DNA from: a phage | Length of the DNA: 64,000 nucleotides | Assembly: GCA_026683435.1 (NCBI GenBank) | Contig: GCA_026683435.1_4866.1 | Direction: 5' to 3' (one strand) | Part shown: positions 1 to 64,000 of the stretch, in pieces | Position numbering within the stretch: the first letter of the stretch is position 1 | How the letters are laid out: the number at the start of each line of letters is the position of its first letter | Position numbers and translations under genes: made by a program | The notes under the pieces: model-generated | The model's database searches: none | Told to the model about the DNA's origin: nothing | Seen by the model: the letters and a program-made list of their open reading frames with translations, nothing else

Positions 1-393
1 ATCGGCATCGATATCATCGTATAGTTTACCCTGACGGTTTAATACGTTCAGAATACGTTGCAGGGACTTGATACAGTTACCGCGTCCTGCGTTGATGCCG
101 AAGTCAAACATCCGGTCAGCTAGCAGGACATTCATTTTCATAATCTGGTCTAAGCGCATCCGCTGCCACCAGAGCTTGTTGTAAATGTCTAACGCGATTT
201 CTAAGCTCAGGTCACGCATATCCCCTTTATAGCCATATTCTCGCGCAGTGAGTTCAGTGACACCGCGGTTCGTTGCTTTGCCCAAATCTTTCGGGTTATT
301 AACGTAACCGGCTTCGATGTTTACTTTGGCACGAATAATGCCCTCTTTACTCCAACGATCGACCACGATAACCTCCTGAGTTGATAGGGTCAT
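1..393 (-). CDS. endolysin, GH108-type lysozyme catalytic domain (partial; 3' end lies beyond window start)
   Basis: ATG at 393-391, open to window edge (131 codons). Translation ...SKEGIIRAKVNIEAGYVNNPKDLGKATNRGVTELTAREYGY... fits the GH108 signature E-G-G-Y-V-x-D-P-x-D-P-G-G-x-T-x-x-G-I-T. Confidence 0.7.
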   Translation of the reverse strand, partial: MTLSTQEVIVVDRWSKEGIIRAKVNIEAGYVNNPKDLGKATNRGVTELTAREYGYKGDMRDLSLEIALDIYNKLWWQRMRLDQIMKMNVLLADRMFDFGINAGRGNCIKSLQRILNVLNRQGKLYDDIDAD

Positions 394-428
394 AAAAAGA
401 AAGCCTCTTCCCCGTGGGGAAGAGGGCA
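394..428 (-). terminator. rho-independent terminator after gene 472..2649
   Basis: Stem cctcttcccc / ggggaagagg with GTG loop; T-run on minus strand (plus-strand aaaaagaaag precedes the stem). Confidence 0.65.
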
Positions 429-471
429 TGGATTATCTTTAGGCTTTAAACCCGTCAAGTTCCTCGTTAAA

Positions 472-2649
472 TTACGATAACGGTATCGTTGGCCGCACCC
501 ACGGTTTAGGGGCAGATTTGGTATACGGATTACATTCCATCATTTTACCGAGATACGCATCGTAATACACGAAGCGATCGACGTAGAACTTCTCCACCGG
601 TGCACTACTGGTAGCCGATTTCACCCGGTTGCGTTCCACAGCGAGGCTAATCGCCCCGGTAGGTGCGGGTTTTAGCGTGAACATCACCGCGCGGTTGTAA
701 CGCCAAGTGTCGTGCACAATATCAAACTCCGATACACAGTGTGCCATGATACCAAACAATGTGGTGGCTGGTAAGTTGGCTACAGCATCGCCGTATGGTG
801 TTCCCACCAAACCGCCGGGTATGTTTTGCTTTTGGAACAGCGTACCTGAAATAATCGTACCTAAGAACTCCACAACTACAGGCTTGGTTGGGTCGGTGAC
901 TTTATCTATCCCATCCGCACTGGCCAATCGGTTGGCATCTAAATCTGCGAGGTAGTCGAGGAACTCTTGGTACTCGTTGGTGACATTCGGTTTCACCGTT
1001 CCGACGGATACCCAGTTGACGATACTTTTATTCCCACCGACGGCTTCGCCTGCCATCCCAGGGCGAGTCCATGACATCCCGTCTTCACGACCGTAGACAT
1101 AGATCGGCGAGCCGGTAGCCGGGGTGTTCCATTGCTCGAACGCTGTATATCGTCCCGGCTGGCCCCAATCCCCACCCGGACCGCCATAGTAGCGACTCTG
1201 GTAGCCGGTAAATTGTGCGACGACTAACTGAGTAGCACCGCCTTTGTCACGGGACCCAGCTAAGCCGTTACGGTTATTGGTGCCGCTGGGCACCACCGCG
1301 CCTGTCCCGAGTGGCGCACCACCAGCTCCACCGATCTTGGTGGTGCTAAACGCATAGTAGTCGCCCCCACCCCCACCTCCGGCGATGGTGCCGTAGTTTT
1401 CGATGGTGACTTTGCCACGGAAGGCATCGGTAATGTGGATTGCGTCAGCTCCGTCTGCTGATGTGTTCGCAGGCAGAGAATAGACCATACCCGAACCACC
1501 ACGACCAAGAATGGTTCCCCGGTTAACGAAGTTCCAAACCACCTCGCCAATTTGCGGCAATTCGTCGATAACGAACGTCGGTTTCAGGTTGCTGTCGCGA
1601 TAAACGAAAGCCCCCGCATCTACGGTCACGTTAACAAACAAACGCCCGCACGCCGCATGGTTGGTCAACGTCGTGGCCCAGTAGCTGTCCGAAACTTGCG
1701 ACGTAGTTGTGTAGTTCAGGTTAAGGGTTTGCTCGTTATCTTGATAGCGTGCCACATTCAACGTGGCACTGCCCATGACTTTGTACGAACCCTCCACGGG
1801 TGCCAATTGCACTTGTCTTGGCCACTCGCCTGTCAAGTTCTCTACAGGAGCAATTTCGTTTACATCAAAAACACTCCGAATGCCGAGTGTCTCGATGGCC
1901 AGAGCATCGTGCAGGCTACCGGTGAAATCATCCGGGACGTATGTGGTTTTGCCTGCATATGTCTCGAGTTTGTTACGTGAAAAGAACACATACTTCGTTC
2001 CAAACATCCCGCTCCCCGGTCTAGCGGTCAAAGCTACGACGCTGTTATACGCAGAGGTTTGGCCTATATCCTCCGGGGACATAGGGGAGCTGACATCGAC
2101 TTTATCAAGATCCACGATCCGTTTGGTTGCATTAGAGTAGAAGTTAATCCACTGCTGTTTATTCGCAGCCTTTAGCGTGAGAATGATGTTGGTAACAGTG
2201 TAGACGGTGTTGATATCCACGTCACCGTTTATCACATCTAGCGTTTGGCTGCCGTACCAGATAAGACTTGTCTGTTTCGTCTGGAACGTGATGCGCGCAG
2301 CATTGTTTGTCCAAGTGATAGGCAGGTCTTCAAAGTCGTCAGTTAAAAAGGTAATCCCTAGTAGAGTGTCTAAATGCGGCAACAGTTCGTGGATGGACGC
2401 ACAAGTGGGAATGGCATCCAACTTAACCTTGGCGAAATAATCAGCAATATTTTGCTTCGTGACTTGGGCCGTAATTTGACCGTAATTTGAATACCCCGGA
2501 CCCCCTGTCAGTGTGACGTCTAGGGTTTTTTCGTCACGATGCGCCACGGACACCAGGCGTACGTTAGCGGGGTCTACTGCTTTGGCGACCGCGTTTTTAC
2601 GGTTGAGCGACCGAATCACGGTCGCCACTAAATCAGGAGTGTAGGACAT
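472..2649 (-). CDS. N-module paralog family, 725 aa, glycine-rich; putative tail-fibre/virion protein
   Basis: ORF track 725 aa. N-terminal blocks (TLTGGPGYSNYGQIT...NIADYF; LLGITFLTDDF) shared with array paralogs; Gly tracts; C-terminal ...SAPKPWVRP resembles the end of the 2664..3983 product. Confidence 0.6.
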   Translation of the reverse strand: MSYTPDLVATVIRSLNRKNAVAKAVDPANVRLVSVAHRDEKTLDVTLTGGPGYSNYGQITAQVTKQNIADYFAKVKLDAIPTCASIHELLPHLDTLLGITFLTDDFEDLPITWTNNAARITFQTKQTSLIWYGSQTLDVINGDVDINTVYTVTNIILTLKAANKQQWINFYSNATKRIVDLDKVDVSSPMSPEDIGQTSAYNSVVALTARPGSGMFGTKYVFFSRNKLETYAGKTTYVPDDFTGSLHDALAIETLGIRSVFDVNEIAPVENLTGEWPRQVQLAPVEGSYKVMGSATLNVARYQDNEQTLNLNYTTTSQVSDSYWATTLTNHAACGRLFVNVTVDAGAFVYRDSNLKPTFVIDELPQIGEVVWNFVNRGTILGRGGSGMVYSLPANTSADGADAIHITDAFRGKVTIENYGTIAGGGGGGDYYAFSTTKIGGAGGAPLGTGAVVPSGTNNRNGLAGSRDKGGATQLVVAQFTGYQSRYYGGPGGDWGQPGRYTAFEQWNTPATGSPIYVYGREDGMSWTRPGMAGEAVGGNKSIVNWVSVGTVKPNVTNEYQEFLDYLADLDANRLASADGIDKVTDPTKPVVVEFLGTIISGTLFQKQNIPGGLVGTPYGDAVANLPATTLFGIMAHCVSEFDIVHDTWRYNRAVMFTLKPAPTGAISLAVERNRVKSATSSAPVEKFYVDRFVYYDAYLGKMMECNPYTKSAPKPWVRPTIPLS

Positions 2650-2663
2650 GGTGACACCTTAGT

Positions 2664-3983
2664 CTATAGCGGTGGATACCAAGGGACCGGGGCGGTTTTG
2701 CTATATGGACTGTAGACCATATAGCCGCCTTTGCTTGGGTCGTAATAGATGAAATAGTTACAGTAATTCGAGTAGAGGCTCGTCATTTGTTTGGATTGGT
2801 ATCCGTTACGGTATAGTCCCTGGTAAGTAGTAGCTGATGTCGTGGTGGTGTAAGCAGTGTGGTACAGTACCCGACGCCGGTTAGCAATACTTTCTTGGAA
2901 CATCTCTTCGGTCGGAAACGCGTGTTGCATCAGCCGTCGAATACTCCCGGTACAGTATCGAGTGCCATACGGGGAACCCGTTAAATCATCCGCCGTTTCA
3001 GGCGATTCTGCCCGAGTCAACACGTACTCGTTTTGATACAACGTGACGCTCATCGAATTTGGGCTGGTTTCCCGGAAACTCATGTAACGCGCATAACGTT
3101 CGACGTCCTCTTCCTGCGCCAAATAGGCCACGTTATTTTTCGGACCAAAGTGCAAGAAGAACGGACGACGGAGATTACCCATATCCTCAGGTGGCGTCAA
3201 CTTCACGCAGTAATTGTACTCCCCACGCATATCAGGGTCTAAGCCTGGGTTGTTATTGCGTGTAGCGACATACCCATAGAGGTCATACGGGTTATCAGTA
3301 GCAGCATTACCGATAGTGAACGGGATGCCCGACCATGCCGACAGCGCCGCGATGAACTGGGTCATGTACGAGTTACTGTTTAGTCGCAGCGGGGTACCCA
3401 TTGGAATATTGATTATCTGTTGGGTGTACATGCTCCAGTCGAGTCGATAGACCGTGCTGTAAACATCCATGGGTTCCCAAGCCCCGGTTTCGGTGGTGTG
3501 GTACAAGTCGGCAAAGCTGGGCTCTTCACGAATAAAGCTAATAGGAATGTGACCCGTGAATGCGGGGTTATCCGATTTAATCGCCACCGTCCGATCGCCC
3601 GTTGCCACAGTGATCATTGCAAACTGGCTGTCGGGATACGTTAAATCGTCAGCAGTAAGCACCAACCCACAAGCTGCGGAAATCCGGTCGATGATGTCGC
3701 GGTAGGACGTCGCCCGATAAGGTACTTTAACCGGTACGCTGACGCCTTTAAAATACTGCGAAAGGTTTAAGCGGTCGTAGTAGATGTCCATCTTACCGCT
3801 GTAACCACCACCCTGTAATCCGTTTACCACTATACGGCTGTTGCGGCCATCGCGCAAGGCATTGGTTAAAGGACCTTGTAATAACGCCACGTTTGTTGCG
3901 TTGAGTGGTTTCTTGAGCTGCGGGTTATCACGATTAATCTGATCCCAAACCAGCTGCATGACAGGTTTGTTATAGTTGATCAT
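2664..3983 (-). CDS. N-module paralog family (A-type), 439 aa; putative tail-fibre/receptor-binding-like protein
   Basis: N-terminus MINYNKPVMQLVWDQINRDNP...GRNSRIVVNGLQGGGYSGKMDIYYDRLNLSQYF...CGLVLTADDL matches the family module; ATG at 3983. Confidence 0.6.
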   Translation of the reverse strand: MINYNKPVMQLVWDQINRDNPQLKKPLNATNVALLQGPLTNALRDGRNSRIVVNGLQGGGYSGKMDIYYDRLNLSQYFKGVSVPVKVPYRATSYRDIIDRISAACGLVLTADDLTYPDSQFAMITVATGDRTVAIKSDNPAFTGHIPISFIREEPSFADLYHTTETGAWEPMDVYSTVYRLDWSMYTQQIINIPMGTPLRLNSNSYMTQFIAALSAWSGIPFTIGNAATDNPYDLYGYVATRNNNPGLDPDMRGEYNYCVKLTPPEDMGNLRRPFFLHFGPKNNVAYLAQEEDVERYARYMSFRETSPNSMSVTLYQNEYVLTRAESPETADDLTGSPYGTRYCTGSIRRLMQHAFPTEEMFQESIANRRRVLYHTAYTTTTSATTYQGLYRNGYQSKQMTSLYSNYCNYFIYYDPSKGGYMVYSPYSKTAPVPWYPPL

Positions 3984-3993
3984 TGCAACGTCC

Positions 3994-4030
3994 TAAAAAA
4001 AGAAAATAGGCCCTTCGGGGCCTATTTTTA
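3994..4030. terminator. hairpin terminator (TTCG loop) upstream of gene 2664..3983, A/T runs on both sides
   Basis: aataggccc-ttcg-gggcctatt flanked by aaaaaaagaaa and ttttt. Confidence 0.6.
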
Positions 4031-4034
4031 GCTG

Positions 4035-4637
4035 TTATGGTGAAGTACGCTATCCCTTTAACTCCAGCTGATTCGACCTGCGTGTTGGGGATTATCCCGC
4101 TGAATGAGCCGACACAACAGCTCAAGTGCAGTGGATGAGTAAAACCCCATATTAGCTCCTGTTAGCTAAGAACCAATTCGATAACGTGGACTACCGACGC
4201 GCTACTGTTCGAAGAGATGTACGATGGTGAGTCTGGATAAGTGGCGCGATAATACCACGTGTTGGCGTTGCCAGCGATTTGATAGGCGCGTCTACCGACT
4301 GTACACTGCTATCAGATAACCAAACACCGTATAAATCACGTAGAGCTGGGAGAAGATCCCGCACGGTCTTGGCCGTTTGTGGTACGTAGACGCGCGGAGC
4401 TATTTAAAATAGATCTGATAATGTTAAACGGTCGTAATAAACCGTGCACTCCCCAGAGAAACCTTTACCGGGTTTACCTACCAACGTAATTACCGTGTTA
4501 CGACCATTCTTAGTGGTCTCGGCAGGAATACCCCTCACCCCAATCGAATCAGCGCTGATTCTTCCTGCGAGTTCAGGGTTATCCCTTACAACCTGTTGGC
4601 AGAGCAGTTCCAGTTCGGGTGCGCTATACAATCCCAT
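4035..4637 (-). pseudogene. decayed array copy: intact 77-codon N-module fragment (4404..4637) followed by non-coding remnant
   Basis: Fragment MGLYSAPELELLCQQVVRDNP...VYYDRLTLSDLF is about 74% identical by eye (57/77) to the N-terminus of the 6550..7968 product; no ORF in 3984..4403; 4130..4400 keeps residual nucleotide similarity to the 3' end of gene 4649..5548. Confidence 0.55.
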
Positions 4638-4648
4638 GAAGTCTCCTG

Positions 4649-5548
4649 TTAAGGCAGAACGAGTTCAAGTACCGCAATAGAACGTATTGTATCGGTTTCG
4701 TATCTACCGTTCGACGGCGACTCTGGGTAAGGTGGACGGCTGTACCACTGATTGTAAATGTCAGACATAGTCGCAAAGAGTGCAGATTGCGGGGCAGTAG
4801 TCGAATCGGTTGGACCGACCGGAAGGTCGTCAAAGCGCGGCAACTGCCCACTGTAGTTGTACAGGCGCGCGAAAGTGTTAAACCACTCACCGTCGAGATA
4901 CAGCTCGGTCTTACCGCTTCTAACGTTAGTCGTCCAGAATCTGTAGTCGAACAAATACGGCAAACGCACCACGTATTCGTAACCGTTCTTCGCCACCGTG
5001 CGGCGTTGGTTACGTGCAGTGGCCCAGCTCGGTACAAATCCATTGCCATCCTGGCCGTACATCAGCCCCTGGTTATAAATGAACTGCGGGCTAGCGTATA
5101 TTATCGCGTTATCGGACATAAACAGAATACGGTTTTTGTAAATGAACTTATGCCAGGCACCAACGGCGGAACTGAACATATTCACCACGAGGCTGTTCAG
5201 TTCCGTGTTAGTGAATAACTCTGTTGGCGTTACTGTTCCAAAGTATCCAGCGTGCCAGTCGCCGTATAACAGCTTCTGGGGGCCAGGCCCGGTGTCTAAA
5301 AAGAACCCTTGGGCGGTAGGGGTGTTGAAGACACGCTCACCGTCTTTAACCGCAGCTATCCAATAACGGTAAGTGGTGTTGTTTTCCACAGCGTTGTCTT
5401 CGTACGATGTAGCGTCACCCGGAAGGGTTGCCAGAGGCGTTCCCGGTGCATTAACATCAATGGTGGCGTTGCCCGGCGTCTTGCGATAGATTTCGATGCT
5501 ATCGAGCGCCTGTGGCTTCCGTTGTGCAAAGTTTAATGTAATAGGCAT
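4649..5548 (-). CDS. array paralog B'-type (beta-sandwich-like N-terminus + shared core domain)
   Basis: Track ORF 4649..5584 starts at TTG; first ATG at 5548 (MPITLNF...) 2 nt after the upstream stop. Motifs IEIYRK...TYRYWIAAVKD, GPGPQKLL...GYFGTV, C-terminal ELVLP shared with 7982..8905. Confidence 0.6.
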   Translation of the reverse strand: MPITLNFAQRKPQALDSIEIYRKTPGNATIDVNAPGTPLATLPGDATSYEDNAVENNTTYRYWIAAVKDGERVFNTPTAQGFFLDTGPGPQKLLYGDWHAGYFGTVTPTELFTNTELNSLVVNMFSSAVGAWHKFIYKNRILFMSDNAIIYASPQFIYNQGLMYGQDGNGFVPSWATARNQRRTVAKNGYEYVVRLPYLFDYRFWTTNVRSGKTELYLDGEWFNTFARLYNYSGQLPRFDDLPVGPTDSTTAPQSALFATMSDIYNQWYSRPPYPESPSNGRYETDTIRSIAVLELVLP

Positions 5549-5550
5549 GA

Positions 5551-6537
5551 TTAATCCTCGATAAGCTCGATTACTGGAATCCAAACACCGCCCGCGGTCG
5601 CACCAGCGACATGTTGTATACGCTGGAGGTTATCCACGGTATCAGTGGAACCCGCCGCCGTTCCGCGCGTCAGCCCCAACTTACGGTCTGGGTCAAACTC
5701 CTGACAATGCGCCCCGCGGCCACTCACCGCCGATCCACTTCCGAATATGCTGGTGTTCGACCACTTTATCAGGGACATCACTTTTTTCTTTTCTGGGAAC
5801 CAGCTACTTATCCCATAGATGAGTCGGTTGTATTCGCTATCGGCAGTATACGGTGACGCGTCATGGAGTTTACCGTCCCACTGTGCATCGAGTGTCATGA
5901 CCGGGCTTTCACTGTCGAGTGTTAAACCGCGCAGCAGGCGCATCCGATAGCGGTCACCCAACCACGTAAACTCCCCAGCCTGGTCAACGTCAGGTAAATC
6001 ACCATGACCGCCTTCCGGACCAGGTCCCGCCACACCGTACAGCAAACCCGCGTTATAAATCGCATCACGGCTATACAGCGTGTTGCCGTTCACACGAAGA
6101 CCACTAAACAGATACAGAATTTTACCGTCTAGCTGGAACTTCATCAAGCCCGGCTTAACAGTTGGGTCGTATCCAGAAAGGGCCACAAACCCTGGCGGAT
6201 AATCAGCCGCGCTAGGCAATTCACCGTACGCCACATACCCGTAATACGCAAAGCGGTCATCACCGTACTGTGGAGCCACGATGCCGATACCGCGACGGTT
6301 CTGAATTAGAATTGATTTCTGCGGACTGAACAGTGTCCGACTTCCCACTGTCACGGTGGTCATGTAGTAATACGTTGTCCCCAGTATCGCTGTTCGGTCA
6401 GTATACTCAGTTTCCCCGTTAGTGAACGTTGCCAGGGGTTCAGGTAATGCCGTACGCACCAGAGGTTTGGTGTCGCGGTACAGCTTCACGGTCGAAGCCC
6501 CAGGGTTATTGTTCGTCCAACGAATTGTAAAAGCCAT
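5551..6537 (-). CDS. array paralog B-type
   Basis: 328 aa; MAFTIRWTNNNPG...VKLYRD...TYYYMTTVT; core motifs AIYNAGLLYGVAGPGPEGGHG, RMRLLRG; paralog of 8915..9913. Confidence 0.6.
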   Translation of the reverse strand: MAFTIRWTNNNPGASTVKLYRDTKPLVRTALPEPLATFTNGETEYTDRTAILGTTYYYMTTVTVGSRTLFSPQKSILIQNRRGIGIVAPQYGDDRFAYYGYVAYGELPSAADYPPGFVALSGYDPTVKPGLMKFQLDGKILYLFSGLRVNGNTLYSRDAIYNAGLLYGVAGPGPEGGHGDLPDVDQAGEFTWLGDRYRMRLLRGLTLDSESPVMTLDAQWDGKLHDASPYTADSEYNRLIYGISSWFPEKKKVMSLIKWSNTSIFGSGSAVSGRGAHCQEFDPDRKLGLTRGTAAGSTDTVDNLQRIQHVAGATAGGVWIPVIELIED

Positions 6538-6549
6538 TGTCGTTACCTC

Positions 6550-7968
6550 TTATTGGAATCCATCCAACTCACCGTTAGTATCGCCCAGAGTAATTTTTGA
6601 AGGTTGGGCGATTTGGTCAGTCGTGAGAATAATCGGTCTAATCTTAACGCTAGCCATGCCTGTTACCGCGACGGAATATGCACGTTCATCATTGTCCGTC
6701 GTGGCAAGCAGAGGACGTGGATTCGCTGCAGCGGAGGTTTCCGTAATAGGCACCACACGAAGCGATTCGTTTTGGTCGATGTCTGTCAGAGTAACCACGG
6801 ACGGTGCCCATGTCAGTTCTGCACCTTCGTCAATCAACGGCACAGGTTCATTGGCAACATCAAACATCTCCAGGATTGGCCAAAAGCCAGAAGAGGTGTG
6901 GATGTATGTGTATGAACGATAGCTCCCACTGATAGACTGGTAATACGCTTGGTCGGCACCGAACTGGTGTCGTAACCACACGTAATCCAGGAAGTTAGCA
7001 TCAGTCGTGCTAAGAGTTCCCCATTCCCCATATACGTTCACCGACCCCAATTTGCTGGTCAGTGACAGGATAGAGGTGATTGACGGCGGTTTACTCCAAT
7101 CAGGCGCGGCGGCGTTCTCGGTGTAATACGGGATAGACATTCTGAAATAATGCGTTCCTTCATCATCCCGTTTTACCATGTATTTCAACTGTTCAACATC
7201 GACAGGTGTGTAAGTCGACTTCGGGCGAGGTCCTGCGTCTCCGGAATCAAATATTGCACCCTTGTTGTACAGGTCTGCCCAGGTAACGTTGCAAATCGCA
7301 CGGGTCGGAACAAACACTACCGCCCCATTCAGAAAGAATTTGAGCCACTTGATAGCGTAGCGGTTAGGCCAGTTGGTGCCGTTATAGAGGGCATACACCA
7401 TTTCATCAGATGTGAATAACTCTTCCGCGCTTACCAACCCAAAGAATCCGTATAACTCATTACCGGCCATTAATCCTTTTGGCCCAGGACCCGATTTCGG
7501 ATACATCGCAATCGGTTCGTAAACATAGGTCATCTTGCATGACCCGGTATAACACAAGGAGTTAGCGTGCGCCGTCAGAGTTACAGTTTCCGGCGTAGCG
7601 TATTTCATTAATGCAACGTTTGGACTGGTGATGTCACTCGCGGTTAAGTTCAACCCGTTCAATTCATTGAACGCCGGTAACGCTTCCGCATGGGTTTGTG
7701 CGCTACGTGGAATACTCACCATATTCGGGCCAGACTTGAACAGACTGGCCAGATTCAACCGGTCGTAATATACCGTTATTTCCCCAGCAAATCCTTTACC
7801 GGGTTTTCCTACCAACGTAATCTGTGTGTTTCGTCCGTTAACGTTTTTCGCAACAGGAACACCCCTGACCCCAATGGAGTCAGCGGTGATTTTTCCTGCT
7901 AAACCGGGATTGTCACGCACAATTTGTTGGCAGAGCAGTTCCATTGAAGGTTCTGTATACAACCCCAT
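6550..7968 (-). CDS. array paralog A-type (N-module + core domain), 472 aa
   Basis: N-module MGLYTEPSMELLCQQIVRDNP...GRNTQITLVGKPGKGFAGEITVYYDRLNLASLF; core GPGPKGLMAGNELYGFFG; C-terminal NGELDGFQ shared with 9925..11337. Confidence 0.6.
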   Translation of the reverse strand: MGLYTEPSMELLCQQIVRDNPGLAGKITADSIGVRGVPVAKNVNGRNTQITLVGKPGKGFAGEITVYYDRLNLASLFKSGPNMVSIPRSAQTHAEALPAFNELNGLNLTASDITSPNVALMKYATPETVTLTAHANSLCYTGSCKMTYVYEPIAMYPKSGPGPKGLMAGNELYGFFGLVSAEELFTSDEMVYALYNGTNWPNRYAIKWLKFFLNGAVVFVPTRAICNVTWADLYNKGAIFDSGDAGPRPKSTYTPVDVEQLKYMVKRDDEGTHYFRMSIPYYTENAAAPDWSKPPSITSILSLTSKLGSVNVYGEWGTLSTTDANFLDYVWLRHQFGADQAYYQSISGSYRSYTYIHTSSGFWPILEMFDVANEPVPLIDEGAELTWAPSVVTLTDIDQNESLRVVPITETSAAANPRPLLATTDNDERAYSVAVTGMASVKIRPIILTTDQIAQPSKITLGDTNGELDGFQ

Positions 7969-7981
7969 GGTATTTACTCCA

Positions 7982-8905
7982 TTACGGTAAGACTAATTCA
8001 AAAGCAAAGAACATCGTGGCCGAGTTCCCGACACCTGAGGTGTTACTAATCCCCATAGGCGCATAACCGTACGCATAAGCGAAAATGTTGTTGCTCCATA
8101 AAGGAGCTAATGCAGCAGCACCTGTTTCGTTAGGCTGGTAAGTTGAACCTTGCGCCGGTATTGAATCGATGGCACCAAGACCAATAGGCGGGAACTGTGA
8201 ACCGACAGGATACAAACGGCCCATTGTGTTTCGCCATTCACCGTTGTTGTAATCCTGTCCTGAGAGTGCCGCGTCGTACGGGACTGCGTAAGGTAACCGG
8301 ATACGGTACGTACGACCATCCTTCGTGACCTTACAATCTTGTTTGGTCGCCGTGGCCCCCAGCGGAACAATACTTCCGTCATCATCGGTCCCGTACATCA
8401 TGCCGTACTGATACGCCATTTGTACCGAGTTGCTTTTCGAATGCATCGTCGCTGGGAAGAAGACAATTCGCCCACGGAAAATAAACTTGTGCCATTCCTG
8501 AGGGTCGTAAGTAAACATGTTTCCCTGCTGCGCGGTTAACATGAGTTTTAACTCGGCAGTATTAAAGAACTCGGTATTAGATACCGTACCGAAATAGCCT
8601 GACGCCCAATCGCCACGCAAAATAGTTTGTGGCCCCGGTCCAGTGTCCGGATAGAACCCTTGCGTAATCGGATTGCCGATAAGTCGTTCATTATCTTTCA
8701 CAGCAGCTACCCAGTAACGATAAGTTGTATTCTTCGTCAGGGTATCGATATTATCTACGAACTCTACCGCGCTACCGGATAAGGTGGCGTGGGGTGTACC
8801 TGGGTTGTAAACGTCGATTGTTGCGTTCCATCCTTCCTTGCGGTAGATTTCAATCGCGGTAAGACCTTTGCTGGCTTGGGACGGCCAGCTTAACCGTATA
8901 GTCAT
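7982..8905 (-). CDS. array paralog B'-type
   Basis: 307 aa; IEIYRKEGWNATIDVYNPGTP...TYRYWVAAVKD...GPGPQTILRGDWASGYFGTV; C-terminal FELVLP. Confidence 0.6.
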   Translation of the reverse strand: MTIRLSWPSQASKGLTAIEIYRKEGWNATIDVYNPGTPHATLSGSAVEFVDNIDTLTKNTTYRYWVAAVKDNERLIGNPITQGFYPDTGPGPQTILRGDWASGYFGTVSNTEFFNTAELKLMLTAQQGNMFTYDPQEWHKFIFRGRIVFFPATMHSKSNSVQMAYQYGMMYGTDDDGSIVPLGATATKQDCKVTKDGRTYRIRLPYAVPYDAALSGQDYNNGEWRNTMGRLYPVGSQFPPIGLGAIDSIPAQGSTYQPNETGAAALAPLWSNNIFAYAYGYAPMGISNTSGVGNSATMFFAFELVLP

Positions 8906-8914
8906 GACTGCCCC

Positions 8915-9913
8915 TTACTCGACCAGTTCAAAGATAGGGTAGTAGCGCCCTTTCGTGGTGGGTGATAAATAGTTTATACGCTGAATCGTGGATACGGGTG
9001 TTCCACCGGCATTGTTAAAAATACCACGATGGAGCACACGGTCTTCCGCGGTATCGTGTTCCATACAGAGAACACCACCGCCGAAATACTGTGCCAAGGT
9101 TCCCAAAGTACCCTGTCCCAGATAAGTATAACCGATTGTTGCCCAGTTAGCCCAACGCTGTTTCTTCGGCACCTCGTTAACCATCGTGTAAAGTAAATCG
9201 TTATACTCACACGGGTTGGTTAGAGAAGCGATTTCATCATGGGTTTTCCCATTATAGTCAGCTACGAAAGGATACGCAGGAGGCTCGCTAGACGTCGTCA
9301 GGCCGCGAGGAAGACGCATAATGTACGTATCCCCTTTGTGGACTATCTTAGCGTCTTGTGGAGTGGCCGGTAGCGTTCCATGGCCGTTCTCTGGGCCAGC
9401 ATCGCCCGTACCATAGACTAAACCAGCTTGATAGAGGGAAGCCCAGTCCACAGGCGTATTCGGGAACTGCGACGTGTTAGATAGCATGTAATAGATCTTC
9501 CCGTTTCGGGTAAATTTATACAACGCCACACGATCGGTTAGTAGGTTAGGGAACATCGCCAAAAATGCAGGTGGCATTTGCGACGGAAGCCACTGTTCGT
9601 CGTAAGGAACCGCACCCATAAACCCTAAACGGTCGTCACCGTTTAGAATAGTCATTGGGCCTATCCCGCGTTTTACCTCAACAGTATATTTCTGGCTAGA
9701 CGATGCCACTGTTTTACCGTTGGCGGTTACCGTCAGAAGGTAATAATAGGTTGCGCCTGGTGTGGCGGTGGTATCACGCCATTCTGTCTCGCCATTTGAG
9801 AGCGTTGCAATCGGTTCAGGCAAAGCGCCTGGTGTGATATCTTTAACATCACGGTAGATTTTTACTACCGTAGGGATTACGTTTGGATTTTTCCAACGCA
9901 AAGTAAAAGACAT
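8915..9913 (-). CDS. array paralog B-type
   Basis: 332 aa; MSFTLRWKNPN...VKIYRD...TYYYLLTVT; LYQAGLVYGTGDAGPENGHG; C-terminal PIFELVE. Confidence 0.6.
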   Translation of the reverse strand: MSFTLRWKNPNVIPTVVKIYRDVKDITPGALPEPIATLSNGETEWRDTTATPGATYYYLLTVTANGKTVASSSQKYTVEVKRGIGPMTILNGDDRLGFMGAVPYDEQWLPSQMPPAFLAMFPNLLTDRVALYKFTRNGKIYYMLSNTSQFPNTPVDWASLYQAGLVYGTGDAGPENGHGTLPATPQDAKIVHKGDTYIMRLPRGLTTSSEPPAYPFVADYNGKTHDEIASLTNPCEYNDLLYTMVNEVPKKQRWANWATIGYTYLGQGTLGTLAQYFGGGVLCMEHDTAEDRVLHRGIFNNAGGTPVSTIQRINYLSPTTKGRYYPIFELVE

Positions 9914-9924
9914 GGATGATACCT

Positions 9925-11337
9925 CTACTTAAAGCCGTCCAGTTCACCGTTAAGAGACGTTAACGTTGTCTTGTCGGGGGGAGTATACATTTCAGCGGTA
10001 GCCGCAATAGGTTGGAAGTCGACTGTCTTCGGCAGCATTAATGCAGGCGGATGCAGTGCGAAACTGTTTTCTGAAGTAACAACTACCGGTTCGAAATCGG
10101 TAGTATCTGGATTACCGAGCACCAACGGCTTGAGACTAAACGTGTTTTCTGCGGACACGCTGCACGGTTGGAGGCTGTAATCTACCGCGCCGTGGATATC
10201 TTCTAAGCCCAAGGTAACCGTGGACTTATCCACCAACTCTAGCACCGGGAACCAGTAGTAGTTGCCTGCGCTCGATGATTTTTCTAAGTTTGTCCAACTG
10301 GCTCCAGACAACGTCGCCATGCGATGATAGGCGACGTTGGTCTTCAGTGTATCTTTCAATAAACAGAACAGCGTCCAGTAACTGTTAATCGGTTTGTCCC
10401 ACGTTCCATTATACAGAAAGTTGAACATCTCAAACTCACTACCTGCTAACTCAGCGGCAGTTGGGGTGCCGCTGACGTATGGGTCTTTCCCGGCACTAGG
10501 TAGACGAACACGGAAGTAAAACCTTTTGTTGTCTGCGCCTGTAAAGCTAATGATGCGTCCCTGGTTAACGGGCGTCGCCGCAGGGTATTTACCATTATCA
10601 TCTGTTCCGTAAACGAGTCCGTTTGTATATAATGTATTCCAGGAGATGGAGCTAGCGACAGGACTGATCGGGAGGTAAATAACCCTACCCTGGTAAAAGA
10701 ACTTGTACCAACCTTCGGCACCAGAATGTACCGGTGGTAACGCACCGGCCGATATAGTGGCATTAAGAAGTTGAGAGTGTGTAAACAACTCTGCAATTGT
10801 GGTTGTTCCGAAATAACCCGCAATAGTGTTACCTTGCAGCAACGTTTTAGGGCCAGGTCCAGAATCGGGGTAAATTGCACCGCTCGGGACGGTATAACGT
10901 ATCGTTAAGCTGCCTGTAAACGCAGGGCAATTACCTGAGATATTTAATTTCAGCGTCTGCGGCGAAGCGCTCGGTTTAGGTAGACTTGCGTCAGGTAACT
11001 GCAAATCAGAAGCAACTAATGTAAGCCCCAATGCGTCGTTTATTGCAGGTAGCGCGTCTCGTACCGTTAAGACTGTATCTTTGATAGCCACAGTCGGCAC
11101 AAAATTAAATAAAGTGGCCAGGTTAATCCGGTCGTAGTACACGGTAACATTACCTTGTACACCTGTCCCTGGATACCCGGTGAAAACAGCTTTGGTGTTA
11201 CGTTGGTTTAACGTAACTGAAGTTGGGCCGCTGGTTAAAGCAGCGATAGCCGGCGTCAGCTTAACAACTAAATCAGGGTTATCCCGATTGACTTGGTCGT
11301 ATACAAGCAGTGCCGACTCCTTCGAGTAAAATAGCAT
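9925..11337 (-). CDS. array paralog A-type, 470 aa
   Basis: ATG at 11337; N-module ...NQRNTKAVFTGYPGTGVQGNVTVYYDRINLATLF; core DSGPGPKTLLQGNTIAGYFG, LYTNGLVYGTDDNG; C-terminal NGELDGFK. Confidence 0.6.
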   Translation of the reverse strand: MLFYSKESALLVYDQVNRDNPDLVVKLTPAIAALTSGPTSVTLNQRNTKAVFTGYPGTGVQGNVTVYYDRINLATLFNFVPTVAIKDTVLTVRDALPAINDALGLTLVASDLQLPDASLPKPSASPQTLKLNISGNCPAFTGSLTIRYTVPSGAIYPDSGPGPKTLLQGNTIAGYFGTTTIAELFTHSQLLNATISAGALPPVHSGAEGWYKFFYQGRVIYLPISPVASSISWNTLYTNGLVYGTDDNGKYPAATPVNQGRIISFTGADNKRFYFRVRLPSAGKDPYVSGTPTAAELAGSEFEMFNFLYNGTWDKPINSYWTLFCLLKDTLKTNVAYHRMATLSGASWTNLEKSSSAGNYYWFPVLELVDKSTVTLGLEDIHGAVDYSLQPCSVSAENTFSLKPLVLGNPDTTDFEPVVVTSENSFALHPPALMLPKTVDFQPIAATAEMYTPPDKTTLTSLNGELDGFK

Positions 11338-11352
11338 AGGGACTCCGCATCG

Positions 11353-11382
11353 CCAAAAGAGGGGGGGCTCCGAAGAGCCCCT
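11353..11382 (-). terminator. hairpin terminator after gene 11387..12214
   Basis: ggggctc-cgaa-gagcccc, G7 run in 5' arm; T-rich on minus strand. Confidence 0.55.
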
Positions 11383-11386
11383 ACAC

Positions 11387-12214
11387 TTAGCTGTTATAGT
11401 GGTAGTACGCCACGCCTTTCACGCCTTCCTCATCGATACCCGTTTGGACAACCACGCGGTCGTACGATTTGTTAGCGAACTGAGCGGTGGATGTCGGCAC
11501 ATCCTGAACGGTGTTACTGTTCAGTGGCCCCGCGTAGTTCGGAATACCCAGGTCATCCAACACCTTACGCAAACCAGCCCACTGCGGTAGGCCAGAAGCA
11601 TCTACTGTCAGTAGGTTTTTATACGCGGTAAAGTCAATACCGTACGTCAACAAATCAATACACTTCTTACCGAGAGACGGTGAAATAGGCTCTTGAATCG
11701 CATTCAAGACATCCGATTTCACCGAAGTGTCTAGTACCGGTAAACCACGGTTATAACGCAACGTCGCAGAACCGATATAAGCCGGAGATGTCGATAGCGC
11801 TACGATGTTCTGTGTATTGGTGTAATTTGGGGTATTGGGACCCGCCAGTGGGAGGTTATAGATATCGATTGCAGAGAAGTTTACTCCGTAAGTATCCAAG
11901 AGCACCGAAAAGGCTGAGTGGAGGTTGGGAGCGTCAAACGTGACGAACTGCGCCTGGACAGAAGGACCCCACGGCAATAACCGCGCTAAGTTCACACGGT
12001 CGTAGTAAACGGTGATTGCGTCTCGAAATCCAGAACCCTGAATACCGCGCAAGCGTGCCGACGTATTGCGGTTGTTGGAAGCTGCATTAACGGGAACCTG
12101 TGTCACTTTCTCCACGTAGCAGTTTGCCGGCGACGCTTTAATAGGTAGGTTTGGGTTATCCCGGTTAATGAGGTCAAAGACCAACTCGTTTGACGGCTTA
12201 GCATAGTTGATCAT
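11387..12214 (-). CDS. N-module paralog, 275 aa, C-terminal YYHYNS (C-type end motif)
   Basis: Track start 12217 is TTG; ATG at 12214, 4 nt after upstream stop. MINYAKPSNELVFDLINRDNP...NNRNTSARLRGIQGSGFRDAITVYYDRVNLARLL. Confidence 0.6.
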   Translation of the reverse strand: MINYAKPSNELVFDLINRDNPNLPIKASPANCYVEKVTQVPVNAASNNRNTSARLRGIQGSGFRDAITVYYDRVNLARLLPWGPSVQAQFVTFDAPNLHSAFSVLLDTYGVNFSAIDIYNLPLAGPNTPNYTNTQNIVALSTSPAYIGSATLRYNRGLPVLDTSVKSDVLNAIQEPISPSLGKKCIDLLTYGIDFTAYKNLLTVDASGLPQWAGLRKVLDDLGIPNYAGPLNSNTVQDVPTSTAQFANKSYDRVVVQTGIDEEGVKGVAYYHYNS

Positions 12215-12217
12215 CAA

Positions 12218-13105
12218 TTATACCTCGCTTGGATCGTCCAGATCGTTGAACTGGAGATACAACGTTCCGACGATGGTGGTACAGGTAACAGGCAGTTTCA
12301 ACACCAGCGCATACTTGTACTTCGCGTTTGTCGGCATTGCAACAGGGTCATTCAGACCAACGCTGATAACCTCCGCGCCCGCCAAACCGTAGGAAGCGGA
12401 AGTGGTCGCTACCCATGCAGTACCCGTGATATCTTTCAGCAGGTTAACCATATCCGTCAACGGCTGTCCAGACAGAATACCCGGCTTGTATGCCAGCAGA
12501 GCATCTCGGTACTTAGTGAAGTTGTACGGGTAGGAATAGACCTCTGCAATGACCGCAGTAACATTTTCGGAACCCATCTGACCGTTCGGGTATTTCAGAC
12601 CGGTCAGGACGTTAGTAGTGACCGCAGAGACTAACGACTCATCGCCTTTCACGACTTTAAATGTCGCCTGTCCAACCCAACCGATAGACTCTGGATGTGC
12701 AACAACACGCACAGTACCTTCGGTCTTATCACCGTTCCATTCGATATCTGCGTCCTGCAGGTCAGCTTCTTCCAGAACAAAACCGTAACGTTGGTTCAGT
12801 CCAGGAATGGCCGCATACAAGGTTTCGTTGGATGGGCCGATCGCCAACGTGTCACCAATCAACACTAACAAGTCTTCGACTTTCATGCGGTTGTAGAAGA
12901 CATTTTTCTTACCCGACCAGGTAGAGCCCGTTACCCCATCTGCCGTAATTTTAATTTGCGTGTTACGGTTAGTCAGCGTTTCCTTTTCCGTACCACGGAT
13001 GTCCTTTGGCGTGGACCAGATGATGTCAGTCATCTTAACAGCAAGCGAGTTCTGTGCGTTCACTGCTGCCAACAGGACGTCTTTAGAAGGTTGATAAATA
13101 GCCAT
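12218..13105 (-). CDS. N-module paralog C-type, 295 aa
   Basis: MAIYQPSKD...TNRNTQIKITADGVTGSTWSGKKNVFYNRMKVEDLL...RYGFVLEEADL; C-terminal LYLQFNDLDDPSEV. Confidence 0.6.
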   Translation of the reverse strand: MAIYQPSKDVLLAAVNAQNSLAVKMTDIIWSTPKDIRGTEKETLTNRNTQIKITADGVTGSTWSGKKNVFYNRMKVEDLLVLIGDTLAIGPSNETLYAAIPGLNQRYGFVLEEADLQDADIEWNGDKTEGTVRVVAHPESIGWVGQATFKVVKGDESLVSAVTTNVLTGLKYPNGQMGSENVTAVIAEVYSYPYNFTKYRDALLAYKPGILSGQPLTDMVNLLKDITGTAWVATTSASYGLAGAEVISVGLNDPVAMPTNAKYKYALVLKLPVTCTTIVGTLYLQFNDLDDPSEV

Positions 13106-13115
13106 TCGCTAATTC

Positions 13116-13955
13116 CTAGTTGTTGTAGTGCAACATACACTCGCCGATTACTTTCGGGTCGTTCTGAATGCCGGTAATCAGCAATACGTTATCGTACGCT
13201 TTATTGGCGGTCGCCAACTCACTCGTTTTGTAGCGGGTAATTGTGCAGTTCGTCGGATCAAACGACGGTACCCCACGTGCGACCAATGTGGCCATCAGAT
13301 TGGACGTGTAACCCAAATCAAAGTTACTTCCTACGTCCATTCGCCCGTTCTTAAACGAGGCCATAACCTGCACTTCATCGGTAAAGTCTTCCCCGTACGT
13401 CAAGAAGCCCATGTATTTCTTACCAGTGCTTGCTGCTGCAGGGTGGTTCAAAGCCAACAAGATGTCGTTTACCACGAGGTCTTCGAGGCTATTCTTACCC
13501 CGGATAGACATAAAGGTGATGCTGCCAGTGTATTGGATACAGCTAGCGTTAATACGCATCGTGTTGTTTACGTTCAGATAAACGTATTGTTCTGGGATAT
13601 CATCTGCAACCAGGTTTAATCCATAACGACCGTTCAGGTTCTGCGCAAACGCAGTACGTTTCGACTCCACGTTCAACCAACCGTAGGCATTCGGTGCAGT
13701 TACCTGAGGTGTCATGTTCTTAAATAAGTCGTTCAGCGACAAGCGCTTATAACGGAACGTTTGAGGACCGATATAACCACGACCTTGACGACCACGAATG
13801 ATAATCTCGGTGTTGGCACCGCTTGCTGTCGGTGTGATTGCTTTCGGCGTACCGATGATAGCATTGTCTAAACCCATCGGTAGAACAGCATCCGGGTTTT
13901 CGGCATTAATCGCATCGTACAGATATTGTCGCTGAGACAGACTATATAAAGCCAT
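13116..13955 (-). CDS. N-module paralog C-type, 279 aa
   Basis: Track start 13973 is TTG; ATG at 13955 with GAGGAGG 4 nt upstream (MALYSLSQRQ...). Module ...GRQGRGYIGPQTFRYKRLSLNDLF...RYGLNLVADDI; C-terminal MLHYNN. Confidence 0.65.
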   Translation of the reverse strand: MALYSLSQRQYLYDAINAENPDAVLPMGLDNAIIGTPKAITPTASGANTEIIIRGRQGRGYIGPQTFRYKRLSLNDLFKNMTPQVTAPNAYGWLNVESKRTAFAQNLNGRYGLNLVADDIPEQYVYLNVNNTMRINASCIQYTGSITFMSIRGKNSLEDLVVNDILLALNHPAAASTGKKYMGFLTYGEDFTDEVQVMASFKNGRMDVGSNFDLGYTSNLMATLVARGVPSFDPTNCTITRYKTSELATANKAYDNVLLITGIQNDPKVIGECMLHYNN

Positions 13956-13970
13956 AATAGCCTCCTCGGC

Positions 13971-14012
13971 CAAAAAAGAAAGGAGTAGCCAGGAGGAGGA
14001 TTTCCTCCTCCC
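13971..14012 (-). terminator. hairpin terminator after gene 14025..14936
   Basis: ggaggagg-attt-cctcctcc; minus-strand T-run (plus caaaaaagaaagg). Confidence 0.6.
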
Positions 14013-14024
14013 AGCGAGGCCTAA

Positions 14025-14936
14025 TTAGGCATTAAAGTGCAGGTACATGATACCCTGGAAGTTGGTGCACAGAGTGTCATCCAGCTGCAGCAGCAGAACC
14101 TGGTTGTAAGCAGTGTTTGCACCTTCAACCGGTTTCTTAGGTTCGTCGCCTGAAGCAGTGCCATCGTCAGTAGTAGAACCAACGTACAACACGTTAGCGC
14201 CTTTCAGGTTATAATCCGCAGGCTTATCAGATGCAACCCACAGTTCCGGCACAACTTTATTCAGCTCAACCGGGAATGCAGAGTCGCCAGCGATAACACC
14301 TTTCGCCTGTACTTTCAGGAATGCTGCGATTGCTGTGCAGTCTACACCGTAAGAGTAGATGTAACCCTGACCCTTCGCAGCGCTTGGACCATCTGGGTAA
14401 ACCAGGCCGTCGAGCTTGGTTTGTGTTACCACCAGACTCAGACGTTCACCAACCTGAGGCTTAGCACCGATTTTAACCGGGATGCTGCCCAGATAAGCGT
14501 AGCAGTCTTCTTTGAAAGTAATGACGTGGTCAACCGGTGCTGGGTCCGGATCGTTCGGGTTAGTCAGCGGCGGGTTGGTATTTTCCGGAATAGCCGCCGG
14601 AACGATATCGTCTTCGGTCAGCTTCAATCCGTATTGGGTGTTCAGGGTCGTCAGCAGGTCGGTGGTGGTTTTCGGCAGTTTAACGTCGAGGTATGCGGTT
14701 ACATTACGGAACAGCGCACTGCCTTCCAGGCGATTATAAGTCACGTCCTGAGTACCGATGTACCCGGAGTTCTTTTTCGCAGTCAGGGTCATGCTGGTAT
14801 TGCGATCGGCACCTTCATCGCTAATAGGGGTCGGTGTGCCGAGCGTTATTTTAGAAAGTTCCAGTTCTGCGTCTGGGTTTTTCTCATTAATAAAATCCAG
14901 AACCAGCTTATCGGACGTTTTGTTTAAAGGTTTCAT
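14025..14936 (-). CDS. N-module paralog C-type, 303 aa
   Basis: MKPLNKTSDKLVLDFINEKNP...ADRNTSMTLTAKKNSGYIGTQDVTYNRLEGSALF...QYGLKLTEDDIV; C-terminal MYLHFNA. Confidence 0.6.
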   Translation of the reverse strand: MKPLNKTSDKLVLDFINEKNPDAELELSKITLGTPTPISDEGADRNTSMTLTAKKNSGYIGTQDVTYNRLEGSALFRNVTAYLDVKLPKTTTDLLTTLNTQYGLKLTEDDIVPAAIPENTNPPLTNPNDPDPAPVDHVITFKEDCYAYLGSIPVKIGAKPQVGERLSLVVTQTKLDGLVYPDGPSAAKGQGYIYSYGVDCTAIAAFLKVQAKGVIAGDSAFPVELNKVVPELWVASDKPADYNLKGANVLYVGSTTDDGTASGDEPKKPVEGANTAYNQVLLLQLDDTLCTNFQGIMYLHFNA

Positions 14937-14957
14937 TCTTACTTCCTTTACTCAGGA

Positions 14958-15803
14958 TTAATCAGGGTCGTTGTAATGCAAATACAAACGCCCGCCAAAA
15001 TTCAGACAGTACAACGACAGCTCCACAATCAGCACGTTGTCGACTGCTGGGTTGGTTGGTAATTCCGCTTTGTTACGCCCGTTATAGACGACGACGGCTT
15101 CACGAAGGTTAAAGTCGATAGGGTTGCGGTACGTTGTCCAGTTATCACCGGTGACCGTTTTGAGAATCTGTGCCAGACGTTCTGTGGTTATCGCAGCACC
15201 TAGTCGTTGAAATTCCTCCGCGAAATTATCAAAGCGCCAGGGATACGAATAAACTGCACCTTGACCGACCTTGATGTTAAAATACGGATACTCGTAAGGC
15301 ATCACTGTTAACGGTTCGAAGTTTGCAGGAAGCAACGCATCGCCTGGTAACAGCTGTACCTGTTGTTGCCCTATCCAACCTAAAGAAGTGGGCGTGGCAA
15401 TCAGATCCACACGCCATGTCTTCCTGTCGATTTCGGTATTCACCACATCTGCAGGTTTAAGGCTGAGACCGTAATACTGGTTAATTAACCCGACCACGTC
15501 ATGCATCTGGTAAACAGCATCGAGACGTGCAGGAACACGTAGAGGTTGAATCCCGTCCGGATCGGTAAACATGTCTGCGAAGTCAACACGATCGTAGTAC
15601 ACGGTAGTGGCACCGATAGCATTAGCCGTGGCCAATGCCTGAATGCGCACCATCGCGTTGTGACCGTTAGCTTTTGCCAGGTCTTCGTCAGACGTCGGAA
15701 TCGCAGGGACACCAAAAACAACATCTTCGACTTTTAAATCGAGATTGTTTTCGACGTTAACTTCCGCGATAATAATCTTTTCAGCTGTGGCTAAAAGTGG
15801 CAT
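14958..15803 (-). CDS. N-module paralog C-type, 281 aa
   Basis: ...TTVYYDRVDFADMF...YYGLSLKPADVV; C-terminal LYLHYNDPD. Confidence 0.6.
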   Translation of the reverse strand: MPLLATAEKIIIAEVNVENNLDLKVEDVVFGVPAIPTSDEDLAKANGHNAMVRIQALATANAIGATTVYYDRVDFADMFTDPDGIQPLRVPARLDAVYQMHDVVGLINQYYGLSLKPADVVNTEIDRKTWRVDLIATPTSLGWIGQQQVQLLPGDALLPANFEPLTVMPYEYPYFNIKVGQGAVYSYPWRFDNFAEEFQRLGAAITTERLAQILKTVTGDNWTTYRNPIDFNLREAVVVYNGRNKAELPTNPAVDNVLIVELSLYCLNFGGRLYLHYNDPD

Positions 15804-15813
15804 GTCAAAATCC

Positions 15814-16656
15814 TTATATCGGGAGATAATGAAGGATGAGATTACCGGCGTAGTTGCTGTCCGCAGCTAGCTTGATAATCGCCACACGCTGATAATCGGG
15901 GTTGTAACTATCGTTCGGTGTGACTGAAGTTATCCCCATAAATCGTGCACCTTGGAGTGCAATTTGTTCAGGTTGCGCATTCGCCCCCGTCACATATGCA
16001 AACTTTAATGGCACCACTTCATTCAACAACTCAACATCCGCTGCAGTGATTGCACGGTTGTAAACCCAATCGGTGGTGAACTGTTTTTGCAGTTCAGTCC
16101 AATCGTAACCATACGCCACATACTCAGCCTGCGGTTTACTAGCAACCACGAACGGCGCGATAATTGCGCTGAGGTCAACATCCGTCACCACATCCGCCAA
16201 GTTCGGGAAGAACTTCGCAAAGCGTAAACGGAAACCACCTTGCCAGGCCAAGCAACCGGGCTTAATAGTCACATCGATTAACCAGCTTTCTCCCAAATCT
16301 TTTACTGACTGGTCAACGATATCGTCGGCAACTAAAGACAAGCCGTATTTCGCATTCAGAAACGGCAACAACTCAGAGAGTTTATTTACCGGGTCGGCAA
16401 CGACTACCGGTATTACGTTCCTGAACAGAATTTCCATTTCGATACGGTCGTATTCGAGCGTAACGTTGCCTTTGTAGCCCTTGCCGTTCAACCCGTATAA
16501 GAGCACACGCGTATTCCGGTCAGCGCCAGGCGTTTGGACAGACTCAGGGAAGCCAGTTGCAACCTGCTCCCATGTGAGTGGATTGGCCGTTAATCCGTTC
16601 TGTCGGTTAATAGCATCTAACAACATCTCTTTCGAGGGCTTATCGTAAATAGACAC
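15814..16656 (-). CDS. N-module paralog C-type, 280 aa
   Basis: MSIYDKPSKEMLLDAINRQNG...ADRNTRVLLYGLNGKGYKGNVTLEYDRIEMEILF...KYGLSLVADDIV; C-terminal LILHYLPI. Confidence 0.6.
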   Translation of the reverse strand: MSIYDKPSKEMLLDAINRQNGLTANPLTWEQVATGFPESVQTPGADRNTRVLLYGLNGKGYKGNVTLEYDRIEMEILFRNVIPVVVADPVNKLSELLPFLNAKYGLSLVADDIVDQSVKDLGESWLIDVTIKPGCLAWQGGFRLRFAKFFPNLADVVTDVDLSAIIAPFVVASKPQAEYVAYGYDWTELQKQFTTDWVYNRAITAADVELLNEVVPLKFAYVTGANAQPEQIALQGARFMGITSVTPNDSYNPDYQRVAIIKLAADSNYAGNLILHYLPI

Positions 16657-16666
16657 CTATACCCTC

Positions 16667-17464
16667 CTAGTTGTTAAAGTGTAGGTTGAGGCTGCCCTGG
16701 AAGTTCGTACATTTATCGGTCAGTTGCACTGACACGACTTTCGCGAACGCCGTATTTGCTCCCGGCAAGTCTGCAGGTACGCCGTCGAATACGACAGTGG
16801 CACCACGCAGGTTATACGGGGATGGGGTATCTTCAGCTACCCAAATCTCAGGAACACATTTGTTGAGTTCGATTGCCAACGCCGTGTCATCTACCTCGAT
16901 ACCGACCGCTAAGAGGCTCAGGAAACGAGAGATGTGGCTACAATCGATGTCACGCGAATAGATATACGCCTGACCCAACTGGATGTCCTGGTGATCCGGG
17001 TACAGAAGACCGCTCAACTCTGTATTGGTTACTACTTCTGCCAGAGGTGTAGCAGGTTTCAGCTCGATGACCGCTTGACTTCGCCACTCGTGGGAAGTTT
17101 CAACAGCAACGACTGTGTGCGTCTGTCCATCAATGGGGTTATCTTCGATATCCTCAGGTAAGATAGACAGATTAAAACGCTCGTTAATCGCCGCGAGTAA
17201 GTCGTGCGTGGTTTGCACGTCCTCGTCTCCAAAGGCAACATCGCCTGTAAGGTAGTCCTCTAATGGGCGACGATGGTAGTCCACAATCACTTGCGTACCT
17301 TCATCACCGCGCATCTTCGAGGTAAGGACTACCTCCGAATCACGACCGTCTACTGACACAACCTCCGGCAGTCCGATATCAACATCGTCAAAGGTAAGCG
17401 GTGGGCTTATCTTATTCTCTTCGTTGATGAGTTTTAGCAGATTCTGTTTTGAAGTAAAAGACAT
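16667..17464 (-). CDS. N-module paralog C-type (first gene of array), 265 aa
   Basis: MSFTSKQNLLKLINEENK...; C-terminal SLNLHFNN; divergent N-module. Confidence 0.55.
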   Translation of the reverse strand: MSFTSKQNLLKLINEENKISPPLTFDDVDIGLPEVVSVDGRDSEVVLTSKMRGDEGTQVIVDYHRRPLEDYLTGDVAFGDEDVQTTHDLLAAINERFNLSILPEDIEDNPIDGQTHTVVAVETSHEWRSQAVIELKPATPLAEVVTNTELSGLLYPDHQDIQLGQAYIYSRDIDCSHISRFLSLLAVGIEVDDTALAIELNKCVPEIWVAEDTPSPYNLRGATVVFDGVPADLPGANTAFAKVVSVQLTDKCTNFQGSLNLHFNN

Positions 17465-17565
17465 CGCGTTAACTCGAGTTAAGGGATTATTGAGGTCGTA
17501 AGATTTTTAGACCCCCTGCCAGCATATTAAAAGCGTAGTGCGTACCAGAATCCGAACAAGAGCAA

Positions 17566-17618
17566 ACAAAAAAAGAAAAGGAAACAAAAAAGAAGGGGAG
17601 CCGAAGCTCCCTTTTCTT
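17566..17618. terminator. hairpin terminator after gene 17643..17861; T-run also on plus side
   Basis: gggagc-cgaa-gctccc preceded by long A-rich tract and followed by ttttcttc. Confidence 0.6.
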
Positions 17619-17642
17619 CACGACTATATCCTCAATCGTCGA

Positions 17643-17861
17643 TTAACAGACCCACACAAGGCCGTTATTCTTTGGGCGGTCTTTAACACCGTAGGTTACT
17701 TCAACATTGTCAATCTTTTTTTCGTCGTCTTTCATTGTATTCATGAAAGCTTTGGCTTCTGCTGCAGACATTTTCAGCAGCAGGTCAATCATGTCGGGCT
17801 TACGTTTGGCTGCGGTTTCAACAACAGGTTTGATTTCAGATTTGGAGAACAGGTTGCGCAT
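17643..17861 (-). CDS. small hypothetical protein (72 aa)
   Basis: ORF with AAGGAA-type SD before ATG at 17861; lysine-rich. Confidence 0.45.
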   Translation of the reverse strand: MRNLFSKSEIKPVVETAAKRKPDMIDLLLKMSAAEAKAFMNTMKDDEKKIDNVEVTYGVKDRPKNNGLVWVC

Positions 17862-17922
17862 GGGATATTCCTTTTTTGTAGATTGCGGGTGAATTGGCGG
17901 GACTTTGCCCGCCGGGTTATTA

Positions 17923-18369
17923 TTAGTGTACTTCTTTTTCTAAACGCAGGCGATGCGTCGCTAAGGCAACCGCGCGGTTTTCGAATTCAAGACTGAATGG
18001 ACTGATTTGTGCCATGTATTTCTTTACAACATCGTCAGAGACAACTTGACGACGATAATCACGAATCATTTCAGCGAAGCTGCTAGTAGGAAGTTCGTCG
18101 TATTCGATTTCCATACCACGTCTATTGATGTAATACGAAGCAACCATGTCGTTAAACATTACGTCACCGGCTTCACCTAAAGGGAACTCGTCACGTGTGG
18201 GTTCCGTAGTCTGGAACGTGGCTTCTTTGGCGTTGGCGATAATCTCTTCGAAGTCCTCAGTAGTGAATTCGCTAGGGTCTTGTTTGTTGGCCGCCATCAC
18301 GATTAGGAAAGAAATCATAATCGGGTTTTTGCTAGCGTACTTAGTAAGTTCGTTATTCAGAATGTACAT
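17923..18369 (-). CDS. hypothetical protein (148 aa)
   Basis: ATG at 18369 preceded by AAGGAG; downstream of promoter-like element copy 1. Confidence 0.7.
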   Translation of the reverse strand: MYILNNELTKYASKNPIMISFLIVMAANKQDPSEFTTEDFEEIIANAKEATFQTTEPTRDEFPLGEAGDVMFNDMVASYYINRRGMEIEYDELPTSSFAEMIRDYRRQVVSDDVVKKYMAQISPFSLEFENRAVALATHRLRLEKEVH

Positions 18370-18370
18370 G

Positions 18371-18450
18371 TTAAAACTCCTTAAGATAATGGTCGATTAG
18401 ATAAGAGTTAATGGTTAACTCTCACCTAAGTAATATATATCTGAAAATAA
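18371..18450 (-). repeat. duplicated promoter-leader unit (copy 1 of 2; partner 37126..37205)
   Basis: About 80% identity by eye with small indels; both contain the core motif, a stem-loop (agagttaa...ttaactct) and an AAGGAG SD. Confidence 0.6.
18424..18448 (-). promoter_or_regulatory. conserved quasi-palindromic promoter/operator-like element, copy 1
   Basis: Plus-strand cacctaagtaatatatatctgaaaa; coding-strand core AGATATATATTACTTAGG contains a -10-like TATATT. Confidence 0.5.
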
Positions 18451-18465
18451 TTGTAATCGGACTAG

Positions 18466-18504
18466 ACAAAAAAAGAAGAAACCCTACTCCCGAAGGAGTA
18501 GGGT
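18466..18504 (-). terminator. hairpin terminator after gene 18541..18969
   Basis: ccctactcc-cgaa-ggagtaggg preceded (plus) by aaaaaaagaagaa. Confidence 0.7.
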
Positions 18505-18540
18505 ACTGCTTTATTCGCTACCCTTGGGATAAGCGTCATC

Positions 18541-18969
18541 CTAGTTGATGTGGAGTAGAGTGTCCTTCAACGCCTTCTGCTTTTCGTACGACTGACGACA
18601 CAAGGAAGTCAGCGTCGAATACGCCGTGCCGGTACGCACCGGTAATTCGCCACCCGCTTCGGTGGGTTCTGTACGAACAAAAGACCCTTCTTCAAACGGC
18701 GGCGCTGCGTGTGGGAAGTTCTTTTTCATGTATCGCTTATACCAGCCGGCTACAACACGGATAACTTTTGGCATCTGAGATCGTCGGTCACGTACTTTCT
18801 TCCCGTGCATCTGATTCATCTCGGAAGACATGCATAGCGAGGTGTACTGACTGAATCCGTCACTGACCCACTTACCGTCCTGGACCAGTAATTTCTTACC
18901 AACTGCTACAGCGATTCTCGGAGAGAAAATGACCGCACCATCTTTACGTTTCTTAGGCTTAAGCATCAT
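18541..18969 (-). CDS. hypothetical protein (142 aa), basic N-terminus
   Basis: MMLKPKKRKDG...; N-terminus resembles that of the next gene (MLKPRKQKR). Confidence 0.6.
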   Translation of the reverse strand: MMLKPKKRKDGAVIFSPRIAVAVGKKLLVQDGKWVSDGFSQYTSLCMSSEMNQMHGKKVRDRRSQMPKVIRVVAGWYKRYMKKNFPHAAPPFEEGSFVRTEPTEAGGELPVRTGTAYSTLTSLCRQSYEKQKALKDTLLHIN

Positions 18970-19762
18970 TATCGTCCTTGTATAGGGAGTCGTAAGGGCT
19001 GTTAGTGTTCATGTTAAATTCTTGTTCTACTTCAGGATGTTGTGAAAGGGAATCCAGAAAGATCGGTTGATATCCACCCTCTGTACGTTTCTTTATCATT
19101 TCAAGGAACGACTTTCCATCAGGAACATCAGGTGTTGATACTAACACCGTGTCAGAGACTGTCGGTAAACGCGTGCAGCCTTCAGTGTTCAGCTGTAGTA
19201 CCGCGTCTGGTGCGATGTGTCTGATGTTAGGAAACTTCAACGCGATCTCTTCCATCTTCGCTTTCAATGCATCACCGTTTAGCAGCGGTACAGTCGGCGT
19301 CATATAAGCGAACTCAACATCTCGATCGGCCACATAATCGCGTAAGTGTTTTCGGGCTGCTACTGTAGCAGAAACTTGCTCTTTATTAGCGTTTATGCCG
19401 ATGTCATTAAAGCGTTTTAGTTTGTCTAAGAAAACGCTAATGTTTTCCTTCGGCATAGGGCGTGGGAACTTACGCAGAAAATAAAGTTGTTCGCGGCCAG
19501 GCACCCAGCTGAGTACCCAGCACGCTTTTAGTGTACGGAAGATATCACGATAGGGTTTCTTCTCTTGAAAGAAATCCCCTTTTAACTGGCAACGGTCTTC
19601 AACCATTGCCTGGAGTTGGGTGGCTACGTTGGCCATTGCCGACCAGGTGATAAGACGACTACGGTGTTTACCCACGTAGAGACGTCCACCTGTAACACGA
19701 CGGGACTGTGGATGTACTATTTTGACAAACTGTAATCTTTTCTGTTTGCGTGGTTTTAACAT
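18959..19762 (-). CDS. hypothetical protein (267 aa)
   Basis: Track ORF extends to 19831; first ATG at 19762 (MLKPRKQKRLQ...) with AAGGAG SD. Confidence 0.6.
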   Translation of the reverse strand: MLKPRKQKRLQFVKIVHPQSRRVTGGRLYVGKHRSRLITWSAMANVATQLQAMVEDRCQLKGDFFQEKKPYRDIFRTLKACWVLSWVPGREQLYFLRKFPRPMPKENISVFLDKLKRFNDIGINANKEQVSATVAARKHLRDYVADRDVEFAYMTPTVPLLNGDALKAKMEEIALKFPNIRHIAPDAVLQLNTEGCTRLPTVSDTVLVSTPDVPDGKSFLEMIKKRTEGGYQPIFLDSLSQHPEVEQEFNMNTNSPYDSLYKDDNDA

Positions 19763-19839
19763 TTTAATACTCCTTATGGTCGTAACTAATTTGAAACTGT
19801 TGCTTTTAAGGATTAACGAACAGCCTGCCAACCTCTAAT

Positions 19840-20241
19840 TTACTCATCTTTTACCTCGAAACCGTGACTACGGAAATACTCGATGGCCGCAGAACGTTTA
19901 CCTACACAGGAGAGTTTTTCATAGAGCAACTCAAGGAGTGTTTTTGGTTCCCAACGTTGCTCTATGAAATAGATTAGGGCACCCAGGTTCCGTCCTAACA
20001 TCTTGTCACGCAGATCCGCATCTCGTCGGGCATCCCGTAGCTCATCTTCGAGTTTCCGGTTCTTAGACTGTTCCTCAGAAAGTAGTCGTGTAAGCTTACG
20101 GCGTTCTTCGAAAGATTCATCAAGATTTCTTTTCCACGCTTCTTTCGAAATTTCCAACTCAGTCTTTGATAGGCTGAGTTCCAATTCCAGTATTTCTAAT
20201 TGGCGACGCAACTGTTTTTTCTCCTGAAACAGGCCGAACAT
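19840..20241 (-). CDS. coiled-coil protein (133 aa)
   Basis: Track start 20256 is TTG; ATG at 20241 with AAGGAG SD; charged heptad-like sequence (LEILELELSLSKTELEISKEAWKRNLDESFEERRK). Confidence 0.6.
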   Translation of the reverse strand: MFGLFQEKKQLRRQLEILELELSLSKTELEISKEAWKRNLDESFEERRKLTRLLSEEQSKNRKLEDELRDARRDADLRDKMLGRNLGALIYFIEQRWEPKTLLELLYEKLSCVGKRSAAIEYFRSHGFEVKDE

Positions 20242-20306
20242 GTTTTCTCCTTGCAATAGCTCTATCGATTCTGTTACGAATTTCTGCTAACGTTAACGGT
20301 TCCCAC

Positions 20307-20627
20307 TTAAAATCCATTGCGACCTCCATGTGCGATGTATAACGCACATTTCGCATTGAGTGCTTCGATATTAGCGATAAGTATCATCACCCCGCCGAGT
20401 GTTCGTGGTACGCGAACTGCTTCGTACTCGCGACTTTGTGTACGGACACAATATTCATCGCCCAGGAACGCGATTTCGTAATACTCAGCACGTAACGGTA
20501 CAAATGACTGTAGCAACATATCTGCGGTTTGATAGTCGTCAGTCAGTTTCCCGCCCTCGAGTAAATATTTCTGAATCTCGTGAATAGTCAGTCCCCGTAA
20601 TGAAATAGACACCGGCTTCTCCTTCAT
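20307..20627 (-). CDS. hypothetical protein (106 aa)
   Basis: ORF track; start uncertain (overlaps upstream ORF). Confidence 0.5.
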   Translation of the reverse strand: MKEKPVSISLRGLTIHEIQKYLLEGGKLTDDYQTADMLLQSFVPLRAEYYEIAFLGDEYCVRTQSREYEAVRVPRTLGGVMILIANIEALNAKCALYIAHGGRNGF

Positions 20628-20970
20628 GGTCGATTAATAACAGTTCAGGTGGTACGTCGTAGTCGATGGGTGCGGACTCCTCCATCACGCTATACAATCG
20701 CTGATAGAACTCTCTGGAGGTTTCCAGGTGCCCTCTTGACACGTGTCTGACATGCGGTGTATTAGGATGATAAAACTCGCCGTAGGTTATCGCTAACTCG
20801 ACAAACCATAGACATAGTTCTCTTGGCCCGTATCGGTTATAAAACTTTATCACCCCAACATCAAACATCTTGTTGTAATGCGGTAAATCACGATAACGAA
20901 GTTTTAGTGTACCTACACCGATGCGTTGAAGCTCGATAGAGATAGCTACGTCTATGGTTAACATTATCAA
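20539..20970 (-). CDS. hypothetical protein (143 aa)
   Basis: ORF track; colinear with neighbours. Confidence 0.55.
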   Translation of the reverse strand: MIMLTIDVAISIELQRIGVGTLKLRYRDLPHYNKMFDVGVIKFYNRYGPRELCLWFVELAITYGEFYHPNTPHVRHVSRGHLETSREFYQRLYSVMEESAPIDYDVPPELLLIDHEGEAGVYFITGTDYSRDSEIFTRGRETD

Positions 20971-20987
20971 TTACCCTTATCTACCGA

Positions 20988-21371
20988 TCAGTTAAATCCG
21001 GTATATTCGTTGATGCTACCGTCCTTGATATACACGCCTGGCGTCAGTGCAACTTTACGTGGATCGTTATCAGCACGCTCGCCGTTACACTGAACGTTCC
21101 ACTCGTTGACTAAGCGCTCCATTTCGCGCGATGCATATAGGCGCACGTCTGTAACCAGCTCGCTGGCCTCACCCAGATGCGTTGCGTGAAGCACGCTATT
21201 CTCCAGGCCGTAGAGTTTAGCGAGCAGGATTTTGTTAAGTTCTAACGCTGCTTTTGCAACGAGCGCGTACCCTTGACGTTGTCCATCTATGTCTGCGTTC
21301 AGTAACGTCAGCTGATGATTTTTCATGTGCTCGATAGCCAGTGCTAAATCGGTGTTCGGTGGTGTTTCCAT
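20988..21371 (-). CDS. hypothetical protein (127 aa)
   Basis: ORF track; colinear with neighbours. Confidence 0.6.
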   Translation of the reverse strand: METPPNTDLALAIEHMKNHQLTLLNADIDGQRQGYALVAKAALELNKILLAKLYGLENSVLHATHLGEASELVTDVRLYASREMERLVNEWNVQCNGERADNDPRKVALTPGVYIKDGSINEYTGFN

Positions 21372-21691
21372 TAGTTTTTATCCTCACGTTTACTAAATTC
21401 TTCTAACATCTCGTCGTACGCACTCCTGGTATCTTTTAATCCCTGAACGGCCGCGTCATAGGCACGCCGCGCAGGGGACGTAAGATGGTAGTGCCCAATA
21501 CGTTCGATAATGTCGTGACAGCGACTTATGTGCGTGCAGAGCCTACTCGCATTAACGCCCAGTTCCGCGAGGTCGTGTCTTAACTGCAAGTTATCGGCCT
21601 GTACACGACGGTTAGCGGCAGCTAATTCTCGGTTTTCTTCGTACAGTTGTTTTTGTCGCTTGTTAATCAGCGCCAGTAACCAGTTCAACAT
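21371..21691 (-). CDS. hypothetical protein (106 aa), helical/coiled-coil
   Basis: ORF track; start/stop overlap with neighbours. Confidence 0.6.
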   Translation of the reverse strand: MLNWLLALINKRQKQLYEENRELAAANRRVQADNLQLRHDLAELGVNASRLCTHISRCHDIIERIGHYHLTSPARRAYDAAVQGLKDTRSAYDEMLEEFSKREDKN

Positions 21692-21701
21692 CCTGTCCCC
21701 C

Positions 21702-22220
21702 TTAACGCTTCAGATAGATAACGTTATGGTTTTCGTACTTCGCGTCTACCCAGGAAAATTCCCAGTAATGTCTCGGACGATCGGCGATTTTCATGTCCAG
21801 TTCCAGTATACCGTCTAAAGGTACCTGTCTGAGCACCTCTACGATGCTCTGCAGCTCGTTACGAGGCCGGTCGTGGATTAGCTCCAGATAACGCTCCAAA
21901 CGCGCAGGCGTCGCTACAGTGCGAATATGAGTACGTTTATCATCGTCGTGCAGGTAAAGGAAGTTTGGTGTGCGTGGAACGTACCAGTGCCAGGTACCGA
22001 TATACGGACCGGGCTGATAATCAGACAGTTGTTTGATTGCATTTAATACCGACGAACAACGGAAATACCAGATGTCCCATTCATCACGAGGGAACAGTTC
22101 CGCGACTTTCACTTTCAATGGGTCGATACTAATATCCCCCGCAGCCAATACTTCCGGGGCAACGCCCGATTCTAAAACGTTACGTTCCCGTTTGGTATAC
22201 AGGTTCATGATAATATTCAC
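21702..22220 (-). CDS. hypothetical protein (172 aa)
   Basis: ORF track. Confidence 0.6.
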   Translation of the reverse strand: MNIIMNLYTKRERNVLESGVAPEVLAAGDISIDPLKVKVAELFPRDEWDIWYFRCSSVLNAIKQLSDYQPGPYIGTWHWYVPRTPNFLYLHDDDKRTHIRTVATPARLERYLELIHDRPRNELQSIVEVLRQVPLDGILELDMKIADRPRHYWEFSWVDAKYENHNVIYLKR

Positions 22221-22247
22221 TTAATGCTCCTTAGGATTTAAAATAGC

Positions 22248-22583
22248 TTACTGTTTAGCCCAGTATTCGGCTAACGTTTGGTCACCTTTACCGATGCGAG
22301 CATGAATGCCCATTTTACGCAGCCGGTACAGTTCAAGGGACATGGTGTTTAGTTTGATAAGATTTACGTCCGTTGGGCTCTTAAGGCAATCGTCTAATAC
22401 ATTAACGAATTTATCCAGCGCCTCTTGCGGAACTTTGCCTTCTGGGTAGTCGTACAGTGTTATCACTTTAAAGGTGTAACCGTCGATATTCGACAACTGT
22501 TTTACAGCTTCACCGATATCACGATTTATCATTGGTGTCCTATTGAGACGCATTGGTCTGGCAACACGGATTACTCTACCCAT
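22248..22583 (-). CDS. hypothetical protein (111 aa)
   Basis: ORF track. Confidence 0.6.
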   Translation of the reverse strand: MGRVIRVARPMRLNRTPMINRDIGEAVKQLSNIDGYTFKVITLYDYPEGKVPQEALDKFVNVLDDCLKSPTDVNLIKLNTMSLELYRLRKMGIHARIGKGDQTLAEYWAKQ

Positions 22584-22908
22584 TGACCACCCCCAAATCG
22601 CTTACAGTGGATGCTGCGGGGACATCCAGGTTATTCATCCATAACGACAGCTTGTTCATCTTCGCCGCGGTTTCAGGACTAGGGTTATTGCGCAAGTCAC
22701 TTAAAGCCATCGCAAACTGGGTTGCCAGGATTTGACTGCCGTAGAAAGCACTGCGGCTTACTGGTAACGCTTCGAAGCGTGCATCGAAATTGTTTGCTTG
22801 GTTAAGTTCTTTAACAGTGCTCAGAATGGCTTCCTGCATTCGAAGTTCACCGTCGCCTTCAAGGTCAGTTGCCTGACGCAATACCGCAATGTGATAGACT
22901 TTAGACAT
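22576..22908 (-). CDS. hypothetical protein (110 aa)
   Basis: ATG at 22908 with AAGGAG SD; downstream of promoter-like element copy 2. Confidence 0.65.
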   Translation of the reverse strand: MSKVYHIAVLRQATDLEGDGELRMQEAILSTVKELNQANNFDARFEALPVSRSAFYGSQILATQFAMALSDLRNNPSPETAAKMNKLSLWMNNLDVPAASTVSDLGVVNG

Positions 22909-22967
22909 TTTAAGTGCTCCTTAATACATGACATAAGCTCTGATTGAAACGTAAATTTCAGAGGTTC

Positions 22968-22992
22968 ACTGAGATAATATCTATCTGAAATA
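22968..22992 (-). promoter_or_regulatory. promoter/operator-like element, copy 2
   Basis: Plus cactgagataatatctatctgaaat; leader stem ctctga...tcagag follows. Confidence 0.5.
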
Positions 22993-23031
22993 AAATAAAG
23001 GTTAGGTGGTACCTCGTAGAGGTACCACCTA
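22991..23031 (-). terminator. hairpin terminator after gene 23037..25196
   Basis: aggtggtacctc-gta-gaggtaccacct (12-bp stem) followed on minus strand by a T-rich run. Confidence 0.7.
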
Positions 23032-23036
23032 GACAC

Positions 23037-25196
23037 TTACTGATATATTTTGATTTGTGGGTAACTATAGCTATAGCTATCGCTATCAACATCCTGACCG
23101 ACAAACAAAATGCCTGTGTTAGAAAACGCCGCGCTGCAATACAATGTTAGCCCGGCGGGGTTAGAAATCGTATTACCGTAGTAGGCGCTGTAGCGCATGT
23201 ACTTACCGTCATTCTTCACAAACAGGCTGCCTAACGATCCAACCATTCCGAAGATCAAACAAGCACCATCGGGAGAAACACAGACATTGCCGTTCGGATA
23301 TCGAGTGGATGTTACACTATAATCAATTTCCGTGTAATCCAACTCACGTGTCGCCACCCAACCATCGGCGCGTTTTTCGAAGATGTTGTATTTGTGGGTT
23401 TCAAGGACGGATACCAGTATGACTGAAAAGTTCGAAGATGCTGCCACCTTCAACGTCGAGGCTTCTGCTAACCCTGGGATGTCTAGCTTAGCGGTTTCAA
23501 CATAGAGTCCTTCTGAACCTTTAGTTACGATATGAACAGATTTTCCATTGTGCTCTGAAAAAGCAACGCTGGTGCCATCGGCGGTCATCGCAATACTGTC
23601 GTACGAACCACACAGAGCACCAGAATCGTCGAAGTCAAACGTGAGCGTTTCGTAATTTGAAAACCCATCACTTTTTTGGTAAACAGCTATTTCGCGCGTA
23701 CCATTCCCAACGAACAGTGTCTCTCCGTCCGGGGTGAGTTTGACCAACTTACCGTTTACACCGGTGGCCGGGAGATTGGTAATTGCTGTTGGCGTCACTT
23801 TGCCCCACGGCATGTCGGCACTGTTGTCGTAAACCAGCACTGCGCCCTTCGTTGTTTCCCCAGTTATCGCGGAAGGAATCCCGACGACGAACAAATCGCC
23901 TGACTTGTTTATCGATACCGGACAACGCCCATCGGTTTCCGCATTTTCACCAGTATCAAAAGTTAGATCCATCAGAATGCTGGCATCGTGTCTATAGCCT
24001 GGGAAATCTTTTCTATATATAGAAATTGTAGTTGAACGCTTTGCAAGTGGAGTGGTAATCAGTACATTTGCATCGCTACTACAATCCAATTCTGCACCCA
24101 ACGAATAATTATTTTCCGAAGACACGTTCAACGACTGGAATTCATTCGATGGGTATACGTTTCGGCTTATCTTTATCCGATAAGGATCGGACCACTGTCC
24201 GACGGTGTCCTCACCACGATATCTGACGCGTAGCCAATAACTACTACCGTATTGAAGCACGTTATCCGGCAGAGTTATCGTTGTAAGGTTTCGCATATCG
24301 AACAATGAAGAGAATGGTAGGTTGCTACTAGGACTAAAATCTAACGTATCGCCATAGTTATAATAGAGTTTCCAATCTGTAGCAATATGCGTTTCCGTGC
24401 CTGAAGTTTCAAACGTCGATGTTTCTATCGTTAAACCTGACGGTCCGTTCACATCGGTTGGGGTTGGCGACACTATCGTCGGTTTTTGGATTGTGGTCTC
24501 TATTACCGAAAACATGGTTACTGACCAGTCACTATTAACCGTATCTGAGTGAAATTTAGCACGGGCGTAATACGTCTTGTTTCCTACCAGTGTGCCGGGT
24601 GGTAAAGTTAGAAATTTTTTAGCATCCTGAGATTCGAGCAATTGGTAAACCGTAGTGGAAAAATCTTCATTTTCAGACACTTCCCAACTCGTCGCTCTAT
24701 GAGGTGTTGTTTGAAACGGCCTTGCAGTGAAGCCATTGAGGATAAAATCCAGATCACTAGCTGAACTAGAACCGTAGTACGGGGAAATCCATGTAGGCGC
24801 GTCCACTACATTAGAGACCACCTCAATTTCATAGGTTTTGGTGATGCCGTTAGCAGAAACGGTCAGCGTAATAATTTGTCCTAACTGCCGAGGATCTTCG
24901 ATAAACAACGTATAGTTTAAACCTCCATAATGCCTGATTATTGCTTCAGGGCACGTTACCTGATAAACCGACGGTTCTTCATTACCGGCAATGTAAAAAA
25001 ACGTTTCCCTGCCTAGAATGCATTTTTTTTCATCTCCGTCGGAAAAGATTACAGTGAATGATGACTCTGCAGAAGCATCTGACAACGGTATCTTGTATTC
25101 GATTCCATCCTTACTAAATAAAACAACCCCACCCGTTTTATCCCCAGTAAATTCAGGCAGTTCGTGTAAACGTTTCTTTTTGACTACAGTTGCCAT
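23037..25196 (-). CDS. large structural-type protein (719 aa) with beta-sandwich-like and beta-propeller-like repeats; putative fibre/adhesin
   Basis: Repeated segments ending ...W(S/E)...Y (HRATSWEVSENEDFSTTVY, SSYWLRVRYRG...WSDPYRI); C-terminal repeats TADGTSVAF / SPDGACLIF; start overlaps the upstream N-module gene. Confidence 0.55.
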   Translation of the reverse strand: MATVVKKKRLHELPEFTGDKTGGVVLFSKDGIEYKIPLSDASAESSFTVIFSDGDEKKCILGRETFFYIAGNEEPSVYQVTCPEAIIRHYGGLNYTLFIEDPRQLGQIITLTVSANGITKTYEIEVVSNVVDAPTWISPYYGSSSASDLDFILNGFTARPFQTTPHRATSWEVSENEDFSTTVYQLLESQDAKKFLTLPPGTLVGNKTYYARAKFHSDTVNSDWSVTMFSVIETTIQKPTIVSPTPTDVNGPSGLTIETSTFETSGTETHIATDWKLYYNYGDTLDFSPSSNLPFSSLFDMRNLTTITLPDNVLQYGSSYWLRVRYRGEDTVGQWSDPYRIKISRNVYPSNEFQSLNVSSENNYSLGAELDCSSDANVLITTPLAKRSTTISIYRKDFPGYRHDASILMDLTFDTGENAETDGRCPVSINKSGDLFVVGIPSAITGETTKGAVLVYDNSADMPWGKVTPTAITNLPATGVNGKLVKLTPDGETLFVGNGTREIAVYQKSDGFSNYETLTFDFDDSGALCGSYDSIAMTADGTSVAFSEHNGKSVHIVTKGSEGLYVETAKLDIPGLAEASTLKVAASSNFSVILVSVLETHKYNIFEKRADGWVATRELDYTEIDYSVTSTRYPNGNVCVSPDGACLIFGMVGSLGSLFVKNDGKYMRYSAYYGNTISNPAGLTLYCSAAFSNTGILFVGQDVDSDSYSYSYPQIKIYQ

Positions 25197-25747
25197 TATA
25201 CATCGTCTCCGTAGGTTAACACTGCATCATCACCGATGCATAAAACAGTTTCTTCATCCAGACTTGCCACAGCTTCTTTTTCATTAAACGCCGTGAATGT
25301 AAAGGTAGCCGTCCAAGCCGGTGAATCGTCACTCATCGCTGCAATCAATGGCTCGTTTGTTGGTGTAATAACCCCTGTCGAGATGTCTTCACGTGACAAG
25401 TTTAAACCGCATAACTGGTTTACAACTGTCGCTAAATCAGCATAGGTGTCGCCGGGAGCTACAGTAACCAGTATCGGTCCTTGCGGGTCGATAATCTTAT
25501 TAGCGACTAGACGGTCGTAATAGACGGTAACCTTCTTGCCGTTAGGTTTACGTGCTTTCGCAATGTACGCTTGCGAGGTACGGGCACTTTCAACACCTAA
25601 GTCGATTGGCCCTACTCCGCTTATCACAATCTCGTCAGGCGATAATGACAAGCCGTTATCGTGATTAATCAACGCCACGACAAGCGCTTTCGACGAGAGT
25701 GTTAGGTCTGGCTGATAGCGGTCTGCCATTAACGCCTCCAGAAACAA
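25196..25747 (-). CDS. stand-alone N-module protein (183 aa)
   Basis: ...KVTVYYDRLVANKII...QLCGLNLSREDIS matches both N-module blocks; followed directly (overlapping start/stop) by the 719-aa gene. Confidence 0.6.
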   Translation of the reverse strand: MFLEALMADRYQPDLTLSSKALVVALINHDNGLSLSPDEIVISGVGPIDLGVESARTSQAYIAKARKPNGKKVTVYYDRLVANKIIDPQGPILVTVAPGDTYADLATVVNQLCGLNLSREDISTGVITPTNEPLIAAMSDDSPAWTATFTFTAFNEKEAVASLDEETVLCIGDDAVLTYGDDV

Positions 25748-25784
25748 AAAAATAAGCTACCACACATATGATCGTGTGGTAGCC
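25744..25784 (-). terminator. hairpin terminator after gene 25798..26193
   Basis: gctaccacac...gtgtggtagc with T-run on minus strand. Confidence 0.6.
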
Positions 25785-25797
25785 TACTCGTACGCTG

Positions 25798-26193
25798 TTA
25801 GTGCAGTGTAGCACTGTGCACAACAGTTAACCCGCGACGTTTGATCTCATCCGCGATGGATTGCAATAGCTTATCGTAACCCACCTTTACAAATTCAGGT
25901 AAGCCACGGTCAACCATCTCCATCTCGGTGATTTCTTCACGGAAAACTTGACAACAGCCTTCTAAATAACGTTTAGCTTCTGTCACGTCATCGACATACC
26001 GCGCATAACTCAGGGCGATCGCGTAACCTTCTGCAATAAACGCATACTTCATGAAGACTTCAGGGTCGAGTTCTTCAACTGCCACGTCTAGACGTGAAGC
26101 GGTCTGACGTACAGAGTTGCGTAATGATTCAGAAAACAGTGTAGTCGTAACCATATCCTGATTAGGAACGGTTTTAGGCATAATCAATTTCAC
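25798..26193 (-). CDS. hypothetical protein (131 aa)
   Basis: ORF track; last gene of the 27537..28022 operon. Confidence 0.6.
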   Translation of the reverse strand: MKLIMPKTVPNQDMVTTTLFSESLRNSVRQTASRLDVAVEELDPEVFMKYAFIAEGYAIALSYARYVDDVTEAKRYLEGCCQVFREEITEMEMVDRGLPEFVKVGYDKLLQSIADEIKRRGLTVVHSATLH

Positions 26194-26204
26194 GAGGACT
26201 CTCC

Positions 26205-26588
26205 TTACGATAACTCGCCCATGTAAATTACTTCATAACCGAACCACTCACCGATTTCAATAAGGTAAGAAACTAGCAAGTGGCGATGACAGAATTTCCC
26301 CGGTGGGCAATAGCACATTAGTACGACCTCGCCCTGGCGGAGAATCTCTATCAACTTATCAGTGTCTTCATCAAACAACCGACTAAGTTTCTGCAGGTAG
26401 CGTTTGGTATACGCAGCTTCTGCGTCGGGGCCTTTGTCAGACTTCTTGTAGTCCATCAGAAAGTCCCAGTCGGGTGCCAAATATTTCAGCCCCGACTTAA
26501 CCGTTATATCCAGCTTTGGCAAATTCCGTTTTTCAGCTATCCGCCACTTCGCCAGTTGGAGCGTCCACAGCTTTACTTGCTTTGGCAT
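26205..26588 (-). CDS. DUF488-family protein
   Basis: C-terminal LMCYCPPGKFCHRHLL and central KYLAPDWDFL...YTKRYLQKL fit the DUF488 pattern. Confidence 0.5.
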   Translation of the reverse strand: MPKQVKLWTLQLAKWRIAEKRNLPKLDITVKSGLKYLAPDWDFLMDYKKSDKGPDAEAAYTKRYLQKLSRLFDEDTDKLIEILRQGEVVLMCYCPPGKFCHRHLLVSYLIEIGEWFGYEVIYMGELS

Positions 26589-27540
26589 TTTTCGCTATCT
26601 CTTTTTCTTTCTCCTGAAGCGCTTTAAAATGTGGCGCATACGCGCACCACTCTTCCGCGGTAAACGATGTGATACATAACCGGTTAGTATCTTCACTTAC
26701 CGTAAAGGTCGTGTGGTTTCTTTCCGGGTCCTTAAAGTTAGCAAAAGCCGGTACGCCCAAACCCATAGCAGAAATAGCACTACCGAGAGCAGAACACCAT
26801 ACCCGTCTGTAAGCATCGTTGATTTTAATCTCCCATCCCACAGACGGTGTAATACCAAGACTACGATAATTCTGCGACTTTGCCGACGGATGGGCATAAA
26901 CGATGAGCACGTTATTCTCACGGTCTATCGCGAATTCGTAGTTGTTGTTGTTACTGACCTGTACCAACCTACGAATATCTTCCGGCAACTCCTGCCACAT
27001 TTCCAGTTTCTCTTTATCCCACGCAGGTGTTAGAAGCGGTGGAACGCGACCGGCATGATCTTGGAAATACATCAATTCGCTATAGAGGTTCTTTAAGCGA
27101 GCGTACTCGTCTAATGTCCAATCTCCCAGCTCTAGACTATTCTCCAACGCATCTAGCTTATTCCAACCAACAACTGCATAGGCGTGGTGCTGTTTGCGCG
27201 TAATACCACACATCAGTTTAGCGAGACCGTTAACAACATTGCCCTGCTGAACCAGAGGCGACCAGCCGTTAGCATATCCAGCGGTAACGACAGGCTGGAA
27301 GTTCTCTTCCCCGAGCACCGCCCATGTAACATGTTCGGTTTGTGCATGGTGTCTATCCATCAACCGTTCAACAATGGCCACGCTACAAAGAATTTCCATG
27401 AAGTTCGCGTTACCTCCATTCCACATGGAGAAATATGCAGGACGGACATGTCGCGCTTCATTGGCCGGTGCTTTGCACAACAGCTGATACATTATCCAGG
27501 TGGAATCCAACCCTGCTGAAAACGAAACAAGCTTTGTCAT
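26533..27540 (-). CDS. PP-loop superfamily ATP pyrophosphatase-like protein
   Basis: Track start 27609 is TTG; ATG at 27540 forms an ATGA overlap with the upstream stop. N-terminus MTKLVSFSAGLDSTW resembles the SGGxDS PP-loop. Confidence 0.4.
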   Translation of the reverse strand: MTKLVSFSAGLDSTWIMYQLLCKAPANEARHVRPAYFSMWNGGNANFMEILCSVAIVERLMDRHHAQTEHVTWAVLGEENFQPVVTAGYANGWSPLVQQGNVVNGLAKLMCGITRKQHHAYAVVGWNKLDALENSLELGDWTLDEYARLKNLYSELMYFQDHAGRVPPLLTPAWDKEKLEMWQELPEDIRRLVQVSNNNNYEFAIDRENNVLIVYAHPSAKSQNYRSLGITPSVGWEIKINDAYRRVWCSALGSAISAMGLGVPAFANFKDPERNHTTFTVSEDTNRLCITSFTAEEWCAYAPHFKALQEKEKEIAKNAKASKAVDAPTGEVADS

Positions 27541-28022
27541 TGTTTCACCGTATGTAGAAATTGATAACGTGGGGTTTCTTCTGCCACAACATCGAAAGAT
27601 GGGATGCAAACAATCTTCCCATATCCATCGAGTTCTATACGTGGAGAAATCGTGATGGTGCCTGCACGCATCACTTCAATCGCTAACGCTTTGAGTGGGC
27701 CGTGTGGTGTGAATTCACCGCGGAGTTGAAAGTAACCATCGACAACGCCATAGCAGACGTTCGATACATAACCGCAAACGCGTACGAGTTCAATACAACG
27801 TATCCGATCAATGGCGGCCTTTACTTCCCCGAACGATTGACACGGTTTAATCACAGGCGCGTCGAATTCACAGAAAACGTGTCCGCGACGTAATGCTAAC
27901 GATATCGTTTCGTCGGGACGGGCCGAGTCTTTAAATTCGTCGCACGGTATAGACAGTATCAGTCCACTCGCGGATGCCACGGTTTGTGCGGGTATTTCCT
28001 TAACCTCGGTTTGTAGTTTCAT
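27537..28022 (-). CDS. Cys-rich hypothetical protein (161 aa)
   Basis: ORF track; translationally coupled to the PP-loop gene. Confidence 0.55.
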   Translation of the reverse strand: MKLQTEVKEIPAQTVASASGLILSIPCDEFKDSARPDETISLALRRGHVFCEFDAPVIKPCQSFGEVKAAIDRIRCIELVRVCGYVSNVCYGVVDGYFQLRGEFTPHGPLKALAIEVMRAGTITISPRIELDGYGKIVCIPSFDVVAEETPRYQFLHTVKQ

Positions 28023-28112
28023 TTATTCACTCGATAATTAATGGGGTTAAAATCAAATCCATGTAACCTAGGGTTAATAGCGCCACTATCTCAATCGGCG
28101 TGAGGTTTTCCA

Positions 28113-28322
28113 TTATTTTTCCTCTTTCAATATCTCAGCAACCGCTTTGCGACACGCGTTCACAGCGTCAGGATAAGTGCTATTGTTCGGGTCTACTCGA
28201 TCAATACACATTCTGAACGTGCTGGTTGCGGTCTCTCGACGTTCTGCAGTGCGGGTACTGGTACTGACGGCGATATAAATACAGAACAACACAGCAGCTG
28301 CGATCGGCCAACGTAGATTCAT
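28113..28322 (-). CDS. small membrane protein (69 aa, one N-terminal TM helix)
   Basis: WPIAAAVLFCIYIAVS hydrophobic segment followed by a charged tail. Confidence 0.45.
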   Translation of the reverse strand: MNLRWPIAAAVLFCIYIAVSTSTRTAERRETATSTFRMCIDRVDPNNSTYPDAVNACRKAVAEILKEEK

Positions 28323-29020
28323 CAGTAATCCCCTGTTGCCCCTATCGCAGTCGCTACTTTACCGACGACCTCGTCAACCGGAAGTACCACCTCGTCTTTC
28401 TTGCTCACAATCTCTGGTACTTCTTTGACATGTTCAACGGTCACGTCAAACTTCCGAGTATAACCAACAAGTAACTTTGCCATATCTGCACGACTAACGA
28501 ACTGTTGTTCTTCCGACAGATGTAACGACGTATCAAGTAGTCCAGAATGCATGAAGTTTTCAATGAGTTGGTCTTCTTCCTCTTTGAAGTCGTACCGCTC
28601 GTTCGGGGCGGCCACAAATGCATAACCGAAATACTTCCCCTCTTCCTGTTCAGGGCGTAACGATTTAACTAACTCCTCAGCGTGTTCACAGAAGTCCGCC
28701 AAAGTATAATCGTCAAGTGTGGCAACTGCGGTTTCTGTTACAATTTCACCGGTGTCGAGTTCAGTGAGGTGCATCACCCAAAGATGCCATGGTCGCGGTT
28801 GGTCGAACAGCCCACCGACTAACATATCTGTGGCGATAGCACGAATGCGAGGACTTGCCGTAAAGTGAAAACCACGGCCCGCGTACGGCCCGAGGCGACG
28901 AATCGAACTGCCGATAAACGTGATACGATTCAGAGCGTTTTCAGCGACGGTGTGTGCCGTACGTTCTGTGGCAACTTTCGGGTTATACTTTTTGTTACGG
29001 GGTTTCTTTTGCTTAGCCAT
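28322..29020 (-). CDS. hypothetical protein with basic N-terminus (232 aa)
   Basis: Track ORF extends to 29149; ATG at 29020 (MAKQKKPRNKKYNPK...) avoids overlap with the upstream gene. Confidence 0.55.
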   Translation of the reverse strand: MAKQKKPRNKKYNPKVATERTAHTVAENALNRITFIGSSIRRLGPYAGRGFHFTASPRIRAIATDMLVGGLFDQPRPWHLWVMHLTELDTGEIVTETAVATLDDYTLADFCEHAEELVKSLRPEQEEGKYFGYAFVAAPNERYDFKEEEDQLIENFMHSGLLDTSLHLSEEQQFVSRADMAKLLVGYTRKFDVTVEHVKEVPEIVSKKDEVVLPVDEVVGKVATAIGATGDY

Positions 29021-29063
29021 GTTCTGATTCTCTTTGTGGGTTACATTAAATGTGGCGGTGATG

Positions 29064-29621
29064 TTAAAAATAGTCTTTCTTATTTTCGCTACGCGGGAAC
29101 TCAGCGAAGGGGACGGTTCCGTTTTCATCGAGCTTTGCAACCAGCTCACTGAATTTCATGAACGGTACAAAACGGTTATTGCCGGGGAACACCGAACAGA
29201 TTTTCTCAATGCGCTCAATCGTCCAGTTCCCGTTTTCAGGATCAAGGTCAGGGTTTAATGCGAGGTGCTCAATAAAGGTCGACAGCAGCGACGATTCTCT
29301 ATCTTCGGGAATCACCACTACGCGATGATGACTGTGGGTTGAAACCAAACGATAGTTCGGCCCCGCTAACTTGACGTCTAAGATTTCACCCCCTGCTCGA
29401 ATCAACGTACCGGCGTAAGTGATTTCTTCATGACGCAGGTTATCCTTACCCGTGTTCAGTACGTCCGTTAACATCCGTACGTTTTCCGTTGGGAACCACC
29501 AACCGTGTATGGTGAAGTGTTCTTCTGGGTTACTGGGCATGGGTAGGTTTAAGCCAACGTGGTTCGTGTTGACGTAAATCTGGTCGTCGATAATAACGCC
29601 TGAGATATAAACGTTATTCAT
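29064..29621 (-). CDS. hypothetical protein (185 aa)
   Basis: ORF track; ATGA-type overlap with upstream gene. Confidence 0.6.
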   Translation of the reverse strand: MNNVYISGVIIDDQIYVNTNHVGLNLPMPSNPEEHFTIHGWWFPTENVRMLTDVLNTGKDNLRHEEITYAGTLIRAGGEILDVKLAGPNYRLVSTHSHHRVVVIPEDRESSLLSTFIEHLALNPDLDPENGNWTIERIEKICSVFPGNNRFVPFMKFSELVAKLDENGTVPFAEFPRSENKKDYF

Positions 29622-30142
29622 TTACGCAAATCCTCTCTGTAAACCACGTCGCATTTACGACTGGTCATGGGGTCAATGTACGATACCAACTGAACGATGT
29701 TCTTCGGCTCCATCCCGCAAGCCCAACCACAGATTGCTAAATCCCCTCCGCTACCAAACCCAATAGGTGCACGCAAGTCCAGCTCATCAACCATCAGTAT
29801 TTTGTTGGGTTCTGGCATGTTGGTGTTCGGGTCTTCCAACGACATCATGGAGTTATGCAATTTAAAGGATTTGGTGCGGGTCATTATCAGCAACGTATCG
29901 AATGCAATGAACTGGTTGATAAATGCTTCCGCTGCTTCGCGTGCTTTACGCTTGCCAAATACGAAAGCGTAGACCGCCTTGTCGAGTTTTACACGTTGTT
30001 CGGTAGTTGGGTGGCTGGAACCAAAGAAATACGCTATACGGCCTTTTAAGACCTGTATTTTCGTATCATCAACAACCATTCCATTCAGCAACACTGCGCG
30101 GTCACCAACGAGGTAGTCTTGAGTGAATAATACCGTGGTCAC
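29618..30142 (-). CDS. HslV/proteasome-beta-like Ntn-hydrolase (tentative)
   Basis: GTG start with AAGGAGG SD; N-terminus M-TTVLFTQDYLVGDRAV (compare HslV TTIVSVRRNGHVVIAGDG) and PIGFGSGGDLAI (compare HslV IAIGSGG). Confidence 0.4.
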   Translation of the reverse strand: MTTVLFTQDYLVGDRAVLLNGMVVDDTKIQVLKGRIAYFFGSSHPTTEQRVKLDKAVYAFVFGKRKAREAAEAFINQFIAFDTLLIMTRTKSFKLHNSMMSLEDPNTNMPEPNKILMVDELDLRAPIGFGSGGDLAICGWACGMEPKNIVQLVSYIDPMTSRKCDVVYREDLRK

Positions 30143-30152
30143 GCGACCTCCT

Positions 30153-30194
30153 TAAAAAAGAAAAAAGACGTCCTACTCCCGAAGGAGTAGGACA
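30153..30194 (-). terminator. hairpin terminator after gene 30200..30544
   Basis: gtcctactcc-cgaa-ggagtaggac preceded (plus) by aaaaaagaaaaaag. Confidence 0.7.
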
Positions 30195-30199
30195 CCGAA

Positions 30200-30544
30200 T
30201 TAGAAGTGCTTACGGAAGATAGACTCGTTGCAGGTCTCCCCACGCGTCTTACCACGAGACACGGTGGTTTTGTTTGCAGCAGTTTTACCATCACCCACAG
30301 CGGTCTTCGCCAGCGGCAGACGTTCGCTTGCACCACGGAATGCGTAGTAGCGAATGTTTTCTGGGGCAGCGACATCGCCTTCGAACTGGAAGGTGATACC
30401 TTTACGCAGTGACTTGTAGGTGTAGCCTTTCAAGTCCAGCGTCTGCGGCAGTGCATTTTCATCGGCACCATGTTGGTAGTGGATAACCGTACCTACACGT
30501 TTGATGACGATATACATCTGCGCTGCTTTTGGTGCTTTGGCCAT
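30200..30544 (-). CDS. small, apparently highly expressed protein (114 aa), N-terminus MAKAPK
   Basis: ATG at 30544 with AAGGAG SD; strongly biased codon choice (ctg, cgt, ggt, aaa); own promoter-like element and terminator. Confidence 0.65.
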   Translation of the reverse strand: MAKAPKAAQMYIVIKRVGTVIHYQHGADENALPQTLDLKGYTYKSLRKGITFQFEGDVAAPENIRYYAFRGASERLPLAKTAVGDGKTAANKTTVSRGKTRGETCNESIFRKHF

Positions 30545-30592
30545 TCTCGATACTCCTTATAGATTAAAATGTGAGGGAGAAAACAATCTTCT

Positions 30593-30618
30593 CCCCTAGA
30601 TAACATCTATCTGAAAAG
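30593..30618 (-). promoter_or_regulatory. promoter/operator-like element, copy 3
   Basis: Plus cccctagataacatctatctgaaaag; leader stem gggagaa...ttctccc. Confidence 0.5.
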
Positions 30619-30625
30619 TAATGCG

Positions 30626-30952
30626 TTAGAGGCGGATTTGCAGCTGGATAGGATCGCTGTTTTCTCTGTGGGTATCAGGCCAGCAGAAAATACGATGATG
30701 TACGCGACTTATCTCAACCACTAACCCGATAGCGGGTACAAACAGGAACACGTTCAGCGGCATGGTGAAGTCAATCTTACTTTCAAGATTGGTGAAGTGG
30801 ACTTCTTTGTTATCCACCCCAATCACCTGTGCGTACACCTGCCGTGCTTCCGGCGGACACCCTAACGACTTCTGAAACGCAGACTGCATCCGAATGAGTA
30901 GCTCACTCGGCGACAGTTCATCGCGGACATCAATGAGGGATGGGCTCGACAT
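30626..30952 (-). CDS. hypothetical protein (108 aa)
   Basis: ORF track. Confidence 0.55.
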   Translation of the reverse strand: MSSPSLIDVRDELSPSELLIRMQSAFQKSLGCPPEARQVYAQVIGVDNKEVHFTNLESKIDFTMPLNVFLFVPAIGLVVEISRVHHRIFCWPDTHRENSDPIQLQIRL

Positions 30953-31244
30953 GGTGGTTGGTATCCAGTACGAAGGAGTTCTCGCCGGTCTTTTTCGCCA
31001 GCGCCCACATCCACTTGTCGGTGGACTTGTCGTGCCACGATGCTAACCACACGCCATCGACAATGCCTGCGGTGTCAACTTCCGGGTGGAACAGCATGTA
31101 TTCGTTTTCTTCCGCATCGAGGACAACGAACTGCCCTTCCTCCATACGGTCGAAGTTAGCGACACCAACGGTAATCGGTTCCGCATCGACAGAAAGGGTC
31201 ACTTCACGTTTTGGCAGGTCACGATGAATAGCACTTAACCACAT
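30930..31244 (-). CDS. hypothetical protein (104 aa)
   Basis: ORF track. Confidence 0.55.
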   Translation of the reverse strand: MWLSAIHRDLPKREVTLSVDAEPITVGVANFDRMEEGQFVVLDAEENEYMLFHPEVDTAGIVDGVWLASWHDKSTDKWMWALAKKTGENSFVLDTNHHVEPIPH

Positions 31245-31340
31245 TCTCTTAATTCCTCTTTACGTGGGTTGTTTCACATAAGTTAGTGGACTGATGTAAA
31301 TAAAAAGGGACCCCCTCACCCGTGGGCAAGGAGGCAAACC

Positions 31341-31835
31341 TTACAGTTGGTTTTCTTCGCGGTCGTCTGTCAGGACGGCTGCGCAGATAAAGCGCGCGAG
31401 TTTCAATTTCGCAGCCGCTGTCTCCTCTGCAGACGGATTCGGGTCAACCGGCGCAGCCAAATCAACATCTGCCAGCTCTTCCGCGTATTTCTCAGCAGCT
31501 TCATCGAAGCCTGCACGGATACCTGCCAGAAGGTCTTGTACTTCATCGCTTGGCACAGGACCATCGATAAGAATCTTCTGAGCATCTGATGGCTCTACAT
31601 CGGCAAAGTTCATTTCGTTCAACATGCCAATGCGTTCTGCGTTAGAGGTGATGAGTTGTGCCAACAGTTTTTCAAAACGGTTGATATACTCATCGTCCAA
31701 CGGTTGACCGGTCAGTAGCTCGTAGTAGCGGGCCATTAGTGTGTTCGCGTCGGCCCCTTCCTCATGACGCACGCCTAAATCAAAATCGTGCTGAGGGAGC
31801 TGACCTAATTCGATCATATCCATAGTTAACCTCAA
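31341..31835 (-). CDS. acidic hypothetical protein (164 aa)
   Basis: ORF track; D/E-rich. Confidence 0.6.
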   Translation of the reverse strand: MRLTMDMIELGQLPQHDFDLGVRHEEGADANTLMARYYELLTGQPLDDEYINRFEKLLAQLITSNAERIGMLNEMNFADVEPSDAQKILIDGPVPSDEVQDLLAGIRAGFDEAAEKYAEELADVDLAAPVDPNPSAEETAAAKLKLARFICAAVLTDDREENQL

Positions 31836-31863
31836 CGGTGTTTAAGGGTCATACAATGGCGAA

Positions 31864-32154
31864 TTACGCCGTTACCGGAACAGGGGTGATTAACAGCTCC
31901 CCTTCCACCTCACGTAACTGATAACCGTACATAACGTTGTAGGATTTAATGCCGTCGCGCTGTTTGGCTTTCGCGACGAGCTTTTCCAACACGCGACTAT
32001 GTGCACGAGTCATCTCTTCTTTCGAATAAACAACTTGGAGTACGTGCTGTTCGTCAATAACGGCACGGAACTGCATTACGTCGCCATCCTCAACGTTGTA
32101 AACGACTTCTTTAGACTTCGACACTGTACGATTAATTTGCATTATTTTCTCCAT
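31864..32154 (-). CDS. hypothetical protein (96 aa)
   Basis: ORF track. Confidence 0.55.
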   Translation of the reverse strand: MEKIMQINRTVSKSKEVVYNVEDGDVMQFRAVIDEQHVLQVVYSKEEMTRAHSRVLEKLVAKAKQRDGIKSYNVMYGYQLREVEGELLITPVPVTA

Positions 32155-32944
32155 TAGTAGTTTTCAGGGCACGTCCGTACACATAACTTTCGGGTAGCCA
32201 ACCGTTTTCTAATAACCACATTGCGGCTGGTCCCCCAGTATATTGGTGGTAAGTGTAAACTAATTCATCCCCCACCGGTAATTCAGACTGGATACAATGC
32301 ATCAACAGTCCGAACTCCTCTCGAGTTAGAGTAACCACCCCTTCTGCGGTAAACCATCCACCAATAACCCAGCGTTGTCCACGATGTGAGAGCACTGTCA
32401 ACTTGTAGCTATCAGCGTTTCGCCACGACATCAGCCTCCCACCCATGACAAGCGTTGAGTAGATTGAGCTTGTACCGTAAAGCATCCTAACCCAATCCAA
32501 GAACGCTTTCTTACTATCGAACAACGAACTGACATCCCCACAGAAATCCTCATCGTGGCTAGGCACCGATGAATTAATTTTGCGGTAGTTTATCGTTTCG
32601 CAACAAAAGCCCATGCGAGCATATTCGTCCCCTTCAGAACGAGTAAAATGCATCGCGTAGTTACGCCCAGCTGCACGAAGTAAGGAATCCGCAAGCGAGG
32701 TTAACTGGGCGTCTAAAGCACGAACCATATTGATAACTTCTAACATGTATCCGTGGTCCAGACAGAGCACGATCGCATCAGGCGCAACTGTGTCCCGACT
32801 GAAAACTTCAAAGATTCGGTAGTAAAGACGACGTTCATCTTGTAACGTGGAAGGATCGATATCATTTAACAACGATAACGCTTTACGGTCTTCCAACCAC
32901 GTTCGGTCCAGAATCCTCTCCGTGCGTTCGATAACTCTCAGCAT
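32132..32944 (-). CDS. hypothetical protein (270 aa)
   Basis: ORF track. Confidence 0.6.
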   Translation of the reverse strand: MLRVIERTERILDRTWLEDRKALSLLNDIDPSTLQDERRLYYRIFEVFSRDTVAPDAIVLCLDHGYMLEVINMVRALDAQLTSLADSLLRAAGRNYAMHFTRSEGDEYARMGFCCETINYRKINSSVPSHDEDFCGDVSSLFDSKKAFLDWVRMLYGTSSIYSTLVMGGRLMSWRNADSYKLTVLSHRGQRWVIGGWFTAEGVVTLTREEFGLLMHCIQSELPVGDELVYTYHQYTGGPAAMWLLENGWLPESYVYGRALKTTNGENNAN

Positions 32945-32953
32945 ATTCTCTCC

Positions 32954-33757
32954 TTACGCAAGGGTGTAGTGATGCGTGATTACACGATACTCTAACCCAT
33001 CGATAGAAGGAAACTCGTGCTCTATCGCAACACCCATGTTGACCTTCTTACCTTTCTGTCCCGCCAAATGCAAAATGGCGTGGTAGTGTTTTAGAAACTC
33101 TACCGAGTAGGCAATCGGGTCAAAAGTTTGGCAGCAGAATTGCTCAGTAATGATGCTCTTCGGGAACTCCTTATAAAGCATTAATGAAAACGGTTTCTGA
33201 CCGTGCAACCCCACGAACGCAGAGACAAAACCATTTGCTAATTCACCCAACATCTCACGCGTTCCTGCGTCTTTTAGCGTAGGTCGCATTAGATAGCAAA
33301 CATCTTGGGTTTGTTCTAATGACAATGTCTCCAACGGGACAACCGATGGGTCTGACGTAAAACCGTATTTCGGACTGACAGTAATCTCCACACGCTTCGT
33401 TACAGCTTCGAACCCCAGACGTTGGTACAATGCCGCATGTTCGGTGTCATGCGGAAAACAGGTAATATCAAGCATCTGCACTTCCAGGAGTCGCGTTAAA
33501 CGCTTCCACTCGTGGAACAGGGGCTCGGAAAGCACGTGCAACTCGTAGATGTAGTAAACAATACCTGAACGACATCCACGAAAATACATTTGCGCACGAC
33601 CGCTATTGCTCAACACTAACCAATGATCGTCTTCTTGGTCTGCGACGGGTCGCAAATCTTGAATCCGTTCACGGAGTTGCCCCAAGGTGGTCAATCGACC
33701 ACTAAACTCTACGGTCAGGTCATTTTTGTCCATACCGTATAGATTAAATAGTTGCAT
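32954..33757 (-). CDS. hypothetical protein (267 aa), possible GNAT-like N-terminal half
   Basis: ...TEHAALYQRLGFEAV resembles a GNAT C-terminal motif; weak. Confidence 0.5.
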   Translation of the reverse strand: MQLFNLYGMDKNDLTVEFSGRLTTLGQLRERIQDLRPVADQEDDHWLVLSNSGRAQMYFRGCRSGIVYYIYELHVLSEPLFHEWKRLTRLLEVQMLDITCFPHDTEHAALYQRLGFEAVTKRVEITVSPKYGFTSDPSVVPLETLSLEQTQDVCYLMRPTLKDAGTREMLGELANGFVSAFVGLHGQKPFSLMLYKEFPKSIITEQFCCQTFDPIAYSVEFLKHYHAILHLAGQKGKKVNMGVAIEHEFPSIDGLEYRVITHHYTLA

Positions 33758-33766
33758 GTTGGTACC

Positions 33767-34585
33767 TTATAAGGTGCCGATTAGCTCTGTCACCGCTTTA
33801 CGTTTATTCGCATCCGCAGACATATATCGACCTACTTGAACTTCGCGCCAAGTAAAGCCGTAATAAATATCGCGTGTGAGTAACGTATCTGCGTTTGACA
33901 GAACGATCTTATTGCCATCGGCAGCTTGTTGTTTTAAAAGTTTCGCTAACTCGCGGTGGTCAGCTTGTGAAAATTCCTTGCTGTGATACTGCGCATGTTT
34001 AGCCGTATCCGAAAGTGGGATGTATGGCGGGTCAGCGTATATCACTGCGTTAGATGGGCACTTATTTAAGATGTCGCGGAAGTCGGCGCAGAGCAGCTCG
34101 ACGTTGGTTTCCGAACAACGTTTCGCCCACGCCAGAATTTCCTCTTCAGGGAAATAGACACCGTTCGGATGTTGACCATAAGGCACGTTAAACCCACCCG
34201 ACTGATTGTATCTGCACAAGCCGTTGTAACCATGACGTGTAAGATACAGGAACATCGCAGCGCGCTGGAGATTAGGTTTCCCCGTGGTTGTCTCGCTGTT
34301 AAATTCCTCGCGTCGTTTCATGTACAGACCGCGGTCCGTCCCATTTGCAAAGAGCGCCTTTGCTTCCAGTATCAACGCCTCCGGACGATCGCGCGCCATG
34401 GTCAATAACTCGATTAAGTCCGGGTTCGTGTCGCCGAGAATATAGTTCGGGTATTTAGTGTTTAAAAACACTGACCCTGCACCCACAAACGGTTCAACGA
34501 AATACTCAGCATCTGGAAGCACCTGTAGCAGCTCGGGAAGTACGCGACTCTTACCACCCATCCATTTTAAAATTGGTCTTATCAC
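33767..34585 (-). CDS. dam: DNA adenine methyltransferase (Dam-type, GATC-specific family)
   Basis: KWMGGKSRVLPEL...VEPFVGAGSVFLNT...YILGDTNPDLIEL and IYADPPYIPLS (DPPY motif) closely match E. coli Dam blocks. Confidence 0.9.
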   Translation of the reverse strand: MIRPILKWMGGKSRVLPELLQVLPDAEYFVEPFVGAGSVFLNTKYPNYILGDTNPDLIELLTMARDRPEALILEAKALFANGTDRGLYMKRREEFNSETTTGKPNLQRAAMFLYLTRHGYNGLCRYNQSGGFNVPYGQHPNGVYFPEEEILAWAKRCSETNVELLCADFRDILNKCPSNAVIYADPPYIPLSDTAKHAQYHSKEFSQADHRELAKLLKQQAADGNKIVLSNADTLLTRDIYYGFTWREVQVGRYMSADANKRKAVTELIGTL

Positions 34586-34591
34586 CCGTTA

Positions 34592-35620
34592 TCATCCTCT
34601 CATGCCAGATTGAAACATATCACTGATAGTCAGCCTGGTTGTAGTCTCCACCGGAATGCTAGGTTCTTCTTTCAGCACTCGATCGGCGCGGTTCCCATTC
34701 ACCCGTTTCCAGCTAATAAGTTCAGGATCGCGTTTCAACGTTAGTGTACGCAGTACCTGCTTGCAACGTAAGATGTTACCGTACAGGTGATTTGCTGGAT
34801 TATTATCAGCAGCTGTTTCAATATAGACTTGGTCGGAATGACGTTGTGCGAAATCGAACAGCGCGCCCATTAGCCGGCGACCAATGCCACGTTTACGATG
34901 CGTAGGTGCAACCGTCAAGCCAGAGAGTTCAACGACGCCTGGCGCGACCAAACGCATTTGGGCAATGCCGACGATATCACGACCGTCTCGCCAAATCGCG
35001 GTTTCCACATTAGCGTGCTGAATTCTTGCTATCACGGTTTCTGCCAAAGGACCAATGTGTGTATAATAGCCACGAATGTCATACCCCAGTTCCTCGCAAA
35101 TTGCACCACTGACCAGATTCAGGATAACGTCTTTGTCGTCCTTGGAAAGTTCTGCGTATGCGTCACCAGAAATAATCTTGATTTCCGATGCAGTTATTAC
35201 TTTATCAAACAGTTTAGAATGACATGCCCAGACGATATCTGAAAGAACAAACCCTTTTTCGACCAGTTTTTGTTCAACATCGCCAGTAGGTGCCGGGCAC
35301 GACATATATTCGAAGCCTGTGTGGTCGAGCACAAGGGCTAAACCAACTTTATCGAATGCCCCAGGTACAAACTCCTCAAAATAGTGACAGGTTAGTGTAG
35401 GGTCACCGTGTCGATAGGTGGCCACTAAATAACCCTCCCAGGTTTCTCTATTCCGTACCACGTAAACAGAATAAGTCTCGTCCTTTAGAAACTCTTTTAG
35501 GCGGCGTGCTCGTACAGTATCGCTACCGACGTTATTTTGGAACTCGGCAGAGCGAATGCTGCTGCGGAACAATTTAGCCACAGTTTTCATTGTAATGCCC
35601 TCAAAAGGTAATGCTGTCAC
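34592..35620 (-). CDS. two-domain protein with C-terminal GNAT acetyltransferase domain
   Basis: GNAT motif A LTVAPTHRKRGIGRRLMGALFDFAQ; start may be GTG at 35620 or ATG at 35590. Confidence 0.65.
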   Translation of the reverse strand: MTALPFEGITMKTVAKLFRSSIRSAEFQNNVGSDTVRARRLKEFLKDETYSVYVVRNRETWEGYLVATYRHGDPTLTCHYFEEFVPGAFDKVGLALVLDHTGFEYMSCPAPTGDVEQKLVEKGFVLSDIVWACHSKLFDKVITASEIKIISGDAYAELSKDDKDVILNLVSGAICEELGYDIRGYYTHIGPLAETVIARIQHANVETAIWRDGRDIVGIAQMRLVAPGVVELSGLTVAPTHRKRGIGRRLMGALFDFAQRHSDQVYIETAADNNPANHLYGNILRCKQVLRTLTLKRDPELISWKRVNGNRADRVLKEEPSIPVETTTRLTISDMFQSGMRG

Positions 35621-35640
35621 AACATGAGGATAATGCGTAA

Positions 35641-35677
35641 AAAGACAAAAAATTAAGGGGTCCGAAGACCCCTTAAT
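35641..35677 (-). terminator. hairpin terminator after gene 35680..36336
   Basis: ttaaggggtc-cgaa-gaccccttaa preceded (plus) by aaaaagacaaaaaa. Confidence 0.7.
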
Positions 35678-35679
35678 GA

Positions 35680-36336
35680 TTACAGTTCAGGTTTGGAGAC
35701 AAGCGCCGTCCAAGTTTCAGAATGTTTGATACTGACGTGCGCCAAGCGATTCACCATGAACGCAAATTTGTCCATATGCTTCTGCACTTCGTTATCAGTC
35801 AGATTACCAGCGATAACTTTACCGTCTTTGGTCAGCACGATATAACCGTGGTTGTTGTCTACAGTAGTAAACGCCACGTCAATCGTAACTGGGTACAGTT
35901 TCACCAGCGTCGGCAGAATATGACCAACACGATCCGCCATACCCGCAAGCTGACCACAAAGGTCGGCTTTATCCTGCATGAACAAACGCAACATCGCTAC
36001 TGCAAACACCGGATAGATGTTTTCGATTTGCGTGTCGTAACGAGACAGACCGATAACTTCATCACCACGGGTTAGCACCATGTTGTTCAGATGCGCGCCT
36101 TTATAGATGGTAAAGCGTACGTCGCTACCAAGGTTAACCGCAACGATTTCCTGACCAAGGTCAATCGGATATTCGCGCTCGATGTGAATTGTTTTCAGAC
36201 GTTCACTGATTGGTACAATTACATCCGGTTTAGGAATGGTAGGTGGGCGTGGAGATTCGGTAGTACGCGTTTTTGTGGCTTTAATCGCGTTGCTTGCCGT
36301 TGAATCTTTTGCTACAGTTTTAGGGGCCTTCGCCAT
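35680..36336 (-). CDS. hypothetical protein (218 aa), N-terminus MAKAPK
   Basis: Track ORF extends to 36414; ATG at 36336 with AAGGAG SD. Confidence 0.6.
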   Translation of the reverse strand: MAKAPKTVAKDSTASNAIKATKTRTTESPRPPTIPKPDVIVPISERLKTIHIEREYPIDLGQEIVAVNLGSDVRFTIYKGAHLNNMVLTRGDEVIGLSRYDTQIENIYPVFAVAMLRLFMQDKADLCGQLAGMADRVGHILPTLVKLYPVTIDVAFTTVDNNHGYIVLTKDGKVIAGNLTDNEVQKHMDKFAFMVNRLAHVSIKHSETWTALVSKPEL

Positions 36337-36358
36337 GATATACTCCTTAAGGGTTATA

Positions 36359-36748
36359 TTAGTTATCCCAGAAAGCTGCTTCTGGAAAGTCGTGTTCAAA
36401 TGCCCGACGGTCATTCTCTACACGGTTTAAATGTGTCGGTAAAGACACACAGTTATTACAGATACAAAGTTCTTTATCCCCTTGACTGGGGTCAAAGTCG
36501 TGCCATTTCCACTCAACAGTATCCCGTTTCGGGAAGGTACCTTTGCAATCGTCGCAGACCACTTCTTCAGCTGCAATTTCAGCCTGCAGTTTTTCCCAGC
36601 AGTCTTCGCACATGTAATACGTTTCGCGGCCCCATGGGTCGCACTCTGCCGTATAGCGCGGGGCTATAGAGCCCACTTTAAGATGTTTACATCGATCATC
36701 CTCTTCCGTCATCACGCGACGGGTGATACCATTTACAAACCAATTCAT
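36359..36748 (-). CDS. Cys-rich zinc-ribbon protein (129 aa)
   Basis: Multiple CxxC pairs (CEDCW, CDDCKG, CICNNC). Confidence 0.55.
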   Translation of the reverse strand: MNWFVNGITRRVMTEEDDRCKHLKVGSIAPRYTAECDPWGRETYYMCEDCWEKLQAEIAAEEVVCDDCKGTFPKRDTVEWKWHDFDPSQGDKELCICNNCVSLPTHLNRVENDRRAFEHDFPEAAFWDN

Positions 36749-36759
36749 ATGTTTGCTCC

Positions 36760-37125
36760 CTACATTACTGCAGAAGGTTTACGTGCCATGACTTTGAGTC
36801 CTGTTTCTCGTACCCGGATAGGACAGTTATTCATGTAGTCGGTGCAGGATTCAATTTTGAAGCTATGGCGGCATTTGCCGTTGATGGAACGGTAAACGAT
36901 TTCGTAATTCAGGCGCAGTGTATCGGCAACACGCATCAGAGTTTCGATAGTCACGGCTTTCTCGCGTTCATTTTTAATCGCAGAGATTTGTGACGGTGAG
37001 CAGCCTACCAACAATGCAATGTCTTTCTGCGTAACATCCTTCGCAGTGACACGAGTAATAATGTAAGAGAGACGAACCAGAAATGCTTTCTTTGCCAACA
37101 CAACGGTTTGATGTTTAAAACGCAT
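36760..37125 (-). CDS. XRE-type helix-turn-helix DNA-binding protein
   Basis: TQKDIALLVGCSPSQISAIKNEREKAVTIETLMRVADTL fits the Cro/C1 HTH pattern; ATG at 37125 with AAGGAG SD, directly downstream of element copy 4. Confidence 0.7.
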   Translation of the reverse strand: MRFKHQTVVLAKKAFLVRLSYIITRVTAKDVTQKDIALLVGCSPSQISAIKNEREKAVTIETLMRVADTLRLNYEIVYRSINGKCRHSFKIESCTDYMNNCPIRVRETGLKVMARKPSAVM

Positions 37126-37205
37126 TAGAATACTCCTTTAGATTAATAGTCGATTAGAGAGTTTAGTAGTAACTCTCACCTAAGTAATATATATCTGAAA
37201 TTTAG
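37126..37205 (-). repeat. duplicated promoter-leader unit (copy 2 of 2; partner 18371..18450)
   Basis: Shares core motif, stem-loop (gagagtt...aactctc) and SD with the 18.4-kb copy. Confidence 0.6.
37177..37201 (-). promoter_or_regulatory. promoter/operator-like element, copy 4
   Basis: Plus cacctaagtaatatatatctgaaa (identical core to copy 1). Confidence 0.5.
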
Positions 37206-37243
37206 TGGAGTGGAAGCAAAAAGCATAAGACTGTTCTGATCTG

Positions 37244-37283
37244 TAAAAAAAGACAATACCCTCTTACCCGAAGGTAAGAGGGG
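37244..37283 (-). terminator. hairpin terminator after gene 37289..37912
   Basis: ccctcttacc-cgaa-ggtaagaggg preceded (plus) by aaaaaaagacaa. Confidence 0.7.
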
Positions 37284-37288
37284 TACAA

Positions 37289-37912
37289 CTAACCTGCCAG
37301 AATACGTTCAACGATACGCGCGGCTTGTAACGCTATATCGTCGTCAGCCGTAACACGCATCAGCGGGAACTTATCGCCGCCATCTGTGGTGATGTGGAAA
37401 GCAAAACGGTAATGGTCGCGTAAGGCGTCCCAATCGGTCTGTGAGCGCAGATACTTCGCTGTCAGTACCTCATCATCCCAGTTCTTACCTTGTGCCTCTA
37501 CGCGCTTCTTAAAGCGTTCTGTGGCGGTTTCGTAAGATACATCGGTTGCCACGTAAAGCTTTGGTGCGTTAATGTGGTCTAATACCCGCGAACGGAAAAC
37601 TTCCCCTTTACCATCGACGCCCTGGTAGACAATAGTCGATTGACAAAAACGGTCAAAAATAACGACATCGTGCTCTGGTACAACGAGGTCCATCGTGTAT
37701 TGGAAATCCAGACACATCGCTTTAGCAATGCGTTCGTTAGAAGCGTGCTGGATAACCAGAGAACGTGCACTAATACCGGCTTCAGTGGTATTCGTCGGGT
37801 GATTGACGATGATGACATTAACGCCAGCGGAGCGCAACATCGCTTGAATCATTTTCGCGAGTGTTGATTTGCCAGAAAAATCTGGACCATCCAGCGCCAC
37901 TGAGTTTAACAT
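37289..37912 (-). CDS. tmk: thymidylate (dTMP) kinase-like P-loop kinase
   Basis: Walker A DGPDFSGKST; DRFCQSTIVYQG matches the Tmk DR...ST.AYQG block; track start 37954 is GTG, first ATG at 37912. Confidence 0.65.
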   Translation of the reverse strand: MLNSVALDGPDFSGKSTLAKMIQAMLRSAGVNVIIVNHPTNTTEAGISARSLVIQHASNERIAKAMCLDFQYTMDLVVPEHDVVIFDRFCQSTIVYQGVDGKGEVFRSRVLDHINAPKLYVATDVSYETATERFKKRVEAQGKNWDDEVLTAKYLRSQTDWDALRDHYRFAFHITTDGGDKFPLMRVTADDDIALQAARIVERILAG

Positions 37913-37973
37913 TTTATTCTTCCCCAAAAGTTTAATTAATTGTAGTGGTGTCACAATATAGCGAGCATACGTA

Positions 37974-38009
37974 AAGAAAAAAAATAATAGGCACTCCGAA
38001 GAGTGCCTA
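37974..38009 (-). terminator. hairpin terminator after gene 38016..38780
   Basis: aggcactc-cgaa-gagtgcct preceded (plus) by an A-run. Confidence 0.7.
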
Positions 38010-38015
38010 GCTTAC

Positions 38016-38780
38016 TTAGAAGTCAACTCGCGTTTTCGATTTTTCCTCAATGCCTTCTGGCCATGAATCAATCCACGCTTGCAGCACCGCAGCTACACGG
38101 GGCTCAGCTAAGAACCTCTTCAATAACGGCCATGACTGGAGAGGATATAAAAACTTCAACGAAACTTGACCTGGGTCAAACTCATTCCGAACAGTAAACG
38201 GTAAACGGAAATCATAAGTTACCTGAACAACTGGCTCACTGAAAGGCTGGCCAAAGAAACTCAGGTTCCGAGTTACCGAAAGGACATGCCCTGCAAACTC
38301 ACCCCGAATCAGTTCGCTGCTCTTAACGGAGACAAACGAATAACCGTCGGTGTTCGGCTTACGCAGTCGTTCGGTTTTCATCACGTTAGCGAAGAAGTTA
38401 TCAATCACTTCTTCGACCAATACGTAATTCAGACACTCCCCACGCAACGCCTCGAGATTGTGTTGAGACCATGCATCCCATAGCGCCGGTTTTCTGGCAA
38501 TCAGCTTAAAGAACAGACGTGCAGAAACCGCCCGGAGTTCGCCGAGCATTTTCTTGGTCAGTTCAGTTTGATCCCAACTGGGGGCACAAAAGATTGTCCT
38601 TCCGCCGGAACCTACTAAGGTGGCACCGGTCACGCTGTTAATCAGTTTGTGACTTAACATGTGCGGAATACCTTTTGCCGTCAGGTCATTTTCGTCATAC
38701 GTGAATACGTAGCGATACTGACCATCTGCGGTAGGTACGGAAAGCCATTCTTTGGTTGCTGCTTTATTGAGTTTTGACAT
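38016..38780 (-). CDS. hypothetical protein (254 aa)
   Basis: ORF track; own promoter-like element (copy 5) and terminator. Confidence 0.6.
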   Translation of the reverse strand: MSKLNKAATKEWLSVPTADGQYRYVFTYDENDLTAKGIPHMLSHKLINSVTGATLVGSGGRTIFCAPSWDQTELTKKMLGELRAVSARLFFKLIARKPALWDAWSQHNLEALRGECLNYVLVEEVIDNFFANVMKTERLRKPNTDGYSFVSVKSSELIRGEFAGHVLSVTRNLSFFGQPFSEPVVQVTYDFRLPFTVRNEFDPGQVSLKFLYPLQSWPLLKRFLAEPRVAAVLQAWIDSWPEGIEEKSKTRVDF

Positions 38781-38876
38781 TTTGTTTACTCGCTTTTAAG
38801 TTTAAGTTGGTGAGTTTTAACCGACTCACAACGGCTTCTAGCATATGCTAAGGATGAAACGTAATTTTTGCACGTC

Positions 38877-38904
38877 TCCCTAAGATAACATCTATCCAAA
38901 AAAG
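38877..38904 (-). promoter_or_regulatory. promoter/operator-like element, copy 5
   Basis: Plus tccctaagataacatctatccaaaaaag. Confidence 0.45.
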
Positions 38905-38936
38905 AATAGAGTCGACCCACTCCCGAAGGAGTGGGT
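38898..38936 (-). terminator. hairpin terminator after gene 38942..39541
   Basis: cccactcc-cgaa-ggagtggg preceded (plus) by aaaaaagaatag. Confidence 0.7.
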
Positions 38937-38941
38937 ATAAC

Positions 38942-39541
38942 TCACTGATGATCAACTGTCGGTTCAGACCACTCTGGGACTGGCGGAAGCTTAATATCAG
39001 CTGCATACTCTGAAGGTACTGCAAGTGTGGTAAAGCCTCGACATGCTAAATAGTGCTGCATTCGTGCTGCCTGGTTTGGTGTATCAGTAATCACCAAATG
39101 GGTCTTACGCATAAGTGCGAGTACCGCCTGTCCTTCTTGCGGTGTAGGTGTACGTGGATGCTTACTGATAATGCTCATTAACCAGTCACGTGCAATACCG
39201 CCTACATTACAACTGGCCTCACGCAAATCAACCACACCTTCTCCCTCACCGACCACCTGTTTCGTGGAGTTAGGATAAAAGCGATACGGTGCACGACGAC
39301 GCTTACGACGTACTTCTGAAATAGCACGCCCGAGTATCATCTGTGCATGTTTAACGCTACAGCCTTCCACCGGTCTACGCATGTTCGTTACTAAACAGGC
39401 AATCTCTAGTACCTTACCGATTTGATAACGACGCTTAAAGCCATGACGACTTATGTCTACGTATTCTGGAAGATTGCCGTTTTTATTGATGTTTGCAACC
39501 GTAATCAAAAACAGCGAATCGAGAATCATCTCAGACATCAC
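38942..39541 (-). CDS. hypothetical protein (199 aa)
   Basis: ORF track. Confidence 0.6.
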   Translation of the reverse strand: MMSEMILDSLFLITVANINKNGNLPEYVDISRHGFKRRYQIGKVLEIACLVTNMRRPVEGCSVKHAQMILGRAISEVRRKRRRAPYRFYPNSTKQVVGEGEGVVDLREASCNVGGIARDWLMSIISKHPRTPTPQEGQAVLALMRKTHLVITDTPNQAARMQHYLACRGFTTLAVPSEYAADIKLPPVPEWSEPTVDHQ

Positions 39542-39550
39542 AGTCTCCCC

Positions 39551-39922
39551 TTAAAACCCCGCAACGACTGCAGCCATAAAGTCATGGACGACTTTACGTT
39601 GTTCTGCAAGCGGGTAGCCAAATTTAGTAATGTCGTGCATCCACCGAACTCGGTGGGTCCGACCATCGTGACTGAATGTGGAGCGCAGTACCAGGAAATA
39701 ATCCGCACTGACTCGAAAATGTAACGAGCAGCTGCCATGTTTGGCTCGCACGGTCAACTGAATACGCTTTACACCGCCGCCTAAATACTTAGCGTCGATG
39801 TCGACCTGGTCAACCTCCGGCACAGCCCGTAAGGCTTGCGCGACGTCTTCCAGGTCCCCGTTCTTGCTCACATTAGCGCCATGGAGCGCTGCGGTACAGA
39901 GTTGAAGCTCTCGATAGAACAT
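39551..39922 (-). CDS. hypothetical protein (123 aa)
   Basis: ORF track; overlaps next ORF by about 55 nt, start uncertain. Confidence 0.5.
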   Translation of the reverse strand: MFYRELQLCTAALHGANVSKNGDLEDVAQALRAVPEVDQVDIDAKYLGGGVKRIQLTVRAKHGSCSLHFRVSADYFLVLRSTFSHDGRTHRVRWMHDITKFGYPLAEQRKVVHDFMAAVVAGF

Positions 39923-40476
39923 CCTTCTAGTCTCCTGTCCCTCCCATAGTTCAAGGGATTTTTATAATACCAATCTTCATGCACAGGAGTCACGCGGATA
40001 TACCGGCTGTAAAACAACAAGTATTTGTAAAAGGTATCAATACTGACGTCTTTGTCCACTGATAAAAAGTAGTTTAAAGACGGGTCGTCTGGGAACGACA
40101 CAAAGATACCGGTGAAGTGCGCATCGGAATAGGGGCCATTAAACGGCGTCACTTCACACTTCAGGCAAGGTAAGCCAACCTGAAACGCGTTCTGTCCTGT
40201 CCAGTAGATTCCACGTGTGGTTGCATCGCGTGTTTTCCCATCGGGACGACAAACGATCCCTGCCATAAAACTGGAGCGTTGACTTGGGTCAGCCGCATTT
40301 AAGAACCGGATTATTCTGTCTACTGAAAAATATTTTAACGTGCCGGGCGGTAATTGCCAGAACTGTCCCATCGCACGTACCACCTTCCAACCAGGGCGAT
40401 TTCTTGCCCCGAAACGCTTTACACAAAAAGTATATCGCGAGCCAGTCTGATGTGGCACGCTGCGGACAGCCACCAT
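39868..40476 (-). CDS. hypothetical protein (202 aa)
   Basis: ORF track. Confidence 0.55.
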   Translation of the reverse strand: MVAVRSVPHQTGSRYTFCVKRFGARNRPGWKVVRAMGQFWQLPPGTLKYFSVDRIIRFLNAADPSQRSSFMAGIVCRPDGKTRDATTRGIYWTGQNAFQVGLPCLKCEVTPFNGPYSDAHFTGIFVSFPDDPSLNYFLSVDKDVSIDTFYKYLLFYSRYIRVTPVHEDWYYKNPLNYGRDRRLEGCSIESFNSVPQRSMALM

Positions 40477-40477
40477 G

Positions 40478-40954
40478 TTAAAGCTCCTTTACCATATCCT
40501 GGTATTCAGTTCGAAAACCGAAACGTTCATAAAACGCAATAGCACGGTCATTATTACCGAGCACGTTAAGCTGCATCCATGCGCAGCCTTTTGATTTGCC
40601 GTAATTTTCTACGGCTTCAATTAACTCATGACCGACGCCTTGAGAGCGAACTGATTCATCTACAAAAAAGTTATATACCCAGAGGAAACGTTGTCCCTTT
40701 TTGGTGTAGCCGAAGGTGATGAAACCAACAGCCACACCACGGTCATCAACGGCGCAAGCGCACAGCGTACCTTCACCCCAAACCTCCTCCAGTTTTGAGA
40801 TTTGATTAAACCCTTCACGACCGTTTAAGTCGGCGAGTTTTATTTTCTGATCGTCGTATAACTTGTTGTGTAGTCCTAACAAGTCGGCGTAGTATTTCTT
40901 TCCATACGGGGAGTTGGGCTTGGTGACAAAAACGATTTTCATCACACCCTCCAA
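40478..40954 (-). CDS. GNAT-family N-acetyltransferase (tandem paralog 1)
   Basis: Motif A RSQGVGHELIEAVENYGKSKGCAWMQLNVLGNNDRAIAFYERFGF; N-terminus MKIVFVTKPNSPYGKKY parallels the neighbouring paralog. Confidence 0.75.
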   Translation of the reverse strand: MEGVMKIVFVTKPNSPYGKKYYADLLGLHNKLYDDQKIKLADLNGREGFNQISKLEEVWGEGTLCACAVDDRGVAVGFITFGYTKKGQRFLWVYNFFVDESVRSQGVGHELIEAVENYGKSKGCAWMQLNVLGNNDRAIAFYERFGFRTEYQDMVKEL

Positions 40955-41436
40955 TACATCTGGTAAGCACCTACCTTAAAGCCAGCTTTGTCGTAGAGCG
41001 ACTTCGCGGCAGCGTTACCGGCGTTCACGGACAGGTGAACAACTGTACACCCTTTTTCCGTTGCGGATTTCTTTACCGCATCCATCAACGCGGTGCCGTA
41101 ACCTTTACCACGTGCGCTGCTGCTAACGACCAGTGAGGATACCGACATCATCGTCACACCCTCTTCAGTCATCGTGCGGTATTGCGCAAAGCCATACAAG
41201 ACACCGTCGTCCACGACCGCCAGTAAACGACCCCGGAAGCGCTCGGCTAACGATTTAGCCGGCGTAAAACGGACATTAATACCCGTCTCTTTTCGATAGC
41301 TTTCTATTTCGCTTTTGTCCAGCTCGTTATAAAGCGCGAGGATATCTGTGGAATATTTCCTGCCGTTAGCCGTGTCTGGCCCCACTATGGTAATAATCTT
41401 CATCAGTTCACCTCGGCCAGCGATTGCTTCGTCCAC
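40942..41436 (-). CDS. GNAT-family N-acetyltransferase (tandem paralog 2)
   Basis: SARGKGYGTALMDAVKKSATEKGCTVVHLSVNAGNAAAKSLYDKAGF; N-terminus MKIITIVGPDTANGRKY. Confidence 0.75.
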   Translation of the reverse strand: MDEAIAGRGELMKIITIVGPDTANGRKYSTDILALYNELDKSEIESYRKETGINVRFTPAKSLAERFRGRLLAVVDDGVLYGFAQYRTMTEEGVTMMSVSSLVVSSSARGKGYGTALMDAVKKSATEKGCTVVHLSVNAGNAAAKSLYDKAGFKVGAYQMYWRV

Positions 41437-42536
41437 TCCATTAGACCCTCCGCCACGCGTACCAGTGCCGTGGTGAATGCGTCTTCCATTGCCATTGCAT
41501 TGCGATAGCGCAGAGTAGCTTCCTTCAGCTCAGCCCCTTCCAGGTTCTTAAGCTCGGACTTCATCGCTTCCACTTCTTCGTAAATGCCGGTGTAACCCAC
41601 AACACGGTTCTTTGTTCCACGTGCAGCAATAGATTTGATAAGTGCTTCCACAGCCTCTATTGCTTTCCCACACTGATGCATATCCAGCGACTTAATGGTT
41701 TCACCATACTCACCGTCACGCGCAATTGCCCAACTGACCTTACCACTATGGTGCTCAACCACAACGATATTTCCAGGGACAGGAAAAGCTTCCACCTTTT
41801 TAAAGGGATCGATGATGCCAAGCAACCCAGCAGCACGCTTAACTGCCCAGTTCGTGGACTTGCTGATTTGTTTTAAGCCCGGCCCTTCGAATGCTTTGCT
41901 TTTCTTCAGAGCAGTGCGTGTGTAAACCGTGTACTTTTGCACGACGCCTTCGTACGCATTTGTTTGTTTAGAAAACTTAACACACGCTTCAAAATCGGGT
42001 CGATCTTCAAAGCAAATTTTAGACGTCCAGCTACTCGTGTGAACGTCGACCGCAGCGAGTGTTTTGTGGTCATCTAACAGCGACATTCGCGTTTTAAGCT
42101 TATTGAGCTTACGTTCCATGAAAGCAGCTTTCGAAGTTATTTCTTTCAAACGGTCGGCTTGTTCTTTCGCTAGCGCTTCCGCGAAATCGTAAAAGCGTAA
42201 TGCGAGCTTTTTCGAGAGTTTACCCGCGCCCTTTGCGGTTGCACCTAGTCCGGCACCCACTAACTTTCCAGTACCTTTAACAGCTTTCGCAGTAATGCGC
42301 CCTGCTGCGCGATGGATGCCAGCCCGCGGGTCAGTATCAGTCATAAACTGAGCACGCTCCATCGCTTCGCGCGATTCACGAGCAACCAACATATCTTCAC
42401 CGTCGTCGGTTAAGCACCAACGCTGACGAATCGCGCAAACCGCAGGGAAGTCGGGCTTAACTCCCAGACCTTCGAGTGCGACCAGGCGATCGTAGTCGTC
42501 AGTCAGGACTTCTAAATCTAAATCGAGCGTCGACAT
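41403..42536 (-). CDS. hypothetical protein (377 aa)
   Basis: ORF track. Confidence 0.6.
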   Translation of the reverse strand: MSTLDLDLEVLTDDYDRLVALEGLGVKPDFPAVCAIRQRWCLTDDGEDMLVARESREAMERAQFMTDTDPRAGIHRAAGRITAKAVKGTGKLVGAGLGATAKGAGKLSKKLALRFYDFAEALAKEQADRLKEITSKAAFMERKLNKLKTRMSLLDDHKTLAAVDVHTSSWTSKICFEDRPDFEACVKFSKQTNAYEGVVQKYTVYTRTALKKSKAFEGPGLKQISKSTNWAVKRAAGLLGIIDPFKKVEAFPVPGNIVVVEHHSGKVSWAIARDGEYGETIKSLDMHQCGKAIEAVEALIKSIAARGTKNRVVGYTGIYEEVEAMKSELKNLEGAELKEATLRYRNAMAMEDAFTTALVRVAEGLMEWTKQSLAEVN

Positions 42537-42546
42537 CCCCTGCTCC

Positions 42547-42819
42547 TTACATCTGCGTCAAAGTATAGTAGTAGTTGCGATGTGGCCATCGAACACACAA
42601 GGCAAATATCTCTCCCGTATCCGGCGTGGTGTAAACTGTCTGAATTGGGTCATTTTCTTGTGGTGCGACTTTCGAATCAAAACCGTGGCGTTCCAGGTAA
42701 TCGAAGAACTCATCCTCGGAGCCTGGGAACAAGCGAAGGCTAGTCACCTTCTTAATCGGTTTTGACGGCGTAGGGAAGAATGCTTCCCACAAACGACGAG
42801 CTAAACTGGTAGTTTGCAT
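42547..42819 (-). CDS. hypothetical protein (90 aa)
   Basis: ORF track. Confidence 0.5.
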   Translation of the reverse strand: MQTTSLARRLWEAFFPTPSKPIKKVTSLRLFPGSEDEFFDYLERHGFDSKVAPQENDPIQTVYTTPDTGEIFALCVRWPHRNYYYTLTQM

Positions 42820-42849
42820 AATAGCGACCTCTGATTAAAGGCAACGTGG

Positions 42850-43449
42850 TCATAATAAGCACAAGCTCTCAAGCCACAGATGTCCTTCAAGCGCATGGTG
42901 GTAACAAGGAATACCACACTGCTTAGCGTATTTCACGCCCATGGCAGTACCGCCGGTCGGATTACCTTGTTTATCTAAAGGCGCAGAGTAATAAACTGCG
43001 TCTACAGGCGTTGCTAAATCATCGCCCATAATTATATTCAGATTACGGCCATGAAGCGCCCAGGCGAACTCCTGGAGCTTTTCTGGCGCGGGATGAAGCT
43101 TACCTACTATCTCACGATAGCGGTCATCCTGAGGGATTACACGGAACTCTACGTTGGGATTCTGTTTCTTGAGCCAGAGCTTTTTCTCATCGGGTAGGTA
43201 ACAAATGAACTCATCATCCCACGCCACTTTCTTGCCGGTATCTTGGTCTATTGTATTCGCCCACTGTCGGGCAAATCGGAATTGCAATTGGTCTGGACCA
43301 CACCAGCAGCCGCCAGAAGAAAAATGAATCGTGTAATCTTTGGCGTGCAGCGCATTAAACCCACGTAACAATCGCATGTACATTTCAGACATGGTATCTT
43401 CATCAGTCTTCCGAGAACCGATTACCGCAATTTTATAAATCTTTTTCAT
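42850..43449 (-). CDS. DprA/SLOG-like Rossmann-fold protein (tentative)
   Basis: IAVIGSRKT...FSSGGCWCGPDQ resembles the DprA/SLOG GSR...SGG.G.D pattern. Confidence 0.35.
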   Translation of the reverse strand: MKKIYKIAVIGSRKTDEDTMSEMYMRLLRGFNALHAKDYTIHFSSGGCWCGPDQLQFRFARQWANTIDQDTGKKVAWDDEFICYLPDEKKLWLKKQNPNVEFRVIPQDDRYREIVGKLHPAPEKLQEFAWALHGRNLNIIMGDDLATPVDAVYYSAPLDKQGNPTGGTAMGVKYAKQCGIPCYHHALEGHLWLESLCLL

Positions 43450-43484
43450 GGACTTACCTCCTATACGGAGTGGACGATTCGTAA

Positions 43485-43527
43485 GAAAAAAATAAATACC
43501 TACCCTCGCTAAACGGGCGAGGGTAGT
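43485..43527 (-). terminator. hairpin terminator after gene 43531..44148
   Basis: taccctcgc...gcgagggta preceded (plus) by aaaaaaataaat. Confidence 0.6.
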
Positions 43528-43530
43528 GTC

Positions 43531-44148
43531 TTAAACAAACTCACGATAACGAAAACCGTTAAGCTTCGTGATAGTCACTTCTTCTAACAGCTTACGCCCC
43601 CAGAAACCAGCCAAGTCGTATTCCAGACCAGGCAGCGTTGTCTTGGTTAAGTCTTGGCCGATATGGTACGGTAGCGTAATGCGTGTGCGCGATTCGTAAA
43701 CAAATGATTCACATTCATAGACGAGGACGTATCGATCAGTCGGGATGTCGTACTCTACGTGGCATTGCGCGGGGTTTTCCCACGCCTTACTTACAACGAT
43801 GCCGCGTTCTGCACACGCCGATTCAAAACTGACCATTGCAGGTTCAGACCATACGCGCAAATCGGCCGGTTTACCTTTCGACAAATCAAACCATGTGAGA
43901 TGTTCAGGCTTCAACGTGATTATATCATTTAAGCTCAATTTGCGGTAACGCACAACCACATAGTCATCTGGCTTACTCTTATTAGTCAGCAAAGCACTTA
44001 CACGACCGTCCGGTTCCGGTGGACCATAACTCTCCACTCGGATACGTTCTGTGGTCAGGGGCGTATAAACGGTTTCAGCATTAAAAGCATTGACTAAATC
44101 GAGCAAGGTTTGACTATGATGGTGGTTAAAGTCAATAACAAAAGACAT
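43531..44148 (-). CDS. stand-alone N-module-like protein (205 aa; weaker match)
   Basis: ...DYVVVRYRKLSLNDIITL resembles module block 1; own terminator. Confidence 0.5.
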   Translation of the reverse strand: MSFVIDFNHHHSQTLLDLVNAFNAETVYTPLTTERIRVESYGPPEPDGRVSALLTNKSKPDDYVVVRYRKLSLNDIITLKPEHLTWFDLSKGKPADLRVWSEPAMVSFESACAERGIVVSKAWENPAQCHVEYDIPTDRYVLVYECESFVYESRTRITLPYHIGQDLTKTTLPGLEYDLAGFWGRKLLEEVTITKLNGFRYREFV

Positions 44149-44195
44149 GCCTCGCTCCTGGTATTTGATTAAGGGGGGTCATAATACTTCACAGG

Positions 44196-44231
44196 AAAAT
44201 AATAAACAGTATAGGGGCCGAAGCCCCTATA
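44196..44231 (-). terminator. hairpin terminator after gene 44240..44629
   Basis: ataggggc-cgaa-gcccctat preceded (plus) by aataataaacag. Confidence 0.65.
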
Positions 44232-44239
44232 CGCTGTGT

Positions 44240-44629
44240 TTAATAATCGTACAAAGGATACCGTGCGGAAATTTCTTTACCTACCCAAAAAGTTAACTGG
44301 TGGGTATTAACGCTGCGGTGTGTTCGTACTGACGGGACAATTGTCGCTTTAACTTTCGGCGAACACGTACCGGCATCTATTGGCTGGTACGTCTTGCGCT
44401 TTGTGTTAACGAGATAAAAGCCACCGCCCGGACACAGTTCAGAACGCCCGTAGTTGACCACGGCAAACTCACCCTTCTCCACTGTCACGACTGGTTCATC
44501 TTTGTCGCTAAATTTTACAGGTGCGTCAGTTTCCCACATCGGTTTATACTGCGGGAAGTCCTGAATGGTAAAGGCGTTTACTGGCGCAGTAACGCAGACT
44601 ATAAACACAGCTAATACAGCACGCATCAT
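44240..44629 (-). CDS. secreted/periplasmic protein with cleavable signal peptide (129 aa)
   Basis: MMRAVLAVFIVCVTAPVNA|FT: basic n-region, hydrophobic core, A-x-A-like cleavage site. Confidence 0.6.
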   Translation of the reverse strand: MMRAVLAVFIVCVTAPVNAFTIQDFPQYKPMWETDAPVKFSDKDEPVVTVEKGEFAVVNYGRSELCPGGGFYLVNTKRKTYQPIDAGTCSPKVKATIVPSVRTHRSVNTHQLTFWVGKEISARYPLYDY

Positions 44630-44631
44630 AT

Positions 44632-45108
44632 CTAGTCCTCTTCCAGATAGGGTAGAAGCCAGTCCATTTTCTCCAAACGGTGAATCATGTTGCGAGTGTT
44701 TGGCGATACCTGTAGGGCATCATGGAACTGTTTTTTGAAGTGATGCCAGTGATAAGAGAAAGGTTTTGTTGGATAGCCCGCTTCCTTGAGAACTTCTTCC
44801 CACTCCAACCTCTGGATAAGGTGCTCGTCGACCAAAACCTCAACTAAAGCCTTCCAGGCACTCCGACGAAAATGCCGGGACAACCGACGTTTTAAATCGG
44901 CATAACTTTTTCTTTTACTGGACCGTATTGCTGGTGATGTCTTACTGTGATGAAAAGAACGTCTCGTAAGATTCAGAATCTTAACAGGAGTGCCCCTAAG
45001 CGAACTGTCTGCAATATTCAGTTCATGCTGAGGAACAAGCTCCACACGGCGGATGACGTTTATACGGGTTCCATCCGTATCTCGTGTTTCGTAAGCAACA
45101 CGTATCAT
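44632..45108 (-). CDS. basic hypothetical protein (158 aa)
   Basis: ORF track; R/K-rich. Confidence 0.55.
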   Translation of the reverse strand: MIRVAYETRDTDGTRINVIRRVELVPQHELNIADSSLRGTPVKILNLTRRSFHHSKTSPAIRSSKRKSYADLKRRLSRHFRRSAWKALVEVLVDEHLIQRLEWEEVLKEAGYPTKPFSYHWHHFKKQFHDALQVSPNTRNMIHRLEKMDWLLPYLEED

Positions 45109-45125
45109 TATACACTCTCGCTCGT

Positions 45126-45611
45126 TTAGACGAAATGACCTTCTGCCATCGAAAGAAAAATGGGAACGCTTTCAGCGTAATGAGTTAAAAACTTTTCCTC
45201 CGGTGGCGTGTGTGACGAAATAACATTGTAGTTCGTCATACGAAAATACCGTTGGCCGTCAGCAGCAATATACCATCGGTCAATCTGGAAGCCTTGTTGG
45301 TGAAAGAATCCTAGCGCGGGAATGTTGGTCGGGTGAACACGACAGCTGATGTGTTTACGATCGGAGTTCTGCTGAAGATACTTAAGCATAAATCTGCCGA
45401 CACCGCCCCGCCGCGATTCTTCGGGCACTACCATATAGACCAAATGGCCAGGTTCCCATGCCATGATTCCCCGCACGATATCATCCTCAACAAACATCGT
45501 GAGTTTAATAGGCTCCTCGCGGATACTGTTTAAGTCGCGCACCCATTCAACCAGTTCAGGATAAACATTCGCGGGAATCTTATCCTCGACCACATTAATA
45601 ACAAGCATCAC
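45126..45611 (-). CDS. GNAT-family N-acetyltransferase
   Basis: Motif A VVPEESRRGGVGRFMLKYLQQ and ...ALGFFHQQGF. Confidence 0.65.
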   Translation of the reverse strand: MMLVINVVEDKIPANVYPELVEWVRDLNSIREEPIKLTMFVEDDIVRGIMAWEPGHLVYMVVPEESRRGGVGRFMLKYLQQNSDRKHISCRVHPTNIPALGFFHQQGFQIDRWYIAADGQRYFRMTNYNVISSHTPPEEKFLTHYAESVPIFLSMAEGHFV

Positions 45612-46246
45612 TTCTCTCCACTAAGCAGGTATCTGGCTTCTGCCAATGACAGGGACGGTTTTAACAGCATGTGTAGCGGCAGGATTGTTGAACGGTGAAA
45701 CTGTGCCGGTGTTTTTGCCAGGTGTTCCAGATAGCGATTGACCGACATTTCTTGCCAATCGATAGTAGGACGAACCCAACTTATCTGTAACCATTTCCCC
45801 AATGAGACGTCACGCTTACCGCGTGGCATAATTATACTTAACTTGTACCCGTGGTCAAACTGACGCGGCGGATGGCCTGGCTCCCAAGGAACTTCGGGAC
45901 CTAACGCATCTGCAAGAAACCCTTCTTTAATTAACACATTTCTGACGGCAGCGAATATCCGTCCACGTTGCGCGGTGATCTCTTTGACGTGTGCCATGGC
46001 ATTTAGTTTACGTTTGGTAATTGCAGCGGAAAGCGCGCTGACAAACTGCCCTTCAACATACGGGGCGTTTAAGCAGCTACGAAACGGCACTACGTAAAAC
46101 GCCTCCCACAATACTTCTTCGACTGCCGCCAATAACAACGCTTCTTTCTCAGCTGCAGTAAAATCCACAGACAGCATTTTGGTAAACGAACCTAATATAG
46201 CGCTAAACGGTAGTAGTACAGACCGTTGACGAAATTGTAATTGCAT
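45608..46246 (-). CDS. hypothetical protein (212 aa)
   Basis: ORF track; ATGA-type overlap with downstream GNAT gene. Confidence 0.6.
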   Translation of the reverse strand: MQLQFRQRSVLLPFSAILGSFTKMLSVDFTAAEKEALLLAAVEEVLWEAFYVVPFRSCLNAPYVEGQFVSALSAAITKRKLNAMAHVKEITAQRGRIFAAVRNVLIKEGFLADALGPEVPWEPGHPPRQFDHGYKLSIIMPRGKRDVSLGKWLQISWVRPTIDWQEMSVNRYLEHLAKTPAQFHRSTILPLHMLLKPSLSLAEARYLLSGEK

Positions 46247-46295
46247 TTTTATATTCCTTTTGGGCCGTGCTTACACAGTAATTTACGTAGACGTA

Positions 46296-46339
46296 ATAAA
46301 AAAATAAGAAGCCTCTTCTCCAGGAGGAGAAGAGGGCTT
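46296..46339 (-). terminator. hairpin terminator after gene 46342..46914
   Basis: agcctcttctcc-agga-ggagaagagggct (12-bp stem) preceded (plus) by aaaaaaataagaa. Confidence 0.7.
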
Positions 46340-46341
46340 AA

Positions 46342-46914
46342 TTACACTTTAGGTGCGGTAGTCTGTTGCTTCGCGTTGCTCTTATTCAGCTTGTATTCAA
46401 CAACCTTGGCACCAATGGCCATCGAATTGTAAGCAAGTGTCTTAATCGGCCATGTAAAGAACACGGCCTGAGCAAACAAAGGTAAGAGCGCCACAATCAG
46501 CACATCCGTTAACTCCTGTGGATAATGTAGGTGCGTGTCCCAGGCCATCGCGCCAGTAATCACCACAGTGGTCAGCACCAACAAAACGATAAGGACTTTC
46601 TGCGGACCTTTCAAATTTGGCCACAGGGTCAATAACGTTTCTTTGGCGAGCTTTTCATCCATGCTTTCTACGGCGGCTTTTGCTTGCGATTCAAACGTTT
46701 TCGCCATGTTCCCTACCTGCTCAAGGATGAGGGGGCGTAAAGAAGTAAGAATCACGTTAGCAGGTTTAGTGACATCAATTTCAACATCACTTCCCAAAGC
46801 GGTCTGGGCGGCTGTTTTTAGTCGGTTACTCTCTTCCAGGCTTAATTTATTGGTGCCCGCCTGGATAAGAACATCCAACACATCCGTCGAGGCTTCTTGC
46901 AAAGACTGCGACAT
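46342..46914 (-). CDS. membrane protein with two C-terminal TM helices (190 aa)
   Basis: Hydrophobic segments VLIVLLVLTTVVITGAMAW and VLIVALLPLFAQAVFFTWPI. Confidence 0.55.
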   Translation of the reverse strand: MSQSLQEASTDVLDVLIQAGTNKLSLEESNRLKTAAQTALGSDVEIDVTKPANVILTSLRPLILEQVGNMAKTFESQAKAAVESMDEKLAKETLLTLWPNLKGPQKVLIVLLVLTTVVITGAMAWDTHLHYPQELTDVLIVALLPLFAQAVFFTWPIKTLAYNSMAIGAKVVEYKLNKSNAKQQTTAPKV

Positions 46915-46916
46915 CG

Positions 46917-47567
46917 CTATTTCCTCCGGCGTCTTCCTTTCCGCTTACCGGCCTTAGCTTTAGGAACTTTAACCTTGGGCGGAAGAAGACTATTTAGGTT
47001 TAATAAGTTGACCCTGACGAAGATATTGCCCACCGCCACGGCATCGATACTGTGTTCATCCAATACCGATAAGTCGCACCGGGTATGGTTCGCGTAGAGT
47101 TTGGTCACCGCTTGTTGCATATGCGATTTATCTGTACCCTTTGCTTCCACACCAACGTACGACTTCACAATAATAGGATTAAACCCATGGAGATATTTTT
47201 CGGGAAACACGTCCCAAAGCGTTCGCCGCAACATCAGTTGCAACTCCACCCCAGATTCGTACGCTGAGAGCTTAGCTCTTCGCATGAACGGTGTTTCGGT
47301 AGCGACAAAAGTCGGCCTTGCCAGTTTTAAAAACTCACGAAAGCGTTCTTCTAATTCTACCAAACGCGCATCGCGTTTCCCTACGCACTCACCAAAAGAG
47401 CCATTGTGCGTAGGGTCCGCAACATGAGCCGTGCCCGCCCAGACAACTTCACCTTGAGGTTGGCCAAATTCCCAGTCGATAACCGCCATCCCAAGATGGG
47501 CAGTACCGGGGTCAACAGCCGCAATCCTCACCATACTGTCGGGTAACCTCGGCTCAGGAATCAGCAT
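46917..47567 (-). CDS. RuvC-like Holliday-junction resolvase with polybasic C-terminal tail
   Basis: IAAVDPGTAHLGMAVID (compare RuvC IGIDPGSRVTGYGV); ...ATETPF...; C-terminal DEHSIDAVAVG; tail KAKAGKRKGRRRRK. Confidence 0.55.
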   Translation of the reverse strand: MLIPEPRLPDSMVRIAAVDPGTAHLGMAVIDWEFGQPQGEVVWAGTAHVADPTHNGSFGECVGKRDARLVELEERFREFLKLARPTFVATETPFMRRAKLSAYESGVELQLMLRRTLWDVFPEKYLHGFNPIIVKSYVGVEAKGTDKSHMQQAVTKLYANHTRCDLSVLDEHSIDAVAVGNIFVRVNLLNLNSLLPPKVKVPKAKAGKRKGRRRRK

Positions 47568-48454
47568 CAGTTAGCTGTCCCTAAGAACCACGGTGCCGGC
47601 TGGCCGATACGGATGGTCAGTGACAGACGATCGTTGGTCTGTGCCAGGTTAGTGAACAGGGAGATGTAGTACAACGCCTGCACACCGATAGCTTCGTCGT
47701 AGCTGAACTGTGAACCGGTAGCCGACTCACCCGTTTCAGGGGTATCAACGCCAGAGCACAGCGCAATTTCAGAGATAATCGAACTGCGTGGCGTACCACG
47801 TAGAATCGCCGTCACGTTCATGTATTCCTGAACATCAAACTCAGTCCATGGAATCACCAGGTCTGCGCCCGATTCAACATAACGACCGTCGGGGATCTCT
47901 ACAGTGCCGTCATCGTCGTAATCGTAGTCTGGGAGTTCTTTCGGTACCGGGTTCAGTTCCGCATCGGTATAGACGAAATCTTTGACGGTTTCAACACCGT
48001 TTTCGCGAGTGATATCCAGGTCAGTGGTCTTCACTGCGCGCATGTCGATACGTTTCAGATAATACGCCCAGTAATCCCGCGCGCCGATAGTTTCACGAGT
48101 ACGGAAAGCGTACTGTTTACGTTGCTCATCAGACAAGTCATTATCCAACGTACGCAGTACCAATGGAACGCGCGAGAACATCCCTGACGCAATCGGGGAT
48201 TTCGCGACGGGAACAACGTCTGCCACAACATCAGACTGATCAACGATGTGACCACGGTTACCCACGCACATGTATCCTAAATGCGGACGTGTAGCGCCAT
48301 CGGGAACTTTCGAGGTCATGAGTTTATAAAACTCGTTCATCGTGGATTTCTGTGGGTACTGCACGTCAGCACCTGTCAATAACGCGGTCGTAAGTCGCAT
48401 CGCGTTAAGAGTCACTGTTGACAGTTTACCATCGTAAACTTTGGTGTTAGCCAT
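47567..48454 (-). CDS. structural-type hypothetical protein (295 aa), biased codon usage
   Basis: ORF track; preceded by a stand-alone N-module gene. Confidence 0.6.
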   Translation of the reverse strand: MANTKVYDGKLSTVTLNAMRLTTALLTGADVQYPQKSTMNEFYKLMTSKVPDGATRPHLGYMCVGNRGHIVDQSDVVADVVPVAKSPIASGMFSRVPLVLRTLDNDLSDEQRKQYAFRTRETIGARDYWAYYLKRIDMRAVKTTDLDITRENGVETVKDFVYTDAELNPVPKELPDYDYDDDGTVEIPDGRYVESGADLVIPWTEFDVQEYMNVTAILRGTPRSSIISEIALCSGVDTPETGESATGSQFSYDEAIGVQALYYISLFTNLAQTNDRLSLTIRIGQPAPWFLGTAN

Positions 48455-48974
48455 TTAAAAATTCTCCTGGGCGAAACCCGTCGAGTGCCCGTTTAGTTAC
48501 CAGCTGCGCCAGCTTACGGGGAGTTGGGTCAACAAAAGTAATCGCAATCGTGCCTTTGAAAGATAGATGGTGCGGGATTAAGCGCGCCTCATACGATTCC
48601 ATTTCTGGGGTAATCGGTTCAACCATGATATCGTAGGTGTCAAGCTGGAGACCCAGCTCATCGACAATATACGGAACTAATTCATGGCTCCACTCCGTTG
48701 CACCCTTCGGGACTTCAACCGTTACGCCTCTAAGTAACTTGTTTAAATCCGCGCGAGTCAGGTAAAACTCTTGGGTGCCGTGTACCCCGTTTACAAAGCG
48801 CGCTGCAACTTTAGACTCCACGCCTTTAGCGCGTCGCTCTGCTCGTGTCAGTGGCCACACCCCACGTGGGTTAAACTCGTAGTTATTTTCACTATACGAT
48901 AACTTAAAAACGTAATTGATTCTCTCAACCAGAATCTGTTTCGGGGTTTTTGATAAATCTATACGGTATCCCAT
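48447..48974 (-). CDS. stand-alone N-module protein (175 aa)
   Basis: ...TQEFYLTRADLNKLL...VDELGLQLDTYDI matches both module blocks. Confidence 0.55.
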   Translation of the reverse strand: MGYRIDLSKTPKQILVERINYVFKLSYSENNYEFNPRGVWPLTRAERRAKGVESKVAARFVNGVHGTQEFYLTRADLNKLLRGVTVEVPKGATEWSHELVPYIVDELGLQLDTYDIMVEPITPEMESYEARLIPHHLSFKGTIAITFVDPTPRKLAQLVTKRALDGFRPGEFLNG

Positions 48975-48981
48975 AAGTCTC

Positions 48982-51165
48982 TCACTTTGGTAATTGGTCT
49001 AGCCGGAAGCCATCCATGTCACGGTCGGCCACGCGCTCGGCAAGCGTCCACTCCTCAAATGACGTCCGCACACGGATAATATCAATAGGCGGCTGTACCA
49101 TATCGACCACAACATCCTGCTCGACCTTCACGCGGATACCAGGGTAGACATTCATCCGCAACTTAATACGTTGCGGGATTGCCATTTCCTTTATCACGGG
49201 AGCGACAGGGATGGGCTTATCCGTCGTCATGAATGAACTACGGCTCACACGCTGCACGTCTGTCAGAGGGTAAATGATATTTGTTGTATCGGCAGCCTCT
49301 GCGAGAATATCATCCAGAATCGGGATGACTGGGTCGGTGACATCGTAGGTGTCAGAACCCATACGTGCGGCAAAATGGACAGTATACGACGAGAGTTTCG
49401 TCATTAACCGCACCATCGCGCGTTGTATTTCAGCTTGTGAGACAGACGCACGTGTTTCCAGATTAGTGGCCACGTTTAAAGCGTCGGTGGCGATGTCCTG
49501 CCAGGTTTCCGCAGAGACTAACTCGTAATCAAAACCAAACGTTTTGAAGAACTCGTCGTAATCGCGGTAAGGTAGGTCAAGATCGCACTTATAGTCACGG
49601 TAGTGGTAGGTAAACAACATTGTGCCGGCAGCACGGTCGGCTAGCTTGTGTCGATTATACGAGTAACGGTAACGACGACGCTTCTGCACCATGATTTCGC
49701 TGATTTCATCGTACAACTCATCTGCAGACGTCAAATTACCGATAACTTCATGATGTGTGTCCGTGTAGTAGTTAATCAACGCATTAAAACGGCCGGGCCA
49801 TGAGCTTGGCAGATGCTGCTCCATCTCATCAAAACCAACCCAGCGTTTGATTAGCACACCAAACACGTTCCACACCGGGATCTTATCCAGTGCTACACCC
49901 GAATAACCTTTGAAGCTCGCATACAAGAACAGTGCCAGCAGCTCTTTTGAAGTGAGCTTTAGCGTATCCCCGTTCGTTGGGTTAAGAATTTCGTGGTAAA
50001 TCTTGTACTGTCCACGTGCCACGATATGCATCCACTCGTTGAACAAGCCATGCATAAATTCCCAACGTTCGATGGCCTCTGGGTCAATCGCCGTTACCTC
50101 AACTAACTTCGTTGGCAGGTTCGGATACTGCGTCAAGCTCAAACGCCGATCGAGGTCTTCCTGATAGTCAGGTTCGTGCACTGGGTTATTGTACGCCAGA
50201 TTGATTTCTTTCTGGATGATGTCAGTTGTGCTAACAATGTCCAGGTCACGGCCCGAGTCACGTTCAGTATAGTTAAGCGATGACTGGTAGCCGATCGGGA
50301 GTGGTGTCAGGTCATCATCACTGCCCGTCGTCGGGTCGTGAATCTGCTGGGCGACCTTATATCCAACAGCAGGCATACCCCAACCCGTCAGCAGGGTGTC
50401 AATCATCCAGGTAAAGATTTCTTCCTTACCAGAGTTACGTTCCCAGTAACGGATATTGCGATACAGTGTGAATTTCTGCTTGAGGGTCAGGTACGGCATG
50501 AACTCGTGCAGTTCTTGGTGTGAAGCCAAGAACTCGGTCACGTAGTAGGAGTGCGTTTCGGTCGTAAACTGTAACCGTTTGCGGATGTACATGATAAGCC
50601 CCGGCCACACCGGGTACTGTTGCATGTAAAAGGCCAGTACGAAACAGTCGTTGTGAACTTTCCAGCCATCGGCCATGAAACGCACATGTGCTGCACGAAT
50701 AAAGTTCTCAATATGTGTAATTAACGACGTCTCCTGCGGTTCAACTAAAGCAGGATCGTAATACAAAATTGAGCAGTCATCGACACGTATCGCATATGCA
50801 ATATCAATCGGATTGAAAGTACCGCGAATATATACTGCGTAGTCCGGATACTCGGCGATTAAGTCGTCGATATACTCCGGGTTAGAACGATATACGTTTG
50901 AGGTCTTTTTATGACGGGAGAGGTTCTGCGTCGTTAACTCTATCTGCTCTTGCGTGTCGAGTGACGTAATGTATATCGGCTTGTCGATTGCATGTCGTTT
51001 ACCTGCTAAGTGTAGGTAATACCGCCACGTCTCACGGTTCTCGGAAACGAAACCGCCGTTTTTGGTTATTGCCAGGTTCATCTGTTGTGCGATGCTCTCT
51101 GATTTGACAATCAGGGATTTCGCTAACTGGATAGCCTGGTCACGAAAAATGTTAAATCTCTGCAT
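48982..51165 (-). CDS. large hypothetical protein (about 728 aa)
   Basis: Track start 51177 is TTG; ATG at 51165 (MQRFNIF...); no nucleotide-binding motif seen. Confidence 0.7.
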   Translation of the reverse strand: MQRFNIFRDQAIQLAKSLIVKSESIAQQMNLAITKNGGFVSENRETWRYYLHLAGKRHAIDKPIYITSLDTQEQIELTTQNLSRHKKTSNVYRSNPEYIDDLIAEYPDYAVYIRGTFNPIDIAYAIRVDDCSILYYDPALVEPQETSLITHIENFIRAAHVRFMADGWKVHNDCFVLAFYMQQYPVWPGLIMYIRKRLQFTTETHSYYVTEFLASHQELHEFMPYLTLKQKFTLYRNIRYWERNSGKEEIFTWMIDTLLTGWGMPAVGYKVAQQIHDPTTGSDDDLTPLPIGYQSSLNYTERDSGRDLDIVSTTDIIQKEINLAYNNPVHEPDYQEDLDRRLSLTQYPNLPTKLVEVTAIDPEAIERWEFMHGLFNEWMHIVARGQYKIYHEILNPTNGDTLKLTSKELLALFLYASFKGYSGVALDKIPVWNVFGVLIKRWVGFDEMEQHLPSSWPGRFNALINYYTDTHHEVIGNLTSADELYDEISEIMVQKRRRYRYSYNRHKLADRAAGTMLFTYHYRDYKCDLDLPYRDYDEFFKTFGFDYELVSAETWQDIATDALNVATNLETRASVSQAEIQRAMVRLMTKLSSYTVHFAARMGSDTYDVTDPVIPILDDILAEAADTTNIIYPLTDVQRVSRSSFMTTDKPIPVAPVIKEMAIPQRIKLRMNVYPGIRVKVEQDVVVDMVQPPIDIIRVRTSFEEWTLAERVADRDMDGFRLDQLPK

Positions 51166-51176
51166 CGGAGACCCCA

Positions 51177-53921
51177 ATGGAAGATATTAGTAAATTAACG
51201 GGCGACCCCGCGGTAGCTGCCATACTGCGTAAGTCCACGAGCCCGTCGGCTCAGCAGCAACGCGGTAAGCGTGAAGATGGCGGTGTTACACCAACCCGTA
51301 CAGAACTCACGGGCATTGCGAGTAGCCGCATTCGCACCGTTAAAAATGCCGAACGTATCTTTGATGCGCTCCCTGAGTTAGAGGTCATTGTTACCATCGC
51401 GACCTCCTCGCTCCTGTCCACAAAAGATTTGATTAACACCACGCTGATTTACGACAACGTGGCTGATATCCCGATCGACCTGCGTCAGCAGTTATTGGAA
51501 CCTGTGCGTGAATTCCATGACCACACGCGTCAGTTACCCAACAAACTGTATCAGTGGATTTACGATGCACTGAAATCCAAAGGCGCGAGCCCGGTGTTGC
51601 TGATTTCAGATACCGGATTCGATGAACTCTTCGGCTTAAAGCCGTCTGTTGCAACCGAATCGTTGCGCCGTAGCCAATCCGACTTCTTTGAACGTCAGTT
51701 GGGTATCCTGGGCAAGATTGGCGGTGAAAACAAACCGAAGGTTGGTGTAGAAAGTATTCTGGGTCGTGCACGTGGAGCTGACAAGCCCACCAAGCCACAA
51801 ACCATTAAACTTAACTTTGCAGCAGCCCCTAACAGTCCGTTTAAAGCAGACGGTATGTTAGCTTCCCTGGATATCGTTATCACCGACAACCCGCGTATTA
51901 CCCTGCTACCAGAGGCTTATCGCCGTGTGGCACAGGAGAATGCTCGCACCGGCCTGTTCGGTCAGTTAGAGCAGTACGCATATGAACAACCTTCTACGCC
52001 GACAGGTGCGTCAGCGTATAACGCTGACCAGTTCACAGACAGCGAACAAGAGAAGGCAAAACTCGGTTTAATCAACATCGGCGACCTCAACGAAGCGTAC
52101 CAGAAAACGCCTGAGCAAAAGCTTTACGGCGAAGTACCGAAGATGAGTTTCTCCGATGCCAACAAAATCGAATACACGGAACGATTACTGCCAGCAGAGT
52201 CCACACTCCCACTCGTTATCGGTGACGATGTTCGTAACCCCATAGGTTATCTGGCCATCGTTGACGAAATGGGTAACTTCATTAACTCGCGTTCCACACT
52301 TTACGGTGATGCGAACTTCATGAACTACCTGAACAACGACGGTATGGTGGATTCAACAATCAACCGTGCAAATCTGGGGATGGGCAACACAACCCGAATC
52401 ACACCAGACATTGCTAACCGCTTAACAGCGCGTTATGGTGAGATTGCTGAAGACCAGCTAACCAAAGCTCTGGGTGAGGCGTTGGGTGGTGCTGAGATTA
52501 GCATGACAGTAACCGAAACGTTCAGCCGTATCATGTTAGCACGCCATCTGGCAAAACGCCACACGCAGGTTATCTATATTCCTGCGGAAAACCTTTGCTA
52601 CTTCGCCACAGACTTTGATGAAGACGGCATCGGTGTGTCTATTACCGAACGTTCGTTCGTTATCTCTACTGTCCGTATGGCGCTGCTGTTCGCTACCATG
52701 AACTCTGCGGTGTTAAACTCTGCCCGTCACATGCAGTACGACATTGAGTTGGCACCAGACGACATGAACGGTCAGAAAACAATTGACCAGCTGAAAACAG
52801 ACATCATGAACTCCTATAACCGTCGTCAACCGATGTGGGGGGACATGAACGACACCTGGGCAATGACGACAAACGCAGGTATTGCGTTTAACGTTATTGG
52901 TAACGACTACTACGGTAGTACCAAAGTGTCTGTGTCGGATACTACGCCGGATTATAAATACCCGGATAAGGATTTCGACGAAGGTCTGTTACGTCGCACT
53001 TGTCACATCGCTGGCGTTGACCCCGACCTGGTAATGACCCCCGAGAACATCGAATTCGCTTCACAGATTTTCTCTAAATCGTTACTGGTCACCCAGCAGG
53101 TTGTTAAGAAGCAAGAGATTCTCTCTAAGCCGCTGACACGTTACGTAGTTAATGGGATGTTGGCCTCTCCGTCGTTGCAATCAGCGATGATTAAAATCAT
53201 TGCAGAGTACATCAACGCTAACGGTAATGGGATGACTACTGACCAGATTACGAAAAAGGTCTCTGAGTACCTGGCTGCGTTTATCAACGGTATGAAAGTA
53301 ACCTTACCACCGCCAGACACCTCTGCAGCAGCTTCGCAGATGGAGCTGTTCGATAAACGTACGGAGTTCTTTGAGAAGCTGGCTGATCTGGTTGTAACGG
53401 ATGACATTGCTGCGCAACTCCAGCAAGAAGGCATCACGATGGACCCGAACGATCTGAAGACGATGATCAAGTCCTTCTATACGCGCAACTGGCTGCGTAA
53501 ACAAGGCATTGAAACCGACTTCTTCGATCTGGTTTACGACGATGATTCTCGTCAGGACAACATCACCATGATGACTGATGAAGCGATGGCTGCTTCGAAA
53601 ACGCTGATTCAATTGGCGAAACGTTTTACAGGTCGTCTGGAAACGTTGGCGAAAAATGCTGACCTTGACCCTAACGAATCTGCTGGCGGATTCAGCGGTG
53701 GTTTTGATGCGGGCGGTGACACCGGTGGCGGCGAGGGAGATCTCGGTGGTGGAGGTGACGATGATTTAGACCTCGATTTCGATACGGATAACGGAACCGA
53801 CGGGGATAGTACAGGGGAAACGACTGAGTCGACCGAAACCACGGAAACAACTACCGAGGGAACGGAAGGCACAGAAGGTGGTGAAGGAACTACCGACGAC
53901 AACCCAGACAACGTCCTCTAA
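51177..53921 (+). CDS. 914-aa protein with acidic low-complexity C-terminal tail; candidate portal protein (speculative)
   Basis: ATG at 51177 with GGAG SD; C-terminus DLDLDFDTDNGTDGDSTGETTESTETTETTTEGTEGTEGGEGTTDDNPDNVL; one of only two plus-strand genes. Confidence 0.65.
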   Translation: MEDISKLTGDPAVAAILRKSTSPSAQQQRGKREDGGVTPTRTELTGIASSRIRTVKNAERIFDALPELEVIVTIATSSLLSTKDLINTTLIYDNVADIPIDLRQQLLEPVREFHDHTRQLPNKLYQWIYDALKSKGASPVLLISDTGFDELFGLKPSVATESLRRSQSDFFERQLGILGKIGGENKPKVGVESILGRARGADKPTKPQTIKLNFAAAPNSPFKADGMLASLDIVITDNPRITLLPEAYRRVAQENARTGLFGQLEQYAYEQPSTPTGASAYNADQFTDSEQEKAKLGLINIGDLNEAYQKTPEQKLYGEVPKMSFSDANKIEYTERLLPAESTLPLVIGDDVRNPIGYLAIVDEMGNFINSRSTLYGDANFMNYLNNDGMVDSTINRANLGMGNTTRITPDIANRLTARYGEIAEDQLTKALGEALGGAEISMTVTETFSRIMLARHLAKRHTQVIYIPAENLCYFATDFDEDGIGVSITERSFVISTVRMALLFATMNSAVLNSARHMQYDIELAPDDMNGQKTIDQLKTDIMNSYNRRQPMWGDMNDTWAMTTNAGIAFNVIGNDYYGSTKVSVSDTTPDYKYPDKDFDEGLLRRTCHIAGVDPDLVMTPENIEFASQIFSKSLLVTQQVVKKQEILSKPLTRYVVNGMLASPSLQSAMIKIIAEYINANGNGMTTDQITKKVSEYLAAFINGMKVTLPPPDTSAAASQMELFDKRTEFFEKLADLVVTDDIAAQLQQEGITMDPNDLKTMIKSFYTRNWLRKQGIETDFFDLVYDDDSRQDNITMMTDEAMAASKTLIQLAKRFTGRLETLAKNADLDPNESAGGFSGGFDAGGDTGGGEGDLGGGGDDDLDLDFDTDNGTDGDSTGETTESTETTETTTEGTEGTEGGEGTTDDNPDNVL

Positions 53922-53922
53922 A

Positions 53923-53986
53923 CAAAAAAAAGAAAAAGAAATAAGGTTTACCTCTCCCTTCGGGGAGAGGTACCTTTTCTTTTTTA
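53923..53986. terminator. bidirectional hairpin terminator between convergent genes
   Basis: acctctccc-ttcg-gggagaggt flanked by an A-run upstream and ttttcttttttaat downstream. Confidence 0.75.
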
Positions 53987-54286
53987 ATCTTCTGTAGCAG
54001 CTTTGGGTTTATTAACCAGTTCGTCGAGCATGATACCAATCGCCAGAGGGTCGTTCTGGAAAGGTTCTAGCTTTTCCAATACCTTTGTATCCTTTGCTGC
54101 TTTTAACGCCTTCAGGAGGCCTTTACGGGCGTTATAGAAGATTTGCCAGCGACGTCCATGACTGATCGCTGTTTTGGCTTTGTGGAAGTCGGCTAAGAAA
54201 GCTTCAGTCGCTTTGTTTTCAGGTAACTCAAAGCGAAAACGCACACTACGCTCAAAATCCATATTGACAACAATGAACTTTACCAT
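53984..54286 (-). CDS. hypothetical protein (100 aa)
   Basis: ORF track. Confidence 0.6.
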   Translation of the reverse strand: MVKFIVVNMDFERSVRFRFELPENKATEAFLADFHKAKTAISHGRRWQIFYNARKGLLKALKAAKDTKVLEKLEPFQNDPLAIGIMLDELVNKPKAATED

Positions 54287-54320
54287 GCTCGAACCTCATT
54301 ATAGAGCTACTCTATAATAA

Positions 54321-54605
54321 TTACGCCAGCGTAATGTGGTACTTATCAATGTCAGGGAATCGCTCTTTGATCATCCCGCAGAACATATCCAACACCGGAT
54401 CAGTTTTTGCGGCCTTCTCCATCTCAGGAAAAACACTACGCAGTGGCACGCCAGGGTTCTGCCCTGCCGTTTTCTTAAGCTCTTCTTTATACTTTGCCAA
54501 CAGAGATTTAACCCCTGTTGTCTTCGGGAAGCCACACCCTGCGACCCCATCGTTTTCAAAATAGATTACTGCTTCAACACTAGACATTTTAATACTCCTT
54601 TTCAT
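54321..54605 (-). CDS. hypothetical protein (94 aa)
   Basis: ORF track. Confidence 0.6.
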   Translation of the reverse strand: MKRSIKMSSVEAVIYFENDGVAGCGFPKTTGVKSLLAKYKEELKKTAGQNPGVPLRSVFPEMEKAAKTDPVLDMFCGMIKERFPDIDKYHITLA

Positions 54606-54610
54606 GATAG

Positions 54611-54646
54611 AATAAAAAATAATAATAGGAGACCCGAAGGTCTCCG
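54611..54646 (-). terminator. hairpin terminator after gene 54653..56323
   Basis: ggagacc-cgaa-ggtctcc preceded (plus) by aaaaaataataatag. Confidence 0.65.
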
Positions 54647-54652
54647 TATTAC

Positions 54653-56323
54653 TTAGTACAACACTGGTGCAGTTTTCTCACCATTGCTCAGAAGCAGGTA
54701 GGTGCGCTGCGGCAGCTGCATTAACACAATTGCATGTGGCACGTTTTCCTGTACTGCTTCGTAGATAGACACAACCGGGTCTGCGGTATTGCCCAGAGAC
54801 GCTACCGTAACTACGTCGTGTTTATCAACAGAATGGTACATGCCTGGAATCACGATGGTGAACTGGCTCTGAATCAGGTTAACCACCTTGCCAGAATCGC
54901 TCAGCTTGATAGTCAGTTTGCGCAGAGAGTTCGCTACCATCAGGAACAGGTCACGGAACCAGTCTTCATATTCACTTACGCCGTTGTCGCCAGCGGTTGC
55001 AGTGAACAGATCTTTTACGAAGAAATCAATATCGCTGATCTTCCGTTCGAAATCGATAGCTTTGAACTTCGGCACATCTTTACCGCGCTTAGTGCCCAGC
55101 GACAGCGCGTTGTGTACCAGGAAAGTGATATTCGCCAGGTACGCATTAGCAAAGCGAGAAATCTCACTGATAACCACTTCTGCTTCACTGCTGTTCGCAA
55201 TCGCATATTCGTGCAGTTCTTTCGTGTTCTTACGCAGTTCATCGATCGTACGCTTCACCTTAGCCATGATAGTTTCAACATCTTCTACCAACGCCAAGTT
55301 GTCGAGATCGGATTTCAGTGCGTCGTGCTTAGCAACAAATTGTTTCATACGCTCGCACATATCAGTGTTAACACCGACCAGATACGCGCGATAACTATCC
55401 CGTGCACGCACAATCAGGTCAGCCCCGTCGTAGAAAACAACCTCTTCATTACCGTTAAAGATATCTTGCAACGGTGTAGCCCAATCACGCGTTTCCGCGT
55501 AAACAGATTGCTTAATGCGACTGTTAGCTTCCTTCGCTGGAATCGACATTTTAAGCTCGGGGGTTTTCAGCTCGTGAAGTGCGTAGTCTTCCATCAAATC
55601 AATCTCCTGCAGAATGTTGTTAATTGGGCCATTGATAGTGTCCTTCTCGGTTTCTTCTGTTGCGCCGAGTGGGGAAAGCACTGGGTTATTAACTGTAGCA
55701 TTAGACACCGGCATTGGTTGTACAGGCACCGGTGCTGGTTCAGGCCGGGGCTGTTGTGCTGGGGCTACTTGCGCCGGTTGCGGGTTCAGAATAGGATCAT
55801 TGACCAGGTTAAGACCTTCACCGCCAGCAATCACGGTTAGTGCCGCATCTGTGTTACCAATCTTAACACCACCAGATGGCGCAGAAGACATGGTCAGGCC
55901 ATCAGTAACACGAACACCGCCAGAACTGTTACCGCCCAGTAACCCACCTGCGTTGCTACCACCACCTAAACCACCACTGCCACCCAAACCGCCAGACTGC
56001 TGAGAACGAATTTCGGCAAGAATCTTACCGACTTGTTCCCAAGCATTAACCAGTTTGGTGTGACGATCGTCGTTGTACGCGTCGCCTGCGTTATGCACCT
56101 GCTGATAGGCAGCTGCTTTATACGCATCGACCGCATATGCGATAACCTGTGCTTCACTACCCCCTTTGGATGCTGCCCATGCCGCAACATACGTCGCAAT
56201 CTTTAACGCCTGATCTGGCGGAATGCTACGGCTGCGCATCACATTATTCAGCTGCGACAGTACCGCGTCCTGATCGAGGTGTTTAACGATGACGTTTTTG
56301 ATTTGTTCAACAGTAATGCTCAT
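54653..56323 (-). CDS. structural-type protein (556 aa) with Gly-rich linker
   Basis: QQSGGLGGSGGLGGGSNAGGLLGGNSSGG linker, then Pro/Ala/Gln-rich stretch. Confidence 0.7.
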   Translation of the reverse strand: MSITVEQIKNVIVKHLDQDAVLSQLNNVMRSRSIPPDQALKIATYVAAWAASKGGSEAQVIAYAVDAYKAAAYQQVHNAGDAYNDDRHTKLVNAWEQVGKILAEIRSQQSGGLGGSGGLGGGSNAGGLLGGNSSGGVRVTDGLTMSSAPSGGVKIGNTDAALTVIAGGEGLNLVNDPILNPQPAQVAPAQQPRPEPAPVPVQPMPVSNATVNNPVLSPLGATEETEKDTINGPINNILQEIDLMEDYALHELKTPELKMSIPAKEANSRIKQSVYAETRDWATPLQDIFNGNEEVVFYDGADLIVRARDSYRAYLVGVNTDMCERMKQFVAKHDALKSDLDNLALVEDVETIMAKVKRTIDELRKNTKELHEYAIANSSEAEVVISEISRFANAYLANITFLVHNALSLGTKRGKDVPKFKAIDFERKISDIDFFVKDLFTATAGDNGVSEYEDWFRDLFLMVANSLRKLTIKLSDSGKVVNLIQSQFTIVIPGMYHSVDKHDVVTVASLGNTADPVVSIYEAVQENVPHAIVLMQLPQRTYLLLSNGEKTAPVLY

Positions 56324-56354
56324 TGTAAATAATACTCCTTAAGAGATGTAATAA

Positions 56355-58133
56355 TTAGCGGCCGATTTTAGCAATGTCTTCTTCGGTCGGTCTGATGTAC
56401 GGGTCCAGTTTAGGATTCCGCATCATTACCAAACTTGGGTTGGTCTTCATGTACGGGTTGAGGATGTTTGCCTTAAACGGTGCCGACTTAGGAATATAGT
56501 AGACGTTACCGCATTCCAGATGCGACGCAGATGCGTGCTTAGTACGGTCGTTCAAGTTAACGGTCTTGCCTCCTTTCTTCGAACGCTTAGCATCGGTTTC
56601 GGTTTGACCGATGGCGTGCGTAGACACTGCCAATACCATTGATTCTGTAGAGGCATTGAAGAAACTGATACCGCCGTTGCTCGTAATGGTGCGCATCACC
56701 AGATTGAGCACGATCTGTTTGTTCAGTGCGTCTCGAATAGACTTCGCCGCTGTCTCTGGAGTCCGATGTTCCAGCTGCCCCAGTTTCCAACGTATTTTCG
56801 AGATCGTTGTGGTAAAGCCGCGTTGACCCAACAGTAAATAATCGGTTACCGTGAGACGTTTTCCGTACATAGACGGAATATCATCTTGTTTGGTAAGACG
56901 AGTACGCACCATCAGCTGCGTGGTGTACCAGAGGAAATCAAACATATCCAAATCATCAGGGATGGACGGATCGTTTGCCATCAGCTCACCACGGAAGGTG
57001 CTGTTGACATAGCGTTCGCATTCCTGGAAGTGGCTGTCCATACTGCGACTCAGTTCGATATCCGAGGGCTTCAGTCCGCGAATACTACGACCCAACACTT
57101 CGCGCCAGGAGGCTGCAGAGTTGAGGTTCGCAATATCTTCGTCCATTGCCATTTCGTTAATCTGTGTAAACAGCCCCGGCAGTGTTGGTGCACGACCGTT
57201 CTTACTGTTCTGTTTACCTGCGTAGTAGTGCGCTGCTTTGAAGAACGCAGCAGTCGCTACCAGCAACAGATGTTCATTCTGATCCCAACGCCCTGCATCG
57301 GTGTTAGGCATATCTTCACGTTTAACCAACAGTACGTACTGGATGGTCTTCGCGAGTTGTGGCTCACCGGACTGAATCACCACATACTTCGTTAAGTCCA
57401 CATCACGTACTTTAATCGCTGGCCAAATCGCCACATCAACACCCGCATAACGCTTCACAGCTTGTTTAAAGCCGTAGCGCCCGAAGAGCCAATACATCAA
57501 CGGCTTCTCATCGGTGTCGTGTCCAATCTGTCCGGTTGAGACAAACAGATTCGATGTACCTGGCAAGAACAGCTGCTCAGGGCGACCATTCACCAGAATC
57601 TTCGTTGGTTTCTTACAGAACTTGATAGACACCTTGCGGGTGAAGTCAAAGTTAATAAAGATACCACCGTGCTCACGACAAATACCAGGTTGGTGGATTA
57701 CAGGTGCTACGTGGTACGTTGTACCGTAGTAGTTCATTAAGCCGCCACGACGAATAAACGGCAGGCTCATTGGTCGTTGCACCGGGCGAGGATCGCCTGG
57801 AACTCGGAACGAGGCCATTACCATATACGTGTCAGTGGATGAGATGTTAATAATTGACCGGCCACGATTGTTTCGTGAATTGTTATCCGACTTCGATAAC
57901 TTAAAGATAAAAGCTTCAAACGGGGACATCTGACGGCAGCCTAACACCGTTAACCCTTCTGGTAATTTCGGGTTATCGATTTCATCATACGTCAACTCAC
58001 GACGTAGAATGGTTGCCACACGATCATGTATCCCGTCTTTAGCTTGTGTGTACCCAACTCCTTCTGCAATTGCACGATTAAAAGGCACTATTTCGCCTGC
58101 CTCTTTAATCTTCCTAATCGCATCTTTAAACAC
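56355..58133 (-). CDS. large hypothetical protein (592 aa)
   Basis: ORF track; no recognisable motif. Confidence 0.7.
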   Translation of the reverse strand: MFKDAIRKIKEAGEIVPFNRAIAEGVGYTQAKDGIHDRVATILRRELTYDEIDNPKLPEGLTVLGCRQMSPFEAFIFKLSKSDNNSRNNRGRSIINISSTDTYMVMASFRVPGDPRPVQRPMSLPFIRRGGLMNYYGTTYHVAPVIHQPGICREHGGIFINFDFTRKVSIKFCKKPTKILVNGRPEQLFLPGTSNLFVSTGQIGHDTDEKPLMYWLFGRYGFKQAVKRYAGVDVAIWPAIKVRDVDLTKYVVIQSGEPQLAKTIQYVLLVKREDMPNTDAGRWDQNEHLLLVATAAFFKAAHYYAGKQNSKNGRAPTLPGLFTQINEMAMDEDIANLNSAASWREVLGRSIRGLKPSDIELSRSMDSHFQECERYVNSTFRGELMANDPSIPDDLDMFDFLWYTTQLMVRTRLTKQDDIPSMYGKRLTVTDYLLLGQRGFTTTISKIRWKLGQLEHRTPETAAKSIRDALNKQIVLNLVMRTITSNGGISFFNASTESMVLAVSTHAIGQTETDAKRSKKGGKTVNLNDRTKHASASHLECGNVYYIPKSAPFKANILNPYMKTNPSLVMMRNPKLDPYIRPTEEDIAKIGR

Positions 58134-58144
58134 ACCGGCCTCCC

Positions 58145-59149
58145 TCAGAGAATCATCCCAACGAGTGCTACCCCTGCAGCCAAATACGCGGGAATGGATT
58201 TCAAGAACTCCGAGCTATCTTTTCGCTGATAAGCTCGGGACTCGTATTGGTCTTTACGAACATCGGAACGCAACTTAAGCTCATTCGTCTGGATTGTGTT
58301 AAGGGTGTTAATCCTCTCCTTCTCTAGCGCCAGATTATTAAGTTGTGTACGATAATCGAGGTCTTGCCGATTCTTTTTCTCATCGAGATCTTGCAACTTG
58401 GCCTGATACGTGGCTTCCAGCTTCGCACGAACATCTCGCAACTCTGGAATGTTATCGAGCCACCGATAACGCCTCGCTTCATCTTCAGATGCAAACGCCC
58501 GGAACGGGGACATCGGGTCATCGAAAGAGTACATTATCATCTTACCCCCTTCGACGCACTCCGCACCACCGATTACCATGTAAATACCCTCGTCGTAATA
58601 CTTCGATCGAATCGGTTCGACTTCCAACATCGTTGTATAGAACCTCAGCCACTTTAAAGGTGCTGGGTCTTCGTACTTCTGTACAACTACCACGCCCAAG
58701 GCAAATTCTTTACGATCCCCTCCTGGCTTACCAATGACCTCAGAATCGAGTTTTACTGGTTGGGTAGAGAAAGCCATTCCTAGCTTCTTCAACACCACCA
58801 AGTCGCCTCGCATTAACGCACCGATATCATCAACTACATACATCAGCGTTGTTTCGCCGTTCGTAGTTAATTCCTTACATATCTGCGCATACTGCTTTGG
58901 CGAATGTGCGTCGCGCAAACCAGATAGGTTAGCACCGTTCGCAAACACCGTATAGGTCACGTAAATAACAATCCCAAATTCCGCCGCTGTGGTGGACGAC
59001 GGGGCTAAAACAAAATGCCCGCCACTGAGTTCAGTGACGTATATGGGAAACCCGGTATTATTTTCGTACGTGATAGTCTTCGACACGGCACCACGGTGCA
59101 TGGGCCGCTGGGTTAGCGTTGGCTGAACGTCTAAATCATAACGGTTCAT
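58145..59149 (-). CDS. coiled-coil protein with C-terminal transmembrane anchor (334 aa)
   Basis: Track start 59173 is TTG; ATG at 59149 (MNRYDL...); C-terminal IPAYLAAGVALVGMIL. Confidence 0.65.
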   Translation of the reverse strand: MNRYDLDVQPTLTQRPMHRGAVSKTITYENNTGFPIYVTELSGGHFVLAPSSTTAAEFGIVIYVTYTVFANGANLSGLRDAHSPKQYAQICKELTTNGETTLMYVVDDIGALMRGDLVVLKKLGMAFSTQPVKLDSEVIGKPGGDRKEFALGVVVVQKYEDPAPLKWLRFYTTMLEVEPIRSKYYDEGIYMVIGGAECVEGGKMIMYSFDDPMSPFRAFASEDEARRYRWLDNIPELRDVRAKLEATYQAKLQDLDEKKNRQDLDYRTQLNNLALEKERINTLNTIQTNELKLRSDVRKDQYESRAYQRKDSSEFLKSIPAYLAAGVALVGMIL

Positions 59150-59183
59150 TGAACATCCCAGTAATAATACCAAAAGAATTATT

Positions 59184-59209
59184 CACGTAGATAATATCTA
59201 TCTCAGATT
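59184..59209 (-). promoter_or_regulatory. promoter/operator-like element, copy 6
   Basis: Plus cacgtagataatatctatctcagatt, about 40 nt upstream of ATG 59149. Confidence 0.5.
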
Positions 59210-59262
59210 ACTTTGGGCACGGGTTCATACCCAGTGCCCTTAACGTAAAAAACTTTAGGGTA

Positions 59263-59346
59263 TCAAACGTGGTGACCGTTCGCCATAGAACCGCGCCCAT
59301 CAAACATCGGTGCAACTAGTCTTGATCTCTCTAAATTGACTTCCAT
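59263..59346 (-). CDS. possible 27-codon small ORF between two promoter-like elements
   Basis: ATG at 59346 with AAGGAG SD; MEVNLERSRLVAPMFDGRGSMANGHHV. Confidence 0.3.
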   Translation of the reverse strand: MEVNLERSRLVAPMFDGRGSMANGHHV

Positions 59347-59380
59347 TACTGTCTCCTTAAGTTAAAACCGAATGACTCTC

Positions 59381-59406
59381 TCCCTAAGATAATATCTATC
59401 TATAAA
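59381..59406 (-). promoter_or_regulatory. promoter/operator-like element, copy 7
   Basis: Plus tccctaagataatatctatctataaa, just downstream (minus sense) of the terminator. Confidence 0.5.
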
Positions 59407-59410
59407 TTTT

Positions 59411-59451
59411 TAGAAAAAAAGAAAAAGCTTACTCCCCGAAGGGAGTAAGCT
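59411..59451 (-). terminator. hairpin terminator after gene 59482..61782
   Basis: gcttactccc-cgaa-gggagtaagc preceded (plus) by aaaaaaagaaaaa. Confidence 0.75.
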
Positions 59452-59481
59452 AATCTTAGGCAACGTAATCCTTACGGATTA

Positions 59482-61782
59482 TTAGCCGCCAGCGCCTTCA
59501 CCGCCAGTACCTGGCTGGGTAGCGCCGCCGCCAACATCACCCGCATTACCGCCATTAGTACCGCCAGTACCGTTGGAAGTAGTAGTGACGTTGAACGCCA
59601 GTTTCTCTTCCACGAACTTGGTGATACCTTTAATCCAGATCAGACCAGTGATCGGGCAGTGGCAGATGTGTGCGTTACGAGGCTGTACTGCCAGCTCTTT
59701 GCTGGTAGCGCCGTTACGCTGGATGTTGATGTTGGTTACCATGATCGGAGACCAGAAGTGGTTACCCCAGTTCAGAACACAGTAAGAACCATCATCAGCG
59801 GTTGGAACTTTCAGAACCCACTGCAGGCGGCGAGTCCAGCTGCCGTCAGCTTCGTTCTTCACACGCCAGCGGTCATCGTTGGTGGTGATAACTTCGTACT
59901 CGTAGCGATCGCCCAGCAGACGCTGGTCACCCTGAACCAGCAGCAGCATTGCAGCAGTCGGTTCGTCAGTTGCGATAACAACTTTCGGCAGTGCGTTCGG
60001 ATCCGCGGTCAGCAGGCGCAGAGCCGGCATGAAACGAGAATCCTGGATAGCACGAGTTACCTGGTCGCCGATACGCTGTACCAGACCCTGACGGGCGTTG
60101 ATGAGCGCATCTTTGGTATCCAGAGACTGGATCACTTTGTCCACTTCGTAGTCGCTTTCGCTGTACCACGGAGCAACCCAGTGACGGCCCAGGCCGCGGA
60201 TAGCAGGTTTGTCCCACGGAGTGATCATGGACGCAGCTGCGTTCTTAACCGCTTCGGTGTAAGACAGAGTCTGAGTGATAGCCAGCATTTCGTTACGGAT
60301 GTTAACCGCAGAAACGAGGTCGTCCAGACGTTCGGTGTCGTCGTATTCAACGCCAACCGGAGATTTGGTCATGATCGGAGAACCGTACTGCAGTTTGTAG
60401 TTCTCTTGTTCCCAAATCGGGTCGAGCAGAAGACCCTGGGTTCTCCGGTTCTCGTTGGTACGAGTACCGTCGAAGCGCCAGCCCAGCAGCTCCAGTTTCA
60501 GGTTGTCGATGATCACTTTACCGGTGCCGCTTTCGATATCAACAGCAGTACCAGTTGCGTCGTACAGACCTTCGATTTCCAGAGACGGTGCAGTCACGTC
60601 AACACGACCAGAGAACTGACCGTTGGTGAACAGAGACATGCTGATGTTCATGGAATAACGAATGGTGTAATCGTTCTGTGCCAGAGCGGCCAGTGCCGGG
60701 ATTTCAGCACCTTTCCAGTCCAGAGACTTGGCGTTCAGGGAGAACACAGTGCGACGGAACTGCAGGACCAGCTCACGGCCATCACCTTCAGGAGGACGCT
60801 GGAAGGTAGCGAACTGCATGTCGCGTACGTTCAGTTTGATCAGCGCACCATCTTTCGCTTCTTCAGTCGGCTTACGCACAGACAGCAGCAGGCTACCCAG
60901 CGCTGCACCCGGTGCGATTTCGTCGGTTTCATCGTAACCTTCCTGCACGATACCTGGATGGGCAGACAGCTGGAACAGATTCAGACGACGTTCAGAGAAG
61001 CTCAGGTAGTTGGTCGGATACGCCGGCACACGACCCAGCTGAACGTTTTCGTTTTCGATGATGTCTTCGGATACGAAGAACTTCGCGTTCTCACCGGTTT
61101 CCATCACGTAAGGTACGATACGGATAGCATCGTCCTGCAGGACTTTGTGGTTAGACAGCGCGTTATGCAGCGGCTGACGGTTGTCTTCAACCACGTCTTT
61201 GGTCAGCAGGGCGTTCAGGATACCACGAGTTACAGTAGTAACTTTGGTACGAACGGTGATGCCGACGTCGTTGGTGTCCACAGTGATGGTCGGGAACAGG
61301 GTTTCTGCAAACTTGGATTGAGTTTCCAGAGCACGCACGTTCAGCGTCCAGGTCAGACCCAGGTTTTTGTCCAGGTCTTTGTTGGTGTAGTATTCGGTTG
61401 CGACCAGCGGAGTTTTACCGTAGTCAGCAGCCAGAGATGCTGCACCAGAAATAGCGATCGGCATGTAGCTGGCATATTCCGGCTTCGCGCTCTCAGCAGC
61501 AACACGGGTCATGAAGTCGTCTTCGTGACCGGCAGCAGCCAGAATCATCGCAGAAGCAACCTGAGCAGCGTGGCTCATGGTTTTGCCAGGGTTTACAGCT
61601 TCGTAGTGCTGCTGAGCAGTGTCACGCAGGTTGGTGAAGCCGGCAGCATTTTTACGTACAGATTCGCCAACGGCTACGGTTTGCCATACGTCATTAGCGG
61701 AAGAGCCTGCCTTGGCAGCAGCGACCAGAGCATTGCCCTGCTGAACCAGCTGGTCCAGACTAGCGATACGGGTATCTTTCAT
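59482..61782 (-). CDS. abundant structural protein, 766 aa; candidate major capsid protein of a large phage (speculative)
   Basis: Strongly optimised codon usage (ctg, cgt, ggt, acc, gaa); Gly-rich C-terminal tail; strong terminator; a capsid protein of this size would suggest a jumbo phage. Confidence 0.7.
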   Translation of the reverse strand: MKDTRIASLDQLVQQGNALVAAAKAGSSANDVWQTVAVGESVRKNAAGFTNLRDTAQQHYEAVNPGKTMSHAAQVASAMILAAAGHEDDFMTRVAAESAKPEYASYMPIAISGAASLAADYGKTPLVATEYYTNKDLDKNLGLTWTLNVRALETQSKFAETLFPTITVDTNDVGITVRTKVTTVTRGILNALLTKDVVEDNRQPLHNALSNHKVLQDDAIRIVPYVMETGENAKFFVSEDIIENENVQLGRVPAYPTNYLSFSERRLNLFQLSAHPGIVQEGYDETDEIAPGAALGSLLLSVRKPTEEAKDGALIKLNVRDMQFATFQRPPEGDGRELVLQFRRTVFSLNAKSLDWKGAEIPALAALAQNDYTIRYSMNISMSLFTNGQFSGRVDVTAPSLEIEGLYDATGTAVDIESGTGKVIIDNLKLELLGWRFDGTRTNENRRTQGLLLDPIWEQENYKLQYGSPIMTKSPVGVEYDDTERLDDLVSAVNIRNEMLAITQTLSYTEAVKNAAASMITPWDKPAIRGLGRHWVAPWYSESDYEVDKVIQSLDTKDALINARQGLVQRIGDQVTRAIQDSRFMPALRLLTADPNALPKVVIATDEPTAAMLLLVQGDQRLLGDRYEYEVITTNDDRWRVKNEADGSWTRRLQWVLKVPTADDGSYCVLNWGNHFWSPIMVTNINIQRNGATSKELAVQPRNAHICHCPITGLIWIKGITKFVEEKLAFNVTTTSNGTGGTNGGNAGDVGGGATQPGTGGEGAGG

Positions 61783-61794
61783 TTCAAGTTTACC

Positions 61795-62319
61795 TTATTT
61801 AGATAAATGACATGCGTACAACTGCGTCAGCACTTCGTGCGCAGCAAACTGCGTCGACGTACTGAACGTATCATCCACGACACGAGTCTTGGGACGCATA
61901 TATTTAAAAAGTTCTGCGCAGAACATCTTTTTCGCAGCGTGGTCTTCACTTAAAGAAAAACCCGGTCCGGATTTAGCTTCTGCAAAAGACGCCACAACAA
62001 CATCGCCACGTTGTGAGAACACCCAACGTAAACGACCGTCGAATGATTCCCCATATAAATCAGCAAGGGTTTCATTCGTACCTTTCTCAACCAGGTTTAA
62101 GACCTGGTCATAATAAAGAGTCGGAAGTGCAGGTGGTGCCATAATCGATTTATAAATCGAAATAGGGTCACTCACTGGCAGTATGATGGAACTAAAGCCC
62201 GACGAGCAGTCATATAACCAGTTAAAGAAGCTTGCTTGGAGTTCCTCCAACTTTTTAACGCCAGCCCCTTTATCTATGTTAGATTGAACTTCCCACGGTG
62301 GACTAAAACGAATTTGCAT
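61795..62319 (-). CDS. hypothetical protein (about 174 aa)
   Basis: Track ORF extends to 62373; first ATG at 62319 (MQIRFSPPWEV...). Confidence 0.55.
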   Translation of the reverse strand: MQIRFSPPWEVQSNIDKGAGVKKLEELQASFFNWLYDCSSGFSSIILPVSDPISIYKSIMAPPALPTLYYDQVLNLVEKGTNETLADLYGESFDGRLRWVFSQRGDVVVASFAEAKSGPGFSLSEDHAAKKMFCAELFKYMRPKTRVVDDTFSTSTQFAAHEVLTQLYACHLSK

Positions 62320-62333
62320 TTTAAGGATGCTCC

Positions 62334-63896
62334 ATGAATAGTAAAATGATGTTGATAACCGCCTTAGCCGCACTGTATACAGAATCTATGCTGACGGACC
62401 CTAGCAAGGATCATGATGTCATAAGAAAAGTTCTGATGCAGATCAAGCTTCCGGAATATGCGGAAGATGGCGAAGAGCGCTTTGCACTCATCGAGATCAA
62501 GGACATTATCACATCTATCATAGACGGCGGCATGGAATACGACCACGCGAGCGTTATGAAGCGCTTGAAGCTGGCCACCACTCAAGTACGTCCTCTATAC
62601 GATACGATTACCAAATTCCTCGAAGACGATTTGCCCGAGGAAGAAGACAAACGTACCGAGCATCTTAATCGACAACTGTCTCAATATTATTTCCAATTAC
62701 GTCAATGTTTACAGAGCGTCGAACTCAAAACAAAAATGGGTCGCGCGTTTGGAGCATTGAATGGAACTGAGACACGTGTTGATCTGAACACCGCAGTGCT
62801 CGAACTCAAAGAGGCGCTATCTACGTTCGGTGAACGCTCTCATAATAAGATTCCATCATTGGTCGGTGAGCTGGTTACAGATAATCGGGCTCCGTTTGTT
62901 AAAGTGTTCGACTCGATTAACAAGAAAGCTGCAGGTAATGGTTTGCAGACGGGCTGGAAAGCCATTAACCAAATGCTCGGTTGTAACAAAGGGATTACCG
63001 AAGAACTGTGGCTAATGCCAGCGTTACCTTTTAACTGTAAGTCTTTGTTCAGTCTCTTGCTGAGCCTATCGATTCCTATCTTCAACACGCCTGAGAAAGT
63101 AATGGCGGATGTGAAGGGCACACTGCAACCAATTATTCTTGACTTGAGTTTAGAAAACGAACTCGACGTTAACTTAGCTTACGGCTATCAAGCACTGTAC
63201 GGTCATTTTGAAGGACAAGTTCCACAGATGACCATTTCACAGGATGCAACCGCTGAAGAGAAGTTAGCACACACAACAGCAATGTCTGATTACCTCTGTG
63301 GTAAGATTCGCGCAAACGGTTGGGACTACGTTTTCCAAAAGCACACCAACTCCGATTTTAAAGTGCACTACATCAACGACCTTATTCTCGACTTACGTCG
63401 TCGTGGTTATCATGTTGTTGGCATTCGCGCAGACTACTTAGGCACAATCAGCAAAGCAGGACACGGCAACGGTATTGCCGGGAGTGATATCAAAGAAATT
63501 TATCGTATTGCTCGTAACATTCAAGTGGTACGCAACCGTGGGTTCTTAATTGCCCCACACCAGATTTCCCCAGAAGGTAAGCGCTTAAAAGCGTTAGACC
63601 CGGTAGGCTTCTGTAAGAACTTACCTGGTCGTGGTCTTTACGATAGTTGTTCGAGCCTTGATAACGAGGCCGATGGTGAAATGTATTTTAACAAGCGTGT
63701 GGTCAACGGCCATAGCTTCTTAGAAGTTCAACGCGGTAAACACCGCACCATTATCGATACTAAAGAATCTTATCACTACACAGTGATACCTTTCCAGGAT
63801 GTTGGCATCCTGCCATGGGATTGTGATAAAGAAGAAACCGTAACAGCGTCGTCTATCAACTTCTTCACCGGTGGAATGGGTGATGATTTGTTCTAA
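62334..63896 (+). CDS. hypothetical protein (520 aa), plus strand
   Basis: ATG at 62334 with AAGGA SD; head-to-head with 61795..62319. Confidence 0.7.
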   Translation: MNSKMMLITALAALYTESMLTDPSKDHDVIRKVLMQIKLPEYAEDGEERFALIEIKDIITSIIDGGMEYDHASVMKRLKLATTQVRPLYDTITKFLEDDLPEEEDKRTEHLNRQLSQYYFQLRQCLQSVELKTKMGRAFGALNGTETRVDLNTAVLELKEALSTFGERSHNKIPSLVGELVTDNRAPFVKVFDSINKKAAGNGLQTGWKAINQMLGCNKGITEELWLMPALPFNCKSLFSLLLSLSIPIFNTPEKVMADVKGTLQPIILDLSLENELDVNLAYGYQALYGHFEGQVPQMTISQDATAEEKLAHTTAMSDYLCGKIRANGWDYVFQKHTNSDFKVHYINDLILDLRRRGYHVVGIRADYLGTISKAGHGNGIAGSDIKEIYRIARNIQVVRNRGFLIAPHQISPEGKRLKALDPVGFCKNLPGRGLYDSCSSLDNEADGEMYFNKRVVNGHSFLEVQRGKHRTIIDTKESYHYTVIPFQDVGILPWDCDKEETVTASSINFFTGGMGDDLF

Positions 63897-63902
63897 CGAA
63901 CA

Positions 63903-63925
63903 CTGGGGAGCTTAGGCTCCCCTAC
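63903..63925 (+). terminator. possible stem-loop/terminator after plus-strand gene
   Basis: ggggagc-ttag-gctcccc; weak T-run, low confidence. Confidence 0.4.
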
Positions 63926-64000
63926 GGGCAGTTTATGCGTCCTGCCAAGATCAAAAAAAAATACGACGAACTATTTATATGCATGGAATTACCCGAGTGT

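Follow-up and report, generated by a model that had tools for sequence, protein, structure and literature searches.

The open reading frame (ORF) at positions 28113 to 28322 lies on the minus strand of the window, by which we mean the whole stretch of phage DNA that was analysed (64,000 nucleotides). The window is about 96-98% identical to the Salmonella jumbo phage SPN3US, in the reversed orientation, and an identity of 96-98% was also found to Seoulvirus genomes. SPN3US, a Seoulvirus and a relative of phiKZ, is the genetic model of this group in enterobacteria, and gene products are given here by their SPN3US numbers. The genes considered are as follows:

1..393, minus strand: endolysin fragment, orthologue of SPN3US gp156; the first 131 aa of a 205-aa protein, the gene exiting the left edge of the window
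472..2649 and 2664..3983, minus strand: fibre-like genes gp155 and gp154, with N-terminal DUF7941, directly upstream of the endolysin
25196..25747, minus strand: gp122, 183 aa, stand-alone DUF7941 protein (Pfam DUF7941, 6.4e-18)
27537..28022, minus strand: gp117, diverged prohead protease paralogue, downstream neighbour of gp116
28027..28113, minus strand: unannotated 28-codon ORF, MENLTPIEIVALLTLGYMDLILTPLIIE; its start overlaps the gp116 stop (TAATG)
28113..28322, minus strand: gp116, 69 aa, the flagged ORF; N-terminal hydrophobic helix and C-terminal helical hairpin
44240..44629, minus strand: gp90, 129 aa, with a signal-peptide-like N-terminus (…APVNA/FT)
46342..46914, minus strand: gp86, 190 aa; soluble helical N-terminal domain of ~100 aa, two transmembrane (TM) helices and a basic C-terminal tail
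46917..47567, minus strand: gp85, RuvC-like resolvase (PHROG RuvC, 1e-37)
47567..48454, minus strand: gp84, DUF7208 virion protein (Pfam DUF7208)
58145..59149, minus strand: gp76, 334 aa, tail-anchored, directly downstream of the major capsid protein gene

The flagged ORF, gp116, is a real gene: its start codon overlaps the upstream stop codon (TGATG), and it has an AGGGG Shine-Dalgarno sequence. Comparison with SPN3US revealed 24 synonymous and 6 non-synonymous codon differences. The N-terminal hydrophobic stretch (residues ~5-23; Kyte-Doolittle 1.69, Wimley-White -7.2 kcal/mol) would be either a signal anchor or a cleavable signal, and three Cys residues are invariant (C14, C39 and C57), two of them in the C-terminal helical hairpin. 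A natural variant carries a 14-aa deletion where the helix ends and in the charged linker. The AF2 model, made from the single sequence, contains three helices at low confidence (pLDDT 67.5). A homologue search returned only near-identical Seoulvirus copies; the Erwinia, Cronobacter and Vibrio relatives have the rest of the region in common with the window but lack gp116. The only family found was phrog_28359 (function unknown), with no match in Pfam and none to a known holin or antiholin family.

The neighbours of gp116 are gp115, the remnant of an HslU gene and the prohead protease paralogue, and neither an endolysin nor a spanin gene adjoins it. The paralogue, gp117, matched the PHROG head maturation protease (2.2e-47), and has been described for SPN3US (PMC5694885). 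In the 28-codon ORF, all four codons that differ from SPN3US are synonymous, and the first 10 aa of its product (MENLTPVEIV) match the N-terminus of gp130 of Erwinia phage Huxley, which is HslU-like and 582 aa long; on this match, the ORF is what remains of the N-terminal part of a gene for an HslU-like AAA+ ATPase. The initial annotation had placed gp116 among lysis-associated membrane proteins, and nothing was found that links this Seoulvirus-only, unannotated protein with protease-like neighbours to lysis. It is a Seoulvirus-restricted orphan and most likely no lysis protein, with the look of a small, genus-specific envelope protein, either signal-anchored or secreted, that is encoded within a protease-like module.

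The TM calls in this work are hydropathy scans only (Kyte-Doolittle threshold and Wimley-White). By these scans, the three ORFs named initially (28113..28322, 46342..46914 and 58145..59149) are real genes with the hydrophobic segments ascribed to them, and the list proved incomplete, as 44240..44629 and 30626..30952 had been left out. About 5 ORFs with a hydrophobic segment among roughly 95 genes is an ordinary number for such a genome, and the label "lysis-associated" was an assumption rather than an observation. The three candidates had also been treated as equals, and positive evidence (synteny and a profile-profile match) was found for 46342..46914 alone.

The product of 58145..59149 (gp76) starts with a globular part, continues with a charged stretch that resembles a coiled coil and ends in a hydrophobic tail. 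The scans agree with the C-terminal anchor and coiled coil proposed for it: the tail is weaker in hydropathy (Kyte-Doolittle 1.75, Wimley-White -2.3), and the stretch before it is 41% charged and almost without Pro or Gly, and thus fits a coiled coil. Homologues, each annotated as hypothetical, occur in Seoulvirus and in jumbo phages of Erwinia, Cronobacter and Vibrio, and gp76 matched PHROGs of unknown function only, with no sign of a lysis role. Most likely, gp76 is a membrane anchor of the capsid neighbourhood and no lysis protein.

The gp90 protein (Kyte-Doolittle 2.24, Wimley-White -5.7) differs from its SPN3US counterpart by 13 non-synonymous and 16 synonymous codons, which indicates fast evolution; SPN3US also has the gp90 paralogues gp181-183, and a Cys/Gly motif is common to them. 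From its sequence, gp90 is probably a secreted periplasmic protein. It was considered as an i-spanin and rejected on the basis of its cleavable-signal look, the absence of a coiled coil and the absence of a lipoprotein ORF nearby. The ORF at 30626..30952 is doubtful as a membrane protein, as its hydrophobic stretch contains Pro and it belongs to a conserved, soluble-looking family. No o-spanin lipoprotein ORF was found in the window by two lipobox scans in six frames, which returned only antisense ORFs within large genes.

At the left edge, the endolysin fragment (131 residues) shows no difference from the SPLA3 orthologue. Full-length SPN3US gp156 matched Pfam Glyco_hydro_108 (2e-18) and PG_binding_3 (3.8e-19), the PHROG label of the orthologue is endolysin, and no hydrophobic segment was found in gp156 by the Kyte-Doolittle and Wimley-White scans. 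The protein thus combines, as read on the SPN3US orthologue, a GH108 catalytic domain with PG_binding_3 and has no secretion signal, as a GH108 endolysin does; homologues are endolysins in many small phages, where some are annotated beside holins. The products of 472..2649 and 2664..3983 contain Pfam DUF7941 (3e-22 and 1.5e-26, respectively), and the former also a GP38 adhesin domain (Pfam). The Pfam domains and these DUF7941 neighbours agree with the initial reading of a GH108 endolysin behind a fibre array. Neither fibre-like product passed the Kyte-Doolittle threshold, and several sub-zero Wimley-White windows in both (the strongest, -6.5, in 2664..3983) are taken to be buried hydrophobic stretches of soluble protein, not membrane helices.

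The DNA to the left of the window is known from relatives that are 98% identical over positions 1..3000 (SPLA3 and SPN3US). A canonical holin gene directly left of the window, which by the initial annotation would have refuted its reading, is not present in these relatives, just micro-ORFs of 30-33 aa: a cationic amphipathic ORF of 33 aa that overlaps the endolysin stop codon and, also downstream of the endolysin, a single-helix ORF of 30 aa. The statement that no holin-like gene stands beside the endolysin is therefore right within the window and needs qualification for these two ORFs beyond its edge.

The remaining candidate, gp86, has its TM helices at residues ~104-125 and ~137-156 (Kyte-Doolittle 2.49 and 2.14; Wimley-White -9.4 and -12.6) and contains an invariant PIKTLAY motif. 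In alignments, two TM domains (TMDs) are conserved throughout the gp86 family, which would place the C-terminus in the cytoplasm. The layout agrees with that of a holin that has a large cytoplasmic domain at the N-terminus and a basic tail. The AF2 model is all-helical (pLDDT 85.7); used as a query against BFVD with Foldseek, it returned its own family alone. This family had only 19 representatives among 1.84 billion proteins, and no holin family in Pfam or PHROG matched gp86. Furthermore, gp86 is 82% identical in SPAsTU, against 42% for gp200 there, and such conservation is unusual for a holin and counts against this role.

The position of gp86 argues in its favour. In phiKZ, gp140 is followed by an experimentally proven cassette of i-spanin 141, o-spanin 141.1, class IIIB holin 142, regulator 143 and endolysin 144 (Manohar et al. 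2026, PMC12894885); expression and complementation experiments were carried out on gp142 in that study. In tblastn searches of phiKZ proteins against SPN3US, gp139 matched gp84 (8e-32) and gp140 matched gp85 (5e-13), and Pfam DUF7208 is present in both gp84 and phiKZ gp139. The next gene after gp84/gp85 is gp86, at the slot preceding the lysis cassette in phiKZ. The order DUF7208, RuvC, 2-TM protein was also found in Erwinia phages phiEaH2 and Kwan and in Cronobacter phage CR5, and a 2-TM protein likewise occupies the slot in Ea35-70 and in Vibrio phage pVa-21, the latter protein with an hhalign probability of 80.6% to the gp86 family. In Ralstonia phage FLC1-1B, the slot is taken by genes for a TMD/coiled-coil protein, for a lipoprotein with a lipobox (LTGC) and for a small protein with one TM helix; this order reads as i-spanin, o-spanin and holin. 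The post-RuvC slot is not kept in Goslar and PCH45. No spanin, regulator or endolysin gene lies beside gp86, the endolysin being ~46 kb away; gp87, the gene after gp86, was rejected as the regulator counterpart, as no relation between it and phiKZ gp143 was found.

The second line of evidence is a profile-profile comparison. When the gp86 family was aligned with the gp142 family by hhalign, the probability was 60.6%, with an E value of 8.3e-5 and a score of 34.7, and residues 14-59 of gp86 aligned with residues 4-53 of gp142, N-terminus to N-terminus. The controls scored lower (150 column shuffles: mean 12.0, sd 2.1, maximum 20.4; reversed or unrelated profiles: 11-14), and the gp86-gp142 score was stable at 29-35 when members were added. 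The similarity is in the twilight zone, covering ~46 N-terminal columns with the membrane parts unaligned, and hole formation in phiKZ was shown not to require the matched part of gp142. Other searches gave no link: none of the ORFs of SPN3US and of the window was matched in an hmmsearch with the gp142-family HMM, gp86 did not rank first when the gp142 profile was compared by hhalign with 292 single SPN3US ORFs, and tblastn of phiKZ gp141, 141.1, 142 and 143 against SPN3US yielded nothing significant. A homologue search of 5.8 billion proteins with phiKZ gp142 returned only phiKZ gp142, and no closer relative of gp86 was found in phiKZ-like phages, nor of gp142 in SPN3US. Taken together, synteny and profile similarity make gp86 the best holin candidate in the window; it would correspond in position to the phiKZ holin gp142 and be distantly related to it.

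A counterpart of the phiKZ regulator was sought among the DUF7941 proteins. The phiKZ gp143-family HMM matched gp122 at an E value of 8.6e-4, and hhalign of gp122 against the gp143 family gave a probability of 48% (P 1.8e-4, 121 columns); gp237, a paralogue of gp122 located outside the window, reached a higher value (73%). Encoded directly upstream of the phiKZ endolysin, phiKZ gp143 itself has a sub-threshold DUF7941 match (E 0.0017). It is speculative, yet conceivable from these weak matches, that gp122 is a regulator counterpart. A proposed synteny of gp122-gp124 with gp143-gp146 was dropped, as phiKZ gp145/146 had no match in SPN3US.

Further candidate lysis genes of SPN3US, namely gp198, gp200 and gp204/gp205, are all at least 40 kb beyond the window; gp204 (TMD and coiled coil) and gp205 (lipobox LTGC, 159 aa) are adjacent. 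The general idea of a non-canonical lysis layout holds, with part of the machinery outside the window. We consider it an evenly balanced proposition that the window comes from an SPN3US-like chimallivirus in which the lysis genes are dispersed and unclustered, with gp86 as the likeliest holin and the spanin-like pair outside the window.

Three rival readings have to be weighed against gp86. It is quite improbable that gp116 is a lysis protein after all, as a class-III-like small holin or as an antiholin of the T4 RI type, whose N-terminus would be a signal-anchor-release sequence and whose periplasmic domain would be disulfide-bonded. Its Ala/Ser/Thr-rich N-terminal helix is TM-competent, it ends in a 45-aa helical hairpin with two invariant Cys, and in size and layout it presumably resembles T4 RI; this reading is opposed by the protease-like module around it with no lysis gene nearby, by its confinement to Seoulvirus, by the lack of a family match and by the natural variant that does without 14 residues. 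Somewhat less improbable, although still unlikely, is a local lysis module made up of the micro-ORFs of 33 and 30 aa together with gp157 (DUF1353), gp158 (M15-like peptidase) and gp159 (lipoprotein). All 4 nucleotide differences in the 33-aa ORF are synonymous in its own frame, Wellingtonvirus pEa_SNUABM_11 has a 36-aa single-helix ORF in the matching slot, the endolysin-DUF1353-lipoprotein neighbourhood is kept in both Erwinia relatives examined, and gp158 matched the PHROG "endolysin" (2.7e-26). However, Machinavirus pEa_SNUABM_6 has no micro-ORF between the endolysin and DUF1353, the DNA of the 30-aa ORF is identical in both genomes compared so that selection on it cannot be judged, and the micro-ORFs all lie outside the window and are known from relatives only. 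Known holins are, as a rule, larger than such peptides of 30-36 aa.

The option of a working holin outside the window, raised by the initial annotation, comes down to gp200 (86 aa, two TM helices), which would be the holin or pinholin for the SLT transglycosylase gp198 with its N-terminal signal or SAR-like sequence. We regard this as possible, at a low level of confidence; gp86 would then act otherwise in the membrane, for example in regulation or anchoring. SPN3US does encode such a protein at this place: gp200 contains two hydrophobic helices and matches DUF4231 weakly. No proven holin is homologous to it. The partner enzyme, gp198, matched Pfam SLT (1.4e-6) and was retrieved by tblastn with the phiKZ endolysin gp144 (4e-10), and its N-terminus starts MFRTILFLLVAVTTFNSNA. 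The identity of gp200 is 42% in STsAS and 40% in pEa_SNUABM_29, a fast divergence typical of holins, and the spanin-like gp204/gp205 are only ~4 kb further along. On the other hand, gp199 stands between gp200 and gp198, gp200 has no PHROG family, and it is limited to Seoulvirus and the nearest relatives, while lysis must be solved in all relatives. As a mere pinholin, gp200 would also leave the membrane crossing of the signal-less GH108 enzyme unexplained.

Returning to gp86 as the preferred holin candidate, a mechanism can be proposed. As gp156 has no export signal, it would be an endolysin of the cytoplasm, with access to the cell wall only through a membrane lesion. The likeliest lesion maker would be gp86, a phiKZ-gp142-type holin that may have kept the N-terminal cytoplasmic (regulatory) domain and would span the membrane twice, still in its ancestral slot behind the DUF7208-RuvC pair. 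Its distance of ~46 kb from the endolysin is due to roughly 70 intervening genes, including the DUF7941 fibre array. Outer-membrane disruption would be carried out by the spanin-like gp204/gp205, outside the window. In a more far-reaching reading, the original endolysin would have been replaced by the GH108 enzyme behind this array, 46 kb off, the regulator would be a small DUF7941 protein (gp122 or gp237), and the spanin role would have moved to gp204/gp205 as a second conserved TMD/lipoprotein pair. That SPN3US-type chimalliviruses contain a phiKZ-type cassette pulled apart in this way, with the two-helix holin gp86, a GH108 replacement, a gp122/gp237 regulator and gp204/gp205 spanins, is a tentative proposal that we hold to be less probable than its contrary. 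If true, the link between a holin regulatory domain and a fibre-like protein would be family-wide.

The SPN3US papers PMC5105663, PMC5694885, PMC10052503 and PMC7411985 make no mention of gp76, gp116, gp156 or SPN3US gp86; the "gp86" in PMC5694885 is phiKZ gp86. Within the literature searched, phiKZ is the sole nucleus-forming jumbo phage with lysis worked out (2026, PMC12894885), and holins and spanins are unmentioned in a 2026 jumbo-phage review. Naming gp86 together with its rivals provides a concrete gene that can be assayed cheaply, and bears on the question of whether the whole family shares the regulatory domain found in the phiKZ holin. The resulting annotation is modest and partly new, and describes no new kind of system.

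Among known systems, T4 RI antiholin and the T4 T class III holin are similar to gp116 in being small, with one N-terminal hydrophobic helix and a soluble C-terminal domain; they differ in that gp116 has no sequence or family match to them, lacks lysis neighbours and is genus-restricted. Class II holins such as the S21 pinholin of phage 21 (two TMDs, N-in/C-in) resemble gp86 in the two TM helices with a short loop between them and in the basic C-terminal tail, whereas gp86 has an additional conserved N-terminal domain of ~100 aa and far higher conservation, and no sequence relation was found. The gp204/gp205 genes are adjacent and in the i-then-o order, as in lambda Rz/Rz1-type spanins, with the atypical traits of a large gp205 (159 aa) and a Pro-rich tail of gp204 that is unusual for i-spanins. 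The syntenic pair in phiKZ, gp156.1/gp156, adjoins phiKZ gp157, the homologue of gp203; since the proven spanins of phiKZ are gp141/141.1, pairs of the gp156.1/gp156 type may serve otherwise.

In comparison with the phiKZ cassette, the window has no spanin genes after RuvC, and its endolysin is GH108 instead of SLT, the SLT homologue gp198 and the spanin-like pair being elsewhere in the genome. The two TM helices of gp86 contrast with the single TMD of phiKZ gp142, which is followed by a short periplasmic C-terminus. The two systems are alike in that genes for a DUF7208 virion protein and a RuvC-like resolvase precede that of a membrane protein, in that a large N-terminal domain, soluble and helical, comes before the membrane-spanning part and a short charged tail in gp86 as in gp142, and in that the endolysin gene is directly behind a DUF7941-type gene.

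The window corresponds to ~67.5-135.8 kb of SPN3US, reverse-complemented; it is 96-98% identical to the Seoulvirus Salmonella jumbo phages SPN3US, SPLA3, and SEGD1, and its minus strand carries nearly all of the genes. Those concerned here, named by SPN3US orthologue, are:

1..393, start of gp156, the GH108 endolysin gene
28113..28322, gp116, 69 aa
44240..44629, minus strand, gp90
46342..46914, gp86, two-TM protein
58145..59149, minus strand, gp76

The initial annotation had listed gp116, gp86, and gp76 as dispersed, lysis-associated membrane proteins. Hydropathy scans confirmed hydrophobic features in all three. The observation was largely right but incomplete: the signal-peptide-like N terminus of gp90 and a Pro-containing hydrophobic stretch in 30626..30952 had been missed. 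The term "lysis-associated" is an interpretation rather than an observation, and a few hydrophobic ORFs among ~95 genes are ordinary for an SPN3US-type genome. Relative to SPN3US, purifying selection acts on gp116 (24 synonymous and 6 non-synonymous codon differences), gp86 (12 and 2), and gp76 (14 and 2).

With what seems to be a cleavable signal, the gp90 product is apparently secreted; it is fast-evolving (13 non-synonymous vs 16 synonymous codon differences from SPN3US) and has a Cys-Pro-Gly-Gly-type motif in common with gp181-183, its three tandemly arranged SPN3US paralogues, which lie outside the window (SPN3US 166126..167492, piece L009). The gp76 product is a tail-anchored coiled-coil protein kept in Seoulvirus, Erwinia, Cronobacter, and Vibrio jumbo phages, and its gene directly follows that of the major capsid protein; as speculation, it might anchor some capsid-related component to the inner membrane.

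In phiKZ, genes 141, 141.1, 142, 143, and 144 were shown by complementation to encode the i-spanin, o-spanin, holin, regulator, and endolysin, the holin gp142 having one TMD and a large cytoplasmic N-terminal domain (PMC12894885, 2026). This cassette is directly preceded by gp139 and gp140, which are matched by SPN3US gp84 (8e-32) and gp85 (5e-13), respectively (Pfam DUF7208, PHROG RuvC), and gp86 is the gene right after gp84-gp85. The slot following the DUF7208-RuvC pair was found to contain:

Erwinia phiEaH2, Erwinia Kwan, and Cronobacter CR5: a gp86 homologue
Vibrio pVa-21: a 171-aa two-helix protein that aligns with the gp86 family (probability 80.6%)
Erwinia Ea35-70: an unrelated two-helix protein
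Ralstonia FLC1-1B: a TMD/coiled-coil protein, a lipobox (LTGC) lipoprotein, and a small one-helix protein, an order that reads as i-spanin, o-spanin, holin
Goslar and PCH45: slot absent

The gp86 family, of which 1.84 billion proteins yielded 19 representatives, is small and well conserved; its PIKTLAY motif, which follows the second helix, is invariant, and its AF2 model is confident and all-helical (pLDDT 85.7). Profile-profile comparison aligned the gp86-family N terminus with that of the gp142 family, built from seven members (14-59 with 4-53, probability 60.6%, E 8.3e-5). This alignment scored 34.7; 150 column shuffles gave 12.0 ± 2.1 (maximum 20.4) and reversed or unrelated profiles 11-14, and the match held at 29-35 with more members added. 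We therefore predict from position and profile similarity that gp86 is a holin, but regard this assignment as evenly balanced, because the link was not recovered by hmmsearch, by profile searches against single sequences, or by Foldseek, the alignment covers the regulatory domain and leaves out the membrane part, there are two helices in gp86 against one in gp142, and gp87 showed no relation to the phiKZ regulator gp143.

The main rival is that gp200 is the working holin instead of gp86. A whole-genome scan of SPN3US, the source of candidates beyond the window, placed this 86-aa two-helix protein two genes past gp198. The latter is an SLT transglycosylase that begins with a signal-like sequence and is homologous to the phiKZ endolysin's catalytic part; gp200 is fast-diverging and confined to Seoulvirus and close kin. 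Four tiny hydrophobic ORFs (63, 67-82, 43, and 35 aa) are also clustered in the gp187-gp190 region of SPN3US, outside the window (L009 11400..12092).

Another rival places the holin among micro-ORFs left of the window, where a canonical holin would have contradicted the initial annotation; the ORFs found there in relatives include none. In SPLA3 (piece L001, 7495..7790) and SPN3US (136040..136323), 33-aa and 30-aa ORFs lie downstream of the endolysin. The former, MKQNWFAALMKAIWRALVFAARRKRNDPPSNSA, is cationic, amphipathic, and unannotated, its ATG overlaps the endolysin stop codon, and all four of its changes between SPLA3 and SPN3US are synonymous. It is followed in relatives by the 30-aa single-helix ORF, a DUF1353 gene, an M15-like peptidase gene, and a lipoprotein gene. 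One Wellingtonvirus phage has a 36-aa single-helix ORF in this slot, and one Machinavirus phage has no such ORF.

No lipoprotein ORF was found in the window. As candidates beyond it, the SPN3US scan identified gp204, which has a TMD, a coiled coil, and a Pro-rich tail, and next to it gp205, which has the lipobox LTGC (L009 20017..20976). This type of conserved pair, a TMD-plus-coiled-coil protein with a lipobox lipoprotein, is syntenic with phiKZ gp156/gp156.1 (phiKZ piece L004, 10185..10897) and adjoins the gp203/gp157 virion gene. The phiKZ genes resemble a second pair of spanin type, which goes unmentioned in the phiKZ lysis paper (PMC12894885).

The gp116 ORF is a genuine gene, with a start that overlaps the preceding stop (TGATG) and AGGGG upstream. 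Its occurrence is limited to Seoulvirus genomes and near-identical copies from metagenomes; it has no Pfam match and belongs to a PHROG of unknown function. The Cys residues C14, C39, and C57 do not vary, 14 residues at the hydrophobic helix end and charged linker are missing from one natural variant, and the AF2 model is a low-confidence arrangement of three helices. The module around the gene is protease-like and not one for lysis; it comprises gp116, gp115, and:

28027..28113, minus strand, an unannotated 28-codon ORF filling the gp116-gp117 gap
29618..30142, HslV-like peptidase
gp117, already known as a prohead-protease paralogue (PMC5694885)

An HslU-like AAA+ ATPase gene, still complete in Erwinia phage Huxley (582 aa), has left its N-terminal remnant here as the 28-codon ORF, in which all four codons differing from SPN3US are synonymous. 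Small membrane proteins recur in this module, since the Huxley protease paralogue lies between two-helix ORFs of 61 and 58 aa that are not related to gp116 (Huxley piece L030, 6870..7055 and 7659..7835); no tie to lysis was found for them. We read gp116 as a probable genus-specific signal-anchored or secreted envelope protein, and its involvement in lysis, while possible, is unsupported and very improbable.

The HslV-like peptidase lies in a mosaic segment (~29020..31200) with strong terminator-like hairpins at 30196..30167 and 31335..31310. Every Seoulvirus record loses its megablast match at ~29021, and by more sensitive blastn its nearest matches (~80%) are Erwinia Machinavirus phages, Huxley and Machina among them.

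The 131-residue product of 1..393 is identical to its SPLA3 orthologue, and full-length SPN3US gp156 has GH108 and PG_binding_3 domains and no hydrophobic segment. Its relatives are endolysins of many small phages, some annotated beside holins. The upstream neighbours in the window are DUF7941 fibre-like proteins, one also with a GP38 adhesin domain. Neither passed the Kyte-Doolittle threshold; both had sub-zero Wimley-White windows (strongest -6.5, product of 2664..3983), which we read as buried hydrophobic stretches, not membrane helices. DUF7941 was confirmed in all four listed window proteins (472..2649, 2664..3983, 16667..17464, and 25196..25747), and Pfam gave no match in two other scanned members (~4649..5548 and ~7982..8905) of the array within 472..17464.

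No description of Seoulvirus lysis was found in the literature searched. The dispersed, non-canonical arrangement with parts beyond the window, as initially proposed, is retained, but its emphasis was misplaced, since no candidate has less support than gp116. What the analysis usefully offers is a proposal open to testing, in which gp86 is the phiKZ-type holin in a two-helix form and gp200 and the micro-ORFs are its competitors. The phiKZ regulator gp143 (phiKZ piece L005, 7694..8224) is itself a sub-threshold DUF7941 match, and its family profile weakly matches the small DUF7941 proteins gp237 and gp122. Both phiKZ and SPN3US have a DUF7941-type gene immediately before that of the endolysin. 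This parallel is consistent with, but no proof of, a phiKZ-like cassette in SPN3US that the fibre array and ~70 other genes have pulled apart.

Follow-up and report, generated by a model that had tools for sequence, protein, structure and literature searches.

A divergent HslV/proteasome-like N-terminal threonine hydrolase predicted in a Seoulvirus-type jumbo phage, with a conserved 185-aa partner gene

This study provides evidence from family profiles, structure prediction and residue conservation that a phage gene encodes a divergent HslV/proteasome-like Ntn hydrolase, in which a complete catalytic set is predicted. The gene lies in a stretch of 64 kb, hereafter called the window, which belongs to an SPN3US-like (Seoulvirus) jumbo-phage genome. 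Taken as a whole, the explanation that we regard as probable is that the product is a catalytically competent, divergent threonine peptidase of the HslV/proteasome-beta Ntn type, and its role is likely selective proteolysis during infection. The homology is only detectable with family profiles and structure. The annotation extends a label already present on related GenBank records, and the HslV-like call is correct but fairly ordinary.

Results

Gene, start codon and relatives

The HslV-like open reading frame is a real gene and not a chance ORF. The reverse complement of positions 30143-30153 reads AAGGAGG-TCGC and is followed by GTG, with a Shine-Dalgarno element that is perfect over 7 nt; direct reading thus bore out the GTG start and the strong AAGGAGG that the initial annotation had described, on the minus strand, which had been left unstated. 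The product begins M-TTVLFTQDYLVGDRAV, exactly as given there, and the second segment quoted, PIGFGSGGDLAI, was found at residues 126-137. No longer start is possible, since the stop-to-stop frame reaches only 3 codons further upstream. The coordinates of the gene and of the features discussed below are collected in Table 1.

The protein matched PHROG 23394 at 1.3e-53, a family that carries the label 'unknown function'. HMMER, run exhaustively over 1.84 billion representative proteins, returned 43 relatives among these representatives at E<=1e-3; almost all are 160-185 aa long and align from residue 1. The closest product, 97% identical, is encoded on a metagenomic contig from Logan (P0001/L007) that is itself 96% identical; against this contig the dN/dS of the gene is about 0.18, a value based on small counts (9 synonymous and 6 non-synonymous changes). 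The possibility that the gene is a substitution hot-spot compared with its flanks was rejected, as binning of the whole 5.8 kb placed it near the regional average.

Table 1. Positions in the window of the HslV-like gene, its predicted functional residues and neighbouring features
Feature	Position	Strand	Remarks
HslV-like N-terminal-threonine hydrolase CDS	29618..30142	minus	174 aa, GTG start at 30142-30140
Shine-Dalgarno AAGGAGG	30147..30153	minus	Read from the sequence; 4-nt spacer to GTG (30140-30142)
Thr2 codon, predicted nucleophile (= Thr1 of the mature protein)	30137..30139	minus	Thr 38/41, Ser 2/41; aligned to E. coli HslV Thr1
Asp14 codon (= Asp17)	30101..30103	minus	41/41; aligned to GD motif of HslV
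Lys28 codon (= Lys33)	30059..30061	minus	Lys 39/41; aligned to HslV Lys33
Gly130-Ser131-Gly132 codons (= proteasome Gly128-Ser129-Gly130, HslV Gly123-Ser124-Gly125)	29747..29755	minus	Both Gly 41/41, middle Ser/Thr 40/41; aligned to HslV GSGG
Asp157-Pro-Met-Thr160 codons (= proteasome Asp166 and Ser169)	29663..29674	minus	Asp 37/41, Ser/Thr at D+3 35/41; aligned to T. brucei HslV D-V-F-S
Downstream 185-aa partner gene	29064..29621	minus	ATG overlaps HslV-like TGA as ATGA at 29618-29621; PHROG 25529 'unknown function'
Upstream 114-aa gene	30200..30544	minus	Homolog of 194-aa Machinavirus protein, tblastn 48% identity; PHROG 12339 'unknown function'
Terminator-like hairpin, 13-bp stem, UUCG loop, T-run	30167..30196	minus	Found by scan; between the upstream gene's stop and the HslV-like Shine-Dalgarno
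Mosaic module with HslV-like gene and partner	29020..31075		No SPN3US alignment; Machinavirus-like (blastn vs SPN3US and pSal-SNUABM-04 loci)

Homology and predicted fold

PHROG 1040, labelled 'peptidase HslV family', matched the protein at 2.4e-9; such a label is not independent proof, and the homology was therefore tested separately. Single-sequence searches with the protein against Pfam, NCBIfam and PDB sequences returned nothing relevant, and a thin 7-sequence profile gave no HslV match in the PDB. The gathering score of Pfam PF00227 was reached neither by the window protein nor by any of 41 relatives, and the NCBIfam HslV equivalogs TIGR03692 and NF003964 (cut-offs 157.75 and 137 bits) gave no match at E<=1.

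The working profile was built from these 41 diverse relatives, none of which matches PF00227. When it was searched against all PDB sequences, the top 18 matches comprised only HslV and proteasome beta sequences: the best was HslV of T. brucei (3.4e-9), 13 more HslV sequences appeared at 3.6e-4 to 5e-3, and four were proteasome beta sequences (the best being archaeal beta 3h4p, at 2.6e-3), while BPH was absent from these sequence-profile matches. Comparison of the same profile with E. coli HslV by hhalign gave an E of 4.3e-6 and put the Met-Thr-Thr, the [AG]-D motif, Lys33 and the G-S-G-G of E. coli HslV in register, the H1/H2 region being aligned with low confidence. The interior of the E. coli HslV sequence used in hhalign was confirmed against an annotated Salmonella HslV.

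An AlphaFold model obtained from 11 sequences had a pLDDT of 41 and was discarded. The predicted model that was analysed adopts the alpha-beta-beta-alpha sandwich of the proteasome/HslV superfamily (MEROPS family T1) with an S1-S11 core and flanking helices H1-H4 in the canonical element order; H1 spans residues 47-62 and H2 residues 65-79, the loop after H2 comprises only 3 residues (80-82), and a C-terminal H5 is missing. HslV is the closest relative both by sequence profile and by fold, although the TM-scores to HslV are only 0.58-0.60. Profile comparison and structure prediction against HslV, the check that had been proposed, thus recovered an Ntn fold, and the earlier reading as an HslV/proteasome-like Ntn hydrolase is supported by the family profile, hhalign, the predicted fold and residue conservation together. 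The modest TM-scores and the curated Pfam and NCBIfam models that gave no match count against the best explanation.

Predicted active site

Conservation was counted in 41 family sequences, mostly about 15-30% identical to the window protein. The resemblance to an N-terminal Thr nucleophile, first noticed in the single sequence, extends across the family: the position is Thr or Ser in 40/41 and aligned to HslV Thr1. The same holds for the GSGG loop resemblance, with G-[ST]-G in 40-41/41 and in register with HslV, and the other residues of the triad named at that stage were located at Asp14 (41/41) and Lys28 (39/41), aligned to HslV Asp17 and Lys33. In the column of the oxyanion hole (proteasome Gly47), Gly is present in 33/41, the window protein's Gly41 lying one position off in the MAFFT alignment. 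A literature search for a described contact of Lys28 in HslV returned no paper.

Met-Thr or Met-Ser stands directly at the start in 39 of the 41 family members, which argues that the protein is made without a propeptide. In bacteria, an initiator Met that precedes Thr is cleaved off by methionine aminopeptidase, and E. coli HslV matures in this way.

Comparison with known proteasome homologs

HslV (ClpQ; MEROPS T1B; TIGR03692) is of similar size, 175 aa versus 174 aa for the window protein. Like HslV, the window protein starts Met-Thr-Thr without a propeptide, has equivalents of Asp17, Lys33 and G-S-G in register, has a short loop after H2 and lacks the C-terminal H5. Unlike HslV, it is only 12-17% identical to HslV structures and matches neither the equivalogs nor PF00227; its gene has no hslU neighbour and is paired instead with an unrelated 185-aa gene; the proteasome-like D-x-x-[ST] motif after H4 is kept; and a 12-residue low-confidence loop (residues 100-112) is present. 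HslV proper was rejected on the equivalog result, the identity to HslV structures and the missing hslU neighbour.

A short loop after H2 is characteristic of unfoldase-gated HslV, and a long acidic one of BPH (Fuchs, Alva & Lupas 2021, PMC8665760); the loop of the window protein has 3 residues, in contrast to the long, highly acidic pore loop of BPH. The phage-associated group I proteasome homologs PPH, AAH and CPH were catalogued in the same work (Fuchs, Alva & Lupas 2021, PMC8665760), and the window protein resembles them as a compact, HslV-related phage protein without propeptide and without S12/H5. PPH itself was rejected, as it is by its published description about 140 aa long without H2, versus 174 aa with H2 here. 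The beta subunits of the 20S proteasome differ in their propeptides, H5 helix and alpha-ring partners. In connectase, H1/H2 are missing and two helices are inserted between S3 and S4, whereas the window model has H1 and H2 and no such insertion.

The direct homologs of the window protein are found in Machinavirus (48-50% identical) and Derbicusvirus (about 30%), in the same neighbourhood and with the same coupled partner. The Machinavirus and Derbicusvirus genomes also carry an HslU-like AAA+ gene, unlike the window.

Genomic setting

The flanks of the HslV-like locus are 94-98% identical to SPN3US, SPLA5c and SEGD1, and a mosaic module of about 2 kb lies between them. This module shows 73-89% nucleotide identity to Machinavirus in patches, and about 48% amino acid identity for three consecutive genes, namely the 114-aa gene, the HslV-like gene and the 185-aa gene. 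The proteins encoded at the module position in SPN3US, gp152 and gp153, are unrelated. The segment 29020-31075 looks like a cassette exchange inside a variable region of small genes. Since a strong terminator-like hairpin lies upstream, the HslV-like gene and its partner would be either read through or the start of a new transcription unit.

Several minor observations were made in the same region and elsewhere in the window. The divergence hot-spot between the window and the Logan contig, at 30659-31158 (103 differences in 500 nt versus about 2-4% elsewhere), falls at the left edge of the mosaic module, in the genes 30626-30952 and 30930-31244. A 161-aa ORF at 27537-28022 (minus strand) matches PHROG 7478 'head maturation protease' at 8e-48, and its SPN3US homolog is so named in RefSeq; as neither Pfam nor NCBIfam supports this name, the short protein may have been over-annotated. 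Seven consecutive ORFs of 265-303 aa at 11387-17464 (minus strand) resemble a tandem paralog array, possibly corresponding to the virion-structural paralogs annotated in related phages.

The 185-aa partner

An ATGA stop/start overlap is a classic arrangement for translational coupling, and from this overlap the 185-aa partner is predicted to be translationally coupled to the HslV-like gene. A partner homolog stands directly downstream of the HslV-like gene in each of the four lineages that have this HslV-like type, namely the window together with the 96%-identical Logan contig, Machinavirus, Derbicusvirus and L017. The identity to the window's partner is 47% in Machinavirus and 22% in Derbicusvirus; the L017 partner, a sequence outside the building set of the partner HMM, matches that HMM at E 6e-68 and again shows the ATGA overlap. 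The neighbour of a more distant family member, L006, scored -0.1 bits against a partner HMM built without L006. Pfam, NCBIfam and the PDB contain no relative of the 185-aa partner. The suggestion that the partner might be a degenerate, alpha-like paralog of the peptidase was rejected, the hhalign probability being 0.1%.

HslU-like ATPases in related phages

No HslU-like gene or remnant of one was found within the 64 kb window. Machinavirus, Derbicusvirus and L017 have an AAA+ gene on the same strand, 1.8-2.4 kb downstream of the HslV-like gene. By sequence, its product is a true homolog of HslU: both halves align with Salmonella HslU at 30-47% identity, and a Walker A motif is present. The syntenic slot in the window, between the genes at 28113-28322 and 27537-28022, measures only 90 bp (28023-28112), and the Seoulvirus MET_P1_082_240 (a Salmonella phage; L012 10001-11761) carries a full HslU-like AAA+ gene in that slot. 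The HslU-like gene appears to have been gained or lost repeatedly in the Seoulvirus lineage. Salmonella phage JN03 retains a 68-aa N-terminal remnant of it. RAY, MET_P1_082_240, Caitlin and Kwan all carry an HslU-like gene without an HslV-like member of the window family within 10 kb.

The C-terminal tail of HslU docks on HslV and is sufficient for HslV activation, and the pocket on HslV that receives it comprises Phe54, Phe57, Ala79/Lys80 and Gln114 in E. coli numbering (PMC6429459). The host tail EDLSRFIL was confirmed from the Salmonella HslU record, and an EDLSRFIL-type docking tail (...[FY][IL][LI]-COOH) was missing from all seven of the seven phage HslU-likes examined. In these phage proteins (L003, L004, L005, L011-L014), a near-C-terminal motif, G[FY]DI[RT]GxTLR, with variable ends was observed in place of EDLSRFIL, and RAY gp116 lacks even this motif. 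The HslU-like protein of RAY has a nuclear location (PMC10299810). Because the phage HslU-likes lack the docking tail and HslU-like genes occur without a nearby HslV-like gene, the association of peptidase and ATPase in phages is suggestive and not canonical. The absence of an HslU-like gene from the window, the tail-less phage HslU-likes and the HslU-like genes that stand alone were all counted against the best explanation.

Discussion

Concerning the mechanism of a catalytically competent HslV/proteasome-like peptidase, the product would first be deformylated, and the host methionine aminopeptidase would then take off the initiator Met, as Thr is a permitted penultimate residue; this removal would expose Thr as residue 1. 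The Thr hydroxyl would attack peptide bonds in a triad with Lys28 and Asp14, with Ser131, Asp157 and Thr160 positioning the nucleophile and a conserved Gly (G41) possibly providing the oxyanion hole. The protein probably forms rings with the active sites inside, as suggested by the analogy with HslV and by the very short loop that follows H2. Substrates would then have to be admitted by a gate-keeper or activator, which could be the co-translated 185-aa partner, host HslU or, in related phages, the phage HslU-like AAA+ protein about 2 kb downstream. For the window's phage, this leaves a peptidase that acts by itself or together with the 185-aa partner, host HslU or a factor encoded beyond the window. 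The literature searched yielded neither data on the activity, maturation or assembly of this protein or its phage homologs nor an experimental characterisation of any phage-encoded proteasome homolog.

How the peptidase is activated can be read in more than one way. An HslUV-type double hexameric ring, docked on and activated by the tails of Salmonella HslU (EDLSRFIL) and so redirecting host ATP-dependent proteolysis, is possible but doubtful. HslV is the closest relative by profile and fold and has a similarly short loop after H2, the window lacks a phage AAA+ partner, and the Salmonella tail, confirmed from its record, is of the kind sufficient to activate HslV (PMC6429459); however, the alignment to HslV in the H1/H2 region, on which an assignment of the HslU-tail pocket depends, is of low confidence, the HslV equivalog models do not recognise the protein, and the conserved neighbour is a different gene, the 185-aa partner. 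That partner is central to another reading, in which the peptidase and the co-translated 185-aa protein, acting as regulator, adaptor, cap or inhibitor, would form a phage-specific protease independent of HslU. The ATGA overlap and the adjacency of the two genes persist in the window and the Logan contig, Machinavirus, Derbicusvirus and L017 despite a partner identity of 22-47%, and the pair is retained in the window's phage though the HslU-like gene is absent. Against this, no characterised protein shows detectable homology to the partner, which does not stand beside the more distant family member in L006, and the two genes may be adjacent simply because they are inherited as a module; we therefore hold this HslU-independent protease as tentative, and rather unsure. 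An extended form of it, in which the peptidase and partner constitute an HslU-independent cassette that moves between nucleus-forming jumbo phages and serves to destroy particular host proteins (e.g., defence or stress factors) or phage proteostasis, appears somewhat unlikely.

Two further explanations retain the proteasome fold and give the protein another function. A non-proteolytic or non-compartmentalised function, such as that of a connectase-like ligase/transpeptidase or a monomeric amidase, is decidedly unlikely: the window model is the opposite of connectase both in H1/H2 and in the S3/S4 insertion, and HslV, BPH and the beta subunits all outscore connectase. The resemblance to HslV and the absence of a phage unfoldase from the window would also agree with a decoy whose catalysis is irrelevant and which acts by titrating host HslU or by poisoning the HslV rings of the host. 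A pure decoy, however, would not need a conserved active site, and 41 proteins that are only about 20-30% identical to one another conserve the entire active-site set; this decoy function is therefore highly improbable.

With an active threonine peptidase, a jumbo phage could break down defence or regulatory proteins of its host or control the turnover of phage proteins, and the strictly coupled 185-aa partner would be the obvious candidate for a regulator. The window instance is informative in two respects, as it separates the peptidase-partner pair from the phage HslU-like ATPase, which is present in all other lineages examined, and shows the pair moving as a cassette of about 2 kb.

The following data on HslV-like genes were found in phage records and the literature. 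In Machinavirus, gp125 of pEa_SNUABM_43 is annotated in GenBank as 'putative HslV-like ATP-dependent protease', and in Derbicusvirus, CR5_121 and Phobos gp123 are annotated as 'peptidase HslV family'. For pSal-SNUABM-04, Kwon et al. (2020, PMC7823757) reported two HslV genes, ORFs 1 and 116, and recognised no HslU; the GenBank record of this phage notes cd01913/PF00227. ORF 116 is the homolog of the window gene (48.6% identical) and belongs, like the Machinavirus and Derbicusvirus proteins just named, to PHROG 1040. ORF 1 represents a distinct, shorter type (about 157-159 aa) of SPN3US-like and Machinavirus phages, at another genomic position, although it matches the family HMM at 2.5e-15 and thus belongs to the same superfamily. 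The window-type gene is the rarer of the two: the 19 records in which it was found are without exception from Machinavirus or Derbicusvirus. The ORF 1 type was found in 62 sequenced phages, among them SPN3US and essentially every Seoulvirus genome. In SPN3US (NC_027402.1), the gene at 1186-1665, a position outside the window and near the conventional genome start, encodes a protein of about 159 aa of the 'peptidase HslV family'.

No second HslV-like paralog, including one of the ORF 1 type, was found within the window. As the SPN3US-like phages all carry the ORF 1 type, the window's phage probably encodes two proteasome-like peptidases; if the reading of peptidase and partner as a mobile module is true, this phage would run the window type alongside the Seoulvirus backbone's own ORF 1 type. 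Proteasome-fold proteins gave 35 viral structure matches in BFVD at E<=1e-3, and with the 62 phages that carry the ORF 1 type, these data indicate that phage proteasome homologs are widespread.

A last observation concerns a Salmonella houtenae WGS record in the phage collection (L016), whose contig is bacterial. Its HslV CDS at 997-1491 starts at an internal Val (VVIAGDG...), so that the start is mis-called and the catalytic N-terminal Thr is omitted.

What the first reader, a model, noticed from the sequence alone, without database searches (positions are those of the whole stretch)
30200..30544. Two MAKAPK-initiated genes with signs of high expression
30200..30544 (114 aa) and 35680..36336 (218 aa) both begin MAKAPK, both have AAGGAG SDs, and the first is strongly codon-optimised with its own promoter-like element and terminator. 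Small abundant early proteins are candidates for host-takeover or nucleoid-binding factors.
Basis: seen in the sequence. Interest (0 to 1): 0.4.

Follow-up and report, generated by a model that had tools for sequence, protein, structure and literature searches.

The report
Two early jumbo-phage genes sharing MAKAPK
Two unrelated genes of a giant Salmonella phage that both start MAKAPK are built for early, strong expression; one encodes a small, very basic beta-barrel protein that probably binds nucleic acid, but neither has a proven function.

Summary
The window is an SPN3US-like nucleus-forming jumbo phage, and both genes lie on the minus strand. Both proteins start MAKAPK, both genes have an AAGGAG ribosome-binding site, and both are followed by a strong UUCG-loop terminator.

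Gene A (30200..30544) has the second-highest codon adaptation of 78 window ORFs; only the major capsid gene is higher. It sits directly behind a phiKZ-type early (virion RNA polymerase) promoter motif. That promoter-gene-terminator unit is conserved in Seoulvirus, Machinavirus and Erskinevirus relatives.

Gene A is a divergent homologue of SPN3US gp112 (phrog_12339, non-virion). It has a roughly 70-residue OB/small-beta-barrel domain and a Lys/Ala-rich disordered tail (pI about 10), plus a conserved C-terminal motif.

Gene B is SPN3US gp103 (phrog_32024). It is the third gene of a separate early operon and is unrelated to gene A beyond the six N-terminal residues.

The shared MAKAPK is best read as convergent: basic tails that begin at the start codon. 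In gene A it aligns with the inter-domain linker of two-domain relatives.

My best guess for gene A is an abundant, accessory, early nucleic-acid or ribosome binder. This is inferred, not shown. A published SPN3US gp112 amber allele still allowed DNA-filled heads to form. Interest is modest.

The parts
30598..30616 (-). phiKZ-type early (virion RNA polymerase) promoter motif TTTCAGATAGATGTTATCT, directly upstream of gene A
   Evidence: The motif has 7 hits in the window against 0.2 expected, all on the minus strand. It fits the published consensus TTTCARRYAKATATTATY with one mismatch, and the AT-rich core is reported to be centred near -10. The same motif precedes the homologues in SPN3US, Huxley, pSal-SNUABM-04, Asesino, pEa_SNUABM_29 and two metagenomic relatives.
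30575..30596 (-). Predicted stem-loop at the inferred 5' end of the gene A mRNA (GGGGAGAA...TTCTCCC)
   Evidence: It forms a 10-bp stem at -12.7 kcal/mol, which is not better than shuffled sequence (z=-0.4). Purine-arm/pyrimidine-arm hairpins of different sequence sit at the same place in 6 of 8 homologous leaders. RNAalifold finds no consensus structure on a plain alignment. This part is weak and unresolved.
30553..30558 (-). Shine-Dalgarno AAGGAG, 8 nt before the ATG of gene A
   Evidence: Read directly from the sequence. 13 of 78 ORFs carry the full hexamer.
30200..30544 (-). Gene A: 114-aa homologue of SPN3US gp112 (phrog_12339), 12.6 kDa, pI 9.85
   Evidence: Matches phrog_12339 at E=4.8e-16. 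It is 35% identical to SPN3US gp112 and 47% to the Machinavirus two-domain proteins. CAI rank is 2 of 78. The SPN3US orthologue is absent from the virion proteome.
30311..30517 (-). Small beta-barrel (OB/SH3-like) domain, residues 10-78
30203..30310 (-). Disordered basic tail (residues 79-114) ending in the conserved C-terminal motif RG(A/E)T(P/C)N(V/E)SI(L/F)RKHF (residues 101-114, 30203..30244)
   Evidence: pLDDT is below 50 for residues 84-104. The tail carries net charge +5. The C-terminal motif is conserved in the Machinavirus-type and metagenomic relatives.
30157..30196 (-). Intrinsic terminator of gene A: 13-bp stem, UUCG loop, T-run
   Evidence: Found by the terminator scan. It folds at -20.6 kcal/mol, z=-4.6, and 0 of 200 shuffles fold as well. 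Terminators follow all the homologues.
37182..37200 (-). Early promoter motif TTTCAGATATATATTACTT of the operon that contains gene B
   Evidence: Exact match to the motif. It contains the phiKZ core TATATTAC. It is conserved upstream of the gp101 homologues in SPN3US, pEa_SNUABM_29 and SPAsTU.
36760..37125 (-). First operon gene: gp101 homologue, an HTH_3 (Cro/C1-type) DNA-binding protein
   Evidence: Pfam HTH_3 at E=2e-7. Annotated as a transcriptional regulator in SPN3US.
36359..36748 (-). Second operon gene: gp102 homologue, Cys-rich (CxxC pairs), probably a zinc ribbon
   Evidence: The translation shows the CxxC pairs. The only family hit is a weak SprT zinc-ribbon match at E=0.0016.
35680..36336 (-). 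Gene B: 218-aa orthologue of SPN3US gp103 (phrog_32024). It has a basic disordered N-terminal tail (residues 1-42, net +5) and a globular part with pI 6.2. AAGGAG lies at 36348..36343.
   Evidence: Matches phrog_32024 at E=1e-148. It is 95-98% identical to SPN3US-group proteins. Orthologues at 34-35% identity keep MAKAP. CAI rank is 4 of 78. The AlphaFold2 model failed, mean pLDDT 45.6. gp103 is not in the SPN3US virion list.
35642..35677 (-). Intrinsic terminator ending the gp101-gp103 operon: 11-bp stem, UUCG loop, T-run
   Evidence: Found by the terminator scan. It folds at -17.2 kcal/mol, z=-5.1. It is conserved in the orthologous loci.

Best explanation
Gene A is a self-contained early transcription unit of an SPN3US-like nucleus-forming jumbo phage. 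A phiKZ-type early promoter, read by the injected virion RNA polymerase, drives a roughly 440-nt monocistronic mRNA. That mRNA has a strong AAGGAG site, an A-rich MAK start and near-capsid-level codon adaptation, and it ends at a UUCG-loop terminator. The architecture predicts a protein made in large amounts within minutes of infection.

The product is non-virion, about 12.6 kDa and strongly basic (pI about 10). It has a small OB/SH3-like beta-barrel, Lys/Ala(/Pro)-rich disordered segments at both ends, and a conserved C-terminal peptide. I infer that it acts stoichiometrically by binding nucleic acid, either RNA/ribosomes or DNA. The barrel would be the binding module, the basic tails would add electrostatic affinity, and the C-terminal peptide may dock a partner. 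I also infer that it is an accessory factor that helps establish infection, not a core one.

Gene B (gp103) is an unrelated protein. It is made from a second early operon, after an HTH regulator and a Cys-rich protein.

The shared MAKAPK is convergent. It is the start of a histone-H1-like basic tail placed directly after the initiator codon, in a favourable Ala-Lys initiation context.

Shown here: the promoter motif, SD, CAI, terminators, family membership, synteny, predicted fold class and charge. Inferred: timing, abundance, ligand and role.
For: Expression architecture:
- The motif has 7 hits against 0.2 expected and matches the published early-promoter consensus.
- The promoter-gene-terminator unit is conserved around homologues that are only 30-47% identical, in three genera and in metagenomic contigs.
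- The terminators fold far better than shuffles, z=-4.6 and -5.1.
- CAI rank is 2 of 78, z=+5.1.
- CAI tracks abundance in SPN3US. gp75, gp53, gp54, gp141, gp255 and gp256 top both the CAI list and the spectral counts, and the chimallin gene ranks third.

Protein:
- The barrel is predicted with confidence, pLDDT 82-92.
- The whole family has pI 9.9-10.4 and net charge +9 to +20.
- Tandem two-domain versions exist, as is common for OB binders.
- The SPN3US orthologue is not in virions.

Accessory status:
- Gene A lies in a swapped five-gene cassette between flanks 92-100% identical to SPN3US.
- The SPN3US gp112 amber allele is tolerated up to DNA-filled heads.

Convergence of MAKAPK:
- The two proteins share no similarity beyond the six residues.
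- The codons differ.
- Gene A's N-terminus aligns with the K/A/P-rich inter-domain linker of the Huxley gp124 gene.

Precedent: the earliest abundant phiKZ proteins bind host ribosomes.
Against: - No transcript or protein measurement was available. The SPN3US infection proteome paper is not held.
- The SPN3US orthologues have lower CAI ranks, gp112 at 31 of 268 and gp103 at 21 of 268.
- Basic charge alone does not prove nucleic-acid binding.
- PmrD and IraM, which are protein-binding connectors, superpose with the lowest rmsd.
- MAKAP is conserved at the protein level across gp103 orthologues that are otherwise 34% identical, with synonymous codon differences. That hints at a peptide-level function which pure convergence does not explain.
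Confidence: 0.45

Rival explanations
1. Gene A encodes a protein-binding connector or counter-defence factor. The small barrel, or its conserved C-terminal peptide, would titrate a host protein such as a regulator, a protease adaptor or a defence sensor. High early dosage would serve stoichiometric inhibition, and the basic tails would be incidental or act as docking peptides.
For: - A short C-terminal motif is conserved after a disordered linker, which is typical of docking peptides.
- The gene is fast-evolving, lies in a swapped cassette and is dispensable in the laboratory host. These are hallmarks of accessory anti-host genes.
- The SPN3US-clade tails end in KRKRAVA, RSRATA or KGKLAVA. From memory, these resemble ClpX C-terminal recognition motifs. 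This was not tested.
Against: - No hit was found in any family library. PADLOC, which in any case models defence rather than anti-defence proteins, was not searched.
- The uniformly very basic charge across the family is more typical of nucleic-acid binders.
- No candidate partner is identified.
Confidence: 0.2
2. MAKAPK is a functional shared N-terminal signal, not a coincidence. After Met removal, the AKAPK end would be recognised by one common factor, for example a modifying enzyme, an import or targeting factor, or the ribosome through a nascent-chain effect. Two unrelated early proteins would then be co-regulated or co-localised through it.
For: - Only 0.003 pairs sharing six N-terminal residues are expected by chance.
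- MAKAP is invariant in gp103 orthologues down to 34% identity, while the rest of the tail diverges and the codons vary synonymously.
- MAKAPK is kept in a 54%-identical gene A relative, P0020.
Against: - The SPN3US-clade gp112 proteins start MAKQY, and other relatives start MAKAKK, MAKSTAK or MNQVKF. The motif is therefore not a family requirement.
- In two-domain relatives the same peptide is internal, KKAPKA.
- Both tails are K/A/P-rich, which raises the chance of a match well above the simple estimate.
- MAK starts are, from my own knowledge, common in highly expressed enterobacterial genes.
- No N-terminal signal of this kind is known for these phages.
Confidence: 0.1
3. Nothing special: these are two ordinary accessory early genes. 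The expression signals are generic for this phage, and the codon bias of a short gene overstates abundance.
For: - AAGGAG occurs at 13 of 78 ORFs.
- Strong terminators are frequent in this region, five in 13 kb.
- The SPN3US orthologues rank only 21st and 31st of 268 by CAI.
- Gene A is only 114 codons long.
- Both families are 'unknown function' PHROGs.
Against: - The CAI of gene A remains extreme after resampling synonymous codons for its own amino-acid sequence (p=2e-4).
- The promoter-gene-terminator unit is conserved across proteins only 30-47% identical.
- Only 8 strict early-promoter motifs occur in all of SPN3US, and one of them serves gp112 alone.
Confidence: 0.15

Closest known systems
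SPN3US gp112 (SPN3US_0112 / YP_009153406; phrog_12339) and its Erskinevirus orthologues (Asesino gp127, Stratton gp130, phiEaH2)
   Same: Same family (phrog E=4.8e-16; aligned barrel with invariant R16, F54, G56, N63). Same genomic slot after the gp110/gp111 homologues. Same early promoter motif and a terminator. Non-virion and strongly basic.
   Different: Only 31-35% identical to gene A. These proteins start MAKQY rather than MAKAPK. Their tail ends in RSRATA or KRKRAVA rather than SI(L/F)RKHF. CAI is lower (0.40, rank 31 of 268).
Machinavirus two-domain proteins (Huxley gp124, Machina gp160, pSal-SNUABM-04 gene 115; 179-194 aa)
   Same: These are the closest characterised-genome relatives, at 47% identity. 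They share the C-terminal motif RGATPNVSILRKHF. Promoter, leader and SD are almost identical, up to the start codon.
   Different: They carry two tandem barrels joined by a K/A/P-rich linker. The window gene has one barrel, and its MAKAPK N-terminus aligns with that linker (KKAPKA). A domain was either lost or gained exactly at the start codon.
SPN3US gp103 (SPN3US_0103; phrog_32024)
   Same: Gene B is its orthologue, 95% identical (other SPN3US-group phages reach 98%) over the full length. It has the same operon position after the HTH gp101 and the Cys-rich gp102, and the same terminator.
   Different: Nothing material. No function is known for the family, and it is confined to Seoulvirus-type phages.
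OB-fold nucleic-acid binders (cold-shock domain, S1/IF1, IF5A/EF-P N-domains, PAN OB ring)
   Different: No sequence-family match, and no RNP1/RNP2 motifs in the cold-shock-domain order. The scores are below the usual significance level. The predicted 3-10 turn between strands 4 and 5 is, from my own knowledge, more SH3/Sm-like.
phiKZ gp014 (PHIKZ014), the early ribosome-binding protein of phiKZ
   Same: A jumbo-phage, non-virion protein made immediately and abundantly after infection. It is dispensable in the laboratory strain and has a beta domain plus a disordered region.
   Different: No sequence relation (it belongs to phrog 16056, gene A to 12339). It is about 50 kDa and has helical domains that clamp 5S rRNA. 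Ribosome binding by gene A has not been tested.
Bacterial/phage SSB architecture (OB domain, disordered linker, conserved C-terminal tip)
   Same: The order of modules is the same: barrel, disordered linker, short conserved C-terminal peptide.
   Different: In gene A the tip is basic and hydrophobic (SIFRKHF), not acidic (DDDIPF-type). The linker is Lys-rich, not Gly/Pro/Gln-rich. There is no SSB Pfam hit.

Membership tests
SPN3US gp112 family (phrog_12339) | Significant profile match over the globular domain | tested here: met
   phrog_12339 E=4.8e-16 over residues 8-76. tblastn and phmmer hits reach E=6e-32.
SPN3US gp112 family (phrog_12339) | Conserved genomic slot and its own early promoter plus terminator | tested here: met
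   Synteny with the gp108-gp117 homologues. The motif and a terminator are present in 8 related loci.
SPN3US gp103 family (phrog_32024) | Full-length profile match and operon position after the HTH gp101 and gp102 | tested here: met
   E=1e-148 over 1-218 of 218. 95% identity to SPN3US gp103. Same gene order.
phiKZ-type early (virion RNAP) promoters | Conserved AT-rich motif (TTTCARRYAKATATTATY / TATATTAC) upstream of the first gene of an early operon | tested here: met
   7 hits against 0.2 expected. One mismatch to the published consensus. Located at the starts of transcription units, after terminators.
phiKZ-type early (virion RNAP) promoters | Mapped transcription start about 10 nt downstream of the motif centre, active in the first minutes and independent of host RNAP | not testable with these tools
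   No transcript data exist for this phage.
Intrinsic (factor-independent) terminators | GC-rich hairpin followed by a U-run directly after the stop codon | tested here: met
   (z=-4.6 and -5.1).
OB-fold nucleic-acid-binding proteins (CSD/S1/SSB type) | Five-stranded closed beta-barrel of OB topology | tested here: inconclusive
OB-fold nucleic-acid-binding proteins (CSD/S1/SSB type) | Match to a CSD, S1 or SSB sequence family, or their RNP motifs | tested here: not met
   No Pfam or NCBIfam hit for any of the 25 family members. The PDB profile search found nothing.
OB-fold nucleic-acid-binding proteins (CSD/S1/SSB type) | Binds single-stranded nucleic acid | not testable with these tools
   Needs EMSA or fluorescence anisotropy with the purified protein.
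phiKZ gp014-type ribosome-associated early proteins | Homology to PHIKZ014 (phrog 16056) | tested here: not met
   Gene A hits only phrog_12339. Its tblastn hits are confined to Seoulvirus, Machinavirus and Erskinevirus.
phiKZ gp014-type ribosome-associated early proteins | Co-sediments with 50S/70S ribosomes | not testable with these tools
   Needs gradient fractionation.
PmrD/IraM small connector proteins | PmrD-like six-stranded barrel that binds a response regulator | tested here: inconclusive
Paralogue pair (gene A and gene B as relatives) | Detectable similarity beyond the N-terminal hexapeptide | tested here: not met
   BLASTP aligns only MAKAPK (E=0.19). hhalign probability is 0.1%.

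The most novel reading that the evidence does not exclude
Gene A could be a ribosomal-protein-like early factor: small, pI about 10, a beta-barrel with basic extensions, an MAK start and near-capsid codon bias. It would load onto host ribosomes or onto phage early mRNAs within minutes of infection. On this reading, the MAKAPK end it shares with the unrelated early protein gp103 would be a genuine N-terminal signal read by one common host or phage factor. That would define a second, structurally new class of jumbo-phage translation-takeover proteins alongside phiKZ gp014.
Probability: 0.1. Interest if true: 0.6.

Novelty: new member of a known kind. Interest (0 to 1): 0.3.

Why it matters
Most of the several hundred genes of nucleus-forming jumbo phages have no known function. 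The first minutes of infection, before the phage nucleus exists, are the least understood stage.

This analysis picks out, from sequence alone, a conserved single-gene early transcription unit whose design predicts one of the most abundant early non-virion proteins of SPN3US-like Salmonella and Erwinia phages. It also gives the product a concrete, testable shape: a basic OB-like barrel, an H1-like tail and a C-terminal docking peptide.

In addition, it supplies the early-promoter consensus for this phage group, TTTCAGATAKATRTTAYYT followed by AGGKGAGA. That consensus can be used to annotate early operons.

The finding is still an uncharacterised 'hypothetical protein' in a known family, and it is probably dispensable in the laboratory host. 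Its importance is that of a good experimental lead, not a discovery.

Tried and rejected
- Sequence-family searches found nothing usable for either protein. This covers Pfam, NCBIfam and PDB, as single sequences and as profiles.
- The gp103 AlphaFold2 model was unusable, mean pLDDT 45.6. No fold search was run on gp103.
- The afdb50 fold library was unavailable.
- BFVD returned only family members and uncharacterised jumbo-phage proteins.
- The SPN3US infection time-course proteome (Weintraub 2019, PMC6384053), which would settle abundance, is not held. Literature searches for gp103 or gp112 function, and for histone-like or OB proteins of Chimalliviridae, found nothing relevant.
- A host sigma-70 promoter for gene A is rejected. 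No site lies upstream, and such sites are fewer than in shuffles.
- A known RNA element in 27-40 kb is rejected. There are no Rfam hits.
- The 5' leader hairpin as a proven element is not accepted. Its energy is not above shuffles and there is no RNAalifold consensus.
- The phmmer hits to long repeat proteins are rejected as homology. P0025 has MucBP-like repeats; P0026 and P0029 are low-complexity. The hits are summed weak local matches.
- The depositor's 'HslV/proteasome' note on the gene downstream of the pSal-SNUABM-04 homologue was not reproduced with Pfam.
- The idea that the two MAKAPK genes are paralogues is rejected.
Full report
WHAT THE WINDOW IS. Megablast places the region in the SPN3US group of giant Salmonella, Escherichia and Erwinia phages (Seoulvirus). 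Identity to SPN3US and its relatives is 95-96% over most of 31.1-37.5 kb. The genes here run on the minus strand. These phages carry their own virion and non-virion RNA polymerases and form a chimallin nucleus.

THE OBSERVATION. It is correct in every element.
- Start peptide: 30544..30200 encodes a 114-aa protein and 36336..35680 a 218-aa protein, and both start MAKAPK.
- Ribosome-binding site: each has AAGGAG, 8 and 6 nt before the ATG. That is strong but not rare, since 13 of 78 window ORFs have the full hexamer.
- Codon adaptation: using the Sharp-Li E. coli weights (retyped from memory), gene A has CAI 0.562. That is rank 2 of 78, behind only the PhiKZ_MCP capsid gene at 0.713. Gene B has CAI 0.451, rank 4.
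- Robustness of the CAI: resampling synonymous codons from the window's own usage gives z=+5.1 (p=2e-4) for gene A and z=+4.7 for gene B. An independent optimal-codon count ranks gene A 3rd of 71.
- Terminators: both genes are followed at once by long UUCG-loop hairpins with T-runs. No shuffle folds as well (z=-4.6 and -5.1).

CAI AS AN ABUNDANCE PROXY IN THIS PHAGE. In the complete SPN3US genome the highest-CAI genes are gp75, gp53, gp22, gp54, gp252, gp255, gp29 and gp141. gp75, gp53, gp54, gp141, gp255 and gp256 are also the highest spectral-count virion proteins. gp22 corresponds, by the reversed RefSeq numbering (my inference), to the chimallin homologue 'gp244' named. Gene A's value of 0.56 falls in this company. 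The SPN3US orthologues rank lower: gp103 is 21st and gp112 is 31st of 268.

THE PROMOTER. There is no sigma-70-like site upstream of gene A. That is expected for a phage that does not use the host polymerase.
- The 81-nt gap upstream of gene A begins with TTTCAGATAGATGTTATCT (30616..30598). The degenerate motif TTTCAGATADATRTTAYYT occurs 7 times in the window, always on the minus strand, against 0.2 expected.
- It matches the predicted early promoter of phiKZ-like phages: TTTCARRYAKATATTATY in N1M2 and OBP, and TATATTAC in phiKZ.
- A review states that such motifs, wherever tested, are the early promoters read by the virion polymerase, with the AT-rich core centred near -10.
- The sites share a downstream AGGKGAGA and usually a stem-loop.
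- From this I infer a start near 30595 and a monocistronic mRNA of roughly 440 nt.
- Gene B has no motif of its own. It lies 22 nt behind the gp102 homologue, which follows the gp101 homologue (HTH_3). The motif at 37200..37182 precedes that gene. Gene B is therefore the last gene of a three-gene early operon that ends at the 35677..35652 terminator.

CONSERVATION OF THE UNITS. The same motif, then a leader, an SD, the gene and a terminator flank the gene A homologues in five annotated phage genomes: SPN3US, pSal-SNUABM-04, Huxley, Asesino and pEa_SNUABM_29. In Stratton one extra gene sits between the promoter and the homologue. The same layout is found in metagenomic relatives that are only about 30-43% identical at the protein level and lie in the same gene neighbourhood. 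The gp101-103 operon, with its promoter and terminator, is likewise conserved in pEa_SNUABM_29 and SPAsTU. In all of SPN3US only 8 strict copies of the motif exist, and one serves gp112 alone.

WHAT GENE A ENCODES.
- Family: it belongs to phrog_12339 (unknown function, E=4.8e-16), the family of SPN3US gp112. It is a divergent member, 35% identical to gp112 over residues 8-83 and at most 47% identical to anything in the phage collection.
- Occurrence: the exact protein is nevertheless common on roughly 240-kb contigs in Salmonella sequencing projects.
- Family size: an exhaustive HMMER search of 1.8 billion representatives found only about eight true relatives.
- Domain layout: the family alignment shows a roughly 65-residue conserved core with invariant R16, F54, G56 and N63. 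A variable Lys/Ala/Pro-rich tail follows. In the window's clade the tail ends in a conserved C-terminal peptide, RGATPNVSILRKHF; the window has RGETCNESIFRKHF. The SPN3US clade ends in RSRATA or KRKRAVA instead.
- Predicted structure: AlphaFold2 on this alignment gives a confident six-stranded all-beta domain for residues 10-80 (pLDDT 82-92) and a disordered tail.
- Charge: the whole family is strongly basic, pI 9.9-10.4 and net +9 to +20.
- Virion status: the SPN3US orthologue is not a virion protein.

MOSAICISM AND DISPENSABILITY. The flanking genes are 100% (gp108, gp109) and 92-99% (gp115-117) identical to SPN3US. The five genes between them, 29064..31244, are different. Two are 79-88% identical to Erwinia Machinavirus Huxley. 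Three, including gene A, are only 47% identical to Huxley, and two of those three have no detectable SPN3US counterpart at E<1e-3; gene A itself is 35% identical to gp112. Gene A therefore sits in a recombination-swapped accessory cassette.

In SPN3US, mutant am27 carries amber codons in gp64 (Q291) and gp112 (Q34). On a non-suppressor host it still made DNA-filled, tailless heads containing 52 proteins. From this I infer that gp112 is not needed for takeover, replication, late expression or packaging in that host. The authors left its essentiality open.

THE MAKAPK COINCIDENCE.
- The two proteins are unrelated. BLASTP aligns only the hexapeptide and hhalign gives 0.1% probability. Their codons differ.
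- A simple positional model expects 0.003 such pairs, so this is not plain chance.
- Both proteins begin with Lys/Ala/Pro(/Thr)-rich basic tails, which makes such a match much likelier.
- In Machinavirus the gene A homologue has two tandem barrels. The window protein's MAKAPKAAQ aligns with the inter-domain linker, SKKAPKAEP. The promoter, leader and SD of the window gene are almost identical to Huxley's up to the start codon, after which the window continues with linker and domain 2. One barrel was lost or gained exactly at the start codon.
- Other relatives start MAKQY, MAKAKK, MAKSTAK or MNQVKF.
- Against pure convergence, gp103 orthologues at 34-35% identity keep MAKAP while using different codons. 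A peptide-level role cannot be excluded.

GENE B. It is the gp103 orthologue (phrog_32024, E=1e-148; 95-98% identity across the group). It is confined to Seoulvirus-type phages and absent from the virion list. It has a disordered basic N-terminal tail (net +5) and a mildly acidic alpha/beta body, pI 6.2. The structure prediction failed (mean pLDDT 45.6), and no family or PDB match exists. Its only functional clue is co-transcription with an HTH regulator and a Cys-rich protein.

MOST LIKELY MECHANISM. What is shown: gene A is a conserved, self-contained early unit with every sequence hallmark of high output, and it encodes a small, very basic barrel protein with disordered basic tails.

What is inferred: it is made in quantity in the first minutes and acts stoichiometrically on a polyanion, most likely RNA or ribosomes, or DNA. 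It is an accessory factor. The precedent is phiKZ gp014 and other early phiKZ proteins, which bind host ribosomes immediately after infection and are dispensable in the laboratory strain. There is no homology to them.

Rivals: a protein-binding connector or counter-defence factor (PmrD/IraM-like fold, C-terminal docking peptide, fast evolution); a genuine shared N-terminal signal; or nothing special. I put about 0.45 on the nucleic-acid-binder model as a whole. I put far more, about 0.85, on the expression architecture alone.

COMPARISON AND NOVELTY. Both genes are members of existing, uncharacterised PHROG families and are present in public data as 'hypothetical protein'. What is added here:
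- the assignment of a phiKZ-type early promoter;
- the monocistronic design;
- the codon-bias ranking;
- the fold class and module structure;
- the one-domain/two-domain relationship;
- the cassette swap.
This makes gene A a new member (variant) of a known kind, and a good experimental lead. It is not a surprise to a specialist.

Noticed in passing
window 18428-18446, 22972-22990, 30598-30616, 37182-37200, 38883-38901, 59189-59207, 59387-59405 (all minus strand): Seven copies of the early-promoter motif TTTCAGATAKATRTTAYYT, usually followed by AGGKGAGA and a stem-loop. They mark the starts of early transcription units across the window. Only 8 strict copies occur in the whole SPN3US genome.
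   Followed up: partly
window 29064-31244: A five-gene cassette has been swapped relative to SPN3US. The flanks are 92-100% identical to SPN3US. The inner genes resemble Erwinia Machinavirus (79-88% for two of them, about 47% for three). One breakpoint lies inside the gp110 homologue, near 31075.
   Followed up: partly
L019 (GenBank LR535907.1, Salmonella phage SPFM9) and sibling SPFM records: The deposited sequence has its 60-nt blocks in reversed order: the offset to SPN3US falls by exactly 120 per 60 nt. This produces scrambled 'proteins' (P0016-P0019, P0051-P0055) and fragmented BLAST hits. It is a database artefact.
   Followed up: yes
L015 6432-8192, L017 6432-8192, L022/L023 from 6164: Closely and distantly related phage contigs carry a 585-586-aa AAA_2/AAA ATPase gene 2-3 kb downstream of the gene A homologue. 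It is absent from the window, from SPN3US and from L016, so this neighbourhood is a variable accessory region.
   Followed up: no
window 30545-30596; L004, L005, L007, L020, L022 leaders: The leaders of gene A homologues carry purine-arm/pyrimidine-arm hairpins of different sequence right after the promoter. The gp101-operon leader hairpin changes compensatorily between SPN3US-type, pEa_SNUABM_29 and SPAsTU. The folding energy is not above shuffles, and RNAalifold finds no consensus on a plain alignment.
   Followed up: partly
gene A residues 28-57 (window 30374-30463) vs P0025: A local motif, LDLKGYTYKSLRKGITFQF, resembles the repeated LxIKGYTFKEVKGNxTGQF of MucBP-like repeats in a 1024-aa Gram-positive surface protein. 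phmmer gives E=2.4e-10, summed over 9 repeats. This is probably a convergent beta-hairpin motif.
   Followed up: no
window 29618-30142 (minus strand): The 174-aa gene starts with GTG just after gene A's terminator, behind an AAGGAGG site. The depositor annotated its pSal-SNUABM-04 homologue as HslV/proteasome-like. Pfam did not reproduce that for any of the three homologues tested.
   Followed up: partly
window 28322-29020 (minus strand): The gp115 homologue also starts with MAK plus a basic run (MAKQKKPRNKKYNPK). Only five SPN3US proteins start with MAK, and three of them (gp103, gp112, gp115) lie within this 8-kb early region.
   Followed up: no
window 36359-36748 (minus strand): The gp102 homologue is Cys-rich, with several CxxC pairs, and is probably a zinc-ribbon protein. 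It is co-transcribed with the HTH gp101 homologue and gene B.
   Followed up: no
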